Source: a virus
Virus record (IMG/VR): IMGVR_UViG_3300037515_000591
Coordinates: 7,403-71,402 of that record
Direction: 5' to 3' (one strand)
Length of the DNA stretch: 64,000 nt
The position numbers were made by a program, and so were the translations under genes. This document shows, piece by piece, positions 1 through 64,000 of this stretch. The notes under the pieces are model-generated. The model was not told the origin of the DNA. It ran no database searches and saw only the letters and a program-made list of their open reading frames with translations. Position 1 is the first letter of the stretch, and each line of letters begins with the position of its first letter.

Positions 1-2765
1 GGGTTTTTGAACCCGGCCATGCGCCCGAAGTGGGAGACGGTCAGCTCACCGCGCGCAGCGCTGCGGGCCTCACGTTCCTTCTTCGTGACACCGCCCTTCG
101 CGAACCCGGCCAGTTTCAGACGGCCCGAGTTCAACGCGTCGAGCAGCGGAACCCCGTACTTGCTGACGGCGCTGGCCTGCACGATGTACTCACGGTCCGA
201 CGCCCGGTACGCGCCGCCGTTCGGCGGCAGCATGAGAATCGAGTCCGAGGTGGGTGTGCCAGGGCCACGGATGAGGCCGCCGTCCGGGTAGGACTGCACG
301 TTGCCGCCGCCCGCATAGCCGGGTGCGAGACCGCCTGCTGCAAGGCCGGAGCGTGCGGTGCCCGCGCCGACGCCCGCGTAGTTGTACTGGCGGGTGTAGG
401 TGGTCTTGACGTACGTGTTGGCGGTCTTGCCGTTGAGGCTGTCCAGGGCTTGCCGGACCGAGCCGATGGGTCCGAGGGCCTGGCCGTTCGCGGTGAACAC
501 CTGCGTCTTGCCATCGGGGAGTTGCTTCGTCTTCAGCCCCACGGCCTCCAGCGCCGCGATGGCTGCACCGTTCAACGTGTCGACCTTCACCGACTTGGCG
601 CCCGGCGTCTTGTCGATCTCGGCCTGGACGTCCTTCAGCCCGGCGATGGCTTCCTCGCGCTCCAGCTTCACCAGCGTTTTGATATCGCCTGGCACCCCGA
701 GCAGCTCGTTGACGTACTCGCGGGCCTTGGCCTTGTTCCCGTCGAAGGCATCCACCGCGAGGCGCATCATCGTCTCGCGAAGCTCGTCCGACTTCTTCGT
801 CATCGACCCCAGCGACTCACCCGCCGCAAGCCCCGTCGCGATCAACTCGTCCTGAGACTTAGCCGCCGCCGACATCGCCTCACCGTTCCGGCGCCCCGCA
901 TCAGTGTCGAGGTCGAGGGTGGCGCCGTGCTCCTTGAAGCTCGCGGTCAGGTCGTCCAGCGACTGCTCGAACCCGATCTGCGCGTCGTACGCGGAGCGGT
1001 TCACGTCGTTCAACGCGAGGATGCTCGCGCGGAGTCCGTCCGCGGACTCCTTCTGCGCGCCGAGCTTCGCCGACGTATCCAACGCCGCCTGCCCGAACAC
1101 GCTCATACTGTCCGCAGCGAGCTGCTGCTCCGCCTTCAACCCGGCAACCCGCGCCAGATACTCCGGGACCCGCTCCTCCACCTCCTTGAGCGAATGCCCC
1201 TGCTCCAAAGCGGCATCCTTCACCAGCCGGAAATCAGCCGCCGCCTGGCCCGCAAACCCAGAGTCGACCATCGACGCCAGCGACTGATCGAGCGCCCCGA
1301 ACCGGTCGTCCAGCGACTTCAGCGAATCCTCGCCCTTGGTGAAGTCCTGCCACAGGCTGTTCGCCCCCCGCCGCAGGTCATCCAGCGGACCGATGCCGGA
1401 GTTCCCGAACGACTTGACGTACTCCTCCTGGTCCTGCGCCGACTGCCCGACCTTCCCGATGTCCTCGACCAGGCCGTCGAGGTCGCCGAACGCCTGCTTG
1501 AGTTCGCCCGTGAACTTGCCCGTCGACGCGAGGTTCTTCAGGCTCGTGGTCAGCCGGTCAACATCCGGCGGCGCACCCCGCGCCTGCTCGGCGAGCTTCG
1601 CAACCCCCAGCCCCACCGCCACGATCCCCGCAGCGATGAGACCGCCCTTCACCGACGTCGACAACGTTCCGATCGCAGCCCGCGCCCCGCGGACACCGCC
1701 ACCCGCAGCAGCCGACGCAGCCGACAGCGCGAGCATCGCATCCCGCAACTTGCCCACCCCGGCGGCGGTCGCCGCCACCCCGGCGCCGGCCAGTGACATG
1801 AGCTTCAGCCCTACCGCAGTCTGCATGGCGATCGTGACCAGCTCGGGCGGCAGAGCAGCGACCAGCTTCGCAACCGCATTCACCAGGGTGAGCATGCCCG
1901 GACCGGCGTCGGCGGCCGCCTCGGCGAGCGTCACCACGGCGTCCCCGGCGTTCGACAGGGTCTCGCGGACGGCGGGCCCGTTCTGTGCGGCGTAGTCCAT
2001 GAACGCTTTGACGGGGCCGTTGGCGTCACCGTCCGCGAGAGCCGTTGAGAAGCGGATGATGCCGGTGACCGCATCGCGCAGTGAGTCGTTCGCGAACGTC
2101 GACACCCGGTCTGCGAAACCGTCGAACCCCGGCGAAGCCACCGCACCGCCGGCCACCGACACCAGCCGGTCCAACTGCTCGGAAGCGCCGCGCGCCATCG
2201 GCGTCAGCTTCGGCACCAGCTCGTTGAGGAGCGTGAACGACTTCTCCACCGGCGTCATCGTGAAGTCGGCTATGGAGTCCGACCAGTCCTGAAAGCCGTC
2301 CTTCAACGTCTGCATGCCGACCGCGGCCCGGGCCGTCGAGACGGGCATGCGGGACAGCGTCGTCGACAGCGTGTGCTGCGCCTCGGCCGCTTCCTTCGAC
2401 CCGCGCCCGGACTTGACGACCGCATCCGAGTACTTGGTCTGCGCCTCCGACGCCGCCGACAGAGACGACACCTGCCCGGCTATCGCCGCGCCGAACGCGG
2501 ACAACGCCAACACAGCGCCGCCCGTCGCGCCGGCAGCCTTCCCCACAGCCACACCCAGCGCGGCAGTGACCGGAACTGCCGCCGCCGCCACCGGAATCAG
2601 CGACCCGACCGACTTGGACACCCGGTTCATCGCGGCGCTCATGATCGAGCTTTCGGACACGAACCGGCCGCGCATGTCCCGCAGGTGGCCGTTGACGTCA
2701 CGGAACGCGCGGACGGCCTGGCCGTTGTTCGCACGGATAGTGATCGTTACGTCATCACCGGCCAC
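1..2765 (-). CDS. tail tape measure protein (partial, C-terminus beyond window start)
   Basis: The minus frame is open from GTG 2765 (GGAGGTGA upstream) to the window edge. It is missing from the ORF track because it has no stop in the window. My translation VAGDDVTITIRANNG...LIPVAAAAVPVTAALGV is Ala/Gly-rich. It follows the chaperone pair. Confidence 0.85.
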   Translation of the reverse strand, partial: MAGDDVTITIRANNGQAVRAFRDVNGHLRDMRGRFVSESSIMSAAMNRVSKSVGSLIPVAAAAVPVTAALGVAVGKAAGATGGAVLALSAFGAAIAGQVSSLSAASEAQTKYSDAVVKSGRGSKEAAEAQHTLSTTLSRMPVSTARAAVGMQTLKDGFQDWSDSIADFTMTPVEKSFTLLNELVPKLTPMARGASEQLDRLVSVAGGAVASPGFDGFADRVSTFANDSLRDAVTGIIRFSTALADGDANGPVKAFMDYAAQNGPAVRETLSNAGDAVVTLAEAAADAGPGMLTLVNAVAKLVAALPPELVTIAMQTAVGLKLMSLAGAGVAATAAGVGKLRDAMLALSAASAAAGGGVRGARAAIGTLSTSVKGGLIAAGIVAVGLGVAKLAEQARGAPPDVDRLTTSLKNLASTGKFTGELKQAFGDLDGLVEDIGKVGQSAQDQEEYVKSFGNSGIGPLDDLRRGANSLWQDFTKGEDSLKSLDDRFGALDQSLASMVDSGFAGQAAADFRLVKDAALEQGHSLKEVEERVPEYLARVAGLKAEQQLAADSMSVFGQAALDTSAKLGAQKESADGLRASILALNDVNRSAYDAQIGFEQSLDDLTASFKEHGATLDLDTDAGRRNGEAMSAAAKSQDELIATGLAAGESLGSMTKKSDELRETMMRLAVDAFDGNKAKAREYVNELLGVPGDIKTLVKLEREEAIAGLKDVQAEIDKTPGAKSVKVDTLNGAAIAALEAVGLKTKQLPDGKTQVFTANGQALGPIGSVRQALDSLNGKTANTYVKTTYTRQYNYAGVGAGTARSGLAAGGLAPGYAGGGNVQSYPDGGLIRGPGTPTSDSILMLPPNGGAYRASDREYIVQASAVSKYGVPLLDALNSGRLKLAGFAKGGVTKKEREARSAARGELTVSHFGRMAGFKN

Positions 2766-3318
2766 GTTTCACCTCCATCCGGGTCGGGGTCGGGTTCGTC
2801 GGGTGCGCCGAGGTTTTCGATGGCGAGGAGGCGCAGGAAGCGGGTGTCTTCCTGCATGAGCGTCGTGTAGGTGTAGCCGGGGAACTGACGGAGCAGGCCG
2901 AGGACCCATCGGGCGTGGGCTAGTTGGCCTGGCTCTCCGACAAGGGAGCCATCGGAATTGCGGGCGCCGGGGAGGGTTCGCCAGAGGTGGAGCTGTCGGG
3001 CAAAGGGTCGCTCTTGTGGACCCCCGTGAGGGCTTCGACGTAGGCGTTGTTGAGGCGCAGGATGAGGCGGTGGGGGCGTTCGCGGGATGCGCTGACGGGG
3101 ATGGGCTGGCCGTCGGCGTCTTCGAGGTTCCAGGAGATGAGCGCCTTGTGGAACCGTTCCATGGTCTTGCCGGTGTCGTCGCCGTCGCCGCCGTCCCAGC
3201 CCATGGAGGACATGAATTCGCCGATGCTCATGCCTTGCAGGGTGGCTTCGAGGCCGTGGAGTTCGTCGTCCTCGGCGAAGCGGAGGGTGATGGTGTTGGG
3301 CTGCTCGCGGTATCCCAC
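2747..3318 (-). CDS. tail assembly chaperone, -1 frameshift extension product (G-T-like)
   Basis: The -1 frame is open from the slippery site to TAA at 2747. It encodes ...WVLGLLRQFPGYTYTTLMQEDTRFLRLLAIENLG... The frame arithmetic (2920 mod 3 = 1, 2747 mod 3 = 2) fits a -1 shift. Confidence 0.6.
2920..3318 (-). CDS. tail assembly chaperone (G-like, zero-frame product)
   Basis: 132 aa acidic protein directly upstream of the tape measure. It has high GC3 and the canonical position for this gene. Confidence 0.75.
   Translation of the reverse strand: MGYREQPNTITLRFAEDDELHGLEATLQGMSIGEFMSSMGWDGGDGDDTGKTMERFHKALISWNLEDADGQPIPVSASRERPHRLILRLNNAYVEALTGVHKSDPLPDSSTSGEPSPAPAIPMAPLSESQAN
3001..3007 (-). 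promoter_or_regulatory. candidate -1 slippery heptamer C CCT TTG
   Basis: Forward caaaggg reads as CCCTTTG on the minus strand. It is phased X XXY YYZ in the chaperone zero frame (GAC CCT TTG). Confidence 0.55.
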
Positions 3319-3351
3319 GGCCGCACCTCCAATCCTTATTGAAAACCGTTT

Positions 3352-3759
3352 TCAAGCCCAAGTCGGCGTTGCGCCATCCGAAAGCTGGAACGGGACACTC
3401 CACGTGAACTCGCCGGACTGCGCCCTGGTCATCGCGTAGTCCGTGAGGATCACCGTGTTCGCCAGCGTCTGGCTTGAGATGACGATCGTCATCTCCCGCT
3501 CCACCGATGTGGAGGAGACGGTGCGGAACACCGAGTGCGCCTTGTTCGATTCGTCGTCGAAGCCGCCCGCCATGGTTCCGGAGAAGTCGGCGAGGAGCAG
3601 GTTGCGGGCCATCGCGGACTGTGAGATCGCGGTGATGTCCCACACGCCGCGCGGCATCGTCCAGTCCAGGTTGAATGTGCTGGATCGGATGTCTCGCGCC
3701 GTTGTGTCTGAATCGTCCACTTCGAGCGTCGTCCACCCGAGGCCGTTTTCAATAGCCAT
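3352..3759 (-). CDS. major tail (tube) protein-like, short paralog
   Basis: 135 aa with RBS GGGAGG. The N-terminus MAIENGLGW... resembles MTISNGLGQ... of the 462 aa protein at 4241-5629. It lies just upstream of the chaperones. Confidence 0.6.
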   Translation of the reverse strand: MAIENGLGWTTLEVDDSDTTARDIRSSTFNLDWTMPRGVWDITAISQSAMARNLLLADFSGTMAGGFDDESNKAHSVFRTVSSTSVEREMTIVISSQTLANTVILTDYAMTRAQSGEFTWSVPFQLSDGATPTWA

Positions 3760-3795
3760 GTCCGCTTACCTCCCTATTTGTGACGCCGGTGGGCG

Positions 3796-4230
3796 TCAGC
3801 CCTTGTCCCGCTCATCGAGGAGCTGCCCCATGTGCTGCTGCACGTGCTCCACCCAGTCCGACGCCCGCTTATGCACCCGCAGCGGACCGACCTTCGCCCG
3901 GTAGTCCCCACCCCGCACCAGATACCGCTCCGGCATCGACTGGTGATCCTCGAAACAGCGCTGCCCCGACTCGAACCGGAACACCGTCAACCCGACCGCG
4001 GTGCGCTGCTCCCGGAAAGTGCGGCGCGAGCCGCGAATGAACGCCGCCTGCCCTTTCCCCAGCGGAGTGGACTCGTCGATGACCGACTCCCAGCCGCCGC
4101 GCCACCGCGGGCAGCCCACCCGCTCACACACCGACTTCACCCGCTTGTCCGGACGCGACTGCACACTCCACGTCCGGTACGACTCCACCGGCATCCGCGG
4201 ATCACTCGGCCGAAACGGCTCACCCATCAC
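3796..4230 (-). CDS. hypothetical protein (Cys-containing, basic)
   Basis: 144 aa ORF with coding-like composition between the two tube-like genes. The start is either GTG 4230 or ATG 4227. Confidence 0.5.
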   Translation of the reverse strand: MMGEPFRPSDPRMPVESYRTWSVQSRPDKRVKSVCERVGCPRWRGGWESVIDESTPLGKGQAAFIRGSRRTFREQRTAVGLTVFRFESGQRCFEDHQSMPERYLVRGGDYRAKVGPLRVHKRASDWVEHVQQHMGQLLDERDKG

Positions 4231-4240
4231 CCATCACCCC

Positions 4241-5629
4241 CTAGAACGTTGTCGCCGTGATGTTGACGTTCACAGCCACCGCGAACACCAGGCTTGTGAA
4301 TCCAGCCGAGGTTGTCGTCACCGCCCGCACATACCGGCGGATCTCCGTCCCCGCCGCCACCGCAATCCGCTCCACCGTCGGAGCCGACCCGATCGCCGTG
4401 AACCCGCCACCCGTGATGTCCGCGAACGCGTCCTCACCACCGTTGTCGTGGGAGTGCTGGAGTTTCACCGTGGCGTCGGTGCCCGCGAAGCTGAACGCCT
4501 GCAAGTAGGCCTGCGCCCCGTGCACGGTGTGGGAGGAGATGAACGCGTCGCCCTGCACCGTCCACGTCAATGGCGTCGCATCCGACACATCGTCATCCGC
4601 GACAGAAGCGACCGGCGCAGCCACCGACGACCCAGCAATCCCGGACAGCACCTCACCCTGGAAGAACTTGCCCGCCAGCCGGTTCACGGTGCCCGCCGTC
4701 TGCGCACCGACCTCCAGCACCGCCGTCGAGGCGAAGATCGACGTGGTGGACCCGTTGCTCTGCGTCGCCCCCAACTGCGTCCACGTCACCCCGTCCTCCG
4801 ACGTGTAGAACACGACGTCCGCATCCGACGACCCGTTGTCGACGTCGATCGTCGCCCGCACCCAGTGCGTCGTCCCATCCGTGAACCCGGTCGCAGCCGA
4901 CGATGTTTCCGTCAGCTCGACCGTCCCGTCCTCCGACCACCGGAAAATCAGATTGCCGCCCGTCGTCACCGCCAGCGCATACGACCGCTGGTTGCTGGTC
5001 GCCGTATACTTCGCGATCAGCGTCGACTCCGCCGCCGGCGTCCAGTCATCCATCGCGACCCGCACCCGCAGGTCCAGGTCTCCCGTGATGTCCAGGCTGG
5101 CCGCGTCGGGGGTGGAGGCGTAGTCGCCGGACGTCCCGGACAGGAAAAGGAAGTCCTCCCCGTCGTAGCCGAACACGGCGGCGGTGCCGTTGGTGGCGCC
5201 GGTGTCGGTGCGCTGCTGTGCGGTGAGGAGGTCGCCCCATTCCAGGCCGAAGGCGTTGCCCTGCGCGTTGACGGCGATCGTGAGGGAGCCGTCCTGTGGC
5301 CGGGTGAAGTCGTAGTTGATCTGCTTGGCGACCAGGCAGGCCGCTGGGTCACCGATCGCGCTGCCGGTTGCCCACATCAGGTGCCGGTCCGCGGTGGGCA
5401 GTGCGCCGAGCTGGTCGTGGGCGCGGTCCGTGGCGTCGTTGAAGAATGCGCCCCAGGAGATCCGGCCGTCCCGCAGCAGGCCGATCCGCTTGTACGCGGA
5501 CAGGTCGATGGTCGTGATGTCCTGGGTGCCCACCAGGCCGCCGCCGATGTCATCAGCGGAACCGGTGTCACCGGACAGGTCGTAGCCGCCGTAGTAGAAG
5601 GCCTGCCCGAGCCCGTTACTGATCGTCAT
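4241..5629 (-). CDS. major tail protein with inserted LamG/ConA-like jelly-roll domain
   Basis: 462 aa. The central segment DLDLRVRVAMDDWTP...SYALAVTTGGNLIFRWSEDGT...THWVRATIDVDNG...VVFYTSEDGVTW has a LamG-like pattern. The flanks are tube-like. Confidence 0.65.
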   Translation of the reverse strand: MTISNGLGQAFYYGGYDLSGDTGSADDIGGGLVGTQDITTIDLSAYKRIGLLRDGRISWGAFFNDATDRAHDQLGALPTADRHLMWATGSAIGDPAACLVAKQINYDFTRPQDGSLTIAVNAQGNAFGLEWGDLLTAQQRTDTGATNGTAAVFGYDGEDFLFLSGTSGDYASTPDAASLDITGDLDLRVRVAMDDWTPAAESTLIAKYTATSNQRSYALAVTTGGNLIFRWSEDGTVELTETSSAATGFTDGTTHWVRATIDVDNGSSDADVVFYTSEDGVTWTQLGATQSNGSTTSIFASTAVLEVGAQTAGTVNRLAGKFFQGEVLSGIAGSSVAAPVASVADDDVSDATPLTWTVQGDAFISSHTVHGAQAYLQAFSFAGTDATVKLQHSHDNGGEDAFADITGGGFTAIGSAPTVERIAVAAGTEIRRYVRAVTTTSAGFTSLVFAVAVNVNITATTF

Positions 5630-6088
5630 TCACGCCACCTGTCCCCACGCGTTGGAGAAGACTGTCGGAATCGTGAGGGTCGCGATCCGGTAGGTCGTGG
5701 ACCCGATGTCGAGATAGCCGAGGCGGGCGCGCATGCGGTCTCCGAATTCGCCGAGCAAATCGATGTTGCGGACGCTGCCGCCGAGCGTGAAATCGCCCGT
5801 GTACGTGCTCATCAAGTCGGTGACCGCGTTCGTCAACTGGACGTCGACCCCGTCCATCGGCTCGGTATCTGCGGGCAGGTAGATGCGGCCGTTGAAGATG
5901 ACGCGGACGCTCGTCGACGCGAGCCCGGACGCGGCCGGTAGCGGGTCGATGTCGCCGCCCCATACCGCATAGGTGAGTCCGCTGCCGGGTGAGGACAGCG
6001 GCTCGTGCTTGAGGACCTGCCCGAAAATACCGAGGGCCTGCCCGTGGGAGGTGAGCACGTCGCGGGGGGTGGCTATGTCGAGGGCCAT
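5630..6088 (-). CDS. putative tail terminator / head-tail joining protein
   Basis: 152 aa gene immediately upstream of the tube gene (stop/start abutting at 5629/5630). The call rests on position only. Confidence 0.5.
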
Positions 6089-6615
6089 GGGCGTCTCCTC
6101 ACCGTTCCGGGGGCGAACTGTCCTGTCTCTGGGTCACGCCATGGCCCGGCCACGGGCTCTCGCTTGTTGTTCGCCTGCGTGGGCAGGTCAGCCCAGCGGC
6201 AGTTGTCGGGCGAGTACGGGCCGTCGTTGTTGATGCGGTCCAGCGTGAGACCGCTTGGCTGCTCGCCCATGTCGGCGAGGAAGTTCCGGAAGTCCCGCCA
6301 CTGCTCGCACACCGCGATACCTCGGCCGCCGTAGAGGTCCCAGTCCGCGTTGTTGGAGTTGGTGCAGCGCTGGATCATGGCAGCCCACACGTAGTAGGTG
6401 GGCGTCCCTCCTCTGCCCTCGGGGCGGCGCCGCGCGTGGCCGTGCTTCGTGCGCTCACGTGCCATGCGCTCCTTGGCCTCGTCGGACATCACCCGCGGGG
6501 CCGACCGCATCGCTGCTGAGCGGTTTCGCTCAGCAACGTCGGGCCTCTTCTTGCCCTTCTTCGCCTCCGAGATCTTGCGGCGGCGCTCCAACTCCTTTGC
6601 GCTCACGGGCTTCAC
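6073..6615 (-). CDS. HNH homing endonuclease
   Basis: Motif [30 protein letters not shown] moved the start to GTG 6615, which overlaps the upstream stop (GTGA) and has GAGGA upstream. Confidence 0.75.
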
Positions 6616-7007
6616 ATCCTCGCCGTGTAGCGGGACAGGAGGCGTCGAGCTATGCCCGGAGCCCTCTGCTGAATCAGCGCCCGCGCTCGGCTGAATGCCC
6701 TGTACCCGCGGAAGCGCGTCACCGGATAGTTCCTGCTCGAATTCCCTTCCAACCATGGGCCATACACTATGCCGTGGTCGGTGACCTCGTAGCCGCCGCG
6801 CGAGGAGCGCTCCACCCCGACGCGGGTTTCGTAGTAGGGGGTGCGGACCTTGATGGACCGGCCGAGGTGCTGCAGGACGAGGTTCTCCGCCTCGGTCGCC
6901 ACCCGGTAGTCGATCTGGTCGGTGTAGTCGCGGAGCGCGCGCTGGGCACGCCCGTCGAACATCGGGCCACGGGAGTTGGCGTTCACACGGATGTCGAAAC
7001 CAGGCAT
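6612..7007 (-). CDS. head-tail connector component (HK97 gp10-like, putative)
   Basis: 131 aa. Size and position between the adaptor and tail terminator fit, as does the [13 protein letters not shown] segment. Confidence 0.55.
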
Positions 7008-7009
7008 GT

Positions 7010-8065
7010 CTACACGCTCCTCGTTCGCGCCTTGCGGCCGTGGGAGACGTACACGCGGTCCCGCAAGTCCTTCAGCCCACGCCCGGACACCTCACGCTCG
7101 CCCTCACCGGAGCCGGCGGTCCGCGCATACCCGGACCGGCCCTGCAACAGGTCGACGAGCGCTTCGGCCACACAGAGTTGGCGGACGGGGCCGGGCGGGT
7201 CCCATCGCTGGACGGTCGTGGAGGTGGTGTGGGTGGCCGCGGTGGTGCCGAGCGCGCCGCGGGTGACGGCCAGGGTGCGGGGGGCGTAGATGTCCGCGCT
7301 GCTCGTGTGTGCGGCGAGGGTGGTGCCGTCCCAGGCGCGGGTGACGGTGAGGGTGTTGCCGCTGATTTCGTCGATGCGCATCTTCTCGGAGTCGATGAGG
7401 ATGACTTCGTCGACGGCGTAGCCGGTGCCGTCCGTCACCGACACGGCGACGTCGTTGTTGGCGGCGGTGAGGTTGCCGCCGAGGTTCTGCCCGGTGTCGA
7501 GCTGGGATCGGCCAGTGACGATGACCCGCTCGGAGTCGATGCGCAGCAGGGAGCCGATACCGACCGCGGCCGAGGTGGCGGCGTCGACGTCGACGCCGGT
7601 CTCGCTGTCGTCGAGAGCCTCATCCGTAGAGCCGAGGGTGGTTTCGTCGTTGCGGTAGCCGAACAGGCCGGTGACGCTGATGTCGCGTTGGTGGGTGTCG
7701 CCGCCGCCGAATGCCGCGTTGGAGTCGAGGTCGATTTCGATGCGGTTGTACGGGGGCCCGTACTGGTTGGGCTCGAGGAAGTAGTCCGCCGCGACGATGG
7801 TTGTGCCGCCGGATGTGAGGGTGGTGACGGAGATGACCTCGTTCGCATCCAGCCACAGCCGCCATGAGCGGGCGTACTGCATGTTGGGCCAGTCGAAGTG
7901 GCGGGTGTCCTGCTCGGGGTAGAACGTGCGGTGGCATAGGCCGTGGATGGTTTCGGTTGCGTCGGCGAGGGCGCGGTCGATGCGTGTGTTGGAGCGTGCG
8001 GTTTCCTTCACGTCGAGCTCGGCTTTGATCTCTTCGCGGGTGGCGTAGTACGGCGTGGTGGTCAT
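7010..8065 (-). CDS. head-tail adaptor (gp6-like N-terminus) with large insertion
   Basis: 351 aa. The N-terminus [42 protein letters not shown] is connector-like. The rest is Thr/Gly-rich. Confidence 0.55.
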
Positions 8066-8108
8066 CTCTTGTCACCTCCTCTCACGGTGTCGTCTCGGGC
8101 CGGGTGTG

Positions 8109-8636
8109 CTACTCGGCGGTGTCAGCAGCCGACGTAGCTTCCGTCTGGTCTCCAGCCGTCAAAGGGGCAGAAGAGCTGCCCGTCCGGGCCTGTGTCGAGC
8201 GGCTCGCCGTCGTTCGGGCAGGCTTGCGGCGGGGCGGCTTGCTCGGCTCGGAGGTCGTCGGCTGCACTCCGGTAGATGCTGATGAGCTGCTCCCAGGCGA
8301 TGACGACTCGCCTCCCTCCACTACCGGTACGGGCGGGCCCGCCAGGTCGTCCGTGACGTCGAGCGGCTCGGCGTCCTCAGGCTCGGGCGCCGGGGCGTCG
8401 ACGGCCACACGCGCCTCACTGTGGTCCGCTGCCGCCGCGGGCGCGGGATCGGTCGCGGCGGCAGCGGCGTCTGTCGTGGGCAGCGTCGCGTCGGACGCCC
8501 CACCGTGGCGAGTGATCTTCGCCATGGGATCTCCATCCTCGTGGAATTCCGTGTTGTGGCAGCGAGGGCACCGGAACAGGCCCACCGCGTACTTCGTCCC
8601 GCACCCGCCCCCACCAGCACAAACCCATAGCGCCAT
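8109..8636 (-). CDS. zinc-ribbon protein with Ala/Pro/Ser-rich tail
   Basis: An internal ATG at 8636 overlaps the upstream stop. The sequence starts MALWVCAGGGGCGTKYAVGLFRCPRCHN, followed by a low-complexity region. Confidence 0.45.
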   Translation of the reverse strand: MALWVCAGGGGCGTKYAVGLFRCPRCHNTEFHEDGDPMAKITRHGGASDATLPTTDAAAAATDPAPAAAADHSEARVAVDAPAPEPEDAEPLDVTDDLAGPPVPVVEGGESSSPGSSSSASTGVQPTTSEPSKPPRRKPARTTASRSTQARTGSSSAPLTAGDQTEATSAADTAE

Positions 8637-9298
8637 CACGAAGGCTCCACGATCATCCAGGCCACCACCGACGTGTCCGTGCCATCGGCAGACGTGATCG
8701 TGAAGTCTTGGGCCGCGTTTCGCGCCGTCACCCCGACCGCCTGCGGCGCCGACACCGTCCCCAGCGACTGCACCGTCAACTGAATCCGACTGGACGCCGT
8801 GACCTCCGTCGTGCTCACGGTCGCCGCACCAGACGACAGCGTCGCCACACCCGAGCGGGCGTTGTCGCCCTCCTTCAAGTTCAGACCGCCGCCAGCGACA
8901 TCGCAGTGCAGATCGCCCTCGGTCACGAACGTGTTCACCGTGTGCAGGCGGCTGCTGCCGTCGCGGGCGAGGTTGACGTCCACCGCACCCGAACCGGGGC
9001 CCCACTCCAGTTGCCCGTTCGCGTTGACGACGAACTGGGCGACGGCGTCCCCCGTCACCCGGGAGGTGAGGACGTCCGTACCCGAGGTGGCACCCTCCAG
9101 CGTCCACGCCCCAATCAGGCGCACCACGCCCGCCGAATCCCGGGACAGCACCGCATCAGGCACACCGCCGGCACCGTCAGTGAAAGCGATGCTGCCGTCA
9201 TGGATGAGGAGGTACTTGCCTCGCAGCAGTGGTTCTTGCTGCTGGTTTTGTTCGGTGTCGCCGACGGTGCCGCCGCGGGCGCGGGTCGTTCTGGGCAT
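8636..9298 (-). CDS. hypothetical virion-associated protein
   Basis: 220 aa from the internal ATG 9298 (ATGA overlap with the upstream gene). It has a beta-rich Thr/Gly/Val composition. Confidence 0.6.
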   Translation of the reverse strand: MPRTTRARGGTVGDTEQNQQQEPLLRGKYLLIHDGSIAFTDGAGGVPDAVLSRDSAGVVRLIGAWTLEGATSGTDVLTSRVTGDAVAQFVVNANGQLEWGPGSGAVDVNLARDGSSRLHTVNTFVTEGDLHCDVAGGGLNLKEGDNARSGVATLSSGAATVSTTEVTASSRIQLTVQSLGTVSAPQAVGVTARNAAQDFTITSADGTDTSVVAWMIVEPS

Positions 9299-10080
9299 CA
9301 GGCCACTCCCATCATGGGTGCGGTGTAGCCGTACAGGGTGGTGACCTCGGCGGCCGACAGTGCCTTGCCGGTGATGAAGGGGAGCGCGATGCGGCCGTGG
9401 AACTCGGCCACTGGTGTGGCGGTGACGCCGGAGCAGCCGATAGTGAGTGGGGCGGCGGTGTTCTCCATCGCGACGTAGGAGCCGTCCTCGGTGGTGGTGC
9501 CGTCGTTCGCGAGGGCGCCGTCGACGTACAGGTTGACCACCGGGGCGGTCTCGGTTCCGTCGTACGTAGCGATGACGTGGACCCACTGGCCAATGGTGAG
9601 GGCGCTGTCCGAGACGGCGATCTCCGTAGCGGACGCGGATGCGTCATGCAGTTCCAGAGACAGCAGGCCGGAGCCATCGATGAAGAACCGCCACTCCTCC
9701 AGGTTTCCCGCGGAGTCGTACTTCCCCATGATTACGTTGGTGGCGATGGCGTTCGGGCGGATCCATGCCCCCACCGAGAACGGGGTGTCCACCGTGCCGT
9801 TACCGAAGGAGTAATTCGTCGAGTCGACCCCGGCCAGGTGCTGATTCCCGACCGGGTTGAAGTGGTACGAGTGCAGCCCGGACGGCAGCGCGATGGGCGC
9901 GAACTCGCTCTGCAAGGTCCGGGCGGCCGCCTCGTCCGACGACGTCAGATCACCGACGCTGATACCGGAGATCAGCGAGCCTTCCGCCTCCCAGAATGGC
10001 CACAGGCTGGGCGTCGTGGTACCGAGGGTCGTCATGATGTCGTTCAGACGGCCCTCAGTCCCACGCCGGTACACAGTCAT
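9298..10080 (-). CDS. LamG (concanavalin A-like lectin) domain protein
   Basis: FSVGAWIRPNAI...VIMGKYDS...EWRFFIDGSGLLSLEL...IGQWVHVIATYDG...NLYVDGAL matches the Laminin_G_3 pattern. The start ATG 10080 overlaps the upstream stop. Confidence 0.7.
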   Translation of the reverse strand: MTVYRRGTEGRLNDIMTTLGTTTPSLWPFWEAEGSLISGISVGDLTSSDEAAARTLQSEFAPIALPSGLHSYHFNPVGNQHLAGVDSTNYSFGNGTVDTPFSVGAWIRPNAIATNVIMGKYDSAGNLEEWRFFIDGSGLLSLELHDASASATEIAVSDSALTIGQWVHVIATYDGTETAPVVNLYVDGALANDGTTTEDGSYVAMENTAAPLTIGCSGVTATPVAEFHGRIALPFITGKALSAAEVTTLYGYTAPMMGVA

Positions 10081-10559
10081 CAGGCAGCCGCCACCAGCGT
10101 TGCACCCGGCGTCAGCGGCACATACGTCGCGTACCACTCCACGACACCGTCAACACTCGAAGCGCCAGCGACCTCGATCTCCCCAGTACTCACAACGAGC
10201 GGGCCAAGCGGAGCGCCGTTGACCGCGAAGTTCGTCTGGTTGTTCGCCGTGTCGTTGGTCTCGATCGCGATACCGATGACGTCACCGGCCAAGGTGTTGG
10301 TGGTGCCCAGGTCGGTGGCAGTGACAATGGTCGTCGTGTCACCCGTGGTGGGATCCACCGCGAGAGCGATCGTGCCGCCGTCCTCCGCGACGACCGTGGT
10401 CACCAGACCCCACAGCGCGGTGATGTACACCTCGCCACCGGCCACCGTGAACACCTGGTAAGTGGCGTCACCACCTGTCGTGAAGTCACTGGTCTTGCCC
10501 TGGACGTAGCGGCCCAGGAGCAGGCTCCGCAGCTCATGACCCTGAATGATCGTGCTCAT
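10080..10559 (-). CDS. hypothetical structural protein
   Basis: 159 aa, beta-rich, in the head module downstream of the capsid gene. Confidence 0.6.
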   Translation of the reverse strand: MSTIIQGHELRSLLLGRYVQGKTSDFTTGGDATYQVFTVAGGEVYITALWGLVTTVVAEDGGTIALAVDPTTGDTTTIVTATDLGTTNTLAGDVIGIAIETNDTANNQTNFAVNGAPLGPLVVSTGEIEVAGASSVDGVVEWYATYVPLTPGATLVAAA

Positions 10560-10561
10560 GT

Positions 10562-10981
10562 TCAGGCCCCCAGGATCGCGAGGTTCGCGGGAGTCCGCTG
10601 CACCGTCAGGTCATGGAACACCGCAGTCACCAGACCAGCCGACGAGGCCGTCACCTTGATGTAGTCCTTCGTGTCCGGAAGCATGCTCCCGGACACGAAG
10701 AACACCACCGTGCCCGACGAGATGGTCACCGCGTTCGACGCCGACTGAGTGGCCGCGACCCAGGCGGCGGTGCCGTCGGTGGCCGTGTTGGTGAACTTGC
10801 GGGTGATGATGTTGCCGGGCGTCGCGAACGATCCGGCGAACGCATCGGAGACGGTGATGGTGAACGTGTCGTTGCCGGTGCAGATGTACGTCACACCGGA
10901 CGCATCCTTCAGCGACAGCGACACCGCGTCCGCGATGGGGACGGCGTTGAAGACTCGTCCGAGGCCTTCCATTCCTGCCAT
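10562..10981 (-). CDS. hypothetical structural protein (possible head decoration)
   Basis: 139 aa, the first gene after the capsid gene and its hairpin. Confidence 0.6.
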   Translation of the reverse strand: MAGMEGLGRVFNAVPIADAVSLSLKDASGVTYICTGNDTFTITVSDAFAGSFATPGNIITRKFTNTATDGTAAWVAATQSASNAVTISSGTVVFFVSGSMLPDTKDYIKVTASSAGLVTAVFHDLTVQRTPANLAILGA

Positions 10982-11024
10982 GGTGTTGCCCTCCTTGAGG
11001 GGGTTGAGTGCCTCTGCGGATTGG

Positions 11025-11056
11025 GCCCGAGCGGGGGTGTTACTGCCCGCCCGGGC
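11025..11056 (-). terminator. stem-loop just downstream of the capsid gene
   Basis: GCCCGaGCGGG ... CCCGCcCGGGC inverted repeat, read directly from the sequence. Confidence 0.45.
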
Positions 11057-11063
11057 TGGCGGG

Positions 11064-12563
11064 TCAGGCTCGGGCGGCCAACTGCACGAACGGCGAAAGC
11101 GGGTCGCTGTTGTTCTGTGGCGTGCACGGGGACTGGAGCCACGGCTGACCGTCGACGCGCTGGATGATGCGGTAGGCGGTCTGGTCGTTCTGGAACTTGA
11201 AGTGCGGCGACGACATCGCCGACATGACCTGCCGGTCGCCGATCAGGTAGAACCCGAAGTCCACAAACGAGATGTCGCCCTTGTCGCCGAGGACACCCGG
11301 TGCCTTCTCGGTGACGACGACGGGGCGGCCGAGGATCGTCATCGGCGGGCCCTGAACGCCGTTGTTCAGCCAGATCGCCGAGCCGCCCGTACCGACGGAC
11401 AGACTCATGGTGGCGAGCTCCGGGAACACGTCCGGGCTCACGACCCACACCGCGCGGTCCAGGCTGCCGGGGAGCATGCGGGCGTACATCTTCACCAGGT
11501 TTTCCCACACCACGGTGTCGGCTGCCTGCCCGGACTCCTTGGCGACCTCGACGATCGCCGTGTTGCCCGCCTCCAGCGCGCCCTGGGGTTCGCCGACACC
11601 ACTGCCCTTGAGGAACGCGATGTCCTCGTAGAAGTTGAGGGCCTCGGGGAAGATCTGGTCGAGGAACGCCTGGAACGAGATGGCGGAGTCGGAGATCAGT
11701 TCGTTGGGGACCTCGGTGTACGCGGTGAGCTTCTTCGCGTCGAGGACGATCCGGGAGAACGCGGCCTGCGACGCGGTGAGCGCTGCGCCCTCTTCGGTCC
11801 AGTAGCCGACGACTCCGCCGTACACCGAGCTGACGTTGCTGGTGGAATCAACTGCCGGGAACGGCACCCGGAGCGTCTCCATCGGGATGACGCGGGCCCG
11901 CTGCCGGACGACGGACTGCTCCAGCGCCACCGCGAGGAGTTCGCTACGGAGGACCTCGGGGATGAGGAACCCGCCCTCCGATGGCACCGTGCTGGAGAAC
12001 GCGTTGCGGACGCGGGTCAGCTTCGCCTGCATGTCCGCAGTCCGGTTCGCGTTGTGCCAGATCGTCTGGAAGTACTCCGCCGAGTTCTTGAACTCGCGGT
12101 CCAGGACCGCACCCATCGCCCGCGGGTTGTGAATGTGGTTCCGCGCACTGCCCGTCTGCACGACGGCCTTCGGGGTCAGGTCGATGCGGTCCACACCGTC
12201 GGGCTGGTTGTCGCGCAGCCAGTTCGCGAGGATCTGCTCCGTCTGCTCCTTGACCTGCGTCGCAATGCTGAGGTCGCGGGCGTGGGTGTTGCGGGCGTAG
12301 TTGGTGATGAACTCGCCGAAGGCTTCCGGCTGCGCGAAGACGCGCTGCATCTTCGCCGAGTCGGTCAGCATCTCCTCCAGCGCGGCCTGGTTGGTGGGGA
12401 TGGTGAGACGGTCGGGGTCCACCCCTCCGGCCGGGGCCGGCGGTTCGGCGATCCGGTTGTACGCCTTGCCGATCTGGCGCGGGTCGAACCCGGCGCGGAG
12501 GATCATGCGGTGGCGCATGCCGGACACGGTGTCGGCGCGCCCCCGGGCGATTGTGGTGTTCAC
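11064..12563 (-). CDS. major capsid protein, HK97 family
   Basis: Typical HK97-fold stretches, for example GGFLIPEVL, LTAYTEVPNELISDS and FYEDIAFLKGSGVGEPQG. The start is GTG 12563 with RBS GGGAGG and a GTGA overlap with the protease stop. Confidence 0.9.
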   Translation of the reverse strand: MNTTIARGRADTVSGMRHRMILRAGFDPRQIGKAYNRIAEPPAPAGGVDPDRLTIPTNQAALEEMLTDSAKMQRVFAQPEAFGEFITNYARNTHARDLSIATQVKEQTEQILANWLRDNQPDGVDRIDLTPKAVVQTGSARNHIHNPRAMGAVLDREFKNSAEYFQTIWHNANRTADMQAKLTRVRNAFSSTVPSEGGFLIPEVLRSELLAVALEQSVVRQRARVIPMETLRVPFPAVDSTSNVSSVYGGVVGYWTEEGAALTASQAAFSRIVLDAKKLTAYTEVPNELISDSAISFQAFLDQIFPEALNFYEDIAFLKGSGVGEPQGALEAGNTAIVEVAKESGQAADTVVWENLVKMYARMLPGSLDRAVWVVSPDVFPELATMSLSVGTGGSAIWLNNGVQGPPMTILGRPVVVTEKAPGVLGDKGDISFVDFGFYLIGDRQVMSAMSSPHFKFQNDQTAYRIIQRVDGQPWLQSPCTPQNNSDPLSPFVQLAARA

Positions 12564-14296
12564 AGTTCTGCCTCCCAAAGGGCACGTCGTACTGCTGATT
12601 GGTCGATCGTTTGGACCGGCTCGGGCGCGGCCGGCTGGGGCGCGGCGGGCTGGGGTGGGGCGGGTGCGTCGTTGGCGACACCGGTCATGACGGCGCGCAG
12701 GTAGTCGGCGACGACTTGCCCGGCGGGCGGCGGCGGTTCGGGCACGACGGCCGCAGCCGGGGTGGGCACGGCCGGGGTGGGGCGTGCGGTCTGCGGGGCG
12801 GCCGGAGCATCGTTGGCGACCCCGGCGAACAGGGACCGGAAGTAGCCGACCGCCACCGTCTGCGGATCCGCCTCAGGCACGACGTCTACAGGCGGCGGCA
12901 CATACGGGACCGGGTCCTGCCGCGGGGCGGGTACGGCCGGTGCGTCACCCGCCACACCCGCCATGAGAGAGCGGAAGTAGCCGGCGGCCACGGTCTGCTC
13001 GTCGGGTTCGGGCACGACGTCCGTGGGCGGCGGCACGTACGGGGCGGCCTGGCGTACGGGCGTGGGCGCGGCGGGTGCATCACCTGCGACACCGGCCATC
13101 AGCGACCGCAGGTGCTCGGGCTGGTAGCCGGGCATCGGGTCGAGCGCGGCGGTTGCGGCGGCACGGAACACGGACGGGTCGAACGCGGCTGCCGTGGGCG
13201 CGTCGCGGGCGCGGTCCTCGCTGCTGTCGCCGTCCGCAAGGTGGGCGCGCAGGTGAGCTTCCACCGCGGCGCGCTGCGCCTCGGGTACGTCGGACTGGGG
13301 GAGGCGTGCGAGCCCGTTGCGGCAGGCGGCCAAGTTGGCGGCGCCCGGGCTACCGTCGCCGTCGACCTCGTGGTGGGGGAACTTGCACGCGCTCTTGGGG
13401 AGTTCGCCGCTCTCGACCTGTTCGGGGTCGTACCAGCCGTACGCCTTCTTCGCGGTGGCGACGGTCATGGGGGCGGGGAGGCGGCGCTCATTCGGGCCCG
13501 CATCCCATGGGGAGTCGACGGTCGCGGTGTGGTGCGTCGGCGACGCAGTGTCGAGCGGTGGTGCGGGAGCGGTCTCGCGGCTGGTGTGCGCGTAGTTGTA
13601 CACCGACAGGTCCCACGCGGCGGCGACCGCCCGGTCGTCGGGCATCTCTTCCATCTGCCGCTCAGGCTTCGCAACCTCGTCCGCGAGCCCGGCCTCAACC
13701 GCCTCATCGGCGAAGAACCAGGTTTCGGCAGCCATGAGGCGGAGCCACTGCTTGACCGTGCCGCCTGCACGCTCGGCGTACACCCCGGCCAGGTTTTCGC
13801 TCTGCCGGTCGAGAAATTCGGCGTACTCGCGGAGTTCAGCCGCTTCGCCGCTGGCGACGCCCTGCGCCATGTGCAGCATCATCTGGCTGTGCGGGGCCAT
13901 GATGATCCGGTCTCCGGCCATGGCGATGACGGAGGCGATCGATGCGGCGAGGCTGTCGACCTGGACGATGACCTTGGCGCGGTGGGAGCGGAGTGCGTTA
14001 TAGCAGGCCAGGCCGTCATAGACCTCTCCGCCAGGGCTGTTGACGTACAGCCTGATCTCCGGCGCATCGATGGCCTTGAGTTCCTCCACAAAGGAGGAGG
14101 CTGAAATTCCCCACGAGCCAATGTCGCCGTAGATGTACATCGAGGCGACGGGTGAGCCGCCTTCGTCGACGGTGTTGGTGATGCGGTACCAGCCCTCGAC
14201 GCCGTCGGGTCCGGGCAGTGCGGGGCGTGCGGCTCGGCTGCGTTCGGCAATCACTTCGGGGGCGGCGGTATTCCACGATCGCCGCGTGTGGCTCAT
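12560..14296 (-). CDS. ClpP-like (S14) prohead protease fused to a repeat-containing scaffold-like C-terminus
   Basis: LYVNSPGGEVYDGLACYNALR...VDSLAASIASVIAMAGD...APHSQMMLH is ClpP-like. The start is moved to ATG 14296 with RBS GGGGAGGG. Confidence 0.85.
   Translation of the reverse strand: MSHTRRSWNTAAPEVIAERSRAARPALPGPDGVEGWYRITNTVDEGGSPVASMYIYGDIGSWGISASSFVEELKAIDAPEIRLYVNSPGGEVYDGLACYNALRSHRAKVIVQVDSLAASIASVIAMAGDRIIMAPHSQMMLHMAQGVASGEAAELREYAEFLDRQSENLAGVYAERAGGTVKQWLRLMAAETWFFADEAVEAGLADEVAKPERQMEEMPDDRAVAAAWDLSVYNYAHTSRETAPAPPLDTASPTHHTATVDSPWDAGPNERRLPAPMTVATAKKAYGWYDPEQVESGELPKSACKFPHHEVDGDGSPGAANLAACRNGLARLPQSDVPEAQRAAVEAHLRAHLADGDSSEDRARDAPTAAAFDPSVFRAAATAALDPMPGYQPEHLRSLMAGVAGDAPAAPTPVRQAAPYVPPPTDVVPEPDEQTVAAGYFRSLMAGVAGDAPAVPAPRQDPVPYVPPPVDVVPEADPQTVAVGYFRSLFAGVANDAPAAPQTARPTPAVPTPAAAVVPEPPPPAGQVVADYLRAVMTGVANDAPAPPQPAAPQPAAPEPVQTIDQSAVRRALWEAEL
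12653..13117 (-). repeat. in-frame tandem repeat, four copies of about 135 nt (45 aa)
   Basis: The peptide units (Y)FRSLMAGVAGDAPA.P.P....PYVPPP.DVVPE.D.QTVA.G recur at track residues about 413, 458, 503 and 550. Confidence 0.8.
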
Positions 14297-14503
14297 TGGG
14301 TTTCGCCCTCCCCGGTGCGGGTTTTCGCATTGTCCAGGCAGGGTCATTGTGCACTATGCGTTGCGGCTTGTATGGCCTCTGACCTGCGATAACGCGGCTT
14401 TACCGTTTCCATATCGCGGGTGTCGCATTTCTTTAACAGTGGGTTTTCTTAATTCCCGTCAGCCGCGTGCATGTTTACGTGTATTCGCGTACCATTCCGG
14501 TGC

Positions 14504-14776
14504 ATGAAGGTAAACACTTCGCAGGGTGATGATGCTGCGCGGGTGGATGAGCTGGCCGCTCGTGTGCGTGCCGGGCAGCTTCCGCCGCCGGAGGAGCGGG
14601 CTCGGATACGGCAGTCGGCTCATGTGACGTTGGAGCACTTCGCACGGGTGCTGCGGGTCAGCGTGATGACGGTCAGCCGGTGGGAGCGCGGGGAGACGGA
14701 ACCGGGGCTGGATCAGCGGGCGGCGTACGCGCGACTGCTGCGGGAAGTCGCCGCCGCCACGGAGGGGGAGGCCTGA
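14504..14776 (+). CDS. XRE-family HTH protein
   Basis: HVTLEHFARVLRVSVMTVSRWERGETEP is an HTH motif. This is the first gene of the plus-strand block. The start is uncertain (14471 or 14504). Confidence 0.65.
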   Translation: MKVNTSQGDDAARVDELAARVRAGQLPPPEERARIRQSAHVTLEHFARVLRVSVMTVSRWERGETEPGLDQRAAYARLLREVAAATEGEA

Positions 14777-14778
14777 CT

Positions 14779-15186
14779 GTGGAGCCAAAATTCGTGATGA
14801 AGCGAGCCTGCTTCTCGACAGAGCGCAGGGCTTTGGACAGCGGAAGGACCGTCCGAGACCGAAGTCTGGGAATGATCGCGATCTACACACCGGTCCGCGT
14901 CAAGCCCCGTTACTGGACCAGCGCAACACTCTCGGGCTCAGTCATCCACATCGCCACCGGTCGCGGCATCCTCACTCAAGGCACCGTGGCCACCCGAGGA
15001 ATGATCACGGTGGAGCCCTACTGCAACGGGCATCTCGAATGGCCCCGCTCGCTCTCGTCTCCAGCGGACTTCCCCGAGAGACGCCTGTGCGGAATGTGCC
15101 TTGAGCGGGCGCACAACACTGCGCCTGGCAGCCTCACTCGGCCCGTTTCGCCACGGACGATCACCGTGCACGTCGTGACGACCTGA
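14779..15186 (+). CDS. hypothetical protein
   Basis: GTG 14779 lies after GGGGGAGG. Cys pairs CNGH...CGMC are present. Confidence 0.5.
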   Translation: MEPKFVMKRACFSTERRALDSGRTVRDRSLGMIAIYTPVRVKPRYWTSATLSGSVIHIATGRGILTQGTVATRGMITVEPYCNGHLEWPRSLSSPADFPERRLCGMCLERAHNTAPGSLTRPVSPRTITVHVVTT

Positions 15187-15200
15187 CTGGAGCCCGCCCC

Positions 15201-15404
15201 GTGAGTGCCCCGTTGAACCTGACCGCCGAGCAACTCCGCACGATCGCCGCAGCCCTCGACGAACTCACCGAAATCACGAAGCTGCGCGAGGTGTCGTTCA
15301 CGCCTTCCGGCTTCCTCGAAATCGGACTTGCCGACAACACGCTGAGCGTGACGCGGGACAGCGAGACCGGCGCGTACGTCATCGACGACCGCAACGGCGA
15401 CTAA
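15201..15404 (+). CDS. hypothetical protein
   Basis: 67 aa ORF with coding-like composition. Confidence 0.55.
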   Translation: MSAPLNLTAEQLRTIAAALDELTEITKLREVSFTPSGFLEIGLADNTLSVTRDSETGAYVIDDRNGD

Positions 15405-15414
15405 GGAGAAACCC

Positions 15415-15720
15415 GTGAGCACCTGTCCCGCCGAACCCCCCGGCCCCCACGACTTCACCGTCGAAGCCTGCCCCCACTGCGACACCTTCCAGTGGCCCAG
15501 CCGCACAGACCAGCATGTCGCTACCGTCCACGCCGACCTGCCGCCCTGCACAGCCCGCCTCGACAACGAGTACGGCTCGTACACGTGCATCCTCCGCGCC
15601 GGGCACCGGATAGGACACGGCCAGTACGGCGACTACCACGTCAGCGTCATCGGGCCGAACGGGCGCACCGTGTGGAACGACACCGCCGACGGCGCCACCC
15701 CGCACAAGGAGCAGTCGTGA
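15415..15720 (+). CDS. hypothetical protein with C2H2-like zinc motif
   Basis: Contains CPHCDTFQWPSRTDQHVATVH, with RBS AAGGAG upstream. Confidence 0.6.
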   Translation: MSTCPAEPPGPHDFTVEACPHCDTFQWPSRTDQHVATVHADLPPCTARLDNEYGSYTCILRAGHRIGHGQYGDYHVSVIGPNGRTVWNDTADGATPHKEQS

Positions 15721-16121
15721 GCAGCAACTACAGCGTCCTCTGCCTCTCCCACGACCCCGCCATCATCGTCCACGACCCCGGCTTCAACCGGCCCGAGCAG
15801 GCCGAAGCCGCCATCGCTGACGGCGTCACCGGGCACGAGAACTGCGACCTGATGATCGGCCGCTACTCGTACCCGCTCGTCGAACTCGGCTGCCCGCCCG
15901 CCCGTGATGGCCTCGGCCCTTCCTTCAGGAGGTGCTACCACGGAGAAACCGTGTGGGTGTGCAGGGAATGGCTATGGATCCTGGCCGCGGCCTACCAATC
16001 GTCTGATCCGGACGTACGGGCGACTACGCAAGCAAACCGCAGCCCGCGGTGTCTGCCGTGGGAGCGGCTACGGCGGTTGCGGAACGAACTCGACTTCACG
16101 ATCAAGGAGGCCGCCCCGTGA
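15717..16121 (+). CDS. hypothetical protein
   Basis: The GTG start overlaps the upstream stop (GTGA). Contains the motif VTGHENC. Confidence 0.55.
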   Translation: MSSNYSVLCLSHDPAIIVHDPGFNRPEQAEAAIADGVTGHENCDLMIGRYSYPLVELGCPPARDGLGPSFRRCYHGETVWVCREWLWILAAAYQSSDPDVRATTQANRSPRCLPWERLRRLRNELDFTIKEAAP

Positions 16122-16513
16122 GCGCCGTCCACATCGTTGTCGTCGTCGTCGCGGTGGCTGTCATCGGCCTCTGTACGTGGGCTGCTCCCCGCCGCTACCA
16201 CCTCCAGCGGTCGAAGTCCCAGGACCATGCGCCCCGAGTGCTCACTATCCCTGAGCCGATCACGGAGGCCGAGTACGAGGCGATCAAGACGCGCTGGCTG
16301 GCCCTGTACGGCAGCAACACGAACGCGCACCTCGTGACGCCGCTCTGCACGGAGCACGACGTCAACGAGTGGGCGTGCGTCACCAACCCGCGCACCGGGC
16401 GTATGGAGCACTTCAAGCGGCCGTGGCCCGGTTGCCGAATCGACTTCACAGGAAGCTCGCGCAACGGCCTGGTGGACCCACTGCCTCACACCACCCCCGA
16501 GGAGACCCCGTGA
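16118..16513 (+). CDS. hypothetical membrane-anchored protein
   Basis: GTGA overlap start. The N-terminus VSAVHIVVVVVAVAVIGLCTW is a hydrophobic helix. Confidence 0.55.
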   Translation: MSAVHIVVVVVAVAVIGLCTWAAPRRYHLQRSKSQDHAPRVLTIPEPITEAEYEAIKTRWLALYGSNTNAHLVTPLCTEHDVNEWACVTNPRTGRMEHFKRPWPGCRIDFTGSSRNGLVDPLPHTTPEETP

Positions 16514-16755
16514 ACGTCTTCGAGACCGTCTACGTCATCGGCGCCGCGATCTCCGCAGTCATCCTCGCCATCGACATCACCATCGACGAGGCCGACTGGA
16601 GCAGGCGCATGGTCTCGTTCCCGGATCCTGGCGAGCCGCTTCGGATTGAAACCGAACACGTCGTCAGCGGCATCCTGATGGGGCTTGTGACTGCGTTCGT
16701 CTGGCCGGTTGGGGTTCCGGCGTACTTCCTCGCGTTCAGGACCCGGCGTGGGTGA
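16510..16755 (+). CDS. small two-helix membrane protein
   Basis: GTGA overlap start. Hydrophobic stretches VIGAAISAVILAI and GILMGLVTAFVWPVGVPAYFLAF. Confidence 0.55.
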   Translation: MNVFETVYVIGAAISAVILAIDITIDEADWSRRMVSFPDPGEPLRIETEHVVSGILMGLVTAFVWPVGVPAYFLAFRTRRG

Positions 16756-16939
16756 CCGTCTGCGTCCGGTGCGCCTGTTCGGCCGCGACTACTACTGGCA
16801 CGCCGGGCCCGGCCATCCGCTGCAACTGCTGCCCGCCGTCCCGTGGCCCGAGCTGCCCAAGGTGCAGCCCGAGGATCTGTACTCGGAGTTGGTCCGCCTG
16901 TACGCCCGCCCACTCCCACAACCCGAGGAGATCCCTTGA
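16748..16939 (+). CDS. hypothetical protein
   Basis: I preferred this frame over the Cys/Pro-rich alternative at 16752-16946. The start is GTG 16748. Confidence 0.4.
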   Translation: MGDRLRPVRLFGRDYYWHAGPGHPLQLLPAVPWPELPKVQPEDLYSELVRLYARPLPQPEEIP

Positions 16940-17409
16940 CGGCTGACAGCCCGCGACGCGTGATCACGCTGAACTGTTTGACCTGCGGCGAGACCGGCAT
17001 CACCGTATGGGCCGCACACGCCAGCGCCTGCCCCGGCCCGTCCCACGGCGGCGGGCCAGCCGAGACCATCGAAGGCGTCCGTCACCTCGAAGCCCGCCTA
17101 TGGGAGAACAACGACGCTCGGGAGATGCCCGTCTCCGCCGTGTGCCACTCGATCGCTAACGATCTGCGGGACGTCCTCGCAGACGACGATCACCGGCCTA
17201 CCGCCCCCGACCTGACCACCGGCACCCGAGGTGAGTACAACGAGTGGGTCATCGAGACGAAGCTCGGGCGCAGGCTCGCTGTGTGTGTCGACCGCAGCCC
17301 GTATCGGGAGGACGCACGCCGGCGGTTGGAGGAGCTACGGGCCGAGCATCCGGGGATGGTGTTCCGAGTGGTCCGGGAGACGAGTACGCGTACTGAGGAG
17401 GATTGGTGA
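16936..17409 (+). CDS. hypothetical protein
   Basis: The TTG start overlaps the upstream stop. Contains LNCLTCGETG...ACPGPSHGG. Confidence 0.5.
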   Translation: MTADSPRRVITLNCLTCGETGITVWAAHASACPGPSHGGGPAETIEGVRHLEARLWENNDAREMPVSAVCHSIANDLRDVLADDDHRPTAPDLTTGTRGEYNEWVIETKLGRRLAVCVDRSPYREDARRRLEELRAEHPGMVFRVVRETSTRTEEDW

Positions 17410-18023
17410 TGCCTGACCTGCATGGCTGGCTGAGTCAACAGATCGACGCGGTGGAAGCCGTAGCGCGGGCCGCAGCCTCCGACGGAACGCCCGACTGGTA
17501 CACCAAGAACCATTTCGCTGTAGCCGACGGGGACGGCGATGCGGTCGCGTACAACGAGGGAAACCCCACCCCGGACCAGGCCCGACACATTGCCCTGCAC
17601 GACCCTGCGGGCGTGCTGCGCCGTTGTGCCGCTGACCGGAAGATTCTCGCCGAGCACCGGCCCCACGGCGGCAAGTGGGAGCCGTACGCCTGCGAGGGGT
17701 GCGGCATGGACGGCGGGGACTGCGCCGACTGGATGGTTGAGCACGTCAACGACTGCCCGACGCTGCTCGCGCTCGCGGAGGGGTACGGGCTCACCGGCGA
17801 GCAGCGCGCCGTACTGGACCGGCCCGAGCCTGAGCGGCCTGCACCGTCCGGGCCCAGCCTTCTCCCTGACGGGCTCGCCGAGGCCATGTTCGGCAACCTG
17901 TACGCCTTCGCACTCGGTGTACGGGAGGTTGAGCGGAGCCCGGAGGTGAAGGCGATGGAGATCCTGAACCCGGAGTTGAAGAAGATCCCCGGCTACCTGC
18001 CCACCACCGAGGAGCAGCAGTGA
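17409..18023 (+). CDS. DUF6221-like protein
   Basis: The segment ARHIALHDPAGVLRRCAADRKILAEH matches my memory of the DUF6221 family seen in actinophages. Confidence 0.65.
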   Translation: MPDLHGWLSQQIDAVEAVARAAASDGTPDWYTKNHFAVADGDGDAVAYNEGNPTPDQARHIALHDPAGVLRRCAADRKILAEHRPHGGKWEPYACEGCGMDGGDCADWMVEHVNDCPTLLALAEGYGLTGEQRAVLDRPEPERPAPSGPSLLPDGLAEAMFGNLYAFALGVREVERSPEVKAMEILNPELKKIPGYLPTTEEQQ

Positions 18024-18337
18024 GGCGCCTGATCAGCAACAAGACTCTGTGGCCTCTGCACGTCGCTCAGGGCCGCGCCGAGGAGATCTCCGCGTGGGTG
18101 GCTGCGAACGGCATCGAACCCGACGACGTGTCCACCAACCATGATCTGATCGTTGAGGACGTGGCAGGCGTTCTGTCGATCCGGTGCACGGTGTACCTGC
18201 GGACGCTGGACGGCTCCAAGTACGTGGATGGCGCGTTGGATGACGCGGCGGTGGCGGAACGGCGTGTGCCGCTGCTGGTGCTGCCGCCGGATTCCTGGCC
18301 GACGTGGGCGCTCGCCGACGAAAGGCCACAGCCGTGA
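18020..18337 (+). CDS. hypothetical protein
   Basis: GTGA overlap start, 105 aa. Confidence 0.55.
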   Translation: MRRLISNKTLWPLHVAQGRAEEISAWVAANGIEPDDVSTNHDLIVEDVAGVLSIRCTVYLRTLDGSKYVDGALDDAAVAERRVPLLVLPPDSWPTWALADERPQP

Positions 18338-18588
18338 GGCCACTGCAATGCGTGATCGGCCGCCACGCATGGACCGGCTGGCGTAAGCACGAGAAGGGAT
18401 GCGGCGACCACGGCTGCGACCGCTACCTACGCCGCTGTACTCGGTGCCCGAGGTGGCAGCGCAAGTTCCCAGGAGGGCGACCGCGCGAGTTCGAGTGCCG
18501 CTGCCTCGCCTTCGCCTGCTGCTCGGACGAATGCCGCCAAGGCCGATGCCCATCCATCCCAGCCGAGCTCAGAGAGGACACCCGATGA
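18334..18588 (+). CDS. Cys-rich small protein
   Basis: GTGA overlap start. Contains CGDHGCDRYLRRCTRCPRW...CRCLAFACCSDEC. Confidence 0.5.
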   Translation: MRPLQCVIGRHAWTGWRKHEKGCGDHGCDRYLRRCTRCPRWQRKFPGGRPREFECRCLAFACCSDECRQGRCPSIPAELREDTR

Positions 18589-18905
18589 GCCAACCACTCG
18601 ACGAACAGCAGATGCGAGATGCCTGGGACACGGCTGTACAGGACTGCCTGACCGGGCACGAGAACTGCTCGTACGGCGGCATGACCCCACAGACCGGCTA
18701 CTGGCTCCAAGCCGAGGGCTGCCAACTCAACCACGGTGAGAGGTGCGTGTGGTGCGGCGGCGAGGCGGAGACGGGGTTCTCCAACTGGGCCGACGACGGG
18801 TTTTCGATCTACCGGGTTCCTGCGTGTGAGGGGTGCGCGCAGCAGTGGGTGCGGTTCGATGTTCGGTGGGTGCGGAGCATCGCGGACGAGGAGCCCACCC
18901 CGTGA
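18585..18905 (+). CDS. hypothetical protein
   Basis: ATGA overlap start. Contains the motif LTGHENC and CVWCGG...CEGC. Confidence 0.55.
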   Translation: MSQPLDEQQMRDAWDTAVQDCLTGHENCSYGGMTPQTGYWLQAEGCQLNHGERCVWCGGEAETGFSNWADDGFSIYRVPACEGCAQQWVRFDVRWVRSIADEEPTP

Positions 18906-19336
18906 GCAACTACGCGTACGCCAGCGTCCCAGGCAACGACTCTGCGATCGTCGGCCCCGAAACCGTCAACGGCACCGGACAGGTCTACCTCCACGCCGAC
19001 GACCTCTGCTTCCTCAGCAACGAGGAAGCCCGCGAACTCGGGCGCGCGCTGATCGAGGCCGCCGACTACGCGAAGGCCGTGCAGAACGAGAAGGAGAACT
19101 GGCCGGGCGGCGGACCGCCCAAGTCTGTACTCGACGTCGCGTGGACCGATCCGCAGTGGCGTTCCGCTGGCCCGGACGGCGACCCCGACACCGCGTGCAG
19201 CGCCTCTCACCGCCCAGACCCCCGCAGCACCAGCCCCCGGAGCGTTGCCCGTTGCACGCGGGGCTGCGGCCACTGCGGGGCGCACGCCGGGGCCGACTTC
19301 GACGGAAGGTCGTACCAGTGGGAGGACACGCGATGA
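18902..19336 (+). CDS. hypothetical protein
   Basis: GTGA overlap start, 144 aa. Confidence 0.5.
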   Translation: MSNYAYASVPGNDSAIVGPETVNGTGQVYLHADDLCFLSNEEARELGRALIEAADYAKAVQNEKENWPGGGPPKSVLDVAWTDPQWRSAGPDGDPDTACSASHRPDPRSTSPRSVARCTRGCGHCGAHAGADFDGRSYQWEDTR

Positions 19337-19452
19337 CCGTCACGCTGCGACTCGTCGTCGAGACGTGCTGCGCCTGCCCCAACCAGTGGGACGCCTGGAC
19401 CGTCGACGGCCAATACCTTGCATGTCAACTATGTTCGCGAATAATGTTGTGA
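19333..19452 (+). pseudogene. 39-codon ORF, possibly a truncated gene
   Basis: MTVTLRLVVETCCACPNQWDAWTVDGQYL then runs into an AT-rich segment and stops. Confidence 0.35.
19418..19446 (+). promoter_or_regulatory. near-consensus sigma70-type promoter TTGCAT-17 nt-ATAATG
   Basis: Read directly: ttgcat at 19418-19423, a 17 nt spacer, and ataatg at 19441-19446. The GTG of the next gene is at 19465. Confidence 0.5.
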
Positions 19453-19464
19453 CACAATGGAACT

Positions 19465-19662
19465 GTGACCGACTACAGCCAGCGACTCAAGAGGGCCCGC
19501 GCCGCCTATGACAGAGCGCGCTCCGCCTTGTTTGCAGAGATCAAGGAAGCGCTCGAAGCCGAAGACGGACCAACCGTCTCCCAGATCGCACGCGACGCCG
19601 ATTTCACCCGCGAGTACATCGCCAAGATTCGCGATGGCCAGGGACCGAAGGAGACGCGATGA
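19465..19662 (+). CDS. small DNA-binding-like protein
   Basis: 65 aa. TVSQIARDADFTREYIAKIRDG is HTH-like. The stop overlaps the HNH gene start. Confidence 0.55.
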   Translation: MTDYSQRLKRARAAYDRARSALFAEIKEALEAEDGPTVSQIARDADFTREYIAKIRDGQGPKETR

Positions 19663-20222
19663 GCGGACGTGTCTGCGCAGTAGACGCATGCGAAAGGCCG
19701 CGCCATCGCCGCGACTGGTGCGTTATGCACCACAGCCGCTGGAAGCGGACGGGGAACCCGCTTGGCGCGCGAACCAGCCCCGACGTGCGGTTCTGGGCGA
19801 AGGTCGACAAGCGCGGTCCGATGTCGGAGCACCGCCCGGACCTCGGTGCATGCTGGGTGTGGACTGGCGGCAAGGATCGCCTCGGGTATGGGCACTTTTG
19901 GCTGGACCGCAGCCACGTGCTCGCCCATCGGTTCGCATACGAACTGCTGGTGGGCCCAATCGCGGGGAGTCTAGAGATGGACCACTTGTGCCGGGTTAGG
20001 CACTGCGTTAACCCGCACCACCTCGAACAGGTAACTCACCGGGTGAACACTCTGCGCGGCACGTGCCCTTCAGCGCAGGCGGCACGGGTGACCCACTGCC
20101 CACAAGGGCACGCGTACAACGAGGAGAACACCCGCATCTATCAGGGGCGACGGTACTGCCGTGAGTGCAGCCGTGAAGCGAGCCGCCGCTACAAGGCCTC
20201 TAAGCGGGCGGAGCGGGAGTGA
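19659..20222 (+). CDS. HNH endonuclease
   Basis: Motif LAHRFAYELLVGPI...LEMDHLCRVRHCVNPHHLEQVTHRVN, followed by a zinc-ribbon tail. Confidence 0.8.
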   Translation: MSGRVCAVDACERPRHRRDWCVMHHSRWKRTGNPLGARTSPDVRFWAKVDKRGPMSEHRPDLGACWVWTGGKDRLGYGHFWLDRSHVLAHRFAYELLVGPIAGSLEMDHLCRVRHCVNPHHLEQVTHRVNTLRGTCPSAQAARVTHCPQGHAYNEENTRIYQGRRYCRECSREASRRYKASKRAERE

Positions 20223-20286
20223 TCACGCTGACGGAGTTCCTACGCCGGACGGGCCTGCGACTCGCACCAGACGCGGTGGTGAGCTG

Positions 20287-20625
20287 ATGAGTACCGAGTG
20301 GATGACGCCCGAGCAGATCCGGCAACACCGCGCCGCCGAGATCATGGAAGGCCCGCTCGGCCAAGCCATCTACGACGTCATCATCTGGACACGGAAGCAA
20401 TGGCCACCCATGCGGTCCGATGACGAACTGTGGCTCAACCCCACCGACCACGGCGCCACCGTGCTGATCGGCGGCCGGGTGCTCGGCTACGAAGTGTGCG
20501 CCTCCGAACAGGTGCCGCCCGGCAAGGCGCTGATCTACTGCAAGGCCCTCAGCGCGTACGTGGGCGACGGGCAGATGCCGGACGGCCGGTACATGCTGGT
20601 GCGACTCCCGGAGATCACGCTGTGA
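20287..20625 (+). CDS. hypothetical protein
   Basis: Internal ATG at 20287, 112 aa. Confidence 0.55.
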   Translation: MSTEWMTPEQIRQHRAAEIMEGPLGQAIYDVIIWTRKQWPPMRSDDELWLNPTDHGATVLIGGRVLGYEVCASEQVPPGKALIYCKALSAYVGDGQMPDGRYMLVRLPEITL

Positions 20626-20924
20626 GCGACCGCATTCCACTCGACCCCGACCAGGCCATCGCCTTCGACAAGGCGACAGAGAACCGCCGCGAATACATCC
20701 GAGCGGAAAGACTCGACCAGCTGGCCGACGGTGGCGAGTCCGTGCACTACCCGGGCTGCCCTGAATGCGGCGTGCCGGCGAAACACGTCGTGTGGTCCAC
20801 GTACGACCAGGGTCCGGGCGGTGTGCTGGAGATCGATTTGGGTACGTGCGGGCATCGGTTCACCGTGAGCCCGGTACCAGCACGCTTCGACCCAGACGGC
20901 TTCTGGTGGCACTCGGAAGACTGA
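20622..20924 (+). CDS. hypothetical zinc-ribbon protein
   Basis: GTGA overlap start. Contains YPGCPECG...GTCGH. Confidence 0.55.
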   Translation: MSDRIPLDPDQAIAFDKATENRREYIRAERLDQLADGGESVHYPGCPECGVPAKHVVWSTYDQGPGGVLEIDLGTCGHRFTVSPVPARFDPDGFWWHSED

Positions 20925-20933
20925 CGACCGCGC

Positions 20934-22988
20934 TCACTCCCAGCGGGCCACGAACGTGCCCCTGCACCGCACGCCGCCCTCGCACCGCAGATAGCCGCCC
21001 GCACCATACGCAGCCCGCACCGCGTCCAAGTCGTCGAACTCCGTGCCGTCGATCTCAGAGCACGGGTCACACACCCGGCTGTCGTTCTTCTCGCTCGCGA
21101 AATACCGGGCAGTCGGCGCAGCGGCCAACGTCGCCACCCGGCCCGCGTTCTGCGCCCGATGCAACGCACCCCCAAGCTGGTCACGCCGGAACCAATTCTT
21201 CAACCCCTTCAGGAACCGGGTGACCTTGCCCGCCACACCCTCACCGTCCGCACCCGGCGTCAGCAGACGCAACGCCTCACGCCCCGCAGACCCGGCAAGA
21301 TCAGCAGCCAGCAGAGCAGCCGTCGCCGCGGCGATCTCCACCAACTCCGACCCGAACGCGTTCGTCAACGACCGGCTCAAACGCGGCGGCTTCACCTTCA
21401 CACCCTGCTCGGCAGCCTCCGCCACCATCTGCGCGGCAGCAGCCTTCGCCATGTCGGCGAGCGCACCCCGCAGCACCTTCGCCGCCACATCCGAGTCCAC
21501 ACTCAGATCAGCGAGCGCCTCAGTATCACCCGCATCCACCGCGGTCTCGATCTGCGCGGCGAGCGCCTCAACCTGCGCCTCCGCGACCGGCTCCCACGCC
21601 TCCAACAGCCCAGCCAGCGCCTCCTCGAACTGGACCCGCACCCGCTCCAACGCATCGTCATCAGCCTGCGCACGCACCCGACCGTGCTCCAACACCCGGT
21701 TGTACGACGGCTGCCCGGCAGGCAACGCGAACGGCACATGGTGATGCAAGTCCAGACGGGCCGCCGGCGCGGGCACAACCGGAGCCTGCTGAGGCGCCCG
21801 AGCAGGGGCCGGCGCCCGGTACCCCAGATCCGGCAAGCCCAAATACTCCGACGCCAACCGAGGATCCGCGCCCCCATCCACCAGCGTCTTCCACGCCACC
21901 GTCTTCGACTCCGCCTCCTTCACCTCCAACTCCCGGTCCGTCGGAGTCGGATCCACAAAGTCGAACTCCAGGGCACGCGCCGCATCCTTGCCGTACAGCG
22001 GTAGCAACTGGTGGTTCAGCGCGCCGCGGATCGCCCGCAGATCCGGGACGACCAGCCAGCGGGAGAACATGACATCGGCGGCTTCCATGTTGGCGCGGTT
22101 CGCGTCATCAACTGTGCCGAGCATCGGCTTGGGGAAGCCGAGCCCTTCGCGGATGACCTCGCGGGACGCCGCGTTCGACTCGACGAACTGCATGTCGCGC
22201 TGCGTGTACTTGCGGTCCTTCCACACCCCGTGCTCCAGGAACGCGACACGGTGGGCGTTGGCAACACCCTTGTGCTGCTCGTCCCAGCGGGCCTGCAACT
22301 GGTCCCACTCGGGGTCGGAGAGGACGGAGGGGAGTTCGATGATCCCGCCCGGCTCCGCGCTGTTCATGAAGAAGTTCCGCTGCCATTCGGCCGCGAACTT
22401 GTTCGAGTCGATCTCGGCGAGCAGCGGCTGAATCGGCGAGATCCCCCGGTACGGATCCCTCGGGTGCGGCGTACGAATGAAGATCACGTCTTCCAGACGC
22501 AACGCCACCTCCTCACCCCCCGGCCCCGTGTACATGTACCCCGACAGGAACTTCGTGGGATGCGGCACCGGCTGGATACGGTCCGGGCGCACATTCCACA
22601 TCTCCAGCGGCATCGTCGACCGGGCGCTATTCCGGGCGATCACCCACCACGTCTCCCCCGTCAAACCCTTGTGCTGCTGCCCCGCTTCCACGAAAATCTC
22701 GCGGGTGAAGAACGGGTTCGGCTTATTCCACAGGTCGAGCGCGGGATGAACCGCAACTTCCTGCCGGTCCTCCTTCAGCCCAGACTTGGCCTTGCGGTAC
22801 AGATGCCACTCCACCCCGGCCACAGCCTTCGACCAGCGGCTGACGATCGCATGGACGGTGCCCACCGTCTCCATCGCCCGCATCTGCGCCTCAGCACCGC
22901 TGGGTGCCCGCCACGGAATCGACAGCCCGCCACGGGCCGACACGTACGGCACCGGCGTCTTATTCCTCAGGGCACGTAGAGACCTCAC
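20934..22988 (-). CDS. portal protein fused to a MuF-like minor head domain
   Basis: The N-terminal two thirds are portal-like. The C-terminus ...FASEKNDSRVCDPCSEIDG...YLRCEGGVRCRGTF is MuF-like. The start is GTG 22988 with RBS GGAGAAGGGGA. Confidence 0.8.
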   Translation of the reverse strand: MRSLRALRNKTPVPYVSARGGLSIPWRAPSGAEAQMRAMETVGTVHAIVSRWSKAVAGVEWHLYRKAKSGLKEDRQEVAVHPALDLWNKPNPFFTREIFVEAGQQHKGLTGETWWVIARNSARSTMPLEMWNVRPDRIQPVPHPTKFLSGYMYTGPGGEEVALRLEDVIFIRTPHPRDPYRGISPIQPLLAEIDSNKFAAEWQRNFFMNSAEPGGIIELPSVLSDPEWDQLQARWDEQHKGVANAHRVAFLEHGVWKDRKYTQRDMQFVESNAASREVIREGLGFPKPMLGTVDDANRANMEAADVMFSRWLVVPDLRAIRGALNHQLLPLYGKDAARALEFDFVDPTPTDRELEVKEAESKTVAWKTLVDGGADPRLASEYLGLPDLGYRAPAPARAPQQAPVVPAPAARLDLHHHVPFALPAGQPSYNRVLEHGRVRAQADDDALERVRVQFEEALAGLLEAWEPVAEAQVEALAAQIETAVDAGDTEALADLSVDSDVAAKVLRGALADMAKAAAAQMVAEAAEQGVKVKPPRLSRSLTNAFGSELVEIAAATAALLAADLAGSAGREALRLLTPGADGEGVAGKVTRFLKGLKNWFRRDQLGGALHRAQNAGRVATLAAAPTARYFASEKNDSRVCDPCSEIDGTEFDDLDAVRAAYGAGGYLRCEGGVRCRGTFVARWE

Positions 22989-23209
22989 CGGACTGTCCCC
23001 TTCTCCTGGTCGGACAGGACGCCCATCAACAGCAGCGCCACCGACGCCCCTGCAAGACCGGCACCGACACCCCAAGTAACCCACGCGGACGCGGTACCGC
23101 ACGCAAACCCGGCGGTGGTGAACAGGCCGGCACGAGCCTCGGACGCTACAGTCGCGGCCTTGGTGAAGCGGGCGCGGGCCGCAGCGAGTATGGCGGCTGT
23201 CTGTTTCAC
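22985..23209 (-). CDS. small membrane protein
   Basis: GTG 23209 with RBS GGGAGG. Hydrophobic stretches FTTAGFACGTASAWVTWGVGAGLAGASVALLLMGVL. Confidence 0.45.
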   Translation of the reverse strand: MKQTAAILAAARARFTKAATVASEARAGLFTTAGFACGTASAWVTWGVGAGLAGASVALLLMGVLSDQEKGTVR

Positions 23210-23360
23210 GCCGGCCTCCCAAATCGGTTCGACTACCTGGCATTGTCCACGCACCCGCGCTACCGGGGCTAGCGGCGGGCGATCACAGCCAACGCACCTA
23301 GGCGTAGCGCACGACATAGAAAGCCAGCAATAGAGTGTCAGCAGTTGATGGAATCGCCTG

Positions 23361-23996
23361 GTGAATCCACCAGTTCAGGTTGTGTACAAGGGCGTTACGT
23401 ACAAGCGGAATCCCAACAGCGATGACTGGCCCAAGCGCGTGTATTACCAGGCGCCTCGCGGCAGCGGACGCGGATACCTGCACCGCGACGTCTTCACCGA
23501 CGCCAATGGTCCGATCCCGGACGGCATGCACGTCCATCACCGAGACCACGACCCGTTCAACAACGACCCGTCGAATCTGACGCTCCTCACCCCGAAGCAG
23601 CACCGCCAAGAGCACAGCAAGAAGTTCGACGAAGCACGCATGAAGATCTTCAGGGAGACCACTCTCGCAGCTGCGGCGAAATGGCATGGAAGCGAAGAAG
23701 GCCGCGCTTGGCATCGGGAGCACGGCCGCAAGACCTGGGAGGGGCGCGAGACGAGCACCTTCACATGCCCTGAGTGTGGGGAGGAACACCAGGGGCACTT
23801 CCTGGCGCGCACCGGCCCTGAACGGTACTGCTCAGGGCGTTGCAGGCAGCGAGCGGAATGGCGAACGAAGAAGTACTGGGAAGATGCCACCTGCCCCATG
23901 TGCTCGGCAGCGTTCAAGCGACAGCGGGGACGTAGTGAGACTTGCTCGCGCAGTTGCGGGGCAAAGCTCAATTGGCAGCGGCGTGCGTCCTCATAG
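23361..23996 (+). CDS. HNH endonuclease (antisense to the late operon)
   Basis: Motif MHVHHRDHDPFNNDPSNLTLLTPKQHRQEH plus C-terminal CxxC pairs. It converges on the large terminase with a 6 nt overlap. Confidence 0.8.
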   Translation: MNPPVQVVYKGVTYKRNPNSDDWPKRVYYQAPRGSGRGYLHRDVFTDANGPIPDGMHVHHRDHDPFNNDPSNLTLLTPKQHRQEHSKKFDEARMKIFRETTLAAAAKWHGSEEGRAWHREHGRKTWEGRETSTFTCPECGEEHQGHFLARTGPERYCSGRCRQRAEWRTKKYWEDATCPMCSAAFKRQRGRSETCSRSCGAKLNWQRRASS

Positions 23997-25436
23997 CCAA
24001 CGGACCCTGGTCCGGGGACCGACAAAATAGGCCAAAAGCAACGCATCTGCGTTATCCGGGCTTCGGCCGATTCGCTTCTTCGTCTCATCCTTCGGCTCCA
24101 CCACCGTCCGCCCCGCGCTGTCCGTCGTGTACTTCGGCGCCGTCAACTGCGACACCAACCGCTCCCGATCCTTCTCCTCCAGCCCCGACATGTCCCACGC
24201 CAGATCCTCCGACAACTGCCGGCCCACCTCCCACCACAACTGCGACCGCAGATTCTTGAACCGGCCCGGATTCGACGACGCCTCCGACACGTTCACCCCC
24301 ACCACCTGTGCCCGGTGCAAGCTCTGCGACTGCTTCTCCCGCAGTGAGCCGACCACGCCCCACCCGATCCCGATCGCATCCACCTTCACGATCGCGGCCT
24401 GCGACTGGTTGATCGCCTCCACGATCCGGGCCACAGACCTCACCGGATCCCGCTCACGGAACCGCCACTCCCGGCCCACCACCACACCACGCCGCTCACG
24501 AATCACCGTCTCGTCACCGCCAGCACCCATATCGATCCCGAGCTCCACCGGCGTGAGCTGACCTGGCGGCCACGGGATATCGCGCGGCCGGCAGCAGGCA
24601 CGGACTTTCGACAGGCGCACCACCCCGTCCTCCGCGTCCGACGGGAAATCCCCGAGGACCTTGCTGATGTAGGTGGGCGACTCCTCCCCGTACTCCAGCC
24701 GCATCTCCTCGACGTAAGCGTGGGAGACGAGCATCTCCCGCAGCTCGTCCGGGACTTCCTCGCCCGTGAAGTTGGGGGTGTCGAACGCCGAGATCTTGAT
24801 GGTGTTCCAGCGTCCACTCCCGCAGACGCGAGCGAACTCAGTCCCCGGGTCGTCCGGATTGCCGACAGCGAGAATGCGGCAGTGCTCGCCCGTGGCGATC
24901 GCGCGCGCAGCGGTCCAGAACTGCTTGTTCACGCCGCACGCTTCATCCAAGATCACAAGCACGTACTTCGCGTGGATGCCCTGGAAGGCATGCGGGTTGT
25001 AGTCGGACGGTTTGCGGCCGAAAGCGATCAGCCGCTTCCCCAGCTTCCAGTCCGTCTCATTGATCCGCCCCAGAAACGGACGGCCCCGCGCCTCGGCCTT
25101 CGTGAACGCCCCGTTGATCTCAGACCACAGGATCGCCTTCACCTGATCCCCGGTCGGCGCAGTCGTCACCACCCGCGCCTCACCCGGCGGATGAATGTCC
25201 AGCCACCACGCCACCAACTGCGCAGCCAAGAAGCTCTTGCCGACACCGTGGCAGGACTGCACGGCCGTCTGCCGGTGGTCGCGCACCGACTCCGCAATCT
25301 GGATCTGCTTCGACCACAGATGCGTGCCCAGCTTCTCCCGCGCCCACAAGCCCGGGTCGTCGACGTACTGCTCCGCGACAGCAGCCTCATCCGCCTGATC
25401 CTCCAGGCGACCTGCGGCAAGCGTGATCGCGTCCAC
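23991..25436 (-). CDS. terminase large subunit
   Basis: Walker A-like CHGVGKS, VLVILDEA, and a C-terminal nuclease-like region. 481 aa. Confidence 0.9.
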   Translation of the reverse strand: MDAITLAAGRLEDQADEAAVAEQYVDDPGLWAREKLGTHLWSKQIQIAESVRDHRQTAVQSCHGVGKSFLAAQLVAWWLDIHPPGEARVVTTAPTGDQVKAILWSEINGAFTKAEARGRPFLGRINETDWKLGKRLIAFGRKPSDYNPHAFQGIHAKYVLVILDEACGVNKQFWTAARAIATGEHCRILAVGNPDDPGTEFARVCGSGRWNTIKISAFDTPNFTGEEVPDELREMLVSHAYVEEMRLEYGEESPTYISKVLGDFPSDAEDGVVRLSKVRACCRPRDIPWPPGQLTPVELGIDMGAGGDETVIRERRGVVVGREWRFRERDPVRSVARIVEAINQSQAAIVKVDAIGIGWGVVGSLREKQSQSLHRAQVVGVNVSEASSNPGRFKNLRSQLWWEVGRQLSEDLAWDMSGLEEKDRERLVSQLTAPKYTTDSAGRTVVEPKDETKKRIGRSPDNADALLLAYFVGPRTRVRWL

Positions 25437-25445
25437 CCCAGGGCC

Positions 25446-26018
25446 CTACACAGTCCTGAGATGACGGGCAGCGGCCTGCTTGGCCTTCGCCGCGTCCTGC
25501 CCCGTCACGCCGACCGCGGCGAGAGCCGCGTCGATCGCGTCGATCACCGCGTCCGCCTGGCGCTCCGTCACCCGGGCCAGCCGCTCCTCGATATTCAAAC
25601 GGGCAATCGCAGAGAGCACCGCCACCGCCCGGTCCATCGCCCGCTCATACAAGGCGACCTCGGCGCGAAGCTGCTCCGCCCCAGTCGCGCCTTCGTAGCG
25701 GACTTCCTCCAGCCCGTTGACGAGCGTCGCCGTCGCCTCCTGCCAGGCGAGGATCTGCCCGGCCAGCTTCAGCAGGGCAGCAAGCGGGTCATCGACCGCA
25801 GGGACGCCGAGTTCGGCGAGTACCGCGCGGGCTTCTGCCTCGGCGCGCCGGCGGACCGCTCCGGTTGTCTGGGTGCTGGTGCTACCGCCGTGCAGCCGGC
25901 AGGCGCCGTATCCAGGGTGGTCGGTTCCCCATCCGGCTGTCTTGCGGCACGTTCCCTCTGCCTGGCGGAGTCGGGCGCCACAGAGGTCATGGAGGCTGTT
26001 GTCTGACGCGAAGGTCAT
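25446..26018 (-). CDS. terminase small subunit (putative)
   Basis: ATG 26018 with RBS AAAGGAGG. The N-terminus CGARL...GTC...GACRLHGG is followed by a helical region. It lies directly upstream of the large subunit. Confidence 0.65.
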   Translation of the reverse strand: MTFASDNSLHDLCGARLRQAEGTCRKTAGWGTDHPGYGACRLHGGSTSTQTTGAVRRRAEAEARAVLAELGVPAVDDPLAALLKLAGQILAWQEATATLVNGLEEVRYEGATGAEQLRAEVALYERAMDRAVAVLSAIARLNIEERLARVTERQADAVIDAIDAALAAVGVTGQDAAKAKQAAARHLRTV

Positions 26019-26102
26019 GGAGCCTCCTTTGTGTGCGGTTACTGTCTGTCGTGGTTTGATGGTAACGAGGGTGTGCAACTGGTGGATGGTGGTGCACGCG
26101 AT

Positions 26103-26141
26103 GAAGGCCCGCTTCCCGATGGGCGTCGGGGGCGGGCCTTC
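26103..26141 (-). terminator. stem-loop between the 26163 gene and the terminase operon
   Basis: GAAGGCCCGC ... GCGGGCCTTC, a 10 bp inverted repeat. Confidence 0.5.
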
Positions 26142-26162
26142 GGCGTGCGTGGGGTCCGGCGG

Positions 26163-26645
26163 TCAGCTCTCCCAGCCTTGGGCGACGTCCAGGGCGCGGC
26201 GCAGCGCGGACGCGAACGGCAGGCGCTGCGCCTCCGGCAGGGTGATCGACGCCGCCGTGATGCCGCTGTGCCCGTCGTCCTCCAACACGGTCACGGAAAA
26301 CCCGTCCTGCATCGGGTTGAGAGCCAGCCCGTACAGGTCACCCAGCCACGTGCCGATACGGCCCTTCTCGGTGCCGTCCGGCCAGTGCGCCGCGTGCTCC
26401 CAGTGTCCGGTGACCGGCACGTTGAGCGCGGTGATGAGCGCGGGCAGGTCGGTGGTGGTGATCGCGGCCTCGGCGGCGTGGGTCTTGTCGCGGGTGACCC
26501 GCAGGTACACCTCGGCGCTACCGGGCTCGGCGTGGGGGAGGCCGGCGGGGATGACGGTGAGGGTCGTCCCGTCGACGCTGGTGTAGTCCCAGGGTTGGGG
26601 GGTGAGTTCGGCGATGGTCTGGTTGAGGGCGGTGTGGAAGTCCAT
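26163..26645 (-). CDS. hypothetical protein
   Basis: 160 aa ORF with coding-like composition. Confidence 0.6.
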   Translation of the reverse strand: MDFHTALNQTIAELTPQPWDYTSVDGTTLTVIPAGLPHAEPGSAEVYLRVTRDKTHAAEAAITTTDLPALITALNVPVTGHWEHAAHWPDGTEKGRIGTWLGDLYGLALNPMQDGFSVTVLEDDGHSGITAASITLPEAQRLPFASALRRALDVAQGWES

Positions 26646-26690
26646 GAGGGTCTCCTTCGGGGGCAGGCGGGGGTGCGGGGGCGGGGCGGG

Positions 26691-26930
26691 TCAGTCGTCG
26701 ATGGGCCGGAGTGCGCTGCACTGGCGTCGGCGGGGCACGATCCGGGAGCCGTGCCCGTCGAGGTCTGCGGCGACCGCGCCGTTGCCGTAGACGGCGGTGA
26801 CGTACCCGCACACGGTGTCGTACGGCCAGGCGCCGGTGTAGGCCTGGATCCACCAGCCGGGTTGGATGTCGGCGAAGGTGGCGGGTTGGCCGTTGGGCAT
26901 GAGGTGGGTGTAGGTGCGGGTGTCGGTCAT
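26691..26930 (-). CDS. hypothetical protein
   Basis: 79 aa ORF. Confidence 0.55.
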   Translation of the reverse strand: MTDTRTYTHLMPNGQPATFADIQPGWWIQAYTGAWPYDTVCGYVTAVYGNGAVAADLDGHGSRIVPRRRQCSALRPIDD

Positions 26931-26939
26931 GGCGGCCTC

Positions 26940-27302
26940 CTAGGCGGCGAGGCTGAGGATGTGGGCGGCGATGCGGTGGTAGCAGACGTGCTTGCCCTTC
27001 AGGCCGGCGGCGCAGGTGCAGCCCTGGGGGGCGGTCTTGTAGGTGTCGGTGCCGTTGGAGGCGATGACCTGGAAGACGTGACGGCCGCGGAGGGGGATGA
27101 GGGCGCCCTGCTCGATGAGTTCTTCGGCCTTGGCGACGAGGTGGGCCTTGTACTGGGAGACGACCTGCGCCTTGCGGGCCTTGCGGATCATGACGCGGCA
27201 CTTGGGGCCGTAGCCGTCGGCGGTGGGGACGCGGAGGGCGCGGCGGCAGCGGAGGCAGTGACCGATGATCGGCTTCTGGGTGGTGGTGGCTGCGGCGTTC
27301 AC
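26940..27302 (-). CDS. SWIM zinc-finger protein
   Basis: CTCAAGLKGKHVCYHRIAA fits the SWIM pattern CxC...CxH. The start is GTG 27302 with RBS GAGGGGGA. Confidence 0.6.
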   Translation of the reverse strand: MNAAATTTQKPIIGHCLRCRRALRVPTADGYGPKCRVMIRKARKAQVVSQYKAHLVAKAEELIEQGALIPLRGRHVFQVIASNGTDTYKTAPQGCTCAAGLKGKHVCYHRIAAHILSLAA

Positions 27303-27338
27303 GGTGGTCCCCCTCGGTGCGGTGTTCCTTCTGACTCC

Positions 27339-27367
27339 ATAATGGCCAACCCTGTTGGCATTGTCAA
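27339..27367 (-). promoter_or_regulatory. leftward promoter TTGACA-17 nt-CATTAT with an operator-like palindrome in the spacer
   Basis: On the minus strand, ttgaca lies at 27367-27362 and cattat at 27344-27339. The imperfect palindrome ATGGCCAACcctGTTGGCAT at 27342-27361 fills the spacer. Confidence 0.5.
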
Positions 27368-27396
27368 TACGGTTGGCAATGGCATACGCGTAGGCC

Positions 27397-27969
27397 ATGT
27401 GCAACCATGACCGCATGGACACTGCCAACCTCGAACACACAGCACGCCGCTACCGAGATGCCGAAGCCGCCCTAGACGCAGCCCGCACCAATCTCCAGAC
27501 CGAAGTGATCGCCTTCCTCCAGCAGCACGCCAGCGAACGCGGCGCACAGACCACAGCCGCCACCATCACCGGATGGAGCCGCGAGCACCTGCGAGGACTA
27601 CGGAAGAAAGCCGAGGAAGAGGCCGAACGCGCCCGCCGCGAGGCTGTGGTGGAGGCGCTGCGCCGGAAGGTCGAGGAGCTCAGCGCCACGGGCGAGCCGC
27701 AGCCTGCTGCCGTCGCGCCTCGCGTGCAGGTCTCGGCGGTAGTGCCGTCAGAGCCGCTGCCCGAGCTGTTGCCGAGGGAGTTCCGCAAGGTGGTCGCGCG
27801 GGCTATGAGCCGTGCGAAGCCCGACCAGCGTGAACGGCTGAACCTGACCGCGAAGACTGCGGAGCAGTTGGGCCGCGACAAGAACGACGCGGTTCTGAAG
27901 GTGGCGTTCGAGTTGGGGCTGCTGAAGCACGACGAGGTGTACGGCACGAACGAGGAGCCGACCGCATGA
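27397..27969 (+). CDS. hypothetical coiled-coil protein
   Basis: 190 aa with a charged helical middle. Alternative start at ATG 27415. Confidence 0.55.
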   Translation: MCNHDRMDTANLEHTARRYRDAEAALDAARTNLQTEVIAFLQQHASERGAQTTAATITGWSREHLRGLRKKAEEEAERARREAVVEALRRKVEELSATGEPQPAAVAPRVQVSAVVPSEPLPELLPREFRKVVARAMSRAKPDQRERLNLTAKTAEQLGRDKNDAVLKVAFELGLLKHDEVYGTNEEPTA

Positions 27970-28289
27970 GCGAGGCAGTCACCTGGGTCGCCCAGCAGCT
28001 CACTGCGGCAGGATTCACCCCACTGCCGAGCCTTCACCCGTCCGAGTACTTCTCCGTGACGGGCTTCGCTGTCGAGGATGCCAGCGACCCGGACGCTGCC
28101 CGCGTGACGGTCACTGCACGGTTCACTGGCCAGGATCAGTACAAGCAGTGGGGTGAGGCGCGGCGGCTGGCCGGCAGGTTGATGGATGTGCTTCAGCCGC
28201 TGGGCGTCGGGTTCGAGGAGATCAAGGGCCGTGAGCCGAACTGCGCTTTCGACGCCTACCCGCCCGACAGCGAGGATGCGACCGCATGA
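27966..28289 (+). CDS. hypothetical protein
   Basis: ATGA overlap start, 107 aa. Confidence 0.6.
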   Translation: MSEAVTWVAQQLTAAGFTPLPSLHPSEYFSVTGFAVEDASDPDAARVTVTARFTGQDQYKQWGEARRLAGRLMDVLQPLGVGFEEIKGREPNCAFDAYPPDSEDATA

Positions 28290-28717
28290 GCGCCCTACGC
28301 CCCGCCACGCTCGACGAATACCTGACCTGGCTACGCGCCTGGCTCACACCCGATCGGCCACCCACGCACGCCTACAACTACCCGTGGGCGCGATGGACGT
28401 GGCTCACCGCCACCCGCGACTTCACCCTCGGCGGCGAGTGCGGAGCAAACGCCGTGCACATCATCGTGCCTGACGGAATCGACTACGCGCGCGGCGACAT
28501 CGGGCACAACGAGCTGTACTTCATGAACGGCCCCGTGCAGTGCGGCGGCCTAGTGCCGGTGTTCTCCGACCCGGCGTTCCAGTCGCTTCCTGGTGTGCCG
28601 GAGTTCATCGCGGCTGAGCGGCTGAAGGAGACTGCGTGGATGCGGGAGCAGGATGAGGCCGAAGAGCAGCGGCTACGGATGGCGGCAGACAGCGACGTGC
28701 CCCGGCGCGCCTGGTGA
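28286..28717 (+). CDS. hypothetical protein
   Basis: ATGA overlap start, 143 aa. Confidence 0.6.
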   Translation: MSALRPATLDEYLTWLRAWLTPDRPPTHAYNYPWARWTWLTATRDFTLGGECGANAVHIIVPDGIDYARGDIGHNELYFMNGPVQCGGLVPVFSDPAFQSLPGVPEFIAAERLKETAWMREQDEAEEQRLRMAADSDVPRRAW

Positions 28718-28736
28718 GCAGCGAGGAGACGAGCAC

Positions 28737-28970
28737 GTGAGCAACGAACCCCGCAGGCCGTCTCCACCGGTGGCCGAGGAGATCCCCAATGTTCTGCCCG
28801 ACGTCTCGTTGACCGTGGTCAACACCGAGTTCGGGCAGATCGCCGTGTCCGATCATCTGGTGCGGATCTGGAACCGGTACGGGTGGCCGGAGGACTCGGT
28901 ACTCAAGCAGATGGCCGACGTGCAACCGCCGGACGGGTGGCCGGTGAGCGGCGAGGAGACCACCCCATGA
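28737..28970 (+). CDS. hypothetical protein
   Basis: GTG 28737 lies after GAGGAGA. 77 aa. Confidence 0.5.
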   Translation: MSNEPRRPSPPVAEEIPNVLPDVSLTVVNTEFGQIAVSDHLVRIWNRYGWPEDSVLKQMADVQPPDGWPVSGEETTP

Positions 28971-29236
28971 GCAACGGCACCGGCTTCGACCGCGACCCCG
29001 AGGCCCTGGCATGGGCACGCAGCAAGGTCGACGTGTTCCTGACCCGCCTCGTCAGCTTCGAGGACCAAGCCGCCGCCGAAGACGACCTGACTACCGTGCA
29101 CGCTTGTCGAGTGTCGCGCCGGATCGCTGAGCTGCACTTCCTTGGCGATGGTGACCGCCAGGTCGGGGCTTTCGACGAGCGTCTTCCTGGACTGGCCGAC
29201 GGAGGCCCAACCCCTGGCGAGGAGACCACCACATGA
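28967..29236 (+). CDS. hypothetical protein
   Basis: ATGA overlap start, 89 aa. Confidence 0.5.
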   Translation: MSNGTGFDRDPEALAWARSKVDVFLTRLVSFEDQAAAEDDLTTVHACRVSRRIAELHFLGDGDRQVGAFDERLPGLADGGPTPGEETTT

Positions 29237-29631
29237 GCGACCGCGAGAACATCCTCTGCCACCTCATGGTCATCTTCTACGACAACACCCAAGGACTCGG
29301 CCTCTGCGGCTGCGGCAACCCCGAAGCCGCCTACGACCTCGTACGCGACCTCCTCAGCCTCGCCCCGTTCTACGAAGACTCCCACTGGAAGACCGCCGAA
29401 GCCCTGACCGGGAACATCCCCGGCGCCCATCACATCGTCCTCGGCGCCATGGACCGAGCCGGGCTGATCGAGCACGGATCGAGCCAGAACGGGGCGTGGC
29501 TCACGGACAAGGGCGAGTGGTGTCTCGCTGCGATGCGGACGGCGGAATTCGACGACCTCGATCAGCAGGGCTATCCGCACGATGGTGATGCGTGCACGGA
29601 CGCCTGCTGGCGCCTACCCGTCGACGTGTAG
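29233..29631 (+). CDS. hypothetical protein
   Basis: ATGA overlap start, 132 aa. Contains GLCGCGNPE. Confidence 0.6.
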   Translation: MSDRENILCHLMVIFYDNTQGLGLCGCGNPEAAYDLVRDLLSLAPFYEDSHWKTAEALTGNIPGAHHIVLGAMDRAGLIEHGSSQNGAWLTDKGEWCLAAMRTAEFDDLDQQGYPHDGDACTDACWRLPVDV

Positions 29632-29646
29632 CCCGCCGCATGACGA

Positions 29647-29679
29647 AGGCCTCGCCGTCGGGGGGACGCGGCGAGGCCT
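29647..29679. terminator. bidirectional terminator hairpin between convergent units
   Basis: AGGCCTCGCCG ... CGGCGAGGCCT, an 11 bp perfect inverted repeat. Confidence 0.6.
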
Positions 29680-29730
29680 CCAGGGGGTGCCGGGCGCTAC
29701 CTGGCGCGCAGCCTTCAGTGTGGCAGGCGG

Positions 29731-29871
29731 TCAGCCTTTCGGCTTGCCGGGGACGGGCTTCTTGGCCTTCGGGTAGTAGCCGCCTCGCGACGCCTGGTAC
29801 TCGGTCGGCTGCTTCTCGTAGTCCGGGATCCGGTTGGGGTCGCGGGTCGGCCAGTTCTTGGGCAGCGCCAT
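29731..29871 (-). CDS. small basic protein
   Basis: MALPKNWPTRDPNRIPDYEKQPTEYQASRGGYYPKAKKPVPGKPKG, with RBS AGGAG. Confidence 0.4.
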   Translation of the reverse strand: MALPKNWPTRDPNRIPDYEKQPTEYQASRGGYYPKAKKPVPGKPKG

Positions 29872-29957
29872 GATGGGGCTCCTGTCTCGCGTGTCGGGAT
29901 GGGACCGGGGCGGCCGGTTAGCTGGCAGGCAGGCGGCCGCCCCGGGGTCTTGTGGGC

Positions 29958-30206
29958 TCAGCGGCCCCAGCAGTTCGCCAGCAGCAGCGCCAGGAAAAAC
30001 AGCAGCGCCCAGAACGAACCCGACGGCAGACACCCGTCGCCGCGGGCTTCCGCATGCACGTGACGGACCTCGTCGCCACCGGCCGGCGCGAGCCCTCCGT
30101 GCGCGTCCCGGCGATGGGCGGCGCCTTCGTCCATGGCGTCCGCTTCGCGGGCGCGGCGCTCCGGGGAGACCGCGTCACAGGCCCGACAGAAGTACTCGTA
30201 CGGCAT
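29958..30206 (-). CDS. small protein with C-terminal hydrophobic helix
   Basis: MPYEYFCRACD...SFWALLFFLALLLANCWG. Confidence 0.4.
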   Translation of the reverse strand: MPYEYFCRACDAVSPERRAREADAMDEGAAHRRDAHGGLAPAGGDEVRHVHAEARGDGCLPSGSFWALLFFLALLLANCWGR

Positions 30207-30236
30207 CAGGGTCTCCGGGGGGCAGTAGGCGCGCGT

Positions 30237-31307
30237 CTACGATGACTTGACTAGACGGCCGTTGATCACGTCGTACCTGTGCACCCCTGGGCCGTTCCCC
30301 TTCGGGGTGCGTACGCCGGGCCGTACGTTGATGTCGGCCTTGTCGAGAAGGTCTCGCACGGCCTTGGTGTCCCCGAGACCGAAGCGTTCACGAACCGTAG
30401 TGAGCAGTACTCCCCTGTCGTCGCCTACTAGCCGGGCAACGGCCGCTCTCACCTGGTCCGAGCTTGCGGTAGCAGCATCGAACGAATCGTCTCCCGTATC
30501 GGCGAAGACCTTGCGAGAGTGCCCAGGCCCAGGGCACGGGCTGATGAAGCCGCGTTGTTCCAAGGCGTCCAGCAGCTTCGCGGCCCTGGAAAAGCCGATC
30601 TTTAGACGTTGCTGGAGCATGGTCGCCGAGGCGATGCCGGTAGAGGTGACCAACTCTGCTGCCTGCGCCAAGAGGTCGTCTGTCTGCCTCTTGCGCAGAT
30701 CGAAAGCCTCGGCCTCGCTCGGGTTGTGACTTGCTACGAATTGCTTGATGTCTCGCGTGTACTTGAACCACTCGCTCCGTCGGACTCGCGCGTCCTTGAA
30801 GCGGTCGTGCAGCGCGGCTTCGAGTTCCCTGCCACCAGCCAGGGTCAGCGCGACGTTCTCCTTCGGCTGGGCCAGAGACGACAGGCGTCCGCCCAAGTTC
30901 GTCGAATAGCCGATCTTGACCCGGTCTCCGTTCGCGATGAAGTAGACGACCGGCTCGTGAGGTCCGCTGAATACGGGCTGAACGGCTTTACCGAAGACTG
31001 GCTGCTGGACTGTCCCTGATGCGGCAGCCGCCAGCATCTCCGGGACGATGGAGATGGCCACCTGCATCCGGTGCCGCTGGCACAGCGCTACGGGAACGGT
31101 GGACGTCACGATGTCGGTGCACGGCTGCCCGCTGTCGGCCGCAAGGCAGCGCGCGCTAAGGTCGGTCATGTCGATCTCCTTTGCAGATCGGCCATGCCCC
31201 GGGACCGTTGGCGCGGTCGCCGGGGTCAGTCTTTGGTTGTGTCTCAAGTATCCCATGTGCACCACCTGTTGAGAGCCATCCGGCATGCCTAGAAGCGCGT
31301 AGATCAT
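30237..31307 (-). CDS. T5orf172 (GIY-YIG-like) domain protein with FtsK-gamma winged helix
   Basis: VVYFIANGDRVKIGYSTNLGGRLSSL...ELEAALHDRF...RSEWF is T5orf172-like. ELVTSTGIASATMLQQRLKIGFSRAAKLLDALEQRGFISP matches the FtsK gamma consensus. The start ATG 31307 overlaps the upstream stop. Confidence 0.7.
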   Translation of the reverse strand: MIYALLGMPDGSQQVVHMGYLRHNQRLTPATAPTVPGHGRSAKEIDMTDLSARCLAADSGQPCTDIVTSTVPVALCQRHRMQVAISIVPEMLAAAASGTVQQPVFGKAVQPVFSGPHEPVVYFIANGDRVKIGYSTNLGGRLSSLAQPKENVALTLAGGRELEAALHDRFKDARVRRSEWFKYTRDIKQFVASHNPSEAEAFDLRKRQTDDLLAQAAELVTSTGIASATMLQQRLKIGFSRAAKLLDALEQRGFISPCPGPGHSRKVFADTGDDSFDAATASSDQVRAAVARLVGDDRGVLLTTVRERFGLGDTKAVRDLLDKADINVRPGVRTPKGNGPGVHRYDVINGRLVKSS

Positions 31308-32047
31308 GTGGTCTTCACCTCCTCTCCAACCCCGGAGAGCGGCGGAGAATCGGCGCTCTGACCTGCATCTCCACCGGAATCCACAGGCGACTCTCCATCG
31401 GAGGGGAGGAGGGCCTCGACGTCGCCTCGGCGGACCCCTGAGCGGCCCGCGACTCGGCCCAGGCGGAGGCTGCGATGGACGGGCACATCGAAGGCCCGGA
31501 GTAGGGCCCTCAACTCGGCGTCCGTACGCCCCTCGTGCCCAGGCAGTTCGCGCATCGCCGGGTACAGCTCGCGGAGGTGGATTCCGGGCCGCTTGCCGAT
31601 GGTGTCGAGGAGCCATTGGGCGAGCGCGTGTCGGGGGTCTGCGGGGGCGTCCTCGGCGGCCTCCGGCTGGGTCTCGTCGGGGGTACGTGCGGTGCGCCGC
31701 TCGGTCCATGCGGTTGCCCGGTCGAGGTACTCCTTCGGGATGAACAGGAGCACCGCGGCCAGCCAGGCGAGGATGATGCCGGCCGCGGTCCAGCCGCCGT
31801 AGAAGCCGACCGCCCACACGGCGACGACGTGGACGCCCCACGCCCAGCCGGTGCCGAAGCGGGCGGCGATCCACGAGCTCGGCCCGCACACACCCAGGAG
31901 CAGCGCGCCGAGGCTGCCGGGCGGCTCGGCCGGCGCCTCATCGACGACGGGCTCGGTCTCTTCGTCCAGCTCATCGACCACCTCGTCGAGGTCCTCCTCG
32001 ACGGGCGCCGGCTCGGGCTGGTGTTTCCGCAGGCTGAAGTACGTCAT
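31304..32047 (-). CDS. membrane protein, acidic N-terminus
   Basis: ATG 32047. Hydrophobic helices GALLLGVCGPSSWIAARF, VHVVAVWAVGFYGGW and AAGIILAWLAAVLLFI. Confidence 0.6.
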   Translation of the reverse strand: MTYFSLRKHQPEPAPVEEDLDEVVDELDEETEPVVDEAPAEPPGSLGALLLGVCGPSSWIAARFGTGWAWGVHVVAVWAVGFYGGWTAAGIILAWLAAVLLFIPKEYLDRATAWTERRTARTPDETQPEAAEDAPADPRHALAQWLLDTIGKRPGIHLRELYPAMRELPGHEGRTDAELRALLRAFDVPVHRSLRLGRVAGRSGVRRGDVEALLPSDGESPVDSGGDAGQSADSPPLSGVGEEVKTT

Positions 32048-32448
32048 GCCAGGTTCGCCCCCAGGTCGGCGATCGCGTCGGAGATGTACGCCCACGTGCC
32101 GCCTGCACCTGCGGCGATGTACCAGAAGAAGATCCCCAGGACGCCGATCTGCTTCGTCGTCAGCCGCTTGAACAGAATGAAGATCGCCATGGACAGGGCG
32201 AGCGCGGGCATCGTCACGCCGGGGATCACATCGTTGACGGTCGCGATGAGGCTGCCCACGAAGTCCGGGACGAACTTGAAGAAGCCTCCGGCCGCCTTAT
32301 AGGCGGACCCGGCGAGCATCGACAGAATCAGGGTGGGCCACCAGCCGAGCGGCTTCAACCGGCCGCCGCCGGGGATCCCGACGAGCAAGAGCACGGTGAG
32401 GACGACGGCCAGGCCGACGGTGCCGAGGTTGCCGAACACGCTGTTCAC
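32044..32448 (-). CDS. polytopic membrane protein
   Basis: 134 aa with about four hydrophobic helices. Confidence 0.65.
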   Translation of the reverse strand: MNSVFGNLGTVGLAVVLTVLLLVGIPGGGRLKPLGWWPTLILSMLAGSAYKAAGGFFKFVPDFVGSLIATVNDVIPGVTMPALALSMAIFILFKRLTTKQIGVLGIFFWYIAAGAGGTWAYISDAIADLGANLA

Positions 32449-32457
32449 GACGGGTTC

Positions 32458-33168
32458 CTAAGGCTGGTAGCCGGTGCCGTACAGGGCGATACCGGCGATG
32501 ACGGATGAGACGGGGACGGCAGCAGCCCAGGCGACGGGCCACGCCCACGTGCGGGAGCGCCGGTACAGGGCGCAGGCGCAGAACCCGAGGCCGTACAGGG
32601 CGAATGCGGAGGGGCTGGCCCAGTGGCCGTCGGCGTACCAGGCGGCGGTGTCGGTGCCCCAGTCGACCCAGCCGAGCGGCCAGCCTGCTGCGGCGGCGGT
32701 GGCGTGGTAGATGAGCCAGCGGATGCGGTTGGGGATGCGGTCGTAGGCGTCGAGGAGGGATTGGCGGGGCGGGTGGGGCTGGTCGTCGCGGTATGTGGGG
32801 CGGGCGGTGCGGCGCTTGGGCGGCCGTGGGGCGGGGGCCCGGGTCGGGCCGGGGTCCGCGGGTTCTTCTACTGGCTCCGGTTCGTCCTCGGCGGGCTCCT
32901 CGTCGGCCTCGCCGGCGTCGTCGGCGGTGAGGTCGGTGGGCTTGCGGCTCCACCAGTTCGGGAGCCGTGGCGCAGCCCGGCGCGTGGGCGGCCTGGGCTG
33001 CTCGTCGCCGTACAGGTCGTCCCACCACGCGTCTTCCGCTGCGGGCCGGTATCCGTCCGACGGCGGGCCGGGCGGCATGGGTGGTGGCGTGGCGTCCGGG
33101 CCGTCGATGAGACGGCGGAGACTGCCGCGGATACGGAGCTCGTCAGCGCCGGGCTTCGTCTCGCCCAT
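32458..33168 (-). CDS. Pro-rich N-terminus plus polytopic membrane C-terminus
   Basis: ATG 33168. The N-terminus MGETKPGADELRIRGSLRRLIDGPDATPPPMPPGPPSDGYRP is paralogous to the 33308-33556 protein. Confidence 0.6.
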   Translation of the reverse strand: MGETKPGADELRIRGSLRRLIDGPDATPPPMPPGPPSDGYRPAAEDAWWDDLYGDEQPRPPTRRAAPRLPNWWSRKPTDLTADDAGEADEEPAEDEPEPVEEPADPGPTRAPAPRPPKRRTARPTYRDDQPHPPRQSLLDAYDRIPNRIRWLIYHATAAAAGWPLGWVDWGTDTAAWYADGHWASPSAFALYGLGFCACALYRRSRTWAWPVAWAAAVPVSSVIAGIALYGTGYQP

Positions 33169-33308
33169 CACAGCCCCCACCACATCTGAACGGCGATCAC
33201 GACGGCCATGGCCAGGGAGACGCGGGAGAGGAAACGGGCGTCGGAGGCAGGCGCGCGCCATCCGGCGGCAGCGACGGCCAGGAACCCGCCGAGGAGGAGG
33301 TAGCCCAT
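33168..33308 (-). CDS. 46 aa two-helix membrane peptide (not in ORF track)
   Basis: My translation is MGYLLLGGFLAVAAAGWRAPASDARFLSRVSLAMAVVIAVQMWWGL. It has ATGA overlaps at both ends. Confidence 0.4.
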   Translation of the reverse strand: MGYLLLGGFLAVAAAGWRAPASDARFLSRVSLAMAVVIAVQMWWGL

Positions 33309-33556
33309 CACGCGCCCCTCAGGTAGCGGTTGACGGTCTCCGGCTTGGCGACTGATTCCGGGACGTGCGCGGGGGGCGGGGGTGTGGCGTTGCTGTCGAG
33401 GATGTCGTCGAGCCAGTCCCGCGGGCGCGCGGGCCGGTAGCCGTCAGGTGGCGGCCCAGGCGGCATGGGTGGGGGTTCGACTGTGGGGCCGTCGACGAGC
33501 TTGCGGAGACGGTCCTGGATACGGCGCTCGTCGGCGTCCGGCTTCGCCCCGCTCAT
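33308..33556 (-). CDS. Pro-rich small protein (paralog of the 32458-33168 N-terminus)
   Basis: MSGAKPDADERRIQDRLRKLVDGPTVEPPPMPPGPPPDGYRP... Confidence 0.55.
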   Translation of the reverse strand: MSGAKPDADERRIQDRLRKLVDGPTVEPPPMPPGPPPDGYRPARPRDWLDDILDSNATPPPPAHVPESVAKPETVNRYLRGA

Positions 33557-34572
33557 GACCGCACCTGCCGGGCTTCGCGCAGGTACCGCTTCGCGGTCGC
33601 GGGACTCACGTCCAGGAGCTCAGCGACCTGAGCTGAGGTGAGCCCCGAGTCCTGAGCCACGAGCTCAGCCACCCGCGCCACGCTCTGAGCCCGCTGGGCC
33701 GACTGTGCGGTGAGGTGTGCGGAGAACCCGAAGGCGTGGGCCTCGGGCTCGGCAGCCTGGGCCTGAGGCTCAGGTGCTGCGGCCTGCGACGACGTGAGAA
33801 CGATGGGCGCGCCGGACGGGTGAGGCTCAACCATCTGAGCCTCGGGCTCAACCGCCTGAGCCTCGGGCTCGGTGGGCTCATCGCGCCGCGCCTCGGGCCC
33901 TGGCTGAGCTACCTCGATGGCCTGAGCCGCTACCTCATCGAACGCGCGAAGAGACTCGGCAGTTGAGCCGGCCGTCAGGGCGAGTGGCGTACGGCGCTGG
34001 ATCTCGGCACGCTTCTCGATCCGCTCCAGGCTGATCTGGAAGTCGGCGTCATCGCGGGCAAGGACGGTGCGCGCTTCAGCCTTGATACGGGCGATCTCCG
34101 CGTCCGCGGCCCGGGTGAGCTGCTCCAGGCCGGCCTCGTGGAGCTGCGCGGTGTACGAGCTGCTGCGCATGACGTCGTGGATCTCGGCCTGCTGCTCCGG
34201 GGTGAGGGCGGCCGGGTCGCGCATCGCGGCGAGCGCGAACACCCACACGATCTTCCCGACGCCCACGACGAACGGCCCAGCGATCGCCTGCCCGCGGGAT
34301 GCTTCGGCTCCGTGGATGACGAGGAGGACGGCGACACCGACGGCGATGGCCCAGCCGGCCAGTGGGGCGGGCCATCGGCGGCCGCCGATGGTGACGCCCT
34401 GGTACTCGGCCCACAGGACGGTGACCCAGCCGATGTCTCCGGCGAGGGCGACGGACAGGCCGAACGGTCCGCTGTGCATGAGGTCGGTGATGGCGTAGGC
34501 GGACCAGATGAGGGAGAGGGCTGCGAGGGCGGCGGCGCCGTAGGTGATGGCGGGCCGACGGGTGGTCTTCAT
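33553..34572 (-). CDS. DUF2637-like membrane protein with C-terminal HTH (SpdB-like architecture)
   Basis: ATG 34572. It has four N-terminal hydrophobic helices, a coiled middle, and a C-terminal LTSAQVAELLDVSPATAKRYLREA. Confidence 0.65.
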   Translation of the reverse strand: MKTTRRPAITYGAAALAALSLIWSAYAITDLMHSGPFGLSVALAGDIGWVTVLWAEYQGVTIGGRRWPAPLAGWAIAVGVAVLLVIHGAEASRGQAIAGPFVVGVGKIVWVFALAAMRDPAALTPEQQAEIHDVMRSSSYTAQLHEAGLEQLTRAADAEIARIKAEARTVLARDDADFQISLERIEKRAEIQRRTPLALTAGSTAESLRAFDEVAAQAIEVAQPGPEARRDEPTEPEAQAVEPEAQMVEPHPSGAPIVLTSSQAAAPEPQAQAAEPEAHAFGFSAHLTAQSAQRAQSVARVAELVAQDSGLTSAQVAELLDVSPATAKRYLREARQVRS

Positions 34573-34703
34573 CGGATCTTCCAGGCGTAGGCGGCGATCA
34601 CAGCGCTGACGAGGAACGGTGCGGGTTGGTCGGTGAGGAGGGCGACGGCGGCGCACACGGTGAAGCCGTAGCGCGCGAGGGGCGTTTGGAAGTGGCGGCG
34701 CAT
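34569..34703 (-). CDS. 44 aa hydrophobic peptide (not in ORF track)
   Basis: My translation is MRRHFQTPLARYGFTVCAAVALLTDQPAPFLVSAVIAAYAWKIR. It has RBS GGAGG and an ATGA overlap with the next gene. Confidence 0.35.
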   Translation of the reverse strand: MRRHFQTPLARYGFTVCAAVALLTDQPAPFLVSAVIAAYAWKIR

Positions 34704-34723
34704 CGGGGCCTCCGGGGGTGGGG

Positions 34724-34759
34724 CCGCCGCCCCGCGGGGGGAATGTCGCGGGGCGGCGG
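34724..34759 (-). terminator. 13 bp perfect stem-loop
   Basis: CCGCCGCCCCGCG gggggaatgt CGCGGGGCGGCGG. Confidence 0.55.
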
Positions 34760-34771
34760 CGGTCGGGTGGG

Positions 34772-34984
34772 TTAGCGGGCGCGGTACCAGCCGCCGTGTC
34801 GGTCGCGTTGCCTGTCGGTGTCTTCCCAGGCTTGGCCTTGGCGGGCGGCTCGGGTGGCGCCGTTGTTGCGGTGGCTGCGGCGGCGTTGGCGGGAGGCGGA
34901 TGCGGTCGCGGACTCGCGGCCCGGGTATCGGGTTGCTGCGCGTTCGTGGTCGTTGCCGCCGCCGAGGAACTTGGGGAGCCTCAC
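34772..34984 (-). CDS. small basic protein
   Basis: The GTG start overlaps the upstream stop. VRLPKFLGGGNDHERAATRYPGRES...WEDTDRQRDRHGGWYRAR has high GC3. Confidence 0.4.
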   Translation of the reverse strand: MRLPKFLGGGNDHERAATRYPGRESATASASRQRRRSHRNNGATRAARQGQAWEDTDRQRDRHGGWYRAR

Positions 34985-35091
34985 CGGCCGCCGCCTTGGG
35001 TGCCGGTGAGGCAGTGGGCGAGGTTTCGGCATGCCGCGCAGGTCCAGGCGGTGAGGCCGAACCATCCGCCGCAGGTGTCGCACTGGCTCAC
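34981..35091 (-). CDS. 36 aa CxxC...CxxC peptide (not in ORF track)
   Basis: VSQCDTCGGWFGLTAWTCAACRNLAHCLTGTQGGGR, with GTGA overlaps at both ends. Confidence 0.3.
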   Translation of the reverse strand: MSQCDTCGGWFGLTAWTCAACRNLAHCLTGTQGGGR

Positions 35092-35215
35092 AGCGACCCC
35101 CCAGGCGCGCGACGCGGGAGGCTGTCCTCGGGGTGGGGGCGGGGCGCGGGGACCGGGTGACGTTGCGGCATGTCGCCGCCGGGCCGCTGATGCTCGGGGG
35201 TTGGCTGCTGCTCGC

Positions 35216-35491
35216 TCATGCGTTCACCGCCCGCAGTTCGGCCGCGTACTGGCCTTGCGTCATCCCGTAAGTCGGGGGCGTGGAAGCGAGAAGGTACTGC
35301 CGCTCGCGGACGCTGCTCGTGTTCCGCTCGGCCTCGCCGATGAGGGTGTTCTCGGTCATCGGGGCGCCCGGGTTGGTGTCGAGCTGGTCGGCGATGCTGG
35401 CGGTTTGGGTATGCATGCGGGTGCGTTCGGTGTCGGTGACTTGCCCGGTCGCCGGGGTGGGCTGTTGCGGTTGCCGCTGGATACGATCCAC
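35216..35491 (-). CDS. hypothetical protein
   Basis: 91 aa ORF. The C-terminal half MTENTLIGEAERNTSSVRERQYLL... is clearly coding-like. The start is uncertain. Confidence 0.45.
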   Translation of the reverse strand: MDRIQRQPQQPTPATGQVTDTERTRMHTQTASIADQLDTNPGAPMTENTLIGEAERNTSSVRERQYLLASTPPTYGMTQGQYAAELRAVNA

Positions 35492-35584
35492 GTGGTCATC
35501 TCCTGTGTTGGCAGGTGGTGGCTGGCCCCGGCCGGGCTCTCACAACCGACCGGGGCCGTTCTGTTGGTGCTGTACGAACGTAGC

Positions 35585-35611
35585 GACTTATTGCGCTGAA
35601 CGCAATAAGTC
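35585..35611. promoter_or_regulatory. AT-rich perfect palindrome upstream of the 35627 gene
   Basis: GACTTATTGCG ctgaa CGCAATAAGTC lies immediately before RBS GGGAGGG. Confidence 0.5.
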
Positions 35612-35626
35612 TGGGAGGGTGGCCCC

Positions 35627-36184
35627 ATGCCCGAAGACACGCCACAGGGAGAGGAGCAGCGCGAGATGCTGTCCTTCACCGAGGCTGCCGAACGGCTCGT
35701 CAATGACGGCATCGCCCTGAACATGACCGCCGAAGGACTACGGCGACTCGCCCGTGACCGAAACTCCGGCTGGCCCATCGGCCCCAATGACTACCGGGTC
35801 GTCGGCAAGACGCGGATGCTCCCCTACGAACTGCTCGCGCCGTACATGCGGGAGCGCTATGGGAAGCGGCGAGGGCGTGGCCCGGACACCAAGAAGCGCA
35901 GCCCCAAGTCCCAGTCGCAAGGAGATCCCATGTCCACGACCGTTGATCCGCGTATCGCGATCCTGTCCGCCCTGAACGATCCGCCGTACAACGAGACGGC
36001 CGAGAAGCGGTGCGTGCCGTGGGATGAAGCGGCGCAGCTCCTCAACGCCTACCGGGCGGCCGTCATCCGTGAGGCCGCTGACGCTGTGGCGCAGTTGATC
36101 GCCGATGGAGAGCACGACCCGGACTGTCTCGTCGACGAGCTGCGCCACCTGGCGCGCAAGACGCCCGAGGTGCGGGATGTCTGA
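35627..36184 (+). CDS. HTH DNA-binding protein (MerR/excisionase-like N-terminus)
   Basis: MLSFTEAAERLVNDGIALNMTAEGLRRLA, then a basic linker and a second domain. Confidence 0.55.
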   Translation: MPEDTPQGEEQREMLSFTEAAERLVNDGIALNMTAEGLRRLARDRNSGWPIGPNDYRVVGKTRMLPYELLAPYMRERYGKRRGRGPDTKKRSPKSQSQGDPMSTTVDPRIAILSALNDPPYNETAEKRCVPWDEAAQLLNAYRAAVIREAADAVAQLIADGEHDPDCLVDELRHLARKTPEVRDV

Positions 36185-36353
36185 CCGGATGCGGATGCTG
36201 GAGGCCGGTCACGCGTGGATGCGCGGCGAGCTGGACAGCGAGACGTATTTCGCGATGGCGCGGCGTGAGGCGTGGCGTTCTGTGTGGCGGTCGCGGCGTC
36301 CGGCGCGGGCGGGCTGGTGGACGAGGTTGTGGCGTGCGACGACCGGGAAGTAG
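36177..36353 (+). CDS. small hypothetical protein
   Basis: MSDRMRMLEAGHAWMRGELDSETYFAMARREAW... It overlaps the upstream stop. Confidence 0.4.
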   Translation: MSDRMRMLEAGHAWMRGELDSETYFAMARREAWRSVWRSRRPARAGWWTRLWRATTGK

Positions 36354-36367
36354 CCGCGCGTGACGAA

Positions 36368-36393
36368 GCCCCGACCGATGTGGTCGGGGCTTT
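36368..36393 (+). terminator. rho-independent terminator
   Basis: GCCCCGACC gatgt GGTCGGGGC followed by TTT. Confidence 0.65.
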
Positions 36394-36605
36394 CGCTTGC
36401 CCGCGGTTGCTGTCCACCGGGCGTGTAGCAGCGCGGGGGCCCAGCCATGGAAGCCGCCCGCACCACGAAGCGTATCCGCCGGGTACGACACCGGGCGCCC
36501 GCTCTGGGGGAGCGGGCGCCCGGTGGTGGCGATCGCGTGTCTCGCACCATCGCCTCTGGGCACCCGAGATGAGGCGCGCCAGGGGGCGGCGCATGCCGCC
36601 CGCGT

Positions 36606-36869
36606 TCAGGATGCCAGACCCGGGCGCTGCTCGTCGGCGATTGCGCGGGCGGCGGCGTGCAGTACGTCGGCCGGCAGGATGACGGCCTGCTCCCCGGGGC
36701 CGATGCCCGCGCCGTGCTGGGCGAGTTCGCGGGCCGAGATGTTCGGTACGCCGGGCACCTTGCCGATGATCAGGTAGTCGCCAGTGTCGAGGGCGAGGAC
36801 GGCCGGGCAACTGCTCTGTCCGGTGCAGCGCTCGGCGGGGCTGCTGCCGTAGCGGCGGACGATCTTCAC
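36606..36869 (-). CDS. hypothetical protein
   Basis: GTGA overlap start. VKIVRRYGSSPAERCTGQSSCPAVLALDTGDYLIIGK... Confidence 0.55.
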   Translation of the reverse strand: MKIVRRYGSSPAERCTGQSSCPAVLALDTGDYLIIGKVPGVPNISARELAQHGAGIGPGEQAVILPADVLHAAARAIADEQRPGLAS

Positions 36870-37771
36870 GACTGCTCCTTGGCCGGGTTGAGGATCGCGG
36901 TGTGGAGTTCGGCGAGCCGGATATCCCACCAGCGGGATACGGATGTGCCGATGGGTGGCGGTCCGGTTTTGACCCAGCGTTCGTACAGGTCGATGACGCG
37001 GGACACGTCGGCTTCGGCGCTGCGGTGGAGAGCGGCGAGGACTGCGGCGGTCTGCCGGTCCACGGTGGGCGCGGGCTGCTCGCGGAGTCCGGCCGGGGCG
37101 GGCGCTGGCGTGCCCGCGTCGCCGTACAGCAGCCAGTCCACCGACACATCTGCCGCTTCGGCGATGAGCACCATGTCGAGGCTGGTGGGGCGGTGGCCGA
37201 GATGGAGGATGCCGGGCAGTCGGCGGCTGATGTGTGGGGCGAGTTGGCGGCCTGGTGCGGGCAGTGTGAGGCTGCGGATGCGGGCGGTTCGCGCGGCCGT
37301 GGTGTCGGTCGCTTGGGTCGGGGCCGGGCCGGACGCGGGCTCGTCGAGGGCGCGGATGGTGTCGCAGGGCCAGGTGGTGTCGTAGCCGAGGCGCTGTCCG
37401 TGCGCGCAGTAGACGCAGGTGTCGCCGTGGCTGGCCTTCCGGTGCAGGGCGCAGACGCGGGCGACGGCGGCCTCGGCCTGCTCGGCGCGCTGCTCGGCCT
37501 CTTTGCGGAGCCGGTCGTGGTTCTTGCACGCGGTCATCGCCGTGTCTGCGGCTCGGGCTGCGAGCTGGCGTCCGTACTGCTCCCACTCGCGGGCATCGGT
37601 GAGGTCGGTGCGGAGGCGTTCGGCCTCGCGTCCGGCGGCCTCGGCGCGGGCGAGCTGGTCGTGCAGGTGGTCGAGGTCGTCGCTGGTCATCTCGTCCAGC
37701 TTCAGCCGGGCCGGCGGGTGTGGCTGGGCTTCGGCCGCGCGGCGGTCGAGCGCTGCGGGTTCTTGGTTCAT
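36866..37771 (-). CDS. hypothetical protein, coiled-coil N-terminus
   Basis: ATG 37771, 301 aa. Contains an HTH-like fragment SLDMVLIAEAADVSVDWLLYGD. Confidence 0.55.
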   Translation of the reverse strand: MNQEPAALDRRAAEAQPHPPARLKLDEMTSDDLDHLHDQLARAEAAGREAERLRTDLTDAREWEQYGRQLAARAADTAMTACKNHDRLRKEAEQRAEQAEAAVARVCALHRKASHGDTCVYCAHGQRLGYDTTWPCDTIRALDEPASGPAPTQATDTTAARTARIRSLTLPAPGRQLAPHISRRLPGILHLGHRPTSLDMVLIAEAADVSVDWLLYGDAGTPAPAPAGLREQPAPTVDRQTAAVLAALHRSAEADVSRVIDLYERWVKTGPPPIGTSVSRWWDIRLAELHTAILNPAKEQS

Positions 37772-37941
37772 GGGGTGCTGCTCCTGGGGTCGTCGAAGCC
37801 GGGTTCGTCCCAGGCGACGGCTCCGCACTCGCGGCCGTTGATGATGAGTGGCGCGGCGTGCGGGCCCTGGTGGCCGGCGGGCTGGGTGCAGGTGGATTCG
37901 GGGTAGTCGTAGTGCGGGAGGCCGCACAGACGGGCGGTCAT
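37768..37941 (-). CDS. small hypothetical protein
   Basis: MTARLCGLPHYDYPESTCTQPAGHQGPHAAPLIINGRECG... Confidence 0.4.
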   Translation of the reverse strand: MTARLCGLPHYDYPESTCTQPAGHQGPHAAPLIINGRECGAVAWDEPGFDDPRSSTP

Positions 37942-38047
37942 GCGGTCTCCCGGGGGATGCCGGTGTACGGGCAGAGGGTGTCGATGCTCTGGTGGCGGGC
38001 TCCGCAGTGACAGCGCCAGGGCCGCCACCGTGGGGGGAGGAGGCGTG

Positions 38048-38377
38048 TCACGGCTGGCCTCCGCCGTTGATGGCGCGGGCCACGGCGAGGGCGTGGCGGG
38101 CGTCCTCGGGCATGGCGGCGTCGTCCCGGAAGTCGATGCCGGTCCAGGACTCCAGCCAGGCGGCAACGGCCTTGCCGACACCGGGGTGCATGGCTGCGAT
38201 GTAGCGCAGATCGCCGGGTGCGTCCCCGTAGGCGACCTCCCAGCCGGTTGCGGTGCGCACCGAATCGTTAGGCAGGCCCTTCGCGTACCGCCACGGCTGG
38301 TTGTTGGCGGGCGCGCCCATCGCGAGGGTTCGGATCTTCTCGGCTGCGGCCTTGAGTTCGTCGGCGGGTGTGGTCAC
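38048..38377 (-). CDS. hypothetical protein
   Basis: 109 aa with a GTG start. Confidence 0.6.
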   Translation of the reverse strand: MTTPADELKAAAEKIRTLAMGAPANNQPWRYAKGLPNDSVRTATGWEVAYGDAPGDLRYIAAMHPGVGKAVAAWLESWTGIDFRDDAAMPEDARHALAVARAINGGGQP

Positions 38378-38532
38378 AGGTAGCTCCCGGCGGGTTGGAT
38401 GTCGGTGAGGGTGAAGAACTGTGCGGCGGTGATGTGTTGGCCGCGGAGGTCTGGCGGGAGGAGGGGCGTGTCTTCGTCGTCGTCCCAGTCGGGTTCGCAG
38501 TCGGCCCAGTCGAGGGCGAACAGGTCGCTCAC
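38374..38532 (-). CDS. 52 aa acidic protein (not in ORF track)
   Basis: VSDLFALDWADCEPDWDDDEDTPLLPPDLRGQHITAAQFFTLTDIQPAGSYL, with GTGA overlaps at both ends. Confidence 0.4.
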   Translation of the reverse strand: MSDLFALDWADCEPDWDDDEDTPLLPPDLRGQHITAAQFFTLTDIQPAGSYL

Positions 38533-38681
38533 GGCTGCTCGTCGCCGTCCGCGTCGTTGTGGCAGATGCAGGGGCAGTCGGTTTCGCCGGTCTCGCAGCA
38601 GTCGATGACGCGGCCGGAGACGGAGTGGATGGCGTTGCGGCGCCCTTGCTCGGCGTCGGGGTTCTGCTTCGGCACGGTCAT
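38529..38681 (-). CDS. small Cys-rich protein
   Basis: MTVPKQNPDAEQGRRNAIHSVSGRVIDCCETGETDCPCICHNDADGDEQP. Confidence 0.45.
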   Translation of the reverse strand: MTVPKQNPDAEQGRRNAIHSVSGRVIDCCETGETDCPCICHNDADGDEQP

Positions 38682-38803
38682 CGTGTGCTCCGGGTGCGTG
38701 CGGTGTGGTAGAGGGTGCGGGCTGCCCAGCGGAGGGCGAGCAGGATGGCGGAGATGAACGGGGCGCAGACGATGCCGACGCCTAGCGCGTAGCCGGGGTT
38801 CAC
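38678..38803 (-). CDS. 41 aa membrane peptide
   Basis: VNPGYALGVGIVCAPFISAILLALRWAARTLY..., with a GTGA overlap. Confidence 0.35.
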   Translation of the reverse strand: MNPGYALGVGIVCAPFISAILLALRWAARTLYHTARTRSTR

Positions 38804-39066
38804 GCGGCCTCCTCGAAGTCCGGAGGCTCTGAGGGCTCCTGTGGGGCCTGTGAGCCTCTGGCGCGGGTACGGGCAAGGATCCGGGCCCGGAGCCACCCTC
38901 GGGCCCACAGAGGGCGCCTGAGCCGCTTCCTGACGGCACGCCACGCCCACGCGACGGCAGCCGCTGCGCCGAGGAGCAGCAGCGTGCCCACGACCGCGAA
39001 GACGGCAATCCAGGCGAGGAGCGCCCACAGCATGCGGTCGATCGCCTCGTACAGGTCGACGATCAC
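38800..39066 (-). CDS. small membrane protein
   Basis: GTGA overlap start. Hydrophobic stretch MLWALLAWIAVFAVVGTLLLLGAAAAVAWAW. Confidence 0.45.
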   Translation of the reverse strand: MIVDLYEAIDRMLWALLAWIAVFAVVGTLLLLGAAAAVAWAWRAVRKRLRRPLWARGWLRARILARTRARGSQAPQEPSEPPDFEEAA

Positions 39067-39284
39067 GGCGACCGCCTGCTCGGGTCCGTCTCGACGGCGA
39101 ACGTGGTCGTGACTCGCACGAGCCGGTACCGGCACTTCGGGCTGGCGCCCCGGCGCTCGGCCATGAACTCGGCCGCGCGGCTGAGCGGGAACAGGTTGCT
39201 GGTGTGGTCGCTCCAGGCGCCGCCGGGCTTGTACTGGATCTGGAGCATCCACGACGTCTGAGGCGGGCGTTCGTGTCGCGCCAT
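39063..39284 (-). CDS. hypothetical protein
   Basis: 73 aa ORF. Confidence 0.55.
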   Translation of the reverse strand: MARHERPPQTSWMLQIQYKPGGAWSDHTSNLFPLSRAAEFMAERRGASPKCRYRLVRVTTTFAVETDPSRRSP

Positions 39285-39286
39285 GG

Positions 39287-40060
39287 TCAGGCCTCCCCGT
39301 CGGGCTGCGCCACAACAGCGGGCGCGGCTTCGGCAAGTGCTGCACCCAGGGCGTCACGGAGCTGGCCAGCGGCCTGGACCTGGAGAATCAACTGCCCGGC
39401 AGGAGCGAACTCGGCGAGGTTGACGGCCTTGTTGATCCACACGGCTACCCGTCCGTCGTGGTGGACGGCACCGGCGGACTCGTCCCAGAACAGCAGCGGC
39501 GGCTCGGTCTCGGGCTGTGGCGTCTCGTCGGCCATGCGGTCGAAGGTGTCGGCGAAGGCTCCGCGCCTCACCGCTACGGCAGCTTCACGGAATGCCTCGG
39601 CGCGGACGGCGGCCTGGTCGATGCTCGCGGGCAGCACGGACAGGACCGCGTCGGCGATCTCGTAACTACGGGCCCTCGCAATGACCTTCGGCAGCGTGTC
39701 GAGCAGGATCGGCACCGCCACATCGGCGATGTGGTCGCGGAGGTCGGCCCGGTCTGTGGCAGGCGCAGGCCCGGCAGACACGACGGCAGGCTCGTAGGTC
39801 TCCGCGAGCACGTCCTCAGCGACCGGATAAAACTCGCCCTTCACACCACACACGACGTGCTGCCCGGTGTACACGCCGACCCACGTGGAGTGCAGGACGT
39901 CGAAGACCTGCGCGGTGATCTCCGGGTCCTCGGCGCGGTCCTCCGGCGGGACGGCCTCGAAGCGGTGGTTGGTGAAGGCGATCAGCTCGGCTTCGTTGCT
40001 GCCAGTCCACTGGACGGTGTCGACCTCGATGGGGCGTTTGCGGTAGCGGGTGATGGTCAC
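39287..40060 (-). CDS. hypothetical protein
   Basis: 257 aa with clean coding composition. Confidence 0.65.
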   Translation of the reverse strand: MTITRYRKRPIEVDTVQWTGSNEAELIAFTNHRFEAVPPEDRAEDPEITAQVFDVLHSTWVGVYTGQHVVCGVKGEFYPVAEDVLAETYEPAVVSAGPAPATDRADLRDHIADVAVPILLDTLPKVIARARSYEIADAVLSVLPASIDQAAVRAEAFREAAVAVRRGAFADTFDRMADETPQPETEPPLLFWDESAGAVHHDGRVAVWINKAVNLAEFAPAGQLILQVQAAGQLRDALGAALAEAAPAVVAQPDGEA

Positions 40061-40099
40061 GGTGTGGCTCCTCCGGTGTGGGTGTGCGGGGGCGGACGA

Positions 40100-40453
40100 T
40101 CAGACGGCGGCGGGCGGGTTGCGGCGGTAGACGTCGAGTGCGGTGCGCCCGTTGACGATCAGGTGCGGGGCGGCCTGCTTGGCGAGCTGCTGCGCGGTGT
40201 CGAGGTCGAAGCGATGCGCGGCCAGCCACTCCTCCTCCCGCTCGGAGGGGATCGACTCGTAGGACCACTCACCCGCAGCGTTGAGGCACTGGCGGTGACG
40301 GACCACAGCCCACCGGTCGTGGCCTCGGAACTCGACGTCGATCGTGAACGCGGAGCGGTTGATGTCGTCGGCGGGGAAGATCGACACCTCGAAGCGGGTC
40401 GCCTCGACGAACGGGACGGGCGGCTGGTCGTGGGTTTGGGGTGTGGTGGGCAC
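40100..40453 (-). CDS. hypothetical protein
   Basis: GTG 40453 lies after GAGGAG. 117 aa. Confidence 0.55.
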   Translation of the reverse strand: MPTTPQTHDQPPVPFVEATRFEVSIFPADDINRSAFTIDVEFRGHDRWAVVRHRQCLNAAGEWSYESIPSEREEEWLAAHRFDLDTAQQLAKQAAPHLIVNGRTALDVYRRNPPAAV

Positions 40454-40491
40454 GGTGTGGCTCCTCGCGCGAGGTAGTGATCGACTGCGGG

Positions 40492-40683
40492 TCAGGCGGC
40501 TTCGGGCTGGTCGACGAGGTGGAGGTGCGGTCGGCGGTCGCGGTGGTAGGTCCAGTCGTCGAGGGCTTCGAGGAGGGCGGCGACGTGGGCGGCTTGCTGT
40601 TCGGGCGTCCATGTGGGGCGACGGTCTGGGGGTGGGGGGCGGGTGGGGATGGCTTCGGCGAGGAGCCGCTCGTACGCGTTCAC
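40492..40683 (-). CDS. small hypothetical protein
   Basis: GTGA overlap start. VNAYERLLAEAIPTRPPPPDRRPTWTPEQQAAHVAALLEALDDW... Confidence 0.45.
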   Translation of the reverse strand: MNAYERLLAEAIPTRPPPPDRRPTWTPEQQAAHVAALLEALDDWTYHRDRRPHLHLVDQPEAA

Positions 40684-41063
40684 GGGGTGGCCCGGTCTGC
40701 GGCGGTCTTCATGATCTGGATGCCGTCGGGGTGGGCGTGGACTGTGGACGTGACGGCGTCGTGCCAGGAGCGGGCGCTGGCGAGGGTGTGCTTCAGGTCG
40801 GCGATCTCGCGGCGGGCCGTGGCGAGTTGCTCCGCGATGGTCTGGCAGGAGCAGACGTCGATGTCCGGGTTCACGACGCGGGAGAGGCAGCCGGGGATGA
40901 GGAAGCGTCCGCCGTGGCCGTCGTCGTACCAGTGGCACGGCTGCGGGCCGGAGTGCTCCGACTCGGGCGGCAGGCCCTGCTCGGCGCGGAGCCGGTCGGC
41001 CTTCTCCTGGAGCGTCTCGGTGTCGTAGGCGTGGTCGTGGGCGTTGCCCTTACGAGGGCTCAT
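40680..41063 (-). CDS. hypothetical protein
   Basis: 127 aa with a Cys cluster CHWYDD...GC...VCSC. Confidence 0.6.
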   Translation of the reverse strand: MSPRKGNAHDHAYDTETLQEKADRLRAEQGLPPESEHSGPQPCHWYDDGHGGRFLIPGCLSRVVNPDIDVCSCQTIAEQLATARREIADLKHTLASARSWHDAVTSTVHAHPDGIQIMKTAADRATP

Positions 41064-41217
41064 CGGGTGCCTCCTCGGCTTGCCGGGCGGTGTGTGCGGT
41101 TTTGCGTGCGTCGTGGCTGGCGATGGCGAGTTTCCGGCCGCGGGGGCTGGTGCAACGCTGGCCGGGCGGGGCCTGGCACCAGGGGCAGCGGACCGACCAC
41201 TCCGGAAGCTGGGTCAC
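41050..41217 (-). CDS. small zinc-finger protein
   Basis: VTQLPEWSVRCPWCQAPPGQRCTSPRGRKLAIASHDARK..., with a GTGA overlap. Confidence 0.45.
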   Translation of the reverse strand: MTQLPEWSVRCPWCQAPPGQRCTSPRGRKLAIASHDARKTAHTARQAEEAPDEPS

Positions 41218-41987
41218 GACGCCTCGGTCTTCCGGAGGCCGTCTTGGAACTCGTCCAGTTGGGCGCGCTCCTGAGGCGTCAGCCGGGCGAGACGGTCCCG
41301 GGCGGCAGCGCGGAGCCGTTCCTCTTCGGCGGCGGCCTGTTCGGCGGTCTGCTCCGGTGCGCCCTGTGCGGCCCTGAGGCGGGCGCTGTGCGGCTTCGGG
41401 CGGGGTTTCCCCAGCGGCTGCTTCGCGGAGCCGCCTGGCGTCTTGCATGGGCGTCCTATGGCGGCGTGGCAGGCGGGGCACTCGATGCCGAGCGGCCCGG
41501 TGCGGCGGACGGTGTCGACGAGCTCCGTCTTCACCGCGCCCTCGTCGGAGTCCGGGACCGTCCGGATGTCTTCCCAGCCGCGGGCCTCCAGCCCGTCTGT
41601 GAGCTGTTTCGACGGACCGCCGGTGAGAGCCAGCCGGCTGGAGGGTGGTGCGATGCGGCCGGAGGCGATGGCCTGGGTCTGGCCGCGGAGTCGGGCGAGG
41701 TACTCCTGCCATGTCTCGTCGCCGACGGGCTCGTACTGGAAGTTCACCAGCCGCGCCGAACGCAGCTTCGTACGGAGGGTGCGGATGTGGTGCGGGAGGA
41801 TCCACAGCCGCTCTCCCGGGTTTTGCGGCGGGGTCGTGTAGTACACGGCGACCGCGGCCTTCGCATCAGAGTCGAGCGGCACGTCGTGGAGGGCGGAGGC
41901 CCAGGCAACCGCGGCGGCGACGGAGGGCTGCCGGTTGTCGAAGGAGGTGCAGTGGCCGAGGAGTTCGGCGGCTTCGTCGGGGTTCAT
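41214..41987 (-). CDS. hypothetical protein with the same zinc-finger motif
   Basis: ATG 41987. Contains IECPACHAAIGRPCKTPGGSAKQPLGKPRPKPHSARL. Confidence 0.6.
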   Translation of the reverse strand: MNPDEAAELLGHCTSFDNRQPSVAAAVAWASALHDVPLDSDAKAAVAVYYTTPPQNPGERLWILPHHIRTLRTKLRSARLVNFQYEPVGDETWQEYLARLRGQTQAIASGRIAPPSSRLALTGGPSKQLTDGLEARGWEDIRTVPDSDEGAVKTELVDTVRRTGPLGIECPACHAAIGRPCKTPGGSAKQPLGKPRPKPHSARLRAAQGAPEQTAEQAAAEEERLRAAARDRLARLTPQERAQLDEFQDGLRKTEAS

Positions 41988-42841
41988 GCGGAGTCTCCTT
42001 GCTCGCGGAGTTGGGCGGCGATGGCGGCCCAGCCGGCGACCTTGGCGTCGGTGCCGGTGAGGGTGGTTTGGCCCCCGCCGGAGAGCGGGACGAGGAAGGC
42101 GCCTTGGGTGGGCCGGGTGGCCCGGTCGGCGGCTTTTTTGGCGTCGTCGCGGATCCACTTCTGCCAGGCGTCGGGCCAGCTTTTGCGGCGGGTGCCGGTG
42201 GATCGGTAGTGGCTGACGAACTGGGCGGTGGAGTGCTCGATGTCGAGACCGGGGTATGTGGCTGCGACCCAGCGACGCATCGAGTCGGTTAGCTGGAAGC
42301 CGTCGATCTCGATCGGAGTGGGCGCGGGAGGGCCGTCAGGCCGGGCGGTCGGAGCCGTCGGCCGAGGCTGGTTCGAAGAGGCCTCAGCCCCCTCTTTCTG
42401 CGTTCCTTCTGGTGTATCTGCGTTAACTGCGTTATGGGGTGCGGATTCTGCACCCCTACCGGTACGGATTCCGTACCCCCCCGGTACGGAATCTGTACCC
42501 CTGGGGGTGCCGTTTCTGGACCGGTACGGATTCCGTACCGGTACAGAATCCGTACCCCCCTTACGGGTGTGGCCCTTGGCGCCGGGGAGGCGGTAGCGGG
42601 TCTCTCCGTGCGGTCCCTTCTGGCCGAGCACGATCTCCAGTTCGCCGGATTCGAGGAGGGCGTCGACCGCCTTGATCACGGCTGTCCGTGACGCCTGTGA
42701 ACGACGGATCAGGAAGGTGGTCCCGGCGTACGCCGAGACGTCCGGCCCGCTCGCCTTGTCGGCGATGGCGAGCAGCACGAGTCGCGCCGTGTTCTTGGAA
42801 GCGGAGTGCTCCCATACCCAGTCCTGTGCGTCGAGGCTCAA
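41984..42841 (-). CDS. putative replication initiator (winged-helix N-terminus) containing the origin iterons
   Basis: The N-terminus ARLVLLAIADKA...TTFLIRRSQASRTAVIKAVDALLESGELE is wHTH-like. An iteron array lies in the middle of the gene. Confidence 0.65.
   Translation of the reverse strand: MSLDAQDWVWEHSASKNTARLVLLAIADKASGPDVSAYAGTTFLIRRSQASRTAVIKAVDALLESGELEIVLGQKGPHGETRYRLPGAKGHTRKGGTDSVPVRNPYRSRNGTPRGTDSVPGGYGIRTGRGAESAPHNAVNADTPEGTQKEGAEASSNQPRPTAPTARPDGPPAPTPIEIDGFQLTDSMRRWVAATYPGLDIEHSTAQFVSHYRSTGTRRKSWPDAWQKWIRDDAKKAADRATRPTQGAFLVPLSGGGQTTLTGTDAKVAGWAAIAAQLREQGDSA
42438..42556. repeat. six 17 bp near-palindromic iterons GGTAC(G/A)GA(A/T)TC(C/T)GTACC
   Basis: Copies at 42438, 42461, 42483, 42506, 42523 and 42540. 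The last three abut each other. A lower-GC CTGCGTT-repeat stretch lies just upstream in plus coordinates (42390-42437). Confidence 0.75.
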
Positions 42842-42880
42842 CGGTCCTTCTCTCGGTCGTGCCGTTCGGAGGTACGAGGC

Positions 42881-42904
42881 GGGGGCGCCGCGGTGGGCGC
42901 CCCC
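42881..42904 (-). other. intra-operon stem-loop
   Basis: GGGGGCGCC gcggtg GGCGCCCCC, between the 42914 gene end and the initiator start. Confidence 0.4.
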
Positions 42905-42913
42905 GATCCGTGG

Positions 42914-43699
42914 TTACGCGGCTTCCATGTCGAAGAGGGCTGGTTCCTCGCGAAGCCCGTTCAGGACGGAGATCACCAGCCATGCGGTCCGCGCGTTGGC
43001 CTGGTTGCCGACGAGGAGAGACGAGCCGGGGCCAAGATGTAGGGCGCCCATCACGTACTTCTTGCGCTCGGTCTCCGACATCGCGGTGAGGTTGCTGTGC
43101 TTGCGCATCAGCTCGAACACGCCCCACTCCCGCAGTGAGAGGTTGTGCGGGCCTGCTTCGTCGTGGAAGCGCAGGTACGGGACGTACGGGAACCGCTTGG
43201 CGCCCTTGGGGTCCGGGCGGCCGTCGTCGAACAGCGTGAGCTGCGGGGAGTCCGGTGACTCGGGGTTGTACTTGAAGCTCAGCTCGACCTGCTCGGGGTG
43301 GAGTACGGCGAGGCTCGTCTTGTCCTTGCCGTATCCGGCGATGCGCTTGTTGGCTTCGGTGATGGAGGGCAGCACGCACCGCTTCAGCAGTTGGGCGCGC
43401 TGGGCTGCGGGCACGGTGCCGGTGACGTGGAAAGCCCGGTTGATGTCGTCGTGGTGGTCGCGGCGGAGGTCGTCTCCGGCGATGCGGTAGGACTCAGCTC
43501 GGGAGTCGCTGGAGTTGCGGTCCAGGGTGATGGTGCTGATGGACCAGCGGGGTGGGGCCTGGTAGCGGGAGAGCGGGTAGATGCGGATGAGTTGGCGGAG
43601 GGTGGCGGAGTAGCCGGCGGAGCAGACGAATACGCGGCCGTCGCGGCTGGGTTCGGGGACGGTTTTGCCGAGCATCACGAAGTCGTCGATGGTGATCAC
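42914..43699 (-). CDS. hypothetical protein, 261 aa, unrecognised fold
   Basis: Clean, well-formed ORF (MITIDDFVMLGKTVPEPSRDGRVFVCSAGYS...). I recognised no motif. Confidence 0.65.
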   Translation of the reverse strand: MITIDDFVMLGKTVPEPSRDGRVFVCSAGYSATLRQLIRIYPLSRYQAPPRWSISTITLDRNSSDSRAESYRIAGDDLRRDHHDDINRAFHVTGTVPAAQRAQLLKRCVLPSITEANKRIAGYGKDKTSLAVLHPEQVELSFKYNPESPDSPQLTLFDDGRPDPKGAKRFPYVPYLRFHDEAGPHNLSLREWGVFELMRKHSNLTAMSETERKKYVMGALHLGPGSSLLVGNQANARTAWLVISVLNGLREEPALFDMEAA

Positions 43700-44181
43700 T
43701 CCGCGGCCTCCTCGTGCGCCAGCTTCTGCAAATCCCTGATCTGCTGGAGGACACCGGCAGCTCGGTCGTTGCTGCTGATGAAGTCAGCGATGGCAACCTC
43801 GGTGCCTTCGTGGTCGAGCCAGGAATGCTCTAGCAGGGCGCCAACGAACCTGCGGTAGTGCTCGATGACCAAGTGGCCATCTGACTTGCAGCGCTCGAAT
43901 TGCGGCCTCATGTGCTGCTCGCAGCCGTCTGCCAGCGGGAGCCCATAGCCGACCAGAAGTGCATCAACCTCGCTGTGTTCAAGATCGGGCAAGAAGTGGC
44001 TGAGGATCTGGTGGGCGTATGCCGCCGAGTCGTTCTCTTCCGTCGGCGTGAGTCCCCAACCGCCTTCCCATTCAGGGAAGAACATCGGGATCCAGCTCGA
44101 ATCGATCGTCTGCGGATCGCGGCCCTCTTTGGCGCACCGGATCAGTTCGGCAGCCAGTTCTTCTCGGGTGTAGTCGCTCAC
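43696..44181 (-). CDS. hypothetical protein (paralog B, lower GC)
   Basis: GTGA overlap start. The N-terminus VSDYTREELAAELIRCAKEGRDPQTIDSSWIPMFF is similar to the next gene. Confidence 0.55.
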   Translation of the reverse strand: MSDYTREELAAELIRCAKEGRDPQTIDSSWIPMFFPEWEGGWGLTPTEENDSAAYAHQILSHFLPDLEHSEVDALLVGYGLPLADGCEQHMRPQFERCKSDGHLVIEHYRRFVGALLEHSWLDHEGTEVAIADFISSNDRAAGVLQQIRDLQKLAHEEAAE

Positions 44182-44570
44182 AGTTCGTCTGCTCCATCTT
44201 GAGGGTTCGGGCAACGGCACGTTCCGTCACTGTTGAACTCGTCGCCGAATGAGCTGGCGATGCGCGTCAAGTCCTCTTCGGAGATTCCTCCGTCACGCAG
44301 CCACTGGATCTCTTCCGTGGCCGTCATGCACGGGTGCTCCCAGTACGCGGTCCAGACCGTCTTGAGCTCTTCCGGAGTCAGGGGAAGCATTTCGAGGAAC
44401 CCCACGCCATAGGCACGCACGGCGTTCTCGTCTCCGTGGGGAAGATGGCCTGCTTCGTTCATGTGGAAGTACTGGCGCAGCCAGGAGGTCTTGATGGCGA
44501 ATGGATCGCTTCCTTCGTTCAACGCCTGCTTGATGGCGTCGGCGAGCTCTGCAGGAGACATGTCGGTCAC
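44178..44570 (-). CDS. hypothetical protein (paralog A)
   Basis: GTGA overlap start. VTDMSPAELADAIKQALNEGSDPFAIKTSWLRQYF... The protein ends in GADEL. Confidence 0.55.
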   Translation of the reverse strand: MTDMSPAELADAIKQALNEGSDPFAIKTSWLRQYFHMNEAGHLPHGDENAVRAYGVGFLEMLPLTPEELKTVWTAYWEHPCMTATEEIQWLRDGGISEEDLTRIASSFGDEFNSDGTCRCPNPQDGADEL

Positions 44571-45589
44571 AGCTCGTCCGCTCCGTTCTTGAGGATGTCG
44601 CCGTGGCAGGGCTCGGGGGCGCACCAGCAGCCGAGGGCTTTGCCCTTGAGCTCGTGGAGCTGGTCGAGGAGTGACGGCTTGTACGGCAGGTAGTGCTGCT
44701 CGTAGTTGCTGATGACGGCGTCGCGGTCGCCGTCGGCAGGCAGTTCGAAGGGGTTGCCCCAGGGGCCGCGGCGGTCGATGCGGACGTACAGTCCGGCGGC
44801 GTCGGCCCATTCGATGAGGTTGTTGTGCGGGCCGCGCAGGGTGACGACGATGGTTTCGCCGGAGCGGAGTTGCTTGAGGAGGTCGCGTTCGTCGTCGGTC
44901 CAGGAGGCGAAGATGCGCTCTTGCCGGATCTCTTCGAGGATCGGCTCTACGTCGATCGACTCAGGCATTCCGTCTGCCGCTTCGCGGAGGACTCCCTCAT
45001 CGAGGTGTTCAGCGATGTCACCGTTAACATCACTGAACGCTGAACCCGTACTGACGCCGAGAAAGTCGGCGATCTGTCGCGTGGACCATCCGGCTCGGGA
45101 CAGCAGTAGTGCCCTTACCTTCCGTACCTCTCGCCGGTGTTCGACGATGTCGCCGACCCACTTGCTCACCGTCTGCCGCGTGACCCCGGAGTACTTGGCG
45201 ATCGTCTTCAGGTCGTAGTCCGGGTTCGACTCGGCGATCTCCCGCGCGATCGTCTTCAGTTCGTCGCCCTTGATGCGGTCGCCGTGCTTCGCGGACAGGC
45301 TCGCGGCGAACAGCTTCGCGGGGACGCCTTCCGGGACCTCCTGCCATACGACGCGGATCTCGTCCCGGAGTGCCTGCTTGTGGGCCTGCCACCGGTGCAT
45401 GCCGTCGAGGAGCCGGTTCGTTTCGGGCTCCAGGACGATCGGCGGGAACTCGTCTCCGGCGTTGAGGGCTTCGGCGTAGCGGTTGACGGTGGCCTGGGAC
45501 CACTCGACGCGGGGGTAGATGGTGGGGTCGTACACGACTTCGGAGACGTTGATGTCGGCCACGTGCTCTCTTCTCTCGGGTTGGTTCAT
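44567..45589 (-). CDS. ParB-like nuclease domain, HTH and DUF4326 fusion protein
   Basis: PPIVLEPETNRLLDGMHRWQAH is ParB/Srx-like. GPWGNPF...GKALGCWCAPEPCHGDIL is DUF4326-like. The start is uncertain (45589, 45637 or GTG 45562). Confidence 0.7.
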   Translation of the reverse strand: MNQPERREHVADINVSEVVYDPTIYPRVEWSQATVNRYAEALNAGDEFPPIVLEPETNRLLDGMHRWQAHKQALRDEIRVVWQEVPEGVPAKLFAASLSAKHGDRIKGDELKTIAREIAESNPDYDLKTIAKYSGVTRQTVSKWVGDIVEHRREVRKVRALLLSRAGWSTRQIADFLGVSTGSAFSDVNGDIAEHLDEGVLREAADGMPESIDVEPILEEIRQERIFASWTDDERDLLKQLRSGETIVVTLRGPHNNLIEWADAAGLYVRIDRRGPWGNPFELPADGDRDAVISNYEQHYLPYKPSLLDQLHELKGKALGCWCAPEPCHGDILKNGADEL

Positions 45590-45641
45590 GGCATGGCTGA
45601 ATTGCCAGGTCAGGGAGGCCCTCTGCCGTGCACCCATGATG

Positions 45642-45708
45642 CCACATCCATGTGGCCACTGTGGTGTGGCTTTCGAAGTTCCGCTTCCGTGTGGCCACAT
45701 CGATGTGG
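45642..45708. promoter_or_regulatory. pair of inverted 18 bp operator-like sites
   Basis: CCACATCCATGTGGCCAC at 45642-45659 and GTGGCCACATCGATGTGG at 45691-45708. Each contains a 14 bp palindrome CCACATnnATGTGG. Confidence 0.55.
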
Positions 45709-45720
45709 GAACATGCCGAC

Positions 45721-45945
45721 ATGCCCGCCACCGAAGAGACCCTCGACCGCCTGCGGAAGGCAGTCCGCGCCAAGACGGCCGCCGAGACCCGCGCCGAGAA
45801 CGCCCGCGCCGCGCTCGCCATCGCCATGGCCGACGCCATAGAGGAGGGCATGCGGCAGAGCGACGTCGTGGCGATGACGGGCTACACGCGCGAGCACGTT
45901 CGCCGTCTCGTGCGTGAGGTCGAAGAGCAACGCTCCAAGTCCTGA
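45721..45945 (+). CDS. small HTH regulator
   Basis: MPATEETLDRLRKAV...MRQSDVVAMTGYTREHVRRLVRE. It is divergent from the ParB-DUF4326 operon. Confidence 0.6.
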   Translation: MPATEETLDRLRKAVRAKTAAETRAENARAALAIAMADAIEEGMRQSDVVAMTGYTREHVRRLVREVEEQRSKS

Positions 45946-45966
45946 CACCGCTCCTCCTCTCCGTGG

Positions 45967-45991
45967 GCCCCGCACCGTGCTGGTGCGGGGC
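45967..45991. terminator. terminator hairpin
   Basis: GCCCCGCACC gtgct GGTGCGGGGC followed by TTCGTG. Confidence 0.6.
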
Positions 45992-46005
45992 TTCGTGCTG
46001 CGTGG

Positions 46006-46194
46006 TCAGCGGAGTTCGCGGATGCGTCCCGCCGTGACGCCGTACTCCAAAGCCAGCCCGGTTGCCTTCTCACCTGCGGCGAGGCGCTGTGTGATGTCGG
46101 ACCGCTGCTGTGGCGTGAGCTTGGGTGTGGAGTGCTTTGGTGGCTTGGAGTTGCGGTGGCTGTTGCTCCAGCGGCGTTGGAGGTCGGTGGCCAT
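46006..46194 (-). CDS. small HTH protein
   Basis: KLTPQQRSDITQRLAAGEKATGLALEYGVTAGRIRELR is a Hin/resolvase-type HTH. Confidence 0.55.
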   Translation of the reverse strand: MATDLQRRWSNSHRNSKPPKHSTPKLTPQQRSDITQRLAAGEKATGLALEYGVTAGRIRELR

Positions 46195-46394
46195 CAGCGG
46201 GTTGTCTTCCGTCGGCCGCCGCCGGGTGCCCGCAGTGTCACGCCGGCTTCGAGGAGCAGTGCGCGGGTTCCGCCGTATGAGCGGCCGAGTTGGTCGGCGA
46301 CGGATCGGATGGTGGCGCCTTGCGCGTACAACTCCGCGGCATGCTGGCGGACTCGTACGCGTTCGGCGCCTTTGGTGTAGGGGCGTTTCTCCAT
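46194..46394 (-). CDS. small HTH protein
   Basis: MEKRPYTKGAERVRVRQHAAELYAQGATIRSVADQLGRSYGGTRALLLEAGV. Confidence 0.55.
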   Translation of the reverse strand: MEKRPYTKGAERVRVRQHAAELYAQGATIRSVADQLGRSYGGTRALLLEAGVTLRAPGGGRRKTTR

Positions 46395-46427
46395 CGGGTG
46401 GTGCCTTTCTTCGTGGTGGCTGGGGGT

Positions 46428-46500
46428 CCCGGGCCTCGCGCCGGGGGGAGGGGTCGCGAGGCCCGGGAGGGCGGTCGGCGCGTGGGGGTGCGGGCCGACC
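46428..46500 (-). terminator. two consecutive GC-rich stem-loops
   Basis: CCCGGGCCTCGCG...CGCGAGGCCCGGG (13 bp), then GGTCGGC...GCCGACC. Confidence 0.5.
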
Positions 46501-46515
46501 GCCGGTTCGGGTGGC

Positions 46516-47025
46516 TCAGTCGTGCTCGTAGAACTCGATCTCGATGCCGGTGCGGCGGACGGTGATGTTGGCGTGGTCGCCGAACGCATCGAGGAGGACG
46601 TGCTCGAAGTGGCCGCCCTCGATGGCCTTCTCCAGTGCCTTGCACCGGTCGTAGCGGGCGCGGTCCGGGCCTTCGTAGGTCTCGCTGACGACCGTCCGGC
46701 ACTTCGTAGCCGGGTCGACGTCGCCCCACTTCGTGGTGACCTTGCCGAGGCTGGGGTGGCCCCACATCTCCAGCTCGTCCTCGTCGGCGTCCTCGTCGGT
46801 CGTGGTCCGCACCCAAGTGCCGCAAGCACTGAAGGTGCAGGGTTCGCCGTCGTTGAAGTACGGGGTGTACTGCCGCCACCCGAACTCGACGATCGTCGGG
46901 TCGTCGAGGACCGCCTGAAGGATCGGCTGAAGCTCCTCGATCGGCTTCTGCGCTACACGGTCGGAGCCGCGGGTGATGTCGCCGTTGACAGGGATACCGA
47001 GGAAGTTGGTGGTCTGGTCGGTCAC
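46516..47025 (-). CDS. hypothetical protein
   Basis: GTGA overlap start, 169 aa, acidic. Confidence 0.6.
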   Translation of the reverse strand: MTDQTTNFLGIPVNGDITRGSDRVAQKPIEELQPILQAVLDDPTIVEFGWRQYTPYFNDGEPCTFSACGTWVRTTTDEDADEDELEMWGHPSLGKVTTKWGDVDPATKCRTVVSETYEGPDRARYDRCKALEKAIEGGHFEHVLLDAFGDHANITVRRTGIEIEFYEHD

Positions 47026-47408
47026 TTCGTGTCTCCAGAGGGCTGGTTGAGGAGCAGGTGAGAGAGGGGCACGGTCTTGCGCTGGCTGCCGGACATCCAC
47101 GGGCGGATGGGCATGCCGTCGATGTAGTCCGCGGGGCTGGGCAGCCAGCCGAGGTCTTCGAGGACGTGCTGCTCGGCGATGAGCCGGACCGGGACCCGGA
47201 CGGTGTTGCGGGTCTTGTGGACGTCGAGAGTGACTCCGAAGATCCGCTCGGCGAGGAACACGCCTTCGGTGTGGTGGTAGAGGGAGCGGTGGCGGACGTC
47301 GCCGATCAGGCGCTTCGAGCTGTCGAGGAACTGGTGGATCGGCAGGTACAGCTCCGGCTCACCGCCCCACTTGCGAGCGGAGGACTGGGCATGGTTGAAG
47401 GAGTTCAT
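47022..47408 (-). CDS. hypothetical protein
   Basis: 128 aa. MNSFNHAQSSARKWGGEPELYLPIHQFLDSSK...HRSLYHHTEG looks like a conserved small family. Confidence 0.65.
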   Translation of the reverse strand: MNSFNHAQSSARKWGGEPELYLPIHQFLDSSKRLIGDVRHRSLYHHTEGVFLAERIFGVTLDVHKTRNTVRVPVRLIAEQHVLEDLGWLPSPADYIDGMPIRPWMSGSQRKTVPLSHLLLNQPSGDTK

Positions 47409-47770
47409 GCGGCACCCGACCCGGCGTGTTCGGGGCAGTAGTCGTCGCCGTCGTCGGTGTGCTCCCAGCCCCCGTGCTCGACGAGGTGGGTGCGGGCCAC
47501 GGCGAGCCGTTCCCTGCTGCTCATCTCGCTGCTGACCATGTAGTCGCCGGTGTTCGTGGCGCCGCAGCGGTCGCAGTAGACGGTGATCTTCGACGGGTAG
47601 CGGGGGTCGTCCATGTCGCGGACGATCGCGTTGACCATGTCGGGTGTGAGGGGCTGGGGCGTGGGGTCGGGCTGGCAGGGGACGAGGTTGGAGTGGGCGT
47701 CCTTACCGCAGCCGCAGCGGTAGCCGGTGGGGCCGTAAGCGAGCGGGTCGGGGGTTGAGGTGTCGGGCAT
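47405..47770 (-). CDS. hypothetical Cys-rich protein
   Basis: 121 aa. Contains YRCGCGKDAH...YCDRCG...YCPEH. Confidence 0.6.
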   Translation of the reverse strand: MPDTSTPDPLAYGPTGYRCGCGKDAHSNLVPCQPDPTPQPLTPDMVNAIVRDMDDPRYPSKITVYCDRCGATNTGDYMVSSEMSSRERLAVARTHLVEHGGWEHTDDGDDYCPEHAGSGAA

Positions 47771-47784
47771 CGTGATCTCCTTGA

Positions 47785-47837
47785 GGTGGTGCCCCGGCCG
47801 AATTCGCGTCGGCCGGGGCGCTTTTGTGCGGGCGGAC
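47785..47837. repeat. conserved stem-loop element, copy A
   Basis: GGTGGTGCCCCGGCCGAattcgcgTCGGCCGGGGCGCTTTTGTGCGGGCGGAC. Confidence 0.6.
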
Positions 47838-48667
47838 TACTTGGGCATGGGCATCGAGCTGTTCGGCGGGTGCACCAGCCGGTCCAGCGACCGCCCGTCA
47901 CGCACCGCGTTCCAGGTCCGCACCAGGTAGCCCATATGCCGGGACTCCGGCAGCCGCATGCTGTCCAGACGCTCCGACGTCACCCGCGCCCGCAGCGCCA
48001 GAACCGGATGTCCGAGCGGAAGCTCCGCGCCGTCGGCGATGCGCTGGAAGAACCACGTCGCCTCGTCGAGAGCGAGCGCCGAGAACAGGAAGTGCGCGGA
48101 ACCGAGGACCGACTGCGGGATGTGAGGGAACGCGTTACGGGTACGCACGGCAATCTCTGCGGAGCGGCGCAGCTCGGGGCGCTCGGCGAGGAGCTGGGCG
48201 CACTCGCGGTTGGTGGCCGCGTAGTTGCCGGTGAACCGGTAATCGCCGCCGTTCCAGGCCCAGACACGGCGCAGGATCGCGGCGAGGGTGTGGGCGTTGG
48301 CTTCGCCGCGCAGGCCCATGACGTCGCCGGTGGTGCGCTTGCGGCCGGTGTCCATGGTTTCTTGGGCGGCCGGGTCGAGGCCGATGACGACGAGCATCTG
48401 CACGGTGGTGTCGGCGTCGATGACGGCGCGGAGGCGGTGCTGGCCGTCGAGGACGGTGCCGTCGGTGGCGAATTTGATGGATTCGCCGTTGAGGGTCCAG
48501 TGGCCTGCGGTCATGTCGCGGGCGTAGTCGGCGACGGCTCGGTCGCGGAGTTTGCGGTTGTGGGTGTTGGTGCGGAGCCATTCGCGGGCGAGGTCGGGGG
48601 TGACGTCGATGACGACGGCGGTGGGGCCGTCGGTGTCGATGAGGGTGGGTAGGGTTTGAGCGTTCAT
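47837..48667 (-). CDS. ParB-like nuclease domain protein (DGQHR motif)
   Basis: ATG 48667. Contains NRKLRDRAVADYARDM..GHW...IKFATDGTVLDGQHRLRAV. Confidence 0.7.
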   Translation of the reverse strand: MNAQTLPTLIDTDGPTAVVIDVTPDLAREWLRTNTHNRKLRDRAVADYARDMTAGHWTLNGESIKFATDGTVLDGQHRLRAVIDADTTVQMLVVIGLDPAAQETMDTGRKRTTGDVMGLRGEANAHTLAAILRRVWAWNGGDYRFTGNYAATNRECAQLLAERPELRRSAEIAVRTRNAFPHIPQSVLGSAHFLFSALALDEATWFFQRIADGAELPLGHPVLALRARVTSERLDSMRLPESRHMGYLVRTWNAVRDGRSLDRLVHPPNSSMPMPK

Positions 48668-48685
48668 GGGTTGTTGCCTTTCGGG

Positions 48686-48737
48686 GTGGGTGCCCCGCCG
48701 GTTTCCGCCCGGCGGGGCGCTTTTGTGTGGGCGGTCA
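48686..48737. repeat. conserved stem-loop element, copy B
   Basis: GTGGGTGCCCCGCCGGtttccgcCCGGCGGGGCGCTTTTGTGTGGGCGGTC. Confidence 0.6.
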
Positions 48738-48953
48738 GGCGAGGTGTTCGTTCTCGTACGCCTCCGCGGCTTCCGCAGCCCGGACCGCGAGGGCGTCTTC
48801 TGCGCACGACTTATGCGCTGGAGACCGCTTCGAGTCGCGGAGGTTCGTCGGCCGCTGGCAGTACCGGCACGGCTTCTCGGTCCACGACCAATGCGAGGCG
48901 TCACGCCAGTCGAGGAGCGGCGGCGGGTCCCGGCCCGCGGGCTCCCCGCTCAC
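48735..48953 (-). CDS. small zinc-binding protein
   Basis: GTGA overlap start. Contains ...WTEKPCRYCQRPTNLRDSKRSPAHKSC... Confidence 0.45.
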   Translation of the reverse strand: MSGEPAGRDPPPLLDWRDASHWSWTEKPCRYCQRPTNLRDSKRSPAHKSCAEDALAVRAAEAAEAYENEHLA

Positions 48954-49636
48954 GCCAGGGCCTTGGTCGAACCGGTGCGGCGCAGCCGGTTGTCCGCGTC
49001 CGCGTTCGCCTGACGGCACGGAGGACACGGCGTCTGGCCAAGCTTGAGATGCCGCTGATAGCCGGGCCGGGTCCCGCACCGGGCGCGTCCCTCGCTGTCG
49101 ATGAGGTGCGCGGGGAGGTGGCATTCCTGGCTGCGGCAGTCGGCTGTCACGGGGCCGTTCGGGGTGTGGCCGCGGTCGAGGGTGAAGCACAACTGCCGGG
49201 GTGTGTACGTCTTCCCGCGGAAGCTGACCTTCCTCGGGCCGGTCCAGGCGAGGTGCCCGCCGTACAGGCGCACGGTGTTGTCGTCGAAGATTGACTGCAT
49301 GGTGCGGGGCTTGACGGGCCGGCGGGTCTGCCCGGCTTTGACCTCGTCGGGGGTGAGGTTGCGGCGTGCAGCCTGGCGGAGCAGACCGCGGCGCTCCGCC
49401 TCCGACATGCCGCCCCACACACCGAACGCCTGCCGTGTCGCCAAAGCCCAGGCCCCGCACGCTTGAAGGACCGGACAGCCGGAGCAGATGACTTTGGCGT
49501 GGCGCGTCTGGGCGTTGGCAGCGGGTGTGGCGCCGACAGGGAAGAACAGCTCTGCGTCCTCGTCGCGACATGCCGCGGCGTCTCGCCAGTCGGTGGCGCG
49601 TTGGGTGTCGGGGGCGGCGCCGGTGTAGTTGTTCAC
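48950..49636 (-). CDS. whiB: WhiB-like regulator fused to a C-terminal Cys-rich extension
   Basis: WRDAAACRDEDAELFFP...AKVICSGCPVLQACGAWAL...GVWGGMSEAERR. The start is GTG 49636 (GTGA overlap). Confidence 0.8.
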   Translation of the reverse strand: MNNYTGAAPDTQRATDWRDAAACRDEDAELFFPVGATPAANAQTRHAKVICSGCPVLQACGAWALATRQAFGVWGGMSEAERRGLLRQAARRNLTPDEVKAGQTRRPVKPRTMQSIFDDNTVRLYGGHLAWTGPRKVSFRGKTYTPRQLCFTLDRGHTPNGPVTADCRSQECHLPAHLIDSEGRARCGTRPGYQRHLKLGQTPCPPCRQANADADNRLRRTGSTKALA

Positions 49637-49914
49637 GCTTCGCCCTCCTGCTCGCGGTGTTCGTGGATGGCGTCGCGGAGCCGGTCGCACCCGGCGGCGT
49701 CGGCCGGGGGAGGCCCGAGTTCTTCGAACAGGGGGGCCAGGCGGGCGAAGTGGGCGTCGAGGTGCGCGTCGAGGTCTTCGAGGAGGAGCAGCCCGTCGGG
49801 GCCGACGTCGTGCTCCTCGTCGTCGCCCGCCCAGGCGGAGAGGATCTGCCACGCCCAAGCGAGCGCGGTGAAGACGGCGATCGTGGTGATGGTGAGGGCC
49901 TGACTGGTACTCAC
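49633..49914 (-). CDS. small membrane-anchored acidic protein
   Basis: GTGA overlap start. The N-terminus is VSTSQALTITTIAVFTALAWAWQIL. Confidence 0.45.
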   Translation of the reverse strand: MSTSQALTITTIAVFTALAWAWQILSAWAGDDEEHDVGPDGLLLLEDLDAHLDAHFARLAPLFEELGPPPADAAGCDRLRDAIHEHREQEGEA

Positions 49915-50450
49915 CGCGCCACCGCCAGCGGCCACACGCGGATCACGCAGCCCGGCCCGTCCAGCACATCCGGCGCGTCGGTCCCGGCGTAGTACTTGCC
50001 GAGCCGCACATACTCCACAACCCGCTGATCGTCATGCCAGACCACGCCGGTGAGGGCGTCTTCCGTACACCTGAGAATTTTGGACAAGTCGGGGAAGACC
50101 GACGGACGTGCGGGCGCCCCGTCCCGCAGCAGGTGCGCGTTGCGGCCCGTGCGGTAATGCCCCTTGGGCCGGGCGAAGGTGAACGTCATGGACGCGGCGA
50201 GGGGGCCGTCGAGGATCTTCCAGCCGGGCACGGCGGCGGTGGCGGCGAGGGCGGCGTACTTGACGTCCTGCCGCCACGGTTTGACCTTCTTGCTGGATTC
50301 GATCATGACGCCGTTGCCGACATGGCGTTTTGACCCCTGAGGTGCCGGGAGGCCGTGGACGGTGACGGTGATGGCGGATGAACCGGGCCGTGGCCCGGCC
50401 GCCGTGGTGGCGACCGGAACCCGCGGGGTGAACAGGGTCGGGGTGGTCAT
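49911..50450 (-). CDS. rusA: RusA-family Holliday junction resolvase
   Basis: ITVTVHGLPAPQGSKR...KPWRQDV...FARPKGHY...PDLSKILRCTEDALTGVVWHDDQRVVE. Confidence 0.8.
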   Translation of the reverse strand: MTTPTLFTPRVPVATTAAGPRPGSSAITVTVHGLPAPQGSKRHVGNGVMIESSKKVKPWRQDVKYAALAATAAVPGWKILDGPLAASMTFTFARPKGHYRTGRNAHLLRDGAPARPSVFPDLSKILRCTEDALTGVVWHDDQRVVEYVRLGKYYAGTDAPDVLDGPGCVIRVWPLAVAR

Positions 50451-51256
50451 GTCATGCACCACCCGGAGTCACAGGCACCATCGGCTTCGTCGAACATCGG
50501 CAGCAGGTCGACGCCGTCCGGGATGGCCTGCCGCAACGGCTTGTTGAACCGGGTCAGGTAGACGTGGTCCTTGCCCCGCTCGTCGCGGCGCTCGTTGAGG
50601 AGTTCTTCGAGCTGGCACGACTTCTCGAACAGCTCCGGCTCGTCGCGCCGCTGGTCGTGCCACGTCTCCGGGCGGTGGAACGGGCAGAAGAAACATGAGC
50701 TCTTGGGCGGCACCGGCAGGCCTGCCTCGCGGATGATGCGCGCGCAGTCGGTGCGCCTCAGGCCGAGGTCGAGCAGCGGGTAGGTGATGACCTCGTGCGG
50801 CTCGGTGCGCCGGTTGTTTGCCCGGTGGATCTCGTCGACGCTGATGCCGATGCCGATCACGGCCGGGGCCGTGGCAGTTGCGCCGCGCCGCTTCAGTTCC
50901 TTCCCGATCACCTTGATCTTGAAGTCGGCGGTGCACGACCGCTGGCCGGGCGCCCCGTTGGACATGCGGACCGGGATCGGCAGCGAGCGGGAGCCGGGCC
51001 GGGTGAGTCGGCCTATGAGGGTCTCGACGCTGCCGTCGCGCTTCACCCGGTCCAGGACGGCGAGCTCTATGCCGTGCTCGGCAGCGAACGGCCGGGCGTA
51101 CTCCTCGACGTACCGGAGAGTGCTGGGGTTCTCGGAGTCGTCGCCCACGTTGGCCATGAGGAACAGGCGGAAGTCGATGCGCTCCTGTGCGGCGAGGACG
51201 AGGAGGGCGGTGGATTGGACGCCACCGCCGTAGCTGATGGATCTCAGGACGGTCAT
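50447..51256 (-). CDS. PAPS reductase family (PP-loop) protein
   Basis: SYGGGVQSTALLVL is a PP-loop motif. There is a C-terminal Cys cluster CFFCPF. 269 aa. Confidence 0.8.
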   Translation of the reverse strand: MTVLRSISYGGGVQSTALLVLAAQERIDFRLFLMANVGDDSENPSTLRYVEEYARPFAAEHGIELAVLDRVKRDGSVETLIGRLTRPGSRSLPIPVRMSNGAPGQRSCTADFKIKVIGKELKRRGATATAPAVIGIGISVDEIHRANNRRTEPHEVITYPLLDLGLRRTDCARIIREAGLPVPPKSSCFFCPFHRPETWHDQRRDEPELFEKSCQLEELLNERRDERGKDHVYLTRFNKPLRQAIPDGVDLLPMFDEADGACDSGWCMT

Positions 51257-51561
51257 GAGTCCCCCAGGGTGGTGGTGCCGCAGTCCCAGCAGCGCCGGGA
51301 CGTGTCGCGGTTGACGGCGTGGGCGGTGGCCCGCTCGCAGCGCGGGCAGTCGGCGTCCTCGTGAGTGGCGATCTCATCCGCGTCGAGGAGCTGGCTCAGC
51401 TCCGTCTCGTTGAGGACCACGTGCGGGATCGGCACCGTCTGCTCGACGAGCGGTACGTCGGGCAGCAGCACGGGACGCCGCGGCCGGTGTCGGCCGGTGG
51501 GGGCGACGATCTGCCGCAGGACACGGGCGGGGCGCCGCAGGACACGCAGAGGACTGTTCAC
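51253..51561 (-). CDS. hypothetical protein
   Basis: 102 aa. Contains CPRCE...CWDCG. Confidence 0.55.
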   Translation of the reverse strand: MNSPLRVLRRPARVLRQIVAPTGRHRPRRPVLLPDVPLVEQTVPIPHVVLNETELSQLLDADEIATHEDADCPRCERATAHAVNRDTSRRCWDCGTTTLGDS

Positions 51562-51914
51562 GGTGTCGGCTCCTTCACGATCGGCTTGTCCTGCCGGTGA
51601 CGGCCCGCTTCAACAGCCGGGTCGTTGAGGCCGCACGCGTCGTCGAGCTGCTGCTCCAGGTGCTCGATACGCCGCTCCAGGGCGGCCATGTGGGCGGCGT
51701 CGGTGCTGTCTTCGAGGCGGCGGGCCAGTTCCGTGTTGCGGCCTTCGAGGCGCAGGTTCGCGGCGTGGAGGACGGCGTTCCGGGCGGCGAGGACGCGCCG
51801 TTCGCCTTCTGCGTCGTCGTGGCGTGCCTCGGTGTCCAGAACCCGTTGGCGCAGCTTGGTGACCTCGGCGAGTGCAGCGTTCAGGTGGCGGCGGGTAACG
51901 AATGGCCAGTTCAC
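51558..51914 (-). CDS. coiled-coil protein
   Basis: 118 aa with heptad-like charged helices. Confidence 0.55.
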   Translation of the reverse strand: MNWPFVTRRHLNAALAEVTKLRQRVLDTEARHDDAEGERRVLAARNAVLHAANLRLEGRNTELARRLEDSTDAAHMAALERRIEHLEQQLDDACGLNDPAVEAGRHRQDKPIVKEPTP

Positions 51915-52213
51915 AGGTCGGCTCCTTCCAGGCGGTCAAGCTCCAGGCGGATGTCGACGCGGGCCGCCGTCAGCTGCTCGGCGAGCGCTGCAGCGAATGC
52001 GCGGACGTCCTGCACTGCCGTGTCGGGGTGGCCGGCTGCGGTGATGACGGAGGCGATGACGTCCTTCGCGCGGGACAGCTTCCCGGCCACCAGCTCCAGG
52101 GCGTAGGCGCACACGCGGGCGTCGTACTCGGCGGCTTCGAGGTGGGCTTCGGCGGACTCGGCGCGTGCGTTGGCGGCGTTGGCGCGGTCGATGATCTGGC
52201 GGCGAGACGTCAC
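51911..52213 (-). CDS. hypothetical helical protein
   Basis: GTGA overlap start, 100 aa. Confidence 0.5.
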   Translation of the reverse strand: MTSRRQIIDRANAANARAESAEAHLEAAEYDARVCAYALELVAGKLSRAKDVIASVITAAGHPDTAVQDVRAFAAALAEQLTAARVDIRLELDRLEGADL

Positions 52214-52962
52214 GCTGCACCCCCGACCGGACGCAGCGGCCACGAACCATCCACGACCTCGTCCGGCTTCCCGGACCGCCGGAGGAACCCCTGATAGTTC
52301 GCGGCCCACCGCTCGTGCATGGTCACCTGCCAGCCGTGCAGCACCCGGGCCGGAACCTGAAGTTGCTCATGCCGCTCGGCGATCGCCAGGGCCACATCGA
52401 GCGAGGCCTTCGCGTCCGCGTCCGCCTGGTGCGCGCCGGTCAACGTGACGCCGTAGTGCGCAGCGAGGGATTCCAGGTTCCGGCGGCCCTTGCGGTACTT
52501 GTCCGCAGCCCGGTCCAAGACAAGTGGATCGATGACTGGGCCGATCGGGTGGCCGATGCGCTCCGCCACCGTCGGCACGCCGTGCCGCACGCACTCCGCG
52601 TCCAGCAGCGGCAGGTCGAAGGGTGCGTTCATTACCACCAGCGCCGCGCCGACTGGATCGCCGAGCGCCGTGGCGAGGGTGGCCGCGATGTCCTCCACGA
52701 CCTCCTTCGCCGGGCGCCCGTGCGCACGGGCGTGCTCGGTGGTCACCTTGTGCACGGCGGTCGCGGCCTCGGGGATGTCGACGCCGTCCGCGTCGGACAG
52801 CCATGTGATGCAGCGCCCGGACGGAGTGATGAGGGCGGCGGTGACGATGCGGTCGGTGGCGGTGTTCAGGCCATTGGTCTCGCAGTCGTAGCTCGCGAGT
52901 GGGCCGCGGTGCCAGGGGACTTCGACGTGCCCGGTGAGGTCGGGCTGCACGGCGGCAGTCAC
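52210..52962 (-). CDS. DnaQ-like 3'-5' exonuclease (DEDDh)
   Basis: Motifs SYDCETNGL, VVMNAPFDLPLL and HQADADA. Confidence 0.8.
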   Translation of the reverse strand: MTAAVQPDLTGHVEVPWHRGPLASYDCETNGLNTATDRIVTAALITPSGRCITWLSDADGVDIPEAATAVHKVTTEHARAHGRPAKEVVEDIAATLATALGDPVGAALVVMNAPFDLPLLDAECVRHGVPTVAERIGHPIGPVIDPLVLDRAADKYRKGRRNLESLAAHYGVTLTGAHQADADAKASLDVALAIAERHEQLQVPARVLHGWQVTMHERWAANYQGFLRRSGKPDEVVDGSWPLRPVGGAA

Positions 52963-53489
52963 TCGGCACCGCCAGCGGTGAGCTGGGGCAGCGCCACGGT
53001 GGCGAGACGGCCTTCACGCCAGGCGGTCATGACCTGGTCCCGGCCGTCCTTCTTGAAGCGGACAGCGTGCGTACGCGCGCGGGCCGGGGCGATTTCCACC
53101 CCGGGTACCTCATGGATGACGCCGTTCTCCGGGTCGGGCCACTCCGTGCCGCCGGCCGCCGTCAGCTCGGCGAGGATCTTCTTCTCGAAGGCGGGCTGCA
53201 CCGAGGTGACGAACTCGCGTTTGATCTCGCTGTCGTAGTTCTCCAGCACCCACGCCTTGAACTTCTCCGGGTCGGTGACCTTCGCTGCGCCCTCGCCAGC
53301 GGAGAGGCTGACGGTGGCGATGTCCGGCCCGTCAGGCAGGGTGACGGCCACTTGGCGGGTACCGGTCTCCTCCGCGGCAGTGTCGAGGAGCGACTGAGTT
53401 TCGGCGCGGGCCTCCTTGTACGCGTCGTTGACGACGTCGAGGAGGGTCTTCAGGTACGCCTCGCGGGCGGCGGCCTCTTTCAGGCTCAT
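52959..53489 (-). CDS. hypothetical protein
   Basis: 176 aa, adjacent to RecT. Confidence 0.6.
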   Translation of the reverse strand: MSLKEAAAREAYLKTLLDVVNDAYKEARAETQSLLDTAAEETGTRQVAVTLPDGPDIATVSLSAGEGAAKVTDPEKFKAWVLENYDSEIKREFVTSVQPAFEKKILAELTAAGGTEWPDPENGVIHEVPGVEIAPARARTHAVRFKKDGRDQVMTAWREGRLATVALPQLTAGGAE

Positions 53490-53559
53490 GTGCTGTGGTC
53501 TCCTTGCTGGGCGGGGCCGCCCCCGTTTCGGGCGGGGACGGCCCCGTGCTGGTCGTGGA

Positions 53560-54681
53560 TCAGGCGGCTGAGCCGGTCAAGATGGCGGTCATCTCGCGCA
53601 TCTGCTGGGCGCCGGCCTGGGCGATGGGCAGGCCGTAGGAGCGCTCGAACTCGGCGTCCAGTTCGGTGAGTCCGGCCTTCGCGGCGGCGGCGCGGAGTTC
53701 CTGCTCGGCGGCCGCAGCGGCGTCCTCCGTGGTGATGGCGCCCTCGGCTGCGGCCGCGTCGGACATGGAGTACGGCGCCGGTCCGCCGGTCTCGACGACC
53801 TCGCCCTCCACCACCTCGGCGTCGTCGCCCTGCGCCTGCTCGGCGGCGGCCTTCTGCTTGCCGACGTCGGCGATCTGCGCGAGGTACTCCGGGCGCGCGG
53901 CCTCGCCCTTGGCGTCCTGCCAGATCTGCCGCACCGTGGCCGCGTCCGGGGCGGCGTGCGCCTCGTGCAGGTAGTCCCGCCCTGCGGGAGTCAGCGACTC
54001 CGGCGGCACATCCGCCGTGCCCGCCCGGACGGTCTCCGCGGGAGTCGCCCACTGGTCGGTCTGGCCCTGCTCGACACGGCGCAACTGCTGCACCTGCGCC
54101 TCGACCGGCTCACCGTCCTGATTGACGATGGCGCCCAGCTCTTCAGGCGTGTAGTGCAGGCCGAACAGCACGTCCTCACACGCGTCCCGCGCCACCTCAG
54201 TGATCGCACGCGCCTTCAACATCGCGGCCGGGTACTTCTCCCACGCGGTGGGCTTCCCATTGCGGTCACGCGCCCACGGCTTGCCGCTCTTCACCTGGCA
54301 CAGTCCGGCCTGCTCAGCGCGCTCCAGCGTCCACGTGCACTCGTACGTGAAGTCCGGGTCGTCAGCGCGGACGATCTGCGCGGTGGCCGTCGTCATCCCG
54401 TCACTGCGAACGCGGAGCTTGTGGCCGGCCTGCCGCACGAGGCCACCGATCAGCCCGGACGATGCGGACGGTTTCCCCTCGATGACGTGGATGCCGGTGA
54501 TGGCGGCGATCGGGGTGATGCCCAAGGTCCTGCCGTACTCGACGGCGTAGAGGACGTTGGCGGGCTTCCCGACGAACTGACGCGGCAGGAGGTCGGCGTC
54601 GGCGAGGAGTTGGGCGAAGCGGACGGCCCCGTCGAGGGTGGCCGGTGCTGAGCCCTGGTGCTTGACGATCTCGGTGGTCAC
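53560..54681 (-). CDS. recT: RecT-family single-strand annealing recombinase
   Basis: LLPRQFVGKPANVLYAVEYGRTLGITPIAAITGIHVIEGKPSASSGL. The start is GTG 54681 (GTGA overlap). Confidence 0.85.
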   Translation of the reverse strand: MTTEIVKHQGSAPATLDGAVRFAQLLADADLLPRQFVGKPANVLYAVEYGRTLGITPIAAITGIHVIEGKPSASSGLIGGLVRQAGHKLRVRSDGMTTATAQIVRADDPDFTYECTWTLERAEQAGLCQVKSGKPWARDRNGKPTAWEKYPAAMLKARAITEVARDACEDVLFGLHYTPEELGAIVNQDGEPVEAQVQQLRRVEQGQTDQWATPAETVRAGTADVPPESLTPAGRDYLHEAHAAPDAATVRQIWQDAKGEAARPEYLAQIADVGKQKAAAEQAQGDDAEVVEGEVVETGGPAPYSMSDAAAAEGAITTEDAAAAAEQELRAAAAKAGLTELDAEFERSYGLPIAQAGAQQMREMTAILTGSAA

Positions 54682-55172
54682 GTGCGGTCCTTCCGGGTGG
54701 TGTGGGAGGCGCGGGTGTAGAACCTCACGCCGGCGGTGTCGTGTTGGGTGATGGCGCCGGAGTCGCGGAGGGTCGCGAGGTCGTGGCGTGCCGCACGGAC
54801 GTCGAGCCCGGTCAGGCCGTTGCGCTGGTACCAGGCGACGACGTCGCCGGACTTCCACCGGCCGCCGAGGTCCATTTCGTGGAGGAGTCGGGCGCGGCGG
54901 TTGGTGTCGGTGGGAGTGGCCGTCGGCGCCTGGGCGCTGGCCTCCTCCCCAGCCGTGGCACGCAGTCCGTCGGCGAGCTTCCGGCCGATGCAGGTGTCGC
55001 AGCCGCCGCAGTCGCAGGTGTCGTCGTTGCCGACGAACGCCGCGGCCTCGTGCAGGACCTCGGCGCGGTGGGCGTCGACGAGCTGCTCGGCGTGAGCCAC
55101 GTCGTGGAGGGTGGCGATTCCACCCAGGCTGTCTTCGGAGAGCGCGGCGATGATCTGACGACGGACGCTCAT
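54678..55172 (-). CDS. hypothetical protein
   Basis: ATGA overlap start. Contains CDCGGCDTC. Confidence 0.5.
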   Translation of the reverse strand: MSVRRQIIAALSEDSLGGIATLHDVAHAEQLVDAHRAEVLHEAAAFVGNDDTCDCGGCDTCIGRKLADGLRATAGEEASAQAPTATPTDTNRRARLLHEMDLGGRWKSGDVVAWYQRNGLTGLDVRAARHDLATLRDSGAITQHDTAGVRFYTRASHTTRKDRT

Positions 55173-55654
55173 GCCGTCCGCCGATCGGTCTGCTCCGGCA
55201 GCGGGTTCGCGGCGAGGTGCTTGCGGGTGGCCCGCATCGACGGATGCTTGATCTCCGACGCACACCGCGCACGCTCCGCATGCACCAGCGCATCCGTGGC
55301 CTTCTTCACCGCGGCCTCCTGCTCCTGCGCCGCCTCCGCCAACGGATGACCCAGCCGAGCCATCCGCCCAGCCACACGCATCGCCTGTGGCCCGCTCAGC
55401 GAGACCCGCGTCGACATGCGCTCCACCAGCAGCTCCGTCAGCCGCTCGAACCCGAGACGCTCCGGGGCATGCCCGTCGTGACTGGTCGGCTCCTGGTCGG
55501 CGACCTCACAGAAGTCGTCGTAAAACTCGCTGCTCAGCAGGTCGAGGAGTTCGGCGACATTCGCATGAACCAGCGGGGTGACGTCAGCGGTCACCATCAG
55601 CGGCGTCGCATCCACGTACATGGGGCCGCGCACGGGCCCATTGGTCTCGGTCAT
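55169..55654 (-). CDS. hypothetical protein
   Basis: 161 aa. Confidence 0.6.
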   Translation of the reverse strand: MTETNGPVRGPMYVDATPLMVTADVTPLVHANVAELLDLLSSEFYDDFCEVADQEPTSHDGHAPERLGFERLTELLVERMSTRVSLSGPQAMRVAGRMARLGHPLAEAAQEQEAAVKKATDALVHAERARCASEIKHPSMRATRKHLAANPLPEQTDRRTA

Positions 55655-55992
55655 CGAAGGGTTCCCTTCGGGGAGGTGGTGAGGAGGATGAGGAGGGCGG
55701 CGGCGTCACGGCACGCTTCGCGGGCGGTGAACAGCGCGTGCCAGACCCAGGCGGCGACCGGGGCCAGGTAGTGGCGGGCGGAGGCGTACGCGCGGTTCAG
55801 GTTGTTGCCCGCGCACACAGCGCCCTCATGCACGGCCCTGGCCGTACGGCGCACCAGCGGGCGCGGGTCGAGGTCGCAGTCCAGCAGCGGCTCGAACAGC
55901 AGCAGCCACAGCAGCCAGCCAGTGGCGGTGAGGCCGGTACCGAGCGACAAGAACGCCGCCCACTCGGTGAGGTCGTGGGTCTGACCCGTCAT
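55651..55992 (-). CDS. membrane protein
   Basis: ATGA overlap start. Hydrophobic stretch WAAFLSLGTGLTATGWLLWLLLF. Confidence 0.5.
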   Translation of the reverse strand: MTGQTHDLTEWAAFLSLGTGLTATGWLLWLLLFEPLLDCDLDPRPLVRRTARAVHEGAVCAGNNLNRAYASARHYLAPVAAWVWHALFTAREACRDAAALLILLTTSPKGTLR

Positions 55993-56804
55993 TCGTCGGC
56001 CTCCGCGTCGTACTCGGAGGCGACCGTCAGCGGCGTCACCACGTAGCCGGTGCCGCGGATCAGCCCGCCGGTTTCGGCCGGGGTGATGTGCAGCTCGTAC
56101 TCGGCCTGGTCGCCGATGTCGTCGGCGGACCAGCTCAAGTGCCGGATTGACCCTGCGGGCTCCTCCTGCCGGACCTTGGCCTCGCAGTGCTCCTGAGCGG
56201 CCTCGCGGGTGGTGTACAGGCCCATGACGATCGAGTCGTGCGACGCCCGGAACACCTGACGCGGCGCGGCCTCCAGCTCGGTGACCCGAGCGATCAGCCA
56301 CTCCACCGCCGGAGTCAACGTCTCACCCAACGGGAACGGAACCTTGCGGTCCTCACCCGTCGGGGACAGCGACCCCCGCATGTTCAACGCGTCGTTCTGC
56401 AACGCAACCAGCCGCACCCGACGCCGCTCACGCTGAGCCTCCAGCTCGGCGACCCGAGCCCGCAACCCACGAACCTCCGCCAGCAGCGCAGCAAGGTGAC
56501 CGCTCACGACCACCGCCGACTTCTCCGGCATCATCGCCAGCAGGTCCAGCGTGCCAATCTCCCGCTCACGCTCCGACGTCAGCCCCAACGGCTCCGGCCC
56601 GACCGGCACCGGCAGCACATCCGCCTGCCCCTGGATCCCGTGCTCCGCCAACTCCGCGAGCGTCGCCATCCGGTACTCGGGGCACGTGCACGAGTCGGTC
56701 ACCGCGTACAGCCCGTGCCCGTCCCGCGTCACCGCCCGACGCACCCACGTCACACCGTCCTTCGTGTTCACGAACCGAGGGTCATGCGACTGAGGGGCAC
56801 TCAT
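55989..56804 (-). CDS. hypothetical protein
   Basis: 271 aa with a central coiled coil. Confidence 0.6.
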   Translation of the reverse strand: MSAPQSHDPRFVNTKDGVTWVRRAVTRDGHGLYAVTDSCTCPEYRMATLAELAEHGIQGQADVLPVPVGPEPLGLTSEREREIGTLDLLAMMPEKSAVVVSGHLAALLAEVRGLRARVAELEAQRERRRVRLVALQNDALNMRGSLSPTGEDRKVPFPLGETLTPAVEWLIARVTELEAAPRQVFRASHDSIVMGLYTTREAAQEHCEAKVRQEEPAGSIRHLSWSADDIGDQAEYELHITPAETGGLIRGTGYVVTPLTVASEYDAEADE

Positions 56805-57103
56805 GCCGACACCTCCGACGCGTCCGCGTCCAGCGCCGCCAGCAACATCCGCAACCGGACCTCCAACGTCACAGCCGCCCTGATCATGGCCTCGCGGTCG
56901 TGGATGTTCGCACCCTGCTGCACGGCCAAGTCCTCCCGCGCAAGACGCACCGCGAGGTCCAGCGGCGGCGCATACGCGTCGGACGGCAGCGGCTGATACA
57001 GCGCTTCCACCGGCGGGACGACCCTCGGCCGCGCCTGCGGCGACTCGTGCAGCGGCATGACCCCGCTACTGGTCTGGAATGATGTGGTCATTGGTGACCT
57101 CAT
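56801..57103 (-). CDS. hypothetical protein
   Basis: 100 aa. The start is uncertain. Confidence 0.5.
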   Translation of the reverse strand: MRSPMTTSFQTSSGVMPLHESPQARPRVVPPVEALYQPLPSDAYAPPLDLAVRLAREDLAVQQGANIHDREAMIRAAVTLEVRLRMLLAALDADASEVSA

Positions 57104-57179
57104 TTCTGTGGTTGAAGGGGTTGCCGGTCGAGGGCTGCTCGCGCCTGGCAGTGGGAGCGGCCCTTCGGCATGTGATGGG

Positions 57180-57368
57180 TCAGGCGGCGTCGGCCGCAGC
57201 AGCCGCCTCGGACGCCTTACGCGCCTGCAAGCGAGCCGCAGCCGGCGCGAGGATCAGACGGAGCCGACTGATCAGCTCGGGCCCTGGCTCGGGGGAGGCT
57301 TCGACGAGTTCGTGGATGTGCTCGATGACGGTGTCGCCGAGGAGCGCGCGGCGCTGTTCGCGGGTCAT
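57180..57368 (-). CDS. small hypothetical protein
   Basis: 62 aa. Confidence 0.5.
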   Translation of the reverse strand: MTREQRRALLGDTVIEHIHELVEASPEPGPELISRLRLILAPAAARLQARKASEAAAAADAA

Positions 57369-57589
57369 GCGGCGGCCTCGATGGGCACGCGCTTGATCAC
57401 GCCTCGCAGGTCGAGGTCGTACTGCTCGGCGAGGCGCATGGCCGAGTTCAGGTCGGGCTGGGCTTCGCCGCGCAGGTAGCGGGACACGGACGATTCGGCG
57501 ATGCCGGTCCGGCGGCTGATCTTGGCCTGGGTGTCGTCGCCGCGGTTCTTTGCGGCTTCGAGGAGCTTGGGTACGTCGAGACGGAACAC
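57365..57589 (-). CDS. Cro-like XRE HTH protein (first gene of the leftward early operon)
   Basis: GTG 57589 with RBS GAGGGAGGTGA. Contains TQAKISRRTGIAESSVSRYLRGEAQP. Confidence 0.7.
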   Translation of the reverse strand: MFRLDVPKLLEAAKNRGDDTQAKISRRTGIAESSVSRYLRGEAQPDLNSAMRLAEQYDLDLRGVIKRVPIEAAA

Positions 57590-57845
57590 GTAGTCACCTC
57601 CCTCGGGGGGTAGTTGGTGGGGGTCTTCTCTGACAGGGGGTGTTTCCTTGCTCACGAGGGAGACTCTTCCACATTCCTCCCTCCCTCGCAAGCAAAGTTG
57701 CAGGGCAATAGGGGGTGGTTTTATGTGAACTTTCACCTAGATGCCGGACTGACCTGCGTTAATGCAGGTGACTGGCGTGATCGCGACTCTTGCGATTCAG
57801 GGATTTTCTGGATACTCCCTAACTAGGGAGGTACAGTTTCGAGAC

Positions 57846-58295
57846 ATGACCGATGCCACGCCCCCCACGCACGCGCAGCGCTTCGCTGTAGTCGTCGTCC
57901 CAGCGGCCCAGCGTGCTGGCTACACCGGCCACGGGTCCCAAGCCCGACTCGCCCGGGATACCGGCATGTCCGAGAGCAGCATCTCCCGCATGCTCAACGG
58001 CCACGCCATCCCTGAGCTGCGATTCCTCGGCCCTCTCGCCGAAGCGATCAAGATGAGCCCCATCGACCTGCTCATTAGAACCGAGCTGATTTCTCCCGAA
58101 TCACTTCGGACACTGTCCGAAACTGATTCGTCACAGGTAGGCTCCGAGTCCACCTCCGTAGAGGACGCGGCAGAGCGGCTCGGCATCACCGACGACGTGG
58201 GCAAAATGATGTTCCGTGCAGTCGTCGACAAACTCGCCCGCCCACAAGAAGACGCCGACAACGACACCCGCGGAGGAACAGCAGCACGCATGTAA
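57846..58295 (+). CDS. CI-like XRE HTH repressor
   Basis: ATG 57846 with RBS GGGAGG. Contains SQARLARDTGMSESSISRMLNGHAIP. It is divergent from the Cro-like gene. Confidence 0.7.
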   Translation: MTDATPPTHAQRFAVVVVPAAQRAGYTGHGSQARLARDTGMSESSISRMLNGHAIPELRFLGPLAEAIKMSPIDLLIRTELISPESLRTLSETDSSQVGSESTSVEDAAERLGITDDVGKMMFRAVVDKLARPQEDADNDTRGGTAARM

Positions 58296-58308
58296 CCCGG
58301 GGGTGTGC

Positions 58309-58842
58309 ATGGATCTCACGGCCGGCAATCGGACCACCGTCACCGCAGCGGCGGTGGTCCTGGTCACAGGTCTCGCAGCAATTCTCTATGGCGTCATGCG
58401 AGGCGACCCCGCACACTCCACCGCCGGAGTCGGTCTCACCGCGACCGCACTCACACTGGTCGCCCTCACCTCGATCAGACGATGGGTCACCAACACCACC
58501 GACGAGCGCCGCCAACTGGCTGACGCCACCCAAGCAGCGCGGGACGAACGCGACGGATACTTCGCCGCCAAGGCCGTGCTGGAGAACGACCAGCAGCGGC
58601 TCATGCGCGCCGCGGCCGCCGACCGCGCCCACGCAGCGGCCACCCTGATCGTCGAACGCGGGAAGATGGCGGCAGAGTTCGAGGAGAAACGTGCCGCCTT
58701 GGTCTGTGAAACGCTGGCCGCCTATGACGACCTGATGCGCAGCCAGAAACAGAAGCCGCCTGAGCGCAGCTCCGTCATTCCGTTCCCGACTCAGCAGCCG
58801 GAGCGGGAACGCTCCCGCGGGCATAACGTGGTTGGTCCCTGA
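58309..58842 (+). CDS. membrane protein with coiled-coil tail (prophage-expressed candidate)
   Basis: Two hydrophobic helices, TVTAAAVVLVTGLAAILYGV and GVGLTATALTLVALTSI. It is located between the repressor and the integrase. Confidence 0.55.
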   Translation: MDLTAGNRTTVTAAAVVLVTGLAAILYGVMRGDPAHSTAGVGLTATALTLVALTSIRRWVTNTTDERRQLADATQAARDERDGYFAAKAVLENDQQRLMRAAAADRAHAAATLIVERGKMAAEFEEKRAALVCETLAAYDDLMRSQKQKPPERSSVIPFPTQQPERERSRGHNVVGP

Positions 58843-60316
58843 ACCCGGGCTGCCCGAAGAACCGCAGCGTGATACGGCCCGGCTCAATCGTGCGCACACC
58901 CCGGCTCCGGGCCTTGTTCAAACGGATGTTGACCACCGCACGCAACACCGTCCGCTGCTGCTCGATCGTGAACTCGTCGTCCCAGATCTCCTGAACATCA
59001 GGCCGGCCGACCAGCCGACGCACCAGCGGCGGCGCGTCCATCGCCTGAGCCTCCGCCTTAGCGGCCTCGATCTGCGGCACAAGCCGATCCTCCTGCACCG
59101 CCAGCGACGCCAGGGACAGGCGCGGCGTCACCCCGTCCTCCTTGAACGTCGCCGACATTTCCCGCGCCTCGTCCATCTGCCGCTCCAGCGCCTTCTGTCG
59201 CGCGCGTGCCCGGTCGGCCCGCTTCTCCTGCTCGTCCGACTGGAACGCCGCCACCGCAGCCCGTGAGCCCAGCCATGACACGACGGCCTCCTCGACGTAC
59301 GCGTCGAGCTTGTCCTTGTTCATCTGCGCGTCGAACCGGGTCGAGCAGCCGTAGACCAGGTAGCCGCGCGACTTCCCCACACGAAGGTGTGGGTGGTCCG
59401 GGCACTGTCCGCAGCGTGCGATCCCCGACAGCAGATGCTTCACCGCGTAGTCCCGCACCGTGTTCCGGGACTCGGCCCCGATGATCTCCTGTACCTGGTC
59501 GAAGAGTTCCTCCGGCACGATCGCCGGCCACGTCGCCTCGCCGAAGTCGCCCCCGCGGTGCAGGCGGCGCCCTTTGTAGCCGATGTTCCGCAGCATGTTC
59601 GGCAAGTGGTAGTAGTCCCACTCCACTCCGGGCGTGCGTTCGCCGCGCGACTTGAGGTCCTGGAGGATCGAGTACTCGGTCTCGCCTGCCGCGACGCGCT
59701 CGAACACCTCCAGCACGGTGGGCCCTTGCTCGGGGTGGGGGTACTGCTCGATGAGGTCGCCGGTCTCCGGGTCGTAGCGGCGGCCGTACCCGTACAGCAG
59801 GCGCCCGTGGGGGAGGCCCTTCTTAGCCTGTGCGCGGGTGGAGCGCAGGACGCGGTCGCGGATGCCTTCGGCTTCGTCTTCGGCGGCGATGGCGTCCTGC
59901 GCGGTGGCTTTGCGGTCTTCGCGCTTGGTGAGGTCGTAGACCTGGCCGTTGTAGCAGAGCAGCACGTTCGCGGCCATGCACGCGTTGCGCAGGCGGATGT
60001 ATGCCTCGATGTCGCGGTAATAGCGGGAGGCTTCGAAGGCTACGACGATGCGGCCCTTCTTCGCTTCGATGGCGGCGATGAGGGCTTCGAAGTCGTCGCG
60101 GGTTCGGCGCGCGTGGCGGGACGCGGAGCGGTCGATGTCGCGGAAGGTTTCGGCTACGGGCCATCCGTTGGCGTCGCAGAGTTCGTGCCCGGTGTCGAGT
60201 TGGTCGCCGACGCTGCGGCCCTTTTTGCGGGGGTCGCGCGAGGCGCGGCCGTAGAGCAGGGCGTAGAAGACCGTGTCTGGGTAGACCAGGTGGAGGTACT
60301 CGGGCGCGATCGGCAT
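58775..60316 (-). CDS. int: large serine recombinase (integrase)
   Basis: The N-terminal resolvase-type domain has ALLYGRASRD, with a recombinase domain and a zinc-ribbon region (CGQCPDH...YGCS). 513 aa. Confidence 0.9.
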   Translation of the reverse strand: MPIAPEYLHLVYPDTVFYALLYGRASRDPRKKGRSVGDQLDTGHELCDANGWPVAETFRDIDRSASRHARRTRDDFEALIAAIEAKKGRIVVAFEASRYYRDIEAYIRLRNACMAANVLLCYNGQVYDLTKREDRKATAQDAIAAEDEAEGIRDRVLRSTRAQAKKGLPHGRLLYGYGRRYDPETGDLIEQYPHPEQGPTVLEVFERVAAGETEYSILQDLKSRGERTPGVEWDYYHLPNMLRNIGYKGRRLHRGGDFGEATWPAIVPEELFDQVQEIIGAESRNTVRDYAVKHLLSGIARCGQCPDHPHLRVGKSRGYLVYGCSTRFDAQMNKDKLDAYVEEAVVSWLGSRAAVAAFQSDEQEKRADRARARQKALERQMDEAREMSATFKEDGVTPRLSLASLAVQEDRLVPQIEAAKAEAQAMDAPPLVRRLVGRPDVQEIWDDEFTIEQQRTVLRAVVNIRLNKARSRGVRTIEPGRITLRFFGQPGFRDQPRYARGSVPAPAAESGTE

Positions 60317-60427
60317 GCGTTGAGCGTAGCGCTAGACACATCTCTCTCGTAGAGGTTGTCAGGCGCAAAGGTCGGCCAGAGGGGTGGGTTACGGTTAGGG
60401 ATCTTCGCTGATCAGCGTGGCGGCAGG
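60317..60427. other. probable prophage-host junction region (attachment-site half)
   Basis: A non-coding gap directly upstream of int, where serine-integrase phages usually carry attP. It contains TAGCGCTA at 60326-60333. The core was not identifiable. Confidence 0.3.
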
Positions 60428-60652
60428 CTACTGCTGTGATCTGGGGCTGGCCTGGCTGATCTCGTCGACGAGGAGCAGCATGTCGTCCAGGCGGCCGCGG
60501 AGTCTTTCGACTTGGAGGATGAGCCCGCCGTGTGGCAGTTGCGCGAGGTCTGCGGCGCGGGCGGTTTCGAGGTCACGCCGGGCGAAGTCGAGGCGTGCGG
60601 CTTGTTCGTTGGTGAGGGTGCGGCCCTGTGTGGGGTCGGGCTGCTCGGTCAT
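60428..60652 (-). CDS. hypothetical helical protein
   Basis: 74 aa ORF with coding-like composition. Confidence 0.5.
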   Translation of the reverse strand: MTEQPDPTQGRTLTNEQAARLDFARRDLETARAADLAQLPHGGLILQVERLRGRLDDMLLLVDEISQASPRSQQ

Positions 60653-60885
60653 CCGGTGGTCCGCCTAGGGCTGGGTCCGTCTCGGGTGCGCGGGGTTGCG
60701 CGCCCGGTACGTGGGGGGTGCAAGCAATCGTTGGGGTGAAGCTTGCGTTATTCAATGATCAACAAGGGGTGTCACTCGAACGAGCGTTTTATCCGCAGGG
60801 GGGTTGCTGATCCACGCCGACCCGCACTCAGAAATGTACCAAGCATGGTACAGACAATGATCAGTGGTCCCACCAGCGTTGACGG

Positions 60886-61119
60886 GTGCCAACCGATCCC
60901 CTGCCCGACCGGGTACTTCGAAGCCGTCGAGCCATCGGGGACAACGTCCGGGCCGAACGCACACGCCAAAAGCTGACACAAGAGCGACTCGCCGAACGGG
61001 CTGGTCTCGACCGGAAGACCATCAACCGAGTCGAGCAGGCCACCCATGCGACGAGCATCGATCACCTGCTCCTCATCGCCGACGCCCTCAACGTTCCGCT
61101 CGCGGACCTTGTGCGTTGA
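60886..61119 (+). CDS. XRE-family HTH regulator
   Basis: Contains LTQERLAERAGLDRKTINRVEQATHATSIDHLLLIADAL. The start is uncertain. Confidence 0.65.
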   Translation: MPTDPLPDRVLRSRRAIGDNVRAERTRQKLTQERLAERAGLDRKTINRVEQATHATSIDHLLLIADALNVPLADLVR

Positions 61120-61206
61120 CGAGCGGCCGCCCCGCTACGGGGGTGAGGGCGGCCGCCCCCTTCCCGCAGCCCGGTGGCATATCAGCAGAGGCCGGGCCCC
61201 GGGGGT

Positions 61207-61365
61207 CTATGAACGCGCAGCCTGATAGGCGCGCCACAACTCCGTGGCCGTCTCGCACCGCGTCTCACCATGCCCGCAGTCCACGCAGCCAGTGGCATGG
61301 CCGAGGTAAGCGCGGTACGCGGCCATCATCCGGTTGTACGCGCCGTTGCTCGCGACGCGTTGCAT
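61207..61365 (-). CDS. small Cys protein
   Basis: MQRVASNGAYNRMMAAYRAYLGHATGCVDCGHGETRCETATELWRAYQAARS. Confidence 0.4.
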   Translation of the reverse strand: MQRVASNGAYNRMMAAYRAYLGHATGCVDCGHGETRCETATELWRAYQAARS

Positions 61366-61412
61366 GCGGCCGGAACTGCTGCCACTGTCACGCCACTGCC
61401 ACCCGCTGCTAC

Positions 61413-61595
61413 TCAAGACGGTTCCGGGGTGTCGTGCTGGTGGTTGCGTATCTCGACGTTGCAGTCCGAGACCCGCGACATGTCCCCAGCCTTCGCGGCC
61501 TCGGCGCGCTGCCGGGCCAGGGCCGCACACACCTGACAGCCGGCGGCGATGGCCGGCCACCTCGGCGGTAAGCCCAAGAGCGGGGGCGGACTCAT
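61413..61595 (-). CDS. small hypothetical protein
   Basis: MSPPPLLGLPPRWPAIAAGCQVCAALARQRAEAAKAGDMSRVSDCNVEIRNH... Confidence 0.4.
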   Translation of the reverse strand: MSPPPLLGLPPRWPAIAAGCQVCAALARQRAEAAKAGDMSRVSDCNVEIRNHQHDTPEPS

Positions 61596-61764
61596 GGTCG
61601 TCTGGACGCTTCTGGCTGTGGCGCTCACGCTGCGCTCCCCGGGCCGTGGTGTGCGGTGATCTGTCTCACACCCGTGAAGCTACGGAGCGACGACGCCCTC
61701 CAACAGTCATGTTCCGTAGCCGTTCGCTAACCCGCCGCCACCGAACGGCTACGGAACATAGCCC

Positions 61765-63015
61765 TTACGCCACCCCGAAGAACCCGGCCAACTCGCGCTG
61801 CTGCCCCGTCAGCCGACGTCGGCCCGAAGCACGCAGCGACCGCTCGAACGTGCCCTTCGCCATCCGCTGATGCCGTAGCCACTCCGGCGCCTGGCGACGC
61901 AGCCCGGCCAGTACAGCCGTCGACTCATCGGCCTGCCGCAGCATCACATGCGCCTGCGCCACGTCCAACAGGTGCCGGTTCCACGTGTTCGCCGTCGCGG
62001 CCGAACCCGTCACCGGCAGCCGCACCGAGAGCCCCAACGCCCGGCGAGGCTGCTCAGCCACAAGAAGGTTCTCCACCGCCTGCAGCGCGACAGCAGACCC
62101 GCCGAACTTCCCCCAGCCGTACGAGTAAGAAGCGACCGCGCCGCCAAGAGCGGAGCCGGCCGTGCTGGCGAGCCGGAGCATCTCGCGCGCCTCCTGCGGA
62201 CGGTTGTTGCGGGCTGCGGCGGCCGACGACCGCATCAGCAGGCGCCCCCACACCCCCAGTTCTGTCTTGGTGGCGCGAGAGATCCGGGGCTCCACCTCGT
62301 CCGCCGTGGTCAAGGTGAGCCGCTCCGCTTCGTCGAGGCGCCCCTGCCTGGTCAGCAGCCAGCCTTGGAGGTACACGGCGGCAGCCGCCCGTGCTTCGTC
62401 TCTGGCCGTCGTCGCATCTGTGAGCGCGTCTCGGAGGGCGGTGTGCGCGAGGTCATAGGCGCGGACCTGGGTGAGGTAGCGGCCGACGAGTTGGAGGACG
62501 TCGGATCGCAGGGTGACGGCCTCAGCATGCTGGGGGCCTTGGTCGTAGTAGGTGACGGCGTGGCGGGCGCTGTTGATGAGGGCGGGGAGGAATTGCGCGG
62601 TGCGGCCGTAGTCGTCGCTGTAGTAGGAGGCGGCGAGGGCGTCGGCTGTGGTGCGGAGGTTGCGGAGGTCGGGTTCGGGTTCGATGGTGTCTGCTGGAAG
62701 GATGCGGCCGGTCGCGGTCATGGGTGGGGTGATGGCCTGCCGGAGCGGCATGAGGTCGACTTTGTCGGCGTCGCCCCGGGTGGTGGCGTGGGGTGCGCCG
62801 GGCTCGAACAGGGCGGAGGTGCGGACGTGGAGGGCGCGGGCGAGCGCGTGGTAGGTGTCCAGATGGCCCTTGCCGCCGCGTTCCAGTTTCTTCACGACGC
62901 CGAGGCTGAGGCCGGCGCGGTCGGCGAGTTGTTCTTGGGTGAGGCCTCGTGCGAGCCGGTAGTCCTTGATGCGACCGCCGGGGAGGTCTCCTGTTGTGTC
63001 GGTGGGGTGGGGCAT
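61765..63015 (-). CDS. XRE HTH regulator with long helical-repeat (TPR-like) C-terminus
   Basis: ATG 63015 with RBS GGAACGGAG. Contains RLARGLTQEQLADRAGLSLGVVKKLERG. 416 aa. Confidence 0.7.
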   Translation of the reverse strand: MPHPTDTTGDLPGGRIKDYRLARGLTQEQLADRAGLSLGVVKKLERGGKGHLDTYHALARALHVRTSALFEPGAPHATTRGDADKVDLMPLRQAITPPMTATGRILPADTIEPEPDLRNLRTTADALAASYYSDDYGRTAQFLPALINSARHAVTYYDQGPQHAEAVTLRSDVLQLVGRYLTQVRAYDLAHTALRDALTDATTARDEARAAAAVYLQGWLLTRQGRLDEAERLTLTTADEVEPRISRATKTELGVWGRLLMRSSAAAARNNRPQEAREMLRLASTAGSALGGAVASYSYGWGKFGGSAVALQAVENLLVAEQPRRALGLSVRLPVTGSAATANTWNRHLLDVAQAHVMLRQADESTAVLAGLRRQAPEWLRHQRMAKGTFERSLRASGRRRLTGQQRELAGFFGVA

Positions 63016-63163
63016 ACTGGTCTCCGTTCCTGACTCGTCATCTGGAACGGTACGCCCGTCCGTCGGTGGTGTACTTGGGAAGGCCCTTACGGATTGCGGT
63101 CCGTTGGGGTCTTTTCCGTGGGCGGCTGTGAGTGGTGGGTGGTCCTGCTCGTAGACTCGGACC

Positions 63164-63319
63164 ATGCCCTCCCGTCCTGTGAGCCCTGGTTCCGCACGGT
63201 CTGCTGCCGTGGTGAACGAGGAGATCCGGGCGCTCATGCTGCGGCGGGGCGGCTGGTTGAAGCCGGAGGATCGGGCGGTGTACGAGCGGCTGCGCGCCGA
63301 GTGGGTCGAGGCGGCGTAG
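63164..63319 (+). CDS. 51 aa ORF (not in ORF track)
   Basis: ...VVNEEIRALMLRRGGWLKPEDRAVYERLRAEWVEAA has high GC3 in the second half and is followed by a hairpin. Confidence 0.35.
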   Translation: MPSRPVSPGSARSAAVVNEEIRALMLRRGGWLKPEDRAVYERLRAEWVEAA

Positions 63320-63324
63320 ACGCG

Positions 63325-63355
63325 CCGAAGCCCCGCCGGATGGACGGGGCTTCGG
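63325..63355. terminator. bidirectional terminator hairpin
   Basis: CCGAAGCCCCG ccggatgga CGGGGCTTCGG. Confidence 0.55.
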
Positions 63356-63356
63356 G

Positions 63357-63572
63357 TCAGGCGGTCTTGCGGTCGGTGCGGGCCCCTTGCCCAGGCCGTG
63401 AGGCGCGAGCAGCGCGAACCTCGTCCGGGTCGAAGAGGGAGTGAGCGCGCCCGCTGTCGTCGACCTCGCGGCGTGCAGCGCGGACTCCCCACCGGGAGAG
63501 GGTGCCGCGCGCGCTCCCTGGCTTCACTCCGAGGAGTGCGGCGACCTGGTCGATGGTCCAGAGGTCGGTCAT
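63357..63572 (-). CDS. MerR/excisionase-type HTH protein
   Basis: MTDLWTIDQVAALLGVKPGSARGTLSRWGV... Confidence 0.55.
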   Translation of the reverse strand: MTDLWTIDQVAALLGVKPGSARGTLSRWGVRAARREVDDSGRAHSLFDPDEVRAARASRPGQGARTDRKTA

Positions 63573-63574
63573 GG

Positions 63575-63754
63575 TCAGGCGGTGGCGTGCTTGCCGACGG
63601 TGGTCCAGAAGTCGTCGGTGTCGAGGGTGTCGACGTCGACTGCGCCGTGTTGCTCGATGATGTCCTCGACGATGGCGTCGATGTCGTAGTTGCCGTCGCT
63701 GGCGTCGGTGGCGGTGATGATCTGGTCGCGGAGGTCGCGGCTGGTGAAGATCAT
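63575..63754 (-). CDS. 59 aa acidic protein (not in ORF track)
   Basis: MIFTSRDLRDQIITATDASDGNYDIDAIVEDIIEQHGAVDVDTLDTDDFWTTVGKHATA, with a strong RBS AAGGAGG. Confidence 0.5.
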   Translation of the reverse strand: MIFTSRDLRDQIITATDASDGNYDIDAIVEDIIEQHGAVDVDTLDTDDFWTTVGKHATA

Positions 63755-64000
63755 GGTGTTCCTCCTTGGGTTGGGCTTTGGGTTGTTCCCTCGGCCTCAC
63801 ACCCCTAACTATGCAGCACGTGATGCGAAGTTGCAAGGGGGTCGACTCGAGAACCGGAGCGGAGTGGGCAGCCGCGGTACGGGCCGAGGTGGTGGAGGCG
63901 GCGTAGCTTTTCGTGCTGTCACGAAAAAGCCTGGTCAGCCAGGTTCCCCGCATGGGGAAGCTGAGGTCAGCGCATCACTTCGCCGTCTGGCGAAGTGATG

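Follow-up and report, generated by a model that had tools for sequence, protein, structure and literature searches.

Morons, a concept of Hendrix and Juhala drawn from lambdoid and HK97-like phages, are independently transcribed pieces of DNA lying between genes that are adjacent in relatives. Here we analysed a stretch of 64,000 nucleotides from a viral genome (the window), in which an antisense block (the island) likewise separates genes that are adjacent in relatives. The phage is temperate, based on a serine integrase at 58775–60316, a divergent XRE pair at 57.4–58.3 kb that resembles an immunity switch, and relatives integrated in Streptomyces chromosomes. However, morons comprise one or two genes, whereas this block is a 19-ORF operon with a dedicated XRE regulator first, and it has neither a composition shift nor a terminator.

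The immI region of phage P22 (mnt, arc, ant) is a small regulatory unit embedded in a late operon, where it brings divergent promoters and a repressor of its own. The island is similarly a regulator-led unit that interrupts the morphogenesis genes of a temperate phage, but it carries far more cargo and shares no homology with immI. Profile matches revealed no antirepressor-type protein in the island. Variable hotspots of accessory and defence genes were reportedly described in P2/P4-like prophages by Rousset and colleagues in 2022. The fixed position, the conserved structural flanks and the cargo that varies between relatives are common to both. However, PADLOC recognised no known defence system in the present cargo, and the site lies inside the head-assembly gene trio, not at a module boundary.

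Two HNH_3 genes of the window, isl17 and the gene at 23361–23996, are present or absent between conserved genes, like homing-endonuclease insertions in phage structural operons. However, the HNH genes account for only about 1.5 kb, and the remaining island genes are unrelated to endonucleases. The closest isolated phage is Streptomyces phage Dagobah (MT711977), whose head module is homologous (portal, 47% amino acid identity; capsid, 54%). Dagobah lacks the island: its portal, Clp protease and capsid genes follow one another directly, their ends overlapping.

The antisense block and its flanking head genes

A preliminary description of the window claimed that about 19 antisense genes split the portal gene from the prohead protease gene. 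We found 19 plus-strand ORFs (14504–20924) between the two, 18 of which are credible genes and one of which (14797–15186) is doubtful, and Pfam identified both flanking genes. The segment from 14297 to 20933 covers 6.6 kb and is antisense to the head genes, which include a capsid ORF at 11064–12563 (Phage_capsid, 1e-49). The flanking genes and a further antisense gene are as follows.

12560–14296, minus strand: prohead protease (Pfam CLP_protease, 2.5e-30)
20934–22988, minus strand: portal (Phage_portal, 8.4e-55)
23361–23996, plus strand: HNH endonuclease between the terminase large subunit and portal genes (HNH_3, 1e-14; phrog_15471, 3e-32)

The N-terminal 250 or so residues of the protease are ClpP/S14-like. 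The C-terminal part of about 330 aa is repeat-rich and scaffold-like, with four copies of about YFRSLMAGVAGDAPA, and this half had no Pfam or PHROG match. The protease start codon (ATG at 14296) and its Shine-Dalgarno sequence GGGGAGGG are kept in relatives. The portal gene probably starts at GTG 22988, where the start was placed because the N-terminus is conserved with that of L038. The gene had been called portal-MuF; the portal part is secure, whereas the C-terminal extension of about 230 aa is weakly MuF-like, with a Phage_Mu_F match (E = 0.012) that fails Pfam's cut-off and a match of the last 50 residues to phrog_595 (3.7e-9). The HNH gene at 23361–23996 is a second antisense insertion in the window; segment 23299–23990 is missing in L002 and L003 and found in L004.

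The stop and start codons of the block ORFs mostly overlap, Shine-Dalgarno sequences are mostly present, and GC3 ranges from 0.72 to 0.90. Homologues at the same position were found in independent contigs for 16 of the 19 ORFs; isl16 (HTH) and isl17 (HNH) are window-specific, yet profile families match both. For L041 and L042, the JGI and Logan gene calls gave an identical architecture. The GC content of the block (about 0.66–0.69) is similar to that of its flanks, and the GC profile did not mark the block as foreign relative to them.

An assembly artefact or a private inversion of this one sequence, which the preliminary description had raised as an alternative, was ruled out by the comparative data: the arrangement, its junctions and orientation, and the conserved control region recur in over 20 independent contigs, some of them isolate genomes. 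Its probability is negligible.

The control region and the leading XRE gene

14297–14503, divergent: control region of low GC (0.54), conserved in island-bearing relatives
14344–14357: near-palindrome of 14 bp, TCATTGTGCACTAT, with core CATTGTGCACTATG, a candidate operator
14379–14406, plus strand: candidate island-facing promoter, CTGACC-N16-TACCGT
14490–14495, plus strand: TACCAT, a −10-like hexamer 8 nt upstream of the XRE ATG
14504–14776, plus strand: isl01, XRE-family HTH regulator of 90 aa (Pfam HTH_3, 2.4e-7; phrog_2104)

The lower-GC divergent region of about 200 bp and the XRE gene at the head of the block, both noted before, were recovered. The region measures 207 bp, and the GC profile falls to 0.54 at 14300–14499 against about 0.67 on either side. 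It is strongly conserved in an alignment of 12 loci, plus L041, L042 and L044. Ten of 11 complete-island relatives carry the palindrome core ATTGTGCACTA exactly once, at 50–60 nt before the protease start codon, and L002 has a one-base variant. No second close copy of the 14 bp palindrome was found in the window.

With both strands considered, CTGACC-N16-TACCGT was the sole conserved promoter candidate. Its −35 element is kept in all 11 aligned loci but matches just 4 of 6 positions, and the −10 (TANNNT) is kept in 8 of 11. A strict consensus scan found neither promoter nor terminator. The preliminary description deduced that the late genes need at least two promoters. No sigma-70-like promoter that is conserved points towards the protease, and antiterminated late transcription may instead supply these genes by read-through. 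All 14 aligned sequences retain a TANNNT hexamer before the XRE ATG, and a Shine-Dalgarno sequence is absent upstream of the start at 14504; TACCAT is a candidate signal for a leaderless XRE transcript.

Homologues of isl01 (47–98% amino acid identity) always adjoin the protease gene, and the family is narrow (34 matches). The XRE gene adjoins the control region in every complete XRE-bearing island. L015 retains the control-region blocks and has no XRE homologue, and L046, a more distant relative, carries the same XRE gene and control region between terminase and portal. The 207 bp region and the leading XRE gene are conserved and portable.

The island may tentatively be read as an ordinary early-lytic (host-takeover) operon inside the head module, which the main repressor keeps off in the lysogen and which fires immediately after infection or induction. 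This is possible, and a 13/15 match to CTGACCTGCGATAAC at 57749, in the immunity intergenic region, points to it. The genes are small, translationally coupled and without assigned function, resembling actinophage early regions, and members of some island families lie on the sense strand in relatives, among genes that precede the terminase, which fits an ordinary early-gene pool. However, correction for multiple testing left the shared motif without significance (local alignment score 24; null mean 16.7, maximum 27), and the palindrome pattern gave 8 matches against 4.1 expected. In addition, CTGACCTG is invariant across phages whose XRE proteins diverge to 47% identity, as would suit a promoter element more than an operator specific to immunity, and the island has a dedicated regulator of its own.

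Cargo genes of the island

14777–15200, plus: window-specific insert of 424 bp containing the doubtful ORF isl02 (14797–15186)
15201–15404, plus: isl03, 67 aa, homologues in at least 6 islands
15415–15720, plus: isl04, 101 aa, Cys/His-rich, 91–98% amino acid identity in L003 and L041
15717–16121, plus: isl05, 134 aa, invariant Cys/His/Asp residues
16118–16513, plus: isl06, 131 aa, N-terminal transmembrane segment, 96% identity in L041
16510–16755, plus: isl07, 81 aa, two hydrophobic segments, 100% identity in L041
16748–16939, plus: isl08, 63 aa, homologues in L003, L008, L015, L028, L041 and L042
16960–17409, plus: isl09, 149 aa, CxxC N-terminus and conserved C-terminal domain of 70 aa
17409–18023, plus: isl10, DUF6221 protein, 204 aa (Pfam DUF6221, 3.3e-15)
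18020–18337, plus: isl11, 105 aa, homologues in L014, L033, L034, L041 and L042
18304–18588, plus: isl12, 94 aa, Cys-rich
18585–18905, plus: isl13, 106 aa, Cys-rich, 85% identity in L022
18902–19336, plus: isl14, 144 aa, homologues in L006, L024 and L035
19333–19452, plus: isl15, Cys-rich peptide of 39 aa (phrog_16837, 7e-5)
19465–19662, plus: isl16, small HTH protein (phrog_686, 4.7e-5)
19659–20222, plus: isl17, HNH endonuclease, 187 aa (HNH_3, 1.2e-9; phrog_826, 4.9e-51)
20287–20625, plus: isl18, 112 aa, 81–90% identity in L022, L030, L037 and L041
20622–20924, plus: isl19, 100 aa, CPEC...C.H motif, the last island gene

The cargo agrees with the earlier account of a DUF6221-like protein, two small membrane proteins (isl06 and isl07, as seen in their translations), several Cys-rich proteins evident in translation, and an HTH and HNH pair. 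The most frequent island gene is isl10 (14 loci); its 357 homologues come from Streptomyces or metagenomes, and its AF2 model (pLDDT 69) gave no fold match. The 167 homologues of isl05 have no Pfam domain, and their named sources are all Streptomyces genomes, the others being metagenomes. Its invariant residues are C9, S11, H12, H40, C43, D44, C59 and H75, and its confident AF2 model (pLDDT 84) matched no fold in PDB or BFVD. A TGHENC motif is common to isl05 and isl13. Family F02, to which isl09 belongs, has 14 members in 11 loci. The C-terminal part of isl12 is conserved in L005, L008, L010, L014, L022, L034, L035 and L041, isl15 keeps 68–74% amino acid identity across 8 loci, and isl19 keeps 87–97% in L002, L004, L033 and L041. 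The stop codons of isl19 and the portal gene lie 9 bp apart, and no hairpin was found at this convergent junction.

Some parts of the block are specific to the window. The 424 bp insert is missing in L028, where the XRE gene abuts the isl03 homologue; isl02 has an atypical codon-position GC, and no homologue was found among profile families or related loci. The isl16–isl17 pair is a window-specific HTH and HNH cassette: isl16 has no homologue in any related island, GC dips to 0.585 upstream of it (19400–19599), and the relatives of isl17, likely a homing endonuclease, occur in other loci solely upstream of terminase on the sense strand. Such window-specific insertions (both HNH genes), the doubtful coding of the 424 bp insert and the many singleton families could suggest that the block is a junkyard of DNA built up around selfish elements, such as homing endonucleases and hitch-hikers, at an insertion-tolerant site, from which the phage gains nothing. 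However, this is quite improbable, given intact ORFs with high GC3 and coupled starts, families with 50–100% amino acid conservation over many loci, and a conserved regulator and control region.

The portal–protease junction in relatives

We compared 39 loci encoding a related portal, from IMG/VR contigs and Streptomyces genomes. Antisense genes occupy the exact portal–protease junction in 22 of them, where the inserts range from 930 bp (0.9 kb) up to 6.0 kb; the insert of the window has 6.6 kb. The junction has no antisense genes in 16 loci, and one further locus was left unassigned. In 10 island-less loci, a single uninterrupted ORF of about 1160 aa covers both portal and protease. The portal tree showed that island-bearing phages are spread over several clades. 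The block at this junction is present, absent or different among relatives. L018–L020 and L027 have another insert type at this site, consisting of an antisense lipoprotein gene and a sense gene. Among relatives, the junction holds lipobox lipoproteins (F16, F17, F40), a Thg1-like enzyme, and a Dam methylase beside a possible nuclease.

Island content is mosaic. The 136 ORFs represent 52 families, of which 30 are singletons; their order is roughly colinear, and most families have no Pfam or PHROG function. In L041, island genes share 90–100% amino acid identity with those of the window, against 67% for the portal and 49% for the XRE protein. Gene content of the island is exchanged by recombination.

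The suggestion of an accessory or defence hotspot therefore holds in its first part, since the junction is empty or variably filled in relatives. It seems unlikely that the block is a moron cluster which the prophage expresses to protect the lysogen, as a defence or superinfection-exclusion island. Such a role would fit the antisense placement in a temperate phage with its own regulator, the membrane proteins, the lipoproteins, methylase and Thg1-like enzyme at the junction of relatives, and the resemblance of the site to the variable hotspots of P2-like prophages. However, PADLOC found no known defence system among 56 representative island proteins, its output being limited to an orphan methyltransferase, a homing endonuclease and matches near E = 4e-4; Pfam and PHROGs gave no defence or anti-defence annotation of island cargo, and a composition shift is absent.

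We favour, with a probability of about 0.7, a self-contained XRE-regulated accessory operon that sits where portal meets protease in a lineage of temperate Streptomyces siphophages, a site acting as a recombination hotspot. Host RNA polymerase would start at a conserved promoter of the control region, the candidates being CTGACC-N16-TACCGT, a leaderless start at the ATG of the XRE gene, or both, and the XRE protein would bind the unique 14 bp palindrome and autoregulate the operon. With no terminator, transcription of the operon would continue into the end of the opposing portal gene; expression would therefore fall in periods when late transcription is off, presumably in lysogens, early during infection or both, and late transcription should shut the operon down. 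The cargo, made up of small membrane proteins, zinc-binding proteins, a DUF6221 protein and further orphans, would comprise accessory factors acting on the host or on competing phages, and the HTH and HNH pair would be a selfish homing-endonuclease passenger.

As a counterargument, the preliminary description had named an identical arrangement in close relatives whose genes there are ordinary lytic early ones. The arrangement is indeed lineage-wide, and the window is therefore less unique in this respect, whereas a nature as ordinary early lytic genes was not borne out. The island is one version of a variable accessory-gene slot common to the whole prophage family, and so represents a known type of phage gene-swapping site in an uncommonly large and clearly delimited form.

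Head genes and the antisense gene block

The GC content of the window is about 67%, and the minus strand carries nearly all of its genes. In tailed phages, few genes are as tightly linked as those for portal, protease and capsid. All three were found in the window, and Pfam places their products in the portal, ClpP/S14 protease and HK97-fold capsid families. The contiguity and co-orientation of an HK97-type module are broken, because 6637 bp of antisense genes part portal from protease; the protease and capsid genes are still contiguous. The features of this region are listed below.

Features of the head region of the window
11064-12563, minus strand: major capsid protein (Pfam HK97-fold capsid family, 1e-49)
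12560-14296, minus strand: ClpP-type (ClpP/S14) prohead protease (Pfam, 2.5e-30)
14297-14503: control region between the protease start and the first island gene
14504-14776, plus strand: XRE HTH protein, first island ORF (HTH_3, PF01381, 2.4e-7, above the cut-off)
17409-18023, plus strand: DUF6221 protein (PF19730, 57.3 bits against a gathering cut-off of 27.6)
19465-19662, plus strand: small HTH protein (profile match, Pfam/PHROGs)
19659-20222, plus strand: HNH endonuclease (HNH_3 domain, profile match, Pfam/PHROGs)
20934-22988, minus strand: portal protein, end at 20934 and probable start GTG 22988 (Pfam, 8e-55)
23991-25436, minus strand: terminase large subunit (weak Pfam match)

GTG 22988 is the most likely portal start, since the 35 residues that precede the first ATG are also conserved in a relative. 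The preliminary description had called this gene a portal-MuF fusion; its identity as a portal holds, and the Mu_F part was found only below threshold (Pfam E = 0.012, 16.8 bits against a cut-off of 29.6). The last 50 residues of the portal match phrog_595 (3.7e-9). The C-terminal half of the protease (12563-13534, minus strand) consists of four repeats of about YFRSLMAGVAGDAPA with proline-rich spacers between them. It matched nothing in Pfam or PHROG, and may serve as a built-in scaffold.

ORF calls and the Pfam-confirmed flanks bear out the antisense island at 14297-20933 between protease and portal. It holds 19 plus-strand ORFs (14504-20924), most of which have a Shine-Dalgarno sequence and a start overlapping the preceding stop, with a third-position GC of 0.72-0.90. 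The island GC is flank-like along its length (0.64-0.73), and a dip is confined to the 207 bp control region (0.54 versus about 0.67 around it). The ORF at 14797-15186 is doubtful: its codon-position GC is atypical, it has no homologue, and it lies within a 424 bp stretch missing in one related locus; in that locus, L028, XRE and the next island gene lie directly side by side. Apart from the listed ORFs, searches of the island against Pfam and PHROGs gave nothing beyond an unannotated PHROG for a 39-aa peptide. Rfam had no match over 13.5-24.5 kb, near and distant DNA searches against isolated phages matched only 80 bp of the HNH gene, and the window proteins had no exact match on record.

The DUF6221 family has 357 matches, and the family of the ORF at 15717-16121 (isl05) has 167 homologues; both come from Streptomyces genomes where the source is named and otherwise from metagenomes. 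The former has an invariant Cys motif and the latter invariant Cys, His and Asp residues. The model of the DUF6221 protein was mediocre (pLDDT 69) with no PDB match, tblastn found no counterpart in isolated phages, and the papers searched contained nothing on DUF6221. For isl05, which has no Pfam domain, the AF2 model was confident (pLDDT 84, pTM 0.78), and no similar structure turned up in PDB or BFVD. PDB sequence searches with six island proteins also gave no match.

The portal-protease junction in related phages

We compared the junction in 39 related loci (L handles), 31 from an IMG/VR portal scan and 8 from a one-genome-per-species scan; seven of these 8 came from Streptomyces genomes, two of them inside large chromosomal contigs. 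By tblastn synteny maps, antisense genes were present at the junction in 22 loci and no island in 16, and one was left unassigned. Streptomyces sp. NPDC012510, Streptomyces sp. MB09-02B and S. ossamyceticus NRRL B-3822 are examples of hosts with an island-bearing prophage. Complete islands ranged from 2.0 to 6.0 kb among the 39 loci, the window having the largest (6,637 bp), and three loci had a mini-insert of 930 bp. The same architecture appears in independent gene calls from JGI and Logan, with an island of 17 genes and 6.3 kb in L041 and one of nine genes in L042, a Streptomyces sp. NBC_00024-like prophage. A misassembly or a private inversion, which the preliminary description had raised, is therefore excluded by comparative evidence, namely the same architecture in relatives and the independent gene calls. 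In Dagobah (MT711977), the closest isolated Streptomyces phage, the portal, Clp protease and capsid genes are contiguous. In the portal tree, island-bearing phages fall in several clades, and most island-less phages form one clade. One further contig, L047 (JGI 3300037518, 5675 bp), consists of nothing but island-type genes, 15 in all and co-oriented; one of them is an isl05 in which only the start codon differs. It reaches neither flank, so that islands larger than that of the window may exist.

Nearly every ORF called in an island runs antisense to the portal gene. The 136 island ORFs form 52 families, of which 30 are singletons, in roughly colinear order; nearly every complete island has its XRE gene beside the protease, and 14 loci have a DUF6221 gene. 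Several island genes of L041 are 90-100% identical in amino acids to those of the window, yet the portals share 67% and the XRE proteins 49%, which indicates that island segments were swapped by recombination. At this junction, loci L018-20 and L027 have an unrelated type of insert, made up of an antisense lipoprotein gene and/or a sense gene. The portal-protease site itself thus attracts insertions. In L018-20 the whole insert is the lipoprotein gene plus one small sense-strand gene, with a significant hairpin after the portal stop (z = -2.3). Small antisense lipoprotein genes with a lipobox (LTACG) directly follow the portal in L018 (6284-6718), L024 (4317-4628) and L016 (12346-12768).

The HTH and HNH pair (isl16-17) is an insertion specific to the window. 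A second antisense HNH ORF (23361-23996, plus strand) lies between terminase large subunit and portal, in a segment (23299-23990) that L004 shares and L002 and L003 lack. With an HNH_3 domain and presence or absence between conserved neighbours, the pair and the second HNH gene look like insertions typical of homing endonucleases. The window has another antisense block, of about six genes (27415-29631, plus strand), upstream of the packaging genes. Its last gene (29233-29631) is homologous to an island gene of L029, so both antisense blocks share a gene pool.

The preliminary description had raised defence as one possible role. A survey of 56 representative island proteins with PADLOC, Pfam and PHROG did not bear this out, as no known defence system was found. 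PADLOC-DB returned only an orphan methyltransferase, a homing endonuclease and matches at E about 4e-4, and the whole survey recovered only DUF6221, HTH, HNH, a Dam methylase, a PnuC-like protein and unannotated PHROGs. In L003 (15457-16304), a 143-aa protein with a D...EAK motif (family F26) adjoins the Dam methylase (family F27, PF05869, 1e-13). From its motif, F26 is possibly a PD-(D/E)XK nuclease, and the two may form a small restriction-modification pair. Thg1 is a family of tRNA 5'-end repair enzymes; a Thg1-like gene (PF04446, 260 aa) closes the island in L042 (11136-11918) and is also found in L043 (2193-2975).

In 10 island-less loci, a single uninterrupted ORF of about 1160 aa encodes both the portal and the protease with its repeat-rich tail.

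Loci with a fused portal-protease ORF
L036: 5211-8705
L009: 8378-11860
Also L007, L011, L012, L013, L021, L025, L038 and L040

The linker reads ...W(D/E)T-TEEAS-MGRTRR... in frame, with GGAGGAG just before the protease ATG. In island-bearing phages a stop comes directly after ...WE, and the island therefore sits exactly at the domain boundary that is spanned in sister phages. In S. alboflavus NRRL B-2373 (L038, 3499-8613) the frame is 1704 aa long because an intein-like insert interrupts the portal C-terminus; L021 has the same arrangement. The insert begins C|LAPEVLVTT, ends GVLVHN|C and falls within the portal's MuF-like C(D/T)PC motif. Inside that of L038 lies an antisense ORF (5629-6582, 317 aa) that is Cys-rich and has a DUF559/Vsr-like 'VVEADGDYWH' motif. 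None of the papers searched describes such a portal-protease fusion.

Control region and direction of transcription

The 207 bp control region contains blocks conserved in twelve loci and in three more. One of them is a 14 bp near-palindrome at 14344-14357, whose 11-nt core is found a single time in each locus, about 50 nt ahead of the protease start. The core was found in 10 of the 11 complete-island relatives, L002 having a one-base variant, and is retained in L015 despite the lack of an XRE homologue there. XRE/Cro-type regulators bind a palindromic operator near their own promoter, and the palindrome is a candidate for it. The sole promoter-like pattern conserved across the alignment is CTGACC-N16-TACCGT (14379-14406), which faces the island; its -35 is kept in 11 of 11 loci and its -10 in eight. 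Neither the alignment nor a consensus scan revealed a conserved promoter facing the protease, and the consensus scan found neither promoter nor terminator. The XRE ATG has no Shine-Dalgarno sequence, and all 14 aligned sequences have TANNNT 8 nt upstream of it, suggesting that the message is leaderless; no conserved RNA structure was seen in the XRE leader (-2.5 kcal/mol).

The XRE family is narrow (34 matches, all with at least 57% identity). In a more distant relative, L046, an XRE-led antisense cassette of three genes (9592-11522) lies between terminase and portal, so the XRE module is portable within the head region. Its control region is partly similar, and the divergent partner is a 76-aa gene. 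L044 has an unrelated gene of the same length between its XRE and ClpP genes.

The window also encodes a large serine recombinase (58775-60316) and a divergent XRE pair (57846-58295, plus strand; 57365-57589, minus strand). The immunity-type region between the pair (57590-57845) contains a perfect palindrome, ACCTGCGTTAATGCAGGT, at 57752-57769, of which a version with two mismatches occurs in the island control region (14382-14399). A motif common to both regions would have spoken for the main repressor as the controlling protein. Neither the palindrome resemblance nor the 13-of-15 match at 57749 is statistically significant, and a common operator was rejected. The Samy prophage of S. ambofaciens, for which RNA-seq exists, was discarded as a relative: it is unrelated and phiC31-like, and its att repeat and tRNAs are absent in the window.

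Interpretation and significance of the island

The island is real and its position fixed; its content is variable and mosaic, and its regulator and control region are conserved. On the best-supported reading, it is an autonomous accessory operon under XRE control, in a recombination hotspot common to the whole lineage. The predicted promoters in the control region would drive the island, XRE would autoregulate through the palindrome, expression would take place while late transcription is off, and the cargo would play an accessory role. The island shares its strand with the repressor-like gene, and all lytic genes are on the other strand. There are two rival explanations, a lysogen-protecting island and an ordinary early-lytic operon, and they differ only in timing and benefit.

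The last island gene stops 9 bp from the portal stop, and no hairpin was found at this junction, so island and late transcription must collide. It seems improbable that the XRE-led cassette is a portable regulatory lock and not only cargo. Lysogen transcription would then run head-on, without a terminator, into portal and terminase and suppress leaky head-gene expression, the palindrome would gate the protease, capsid and tail genes downstream, and cassette loss in one clade would have welded portal and protease into a polyprotein of ~1160 aa. If so, the island would set whether two core head proteins are separate or one chain.

Insertions and morons in structural operons are already known, as are variable hotspots in prophages. 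Like a moron, the island is DNA between genes that are adjacent in relatives (16 of 39 loci are island-less). A moron is expected to have its own promoter and terminator; the island has a conserved promoter candidate, and no terminator or hairpin was found. A moron should also differ in composition from its neighbours, whereas the GC of the island matches the flanks. Morons are further expected to be active in the repressed prophage. The secondary immunity region immI of phage P22 encodes an antirepressor, but no Ant or KilAC-type match was found in the island with Pfam or PHROGs. The new elements are the portal-protease position, the size, the dedicated and portable XRE control module, and the contrast with the fused genes of sister phages.

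This Streptomyces prophage lineage tolerates up to 6.6 kb of backward genes at a site where sister phages fuse portal and protease. The locus provides a defined, conserved control region with a dedicated regulator, and a set of over 50 orphan gene families that are confined to Streptomyces prophages, among them one with a confident model that resembles no known fold. It is also a natural experiment on how late genes are expressed in the face of convergent transcription. Should the cargo alter phage resistance or host physiology, it would be relevant to Streptomyces strain engineering and to the discovery of defence and counter-defence genes.

Follow-up and report, generated by a model that had tools for sequence, protein, structure and literature searches.

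A SpdB-family membrane operon without a motor in a temperate Streptomyces phage: a possible counterpart of plasmid Tra/Spd loci in DNA spread

Introduction

What would a phage do with an operon resembling those with which conjugative plasmids spread through the Streptomyces mycelium? The DNA analysed here (64,000 nt of IMG/VR record IMGVR_UViG_3300037515_000591; hereafter the window) comes from a temperate Streptomyces phage. Between its early genes (WhiB/RusA/exonuclease) and the TerL, portal and capsid genes lies a minus-strand run of mostly small genes, which a first-pass annotation had likened to the spd operons of Streptomyces plasmids and AICEs. Such operons comprise three to seven diverse small genes with overlapping stop and start codons. 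SpdB2 is a four-TM oligomer that binds double-stranded DNA and peptidoglycan and forms pores. SpdB in phages and the idea of spread have been known since 2015, when SpdB2 homologues in actinophages were described and a "spread of phage DNA" was suggested (Thoma et al. 2015, PMC4447253).

Results

Layout of the operon

The run at 29731-35491 is a single operon of 11 well-supported and three doubtful genes, in line with the earlier count of about 10-14. Gene models were built from GC3 frame analysis and from two independent gene-call sets of another assembly of the same sequence. The features, in the direction of operon transcription, are as follows.

35627..36184, plus strand: divergent 185-aa gene, candidate regulator of the operon (GC3 gene model)
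35492-35626, no strand: divergent, palindrome-rich control region with two inverted repeats
35216-35491, minus strand: gA, 91 aa, soluble, first gene of the operon
35088-35219, minus strand: gB, doubtful short ORF, 43 aa
34981-35091, minus strand: gC, doubtful short ORF, 36 aa, CxxC...CxxC
34772-34984, minus strand: gC2, doubtful short ORF, 70 aa
34569-34703, minus strand: gD, 44 aa, single-helix membrane peptide
33553-34572, minus strand: gE, 339 aa, SpdB-family anchor protein (by family comparison)
33308-33556, minus strand: gF, 82 aa, soluble, proline-rich
33168-33311, minus strand: gG, 47 aa, two-helix membrane hairpin
32458-33171, minus strand: gH, 237 aa, 2-3 C-terminal TM helices
32044-32448, minus strand: gI, 134 aa, 3-4 TM helices
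31304-32047, minus strand: gJ, 247 aa, 2-3 TM helices
30237-31307, minus strand: gK, 356 aa, soluble, T5orf172/MUG113 and FtsK-gamma domains
29958-30206, minus strand: gL, 82 aa, N-terminal CxxC, C-terminal TM helix
29731-29871, minus strand: gM, 46 aa, hydrophilic, Lys/Pro-rich, final gene
29647-29679, no strand: hairpin, likely bidirectional terminator, perfect 11-bp stem, no T tract

Both boundaries had been placed correctly. The hairpin separates convergent gene ends and has folding energies of -34.7 and -36.7 kcal/mol on the two strands. gA starts at a GTG codon with an AGGAG Shine-Dalgarno sequence, and its single homolog, a weak one, is in locus L038. The doubtful ORFs gB, gC and gC2 are connected by 4-nt overlaps and show weak codon-position bias; no homologs of the three were found, and gC and gC2 were also called in the independent assembly. 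At the other end, the 46-aa model of gM has a GC3 of 0.94 and was likewise called independently, and a longer 100-aa ORF proposed there is unsupported.

Seven products are membrane proteins, with one hydrophobic segment each in gD and gL, two in gG, 2-3 in gH and gJ, 3-4 in gI and four in gE. At least seven had been reported, including two peptides found by hand (44 aa, and 46 or 47 aa depending on the start chosen); both carry hydrophobic helices and both were called independently in the other assembly. The seven are not strictly consecutive, however, because gF and gK are soluble. ATGA or GTGA overlaps of 4 nt occur at 9 of the 13 operon junctions, as had been observed, but 32 of 63 same-strand junctions elsewhere in the window have 4-nt overlaps too (Fisher p = 0.36). 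This phage uses translational coupling throughout its genome, and the overlaps do not set the operon apart.

gE and the SpdB family

Pfam (SpdB_N) and hhalign comparisons place gE in the SpdB family. Precomputed matches to PF27080 (SpdB_N) on the exact gE protein and its relatives are graded only "weak" or "faint"; hhalign against the pIJ101 SpdB family gave a probability of 89.7% (E 1.9e-6) over TM2-TM4 and the ALTP motif. The protein has four TM helices, a coiled-coil helix of ~70 residues, a linker of acidic EPEAQxV repeats and a C-terminal HTH (secondary structure from AF2, HTH from domain-family matches). The helices, coiled coil and HTH had been recognised before, under the heading DUF2637; we rejected that assignment for SpdB_N, as the DUF2637 model gives no match.

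Among plasmids, the closest relative of gE is a protein of the pSAM1 transfer operon (38.6% identity), encoded in a GntR-divergent operon upstream of a T4CP/TraB-like gene. The SpdB C-terminal family is absent from gE, which counts against reading the operon as a spd/tra locus; P0107, which matches gE at 66% identity across the N-terminal domain (61% of gE), retains the pIJ101-type C-terminal family PF27079. T5orf172 is fused into some gE homologs (e.g., P0021, P0012 and P0067), and these fusions indicate that the domain is linked to the SpdB-like protein. The architecture of the operon matches the literature description of spd operons and SpdB2. We consider it likely that the operon is homologous to the plasmid spd/tra module and encodes a DNA-handling complex associated with the membrane.

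A constant position next to the packaging genes

The first-pass annotation had regarded such a module as foreign to siphovirus genomes. This did not hold: ~40 Streptomyces prophages and IMG/VR viral contigs have a gE homolog in this early/late slot. In these relatives the operon is always just upstream of the packaging genes, where early and late regions meet, with HNH and terminase alongside.

This position bears on two other readings. The operon might be a membrane anchor serving replication, segregation or packaging of phage DNA, its HTH and FtsK-gamma domains tethering the replicating genome shortly before packaging starts, and no DNA would pass between compartments. The constant proximity to packaging genes would suit such an anchor, as would the several DNA-binding domains on, or associated with, membrane proteins. 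However, the homology is specifically to spread and transfer proteins, relatives encode a TraB translocase, and no replication or partition domain (ParA/ParB, Rep) was found in the run, so that we regard an anchor as quite unlikely. The least probable reading, and a highly improbable one, is that the SpdB-like protein acts as a holin-like pore permeabilising the membrane late in infection. The many tiny TM proteins invite this idea, but in relatives the slot is never found after the tail genes. As first reported, the run has no endolysin; no lysis-type Pfam or PHROG match was found in it, nor any lysis-category family adjoining it. It does encode HTH, FtsK-gamma and T5orf172 DNA-binding domains, which holins do not have.

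A motor in relatives but not in this phage

Returning to the spd/tra reading, its TraB component is missing: the motor had been reported absent from the run, and no TraB/FtsK ATPase was found in the whole window. In three relatives, by contrast, a TraB-type FtsK translocase is encoded just downstream of the SpdB-like gene (directly in one, after one short gene in two). The genes after the gE homolog of L047 and L040, joined by 4-nt overlaps, encode first a 97-99-aa 3-TM protein and then a 644-647-aa protein. The latter shares its architecture with pIJ101 TraB: TM helices at the N-terminus, a Walker A motif, an FtsK_SpoIIIE domain (E 2.5e-6 and 7.8e-8) and, at the C-terminus, a winged helix of the MarR type. 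The FtsK-like protein of L021 is a weaker match (E 0.01). Early genes and the pre-terminase gene are common to L021, L047 and this window, and the L021 portal is 61% identical to that of this phage. With the SpdB_N match of gE and its pSAM1 relative, these translocases bear out, by homology as well as by architecture, the likeness to plasmid and AICE spd operons. No clustered clt-type repeats were found, which counts against a spd/tra reading; GACCCGGA is scattered in occurrence (10 copies against 5.9 expected).

In place of a motor, this phage has the soluble gK, whose FtsK-gamma winged helix had been noticed earlier. Its T5orf172/MUG113 (GIY-YIG-like) and FtsK_gamma domains score above Pfam cut-offs, and comparison with FtsK-gamma PDB chains gave an E value of 4e-7. 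At 16 loci a gene lying 1-2 kb downstream of the gE homolog has 44-64% identity to the conserved C-terminal domain of gK (residues 272-347).

Upstream of gA lie two inverted repeats, one GC-rich (35524-35557) and one AT-rich with perfect 11-bp arms, GACTTATTGCG-5-CGCAATAAGTC, at 35585-35611; the region gave z values of -3.7 and -3.4. The AT-rich palindrome is unique in the window (0/100 shuffles), shows no conservation in other loci and is a candidate operator. The divergent 185-aa gene has no Pfam or PHROG match. Its product resembles, over residues 1-77 (35% identity), the divergent 86-aa gene that precedes the SpdB-like operon of L004 and, over residues 80-154 (58% identity), a gene lying upstream of the operon in L040. 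No host gene was recognised in the part of the window's genes scanned against family libraries (60.4-64 kb excepted), and no tRNA was found in the window.

With its own control region and unique palindrome, the operon might be switched on apart from the lytic cascade, which would suit a role in exclusion or competition. A SpdB-like complex expressed from the prophage might take up or poison the sites at cross-walls or membranes that incoming conjugative plasmids, AICEs or superinfecting phages use, blocking their entry or spread, while gK, with its GIY-YIG-type domain, cuts or binds foreign DNA. SpdB2 binds TraB (PMC4447253), so a motor-less copy could be a dominant-negative partner of plasmid TraB. 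There is also a marginal match to the PADLOC candidate PDC-S57 (E 0.0018). On the other side, none of the 10 products scanned matched a known defence family, the operon is oriented with the early-to-late direction of lytic transcription, and the complete SpdB and TraB sets of relatives look built for moving DNA, not blocking it. We consider exclusion unlikely.

Accessory proteins, turnover and conservation

The genes around gE differ in how widely they are shared. gD, which overlaps the start of gE by 4 nt, has homologs (54-73% identity) in L039, L040 and L047, each time just ahead of the SpdB-like gene. By sequence comparison, gI is the best-conserved accessory protein: it matches phrog_38677 (E 8e-33) and has 307 homologs, many of them 75-98% identical, an identity range seen across >100 clusters. 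The conserved N-terminal motif of gH, PPPMPPGPP..DGYRP, precedes an acidic/proline-rich linker and the TM helices, and its homologs are colinear in L026 (a plasmid), L027, L028, L029 and several IMG/VR contigs. gJ (phrog_5650), with an acidic N-terminus, TM helices and a cytoplasmic C-terminal domain, has homologs in L026-L029 and shares 26% identity (E 0.015) with the 2-TM-plus-CTD protein that the L001-type module encodes. gL homologs (46-71% identical) come after those of gJ in L026, L028 and L029, and gM homologs of 44-50 aa close the module in L001, L004, L014 and L024.

The gH-gI-gJ-gL block is colinear behind a gE homolog in S. bobili and on the linear plasmid NZ_CP108436, where a genuine DUF2637 protein fills the slot held here by gE and the gI homolog is 58% identical. 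No homologs of these four proteins were detectable in classical small conjugative plasmids, which counts against the spd/tra reading.

Could the operon be a decaying passenger, left from a tra/spd locus that recombination brought in from a plasmid or AICE, and without a phage role? The loss of a traB that relatives keep would fit, as would the fast turnover of the middle part of the module among relatives. There is also a partial internal duplication of gF/gG versus gH: gF is a paralog of the gH N-terminus (60% identity, 53 aa, E 1e-11), and there is a 137-nt duplication at the DNA level. gK, too, was probably inserted later. Its GC3 is lower (0.76) and it is missing between gJ and gL in L026, L028 and L029, the closest copies of the module. 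From this, gK may be a selfish GIY-YIG-type insertion and not a working part, which would count against the spd/tra reading. Yet none of the 11 well-supported genes is disrupted and their coding bias is strong, the N-terminal domain of gE has 56 invariant columns across 24 sequences, gI is kept at high identity, and the slot is constant in ~40 elements. Together these point to purifying selection, and we think a passenger without function very unlikely.

Discussion

SpdB-family gE, six further small membrane proteins and gK, which has several DNA-binding-type domains, are encoded by an operon that we read, with a confidence just short of even, as the Streptomyces plasmid Tra/Spd locus in a motor-less form carried by a phage, with DNA spread as its proposed function. 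That its role is the intramycelial spread of phage DNA is a tentative proposal, to which we give somewhat less than an even chance.

Under the spread proposal, the products would form an oligomeric membrane complex at hyphal cross-walls, by analogy with SpdB3-Spd79-SpdB2 of pSVH1. gE would make the pore, its HTH tethering double-stranded phage DNA; the FtsK-gamma winged helix of gK would recognise DNA, and anchoring or gating would fall to the polytopic partners. As its motor, the complex would borrow a host FtsK-like translocase or the TraB of a plasmid or AICE resident in the cell. In this way, replicating genomes of the phage could cross into neighbouring hyphal compartments without virions, a mode of spread that, to our knowledge, has never been shown so far. 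An operon centred on SpdB suggests, as a suggestion and not a proof, that this phage may move its DNA through the mycelium as conjugative plasmids do.

Gene content and setting of the run

Because the G+C content of the window is 64–73% per 2-kb step, raw ORF lists were useless, and our gene models rest on third-position GC bias. By this measure the run lies on the minus strand, from 35491 to 29731, and contains 11–14 genes, seven of them with TM helices. The first-pass annotation had described a series of many small membrane proteins, and a hydropathy scan bears this out, finding TM-like segments in seven products. Two tiny peptides that had been found by hand also appear in third-party gene calls for an independent assembly of this same sequence (Logan SRR12683258), and these calls match our models for gC–gH and gI–gM.

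Genes of the run (window 35491 to 29731); TM-like segments are those found by hydropathy scan
gA, minus, 91 aa
gB, gC and gC2, minus, three doubtful short ORFs
gD, minus, 44 aa, TM-like segment
gE, minus, 339 aa, 4 TM-like segments
gF, minus, 82 aa
gG, minus, 47 aa, 2 TM-like segments
gH, minus, 237 aa, TM-like segments
gI, minus, 134 aa, 3–4 TM-like segments
gJ, minus, 247 aa, TM-like segments
gK, minus, 356 aa
gL, minus, 82 aa, TM-like segment
gM, minus, 46 aa

The overlapping start and stop codons reported for nearly all junctions are real but not distinctive. Nine of the 13 junctions are 4-nt ATGA or GTGA overlaps, but this is a genome-wide habit. Translational coupling as a hallmark of the run is ruled out, since 32 of the 63 other same-strand junctions in the window overlap likewise.

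At its 3' end the run is bounded by a perfect 11-bp hairpin (29647–29679) between convergent genes, and at its 5' end by a 135-bp divergent region with a GC-rich inverted repeat. The divergent region also holds a perfect AT-rich palindrome, GACTTATTGCG-N5-CGCAATAAGTC, which occurs only once in the window. This operator-like palindrome was not conserved in 52 other loci, and a scan for promoter and terminator consensus sequences gave nothing beyond chance level. Beside the operon, together with the palindrome, is a divergent gene (35627–36184) whose product has no GntR match and no other Pfam or PHROG match.

The backbone of the window is that of a tailed phage, and the positions of its late and early genes place the run at the exact junction between the two:

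11–25 kb, minus, late genes: capsid, ClpP-type protease, portal, TerL
36–57 kb, early genes: WhiB, RusA, exonuclease, Phage_zn_bind_8, DUF4326 protein
58.8–60.3 kb, serine integrase

The only nucleotide match of the structural region was to phage ZL12. No host gene or tRNA was recognised in the window (the right end, 60.4–64 kb, was not specifically checked), and no ParAB genes were seen in the element.

About 20 small plus-strand genes (14526–20924) lie between the ClpP-type prohead protease gene (12560–14296, minus) and the portal gene (20934–22883, minus), antiparallel to the surrounding head-morphogenesis operon, which is an odd site for a moron or accessory block. They include genes for a DUF6221 protein (17403–18023) and an HNH_3 endonuclease (19725–20222). 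A second HNH_3 endonuclease gene (23382–23996, plus) lies between portal and TerL and is antiparallel to both. The protease ORF encodes 578 aa, with the ClpP domain confined to residues 78–210; its long C-terminal extension, immediately ahead of the capsid gene and overlapping it by 4 nt, is possibly a scaffold fused to the protease.

The anchor protein gE

A large protein database contained 393 relatives of gE, nearly all from Streptomyces. Precomputed annotation based on a newer Pfam release lists SpdB_N (PF27080) for the exact window protein, faintly, and for many relatives, where the assignment is weak or unmarked. The Pfam copy that we searched lacks this model, as judged from the fact that pIJ101 SpdB itself was unmatched there, so no direct bit score can be set against the gathering threshold. 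A tblastn search with pIJ101 SpdB as the query landed on gE homologs only. When compared by hhalign, an alignment of 24 gE sequences matched the single pIJ101 SpdB sequence with 86% probability, and the gE family matched a 16-sequence SpdB alignment with 89.7% probability (E = 1.9e-6) over 110 columns, comprising TM2–TM4 and the ALTP motif that follows. The feature by which SpdB_N proteins are recognised, an N-terminal 4-TM domain matching the profile, is found in gE.

The C-terminus is different. PF27079, the C-terminal family of pIJ101-type SpdB, is listed for all pIJ101-type SpdB proteins and is retained in P0107, a gE-clade homolog with 66% identity over the N-terminal 61% of gE; it is not listed for gE in the precomputed annotation. 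Our local Pfam search placed HTH_23, Sigma70_r4_2 and Xre-like-HTH at the gE C-terminus, all just under their cut-offs, and NCBIfam added nothing beyond FtsK-gamma and HTH fragments. AF2 run with an alignment predicted TM helices at residues 9–34, 36–58, 69–89 and 94–117, a 70-residue helix (125–194, pLDDT above 90) that forms a confident coiled coil, a disordered acidic repeat linker and a confident three-helix HTH. The pTM of this model was 0.30, its confident parts being the coiled coil and the HTH only. Based on these comparisons, gE is an SpdB-family protein whose tail has been exchanged for an HTH.

One product had previously been called DUF2637-like. As a family assignment for gE this fails: the Pfam model PF10935 was silent even at E <= 10, and hhalign against a true DUF2637 plasmid protein (Pfam E = 2.9e-38) gave 24% probability over 43 columns. 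As a functional analogy it holds, since a DUF2637 protein fills the gE position ahead of gH-gI-gJ-gL on plasmid NZ_CP108436. The two kinds of protein are also alike in having an N-terminal 4-TM domain and a long, variable cytoplasmic tail.

Tails vary within the gE clade. In the homologs P0021 and P0012 a T5orf172 domain precedes the HTH, and others have different tails. The occurrence of T5orf172 inside gE homologs provides a Rosetta-stone link between this domain and an SpdB-type membrane protein. In P0021, P0012 and P0067, T5orf172/MUG113 sits between the coiled coil and the C-terminal tail. The linker of gE itself (33745–33898) consists of repeats with a 21-bp period that encode EPEAQxV heptads, each unit having GGCTCA...TGAGCC dyad symmetry; these may be a plain coding repeat or may have a cis-acting role.

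The soluble protein gK and the gF/gH duplication

The T5orf172 and Ftsk_gamma profile searches suggested in the first-pass annotation both gave scores above the curated cut-offs, and both hits fall in the soluble protein gK. Its T5orf172/MUG113 domain (residues 121–185) scored 39.2 bits against PF13455 (cut-off 22.3) and 29.0 bits against PF10544 (cut-off 20), and the same families are recorded for gK in an independent assembly. The FtsK-gamma domain (residues 208–268) scored 64.3 bits against PF09397 (cut-off 30.6) and matched PDB 2j5o with E = 4e-7. Only the gamma domain is present in gK; the FtsK_SpoIIIE RecA-type ATPase domain is absent. AF2 without an alignment returned a mean pLDDT of 44 for this protein, too low for the model to be of use.

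Situated between gJ and gL, the gK gene was probably inserted later, given its lower GC3 and its absence from the other copies of this cassette type (type A, below). Two observations tie its domains to the module, namely the T5orf172 fusion in gE homologs and the homology of its C-terminal domain. The C-terminal domains of gJ and gK are dissimilar by direct BLAST and are joined only through a 220-aa protein of comparison locus L001. A search of PDB sequences with gJ was empty.

Over its first 53 residues gF shares 60% identity with the N-terminus of gH, and a 137-nt direct duplication (33041–33177 and 33429–33565) is present at 76% identity. From these similarities gF and gG look like a split, partial tandem copy of gH. 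The direct repeats in the run are either coding repeats or this duplication.

Three cassette types share the anchor

The gE anchor is common to three cassette types. In type A, that of the window, the gene order is gE, gH, gI, gJ, gL. A 65-kb S. bobili contig (L029) has these genes colinear and coupled, with identities of 62, 38, 81, 43 and 67%. The order is likewise colinear in L028, with a different 504-aa protein in the gE slot, and on the linear plasmid NZ_CP108436, where the slot is taken by a genuine DUF2637 protein (Pfam E = 2.9e-38).

Type B (L001, L004) consists of a gE homolog, a 46-aa TM peptide, a polytopic protein of about 168 aa, a 200–220-aa protein and a gM-like peptide of 44–50 aa. 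In the 200–220-aa protein an acidic N-terminus is combined with two TM helices and a C-terminal domain, the latter 54–59% identical to that of gK; overall, the protein is 26% identical to gJ.

Type C (L047, L040 and, weakly, L021) comprises a gD-like peptide, a gE homolog, a 97–99-aa protein with three TM helices, a 644–647-aa protein and another TM protein, all joined by 4-nt overlaps. The 644–647-aa protein has TM helices, a Walker A motif (GASDWGKS), an FtsK_SpoIIIE domain (E = 2.5e-6 and 7.8e-8) and a C-terminal MarR-type winged helix, which is the architecture of pIJ101 TraB.

Type C operons, SpdB-like plus TraB-like (FtsK_SpoIIIE and wHTH)
L047, 6813–10495
L040, 1720–5521
L021, 9666–13497

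L021 and L047 have early genes and the pre-terminase gene in common with the window, and the L021 portal is 61% identical. Phages of the window's lineage therefore do carry a TraB-type motor beside SpdB. L021 comes from a cultured strain, S. cupreus PSKA01.

The SpdB-like gene and its slot

Neither gE nor pIJ101 SpdB found anything by tblastn in 50,697 deposited phage genomes. Against plasmids, the same type of search with gE matched 12 Streptomyces plasmids, eight of 85–94 kb, including pSAM1, and four from S. zaomyceticus of 240–323 kb. The pSAM1 homolog is 38.6% identical to gE, and its operon precedes a T4CP/TraB-like gene and has a GntR regulator encoded divergently from it. In this plasmid (L006, NZ_CP012383.1 491–17972), which we take to be of the pZL12 type of plasmid-phage, a gene annotated 'terminase family protein' comes directly after the T4CP/TraB-like gene and the SpdB-like operon. 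The other seven plasmids of about 85–94 kb also look like pZL12-type plasmid-phages.

Scanning by pattern yielded 16 loci from GTDB species genomes, along with 23 contigs from IMG/VR. In at least 11 of the genome loci, terminase, portal or capsid genes lie downstream and WhiB or RecT lies upstream. A GntR gene was found in none of the 16, and L021 alone among them had a TraB-like match, a weak one. L001–L005, according to precomputed annotation, are arranged likewise, with WhiB/methylase early genes on one side of the gene and HNH-terminase-portal on the other. Taken together, these placements indicate that one slot is regularly filled by the SpdB-like gene across a large group of Streptomyces prophages.

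Many gI homologs are found on 65–72 kb contigs in Streptomyces assemblies and metagenomes (64,868; 64,963; 65,200; 65,649; 66,697; 67,068; 67,502; and 71,979 bp). Such contigs may be the entire element assembled separately, whether from induced phage DNA or from an extrachromosomal prophage.

Comparison with plasmid and phage systems

The spd operons of Streptomyces conjugative plasmids and AICEs contain three to seven small, diverse, mostly hydrophobic genes with overlapping stop and start codons. Those of pIJ101 (spdA-spdB-orf66-kilB) and pSVH1 (spdB3-spd79-spdB2) resemble the run in their small, mostly hydrophobic, coupled genes, although the overlaps in the window are not specific to the run. 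The anchor gE is homologous to SpdB (SpdB_N, 4 TM helices), a tiny TM peptide adjoins the SpdB gene in both, and both have a divergent regulatory region with repeats and accessory genes that diverge fast.

The run sits on a tailed-phage backbone and not on that of a conjugative plasmid or AICE. It has no adjacent traB, a gene that is present in L047 and L040 and weakly in L021. It also has no divergent GntR-type Kor/TraR repressor gene, and no GntR homolog was found in related loci. The C-terminus of gE is an HTH and not the SpdB C-terminal family, and the T5orf172–FtsK-gamma protein is extra. No counterparts of gH, gI, gJ or gL were detectable in classical plasmids; in tblastn searches of plasmids, gJ was unmatched and gH and gI matched two large plasmids only. 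The absence of a TraB/FtsK motor, first noted for the run, extends to the whole window, which has no homolog of pIJ101 TraB or of the pSAM1 T4CP and no Walker A motif in any coding frame. The pSVH1 TRS octamer GACCCGGA, considered as a clt signal, was neither enriched nor clustered. Judged from these sequence features, the module is expected to work like the plasmid tra-spd locus, to which it is partly homologous. We regard it as a phage-borne variant and not as a member of that class because it differs in three features: TraB is not adjacent, a GntR Kor repressor is missing, and the backbone is neither plasmid nor AICE.

The closest plasmid homolog of gE is in the transfer operon of the pSAM1/pZL12 type. 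In pSAM1 a 46-aa gene precedes the gE homolog and two genes follow it, these two being unrelated to gH–gJ and to the L001-type genes. The pSAM1 element carries phage genes too, for example terminase. Its operon has a GntR repressor gene and a T4CP/TraB-like gene, whereas that of the window lacks both, and the window element differs further in having a serine integrase and no visible ParAB genes.

Putative SpdB2 homologues have been reported in the actinophages phiC31 and VWB (Thoma et al. 2015, citing Smith 1999 and Van Dessel 2005; PMC4447253), and a phage SpdB-type membrane protein has been proposed to help spread phage DNA (PMC4447253). We did not reproduce the homology by sequence (tblastn, 50,697 phage genomes). 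Gp25 of phiC31, located at the end of the early region, is laid out like gE, with four N-terminal TM helices, an acidic linker and an HTH-like tail; with no detectable sequence homology (hhalign 17%), the likeness is in architecture only. The SpdB-like gene of the window is not a lone gene but heads a conserved multi-gene module.

Gp10 of phage Gilgamesh, annotated 'FtsK-like DNA translocase', is 36% identical to the L047 TraB-like protein, and a membrane protein comes next in both. Since 63 Streptomyces phage records match the L047 protein, phage-borne TraB/FtsK motors are common, and the putative tra-like pair of an FtsK-like and a membrane protein is widespread. In Gilgamesh (L054, 6507–8869), gp10 is followed by gp9, annotated 'membrane protein', with a 19-nt overlap. 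Compared with these translocases, the window has the gamma (DNA-recognition) domain alone, on a soluble protein without an ATPase. No SpdB_N gene was detectable by tblastn in isolated Streptomyces phages with FtsK-like translocases.

Proposed function

The plasmid genes spdB3-spd79-spdB2 are required for intramycelial spreading and pock formation (PMC4447253). SpdB2 of pSVH1, which has four TM helices, oligomerises, binds both dsDNA and peptidoglycan and is a pore former, and Spd proteins and TraB interact as one complex (PMC4447253). SpdB2-like traits predicted in gE are the four TM helices, the confident coiled coil and the HTH. Domains of DNA-binding type occur on two proteins of the module, the HTH on gE and the FtsK-gamma and T5orf172 domains on gK. 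We consider it very probable that this is a homologous membrane module for handling DNA. Membrane anchoring for replication or packaging is another use to which such a module might be put, but we think it quite unlikely.

By analogy with the plasmids, the role of the module may be the spread of phage DNA, a reading to which we give somewhat less than an even chance. The phage products would form a cross-wall complex like that of plasmid Spd proteins and pass replicating phage dsDNA to neighbouring compartments. In such a complex gE would be the pore and tether, gK would be the sequence-recognition factor, and the motor would be supplied by the host or a resident element.

The ten largest products of the run had no lysis-category Pfam or PHROG match (gB, gC, gC2 and gL were outside both scans), and no lysis-category family was matched by the flanking genes tested, in agreement with the earlier statement that the run contains no endolysin. 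With no endolysin nearby, and with a slot and domains that are wrong for the purpose, a holin-like pore is most unlikely. A decaying passenger would hardly keep gE and gI as strongly conserved as they are, which makes this reading very unlikely as well. The PADLOC-DB defence models left nine of the ten proteins tested unmatched, and gK gave a marginal, domain-level match only (candidate PDC-S57, E = 0.0018). Exclusion of, or competition against, incoming plasmids and phages would fit a module that has its own control region and no motor; no defence family was matched, and we rate this explanation as unlikely.

The spread of phage DNA can be extended to a broader proposal, which we put forward tentatively and hold to be possible but doubtful. 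A temperate Streptomyces phage lineage would use interchangeable plasmid-type DNA-translocation cassettes, held in a fixed slot at the early/late junction, to move its genome as naked dsDNA across cross-walls or between hyphae without virions. The cassettes would be SpdB with TraB, SpdB with gH-gI-gJ-gL, and SpdB with a polytopic TM protein and a 2-TM/CTD protein. The motor-less version would use TraB/FtsK motors of the host or a co-resident element by way of the FtsK-gamma protein.

Significance

Earlier work has already reported SpdB-type genes in actinophages and proposed the spread hypothesis (PMC4447253), and FtsK-like translocases are routinely annotated in isolated Streptomyces phages. 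Our literature searches did not find descriptions of conserved multi-gene SpdB cassettes, of cassette exchange within a single fixed slot (TraB-bearing versions from this phage lineage included), of the gH-gI-gJ-gL block, shared with plasmids, behind either SpdB_N or DUF2637, or of the T5orf172 fusion link. That fusion to an SpdB-type protein offers a clue to the role of this widespread viral domain. The genes gE, gH–gJ and gK are a concrete, genetically tractable set, and L021, L047 and L040 are natural TraB-carrying phages for comparison.

Streptomyces grows as a compartmented mycelium. Passage between compartments, which a phage infection or a new prophage also faces, is a problem that plasmids have solved with TraB and Spd proteins. 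If phages have borrowed the TraB/Spd machinery, infection dynamics, the formation of plaques and the establishment of lysogens in mycelial bacteria would all involve a step that needs no virion. Virion-free movement, if true, would give a virus a second, conjugation-like route of transmission, and viruses and conjugative elements would be still less sharply separated, as is already the case for the pZL12-type plasmid-phages.
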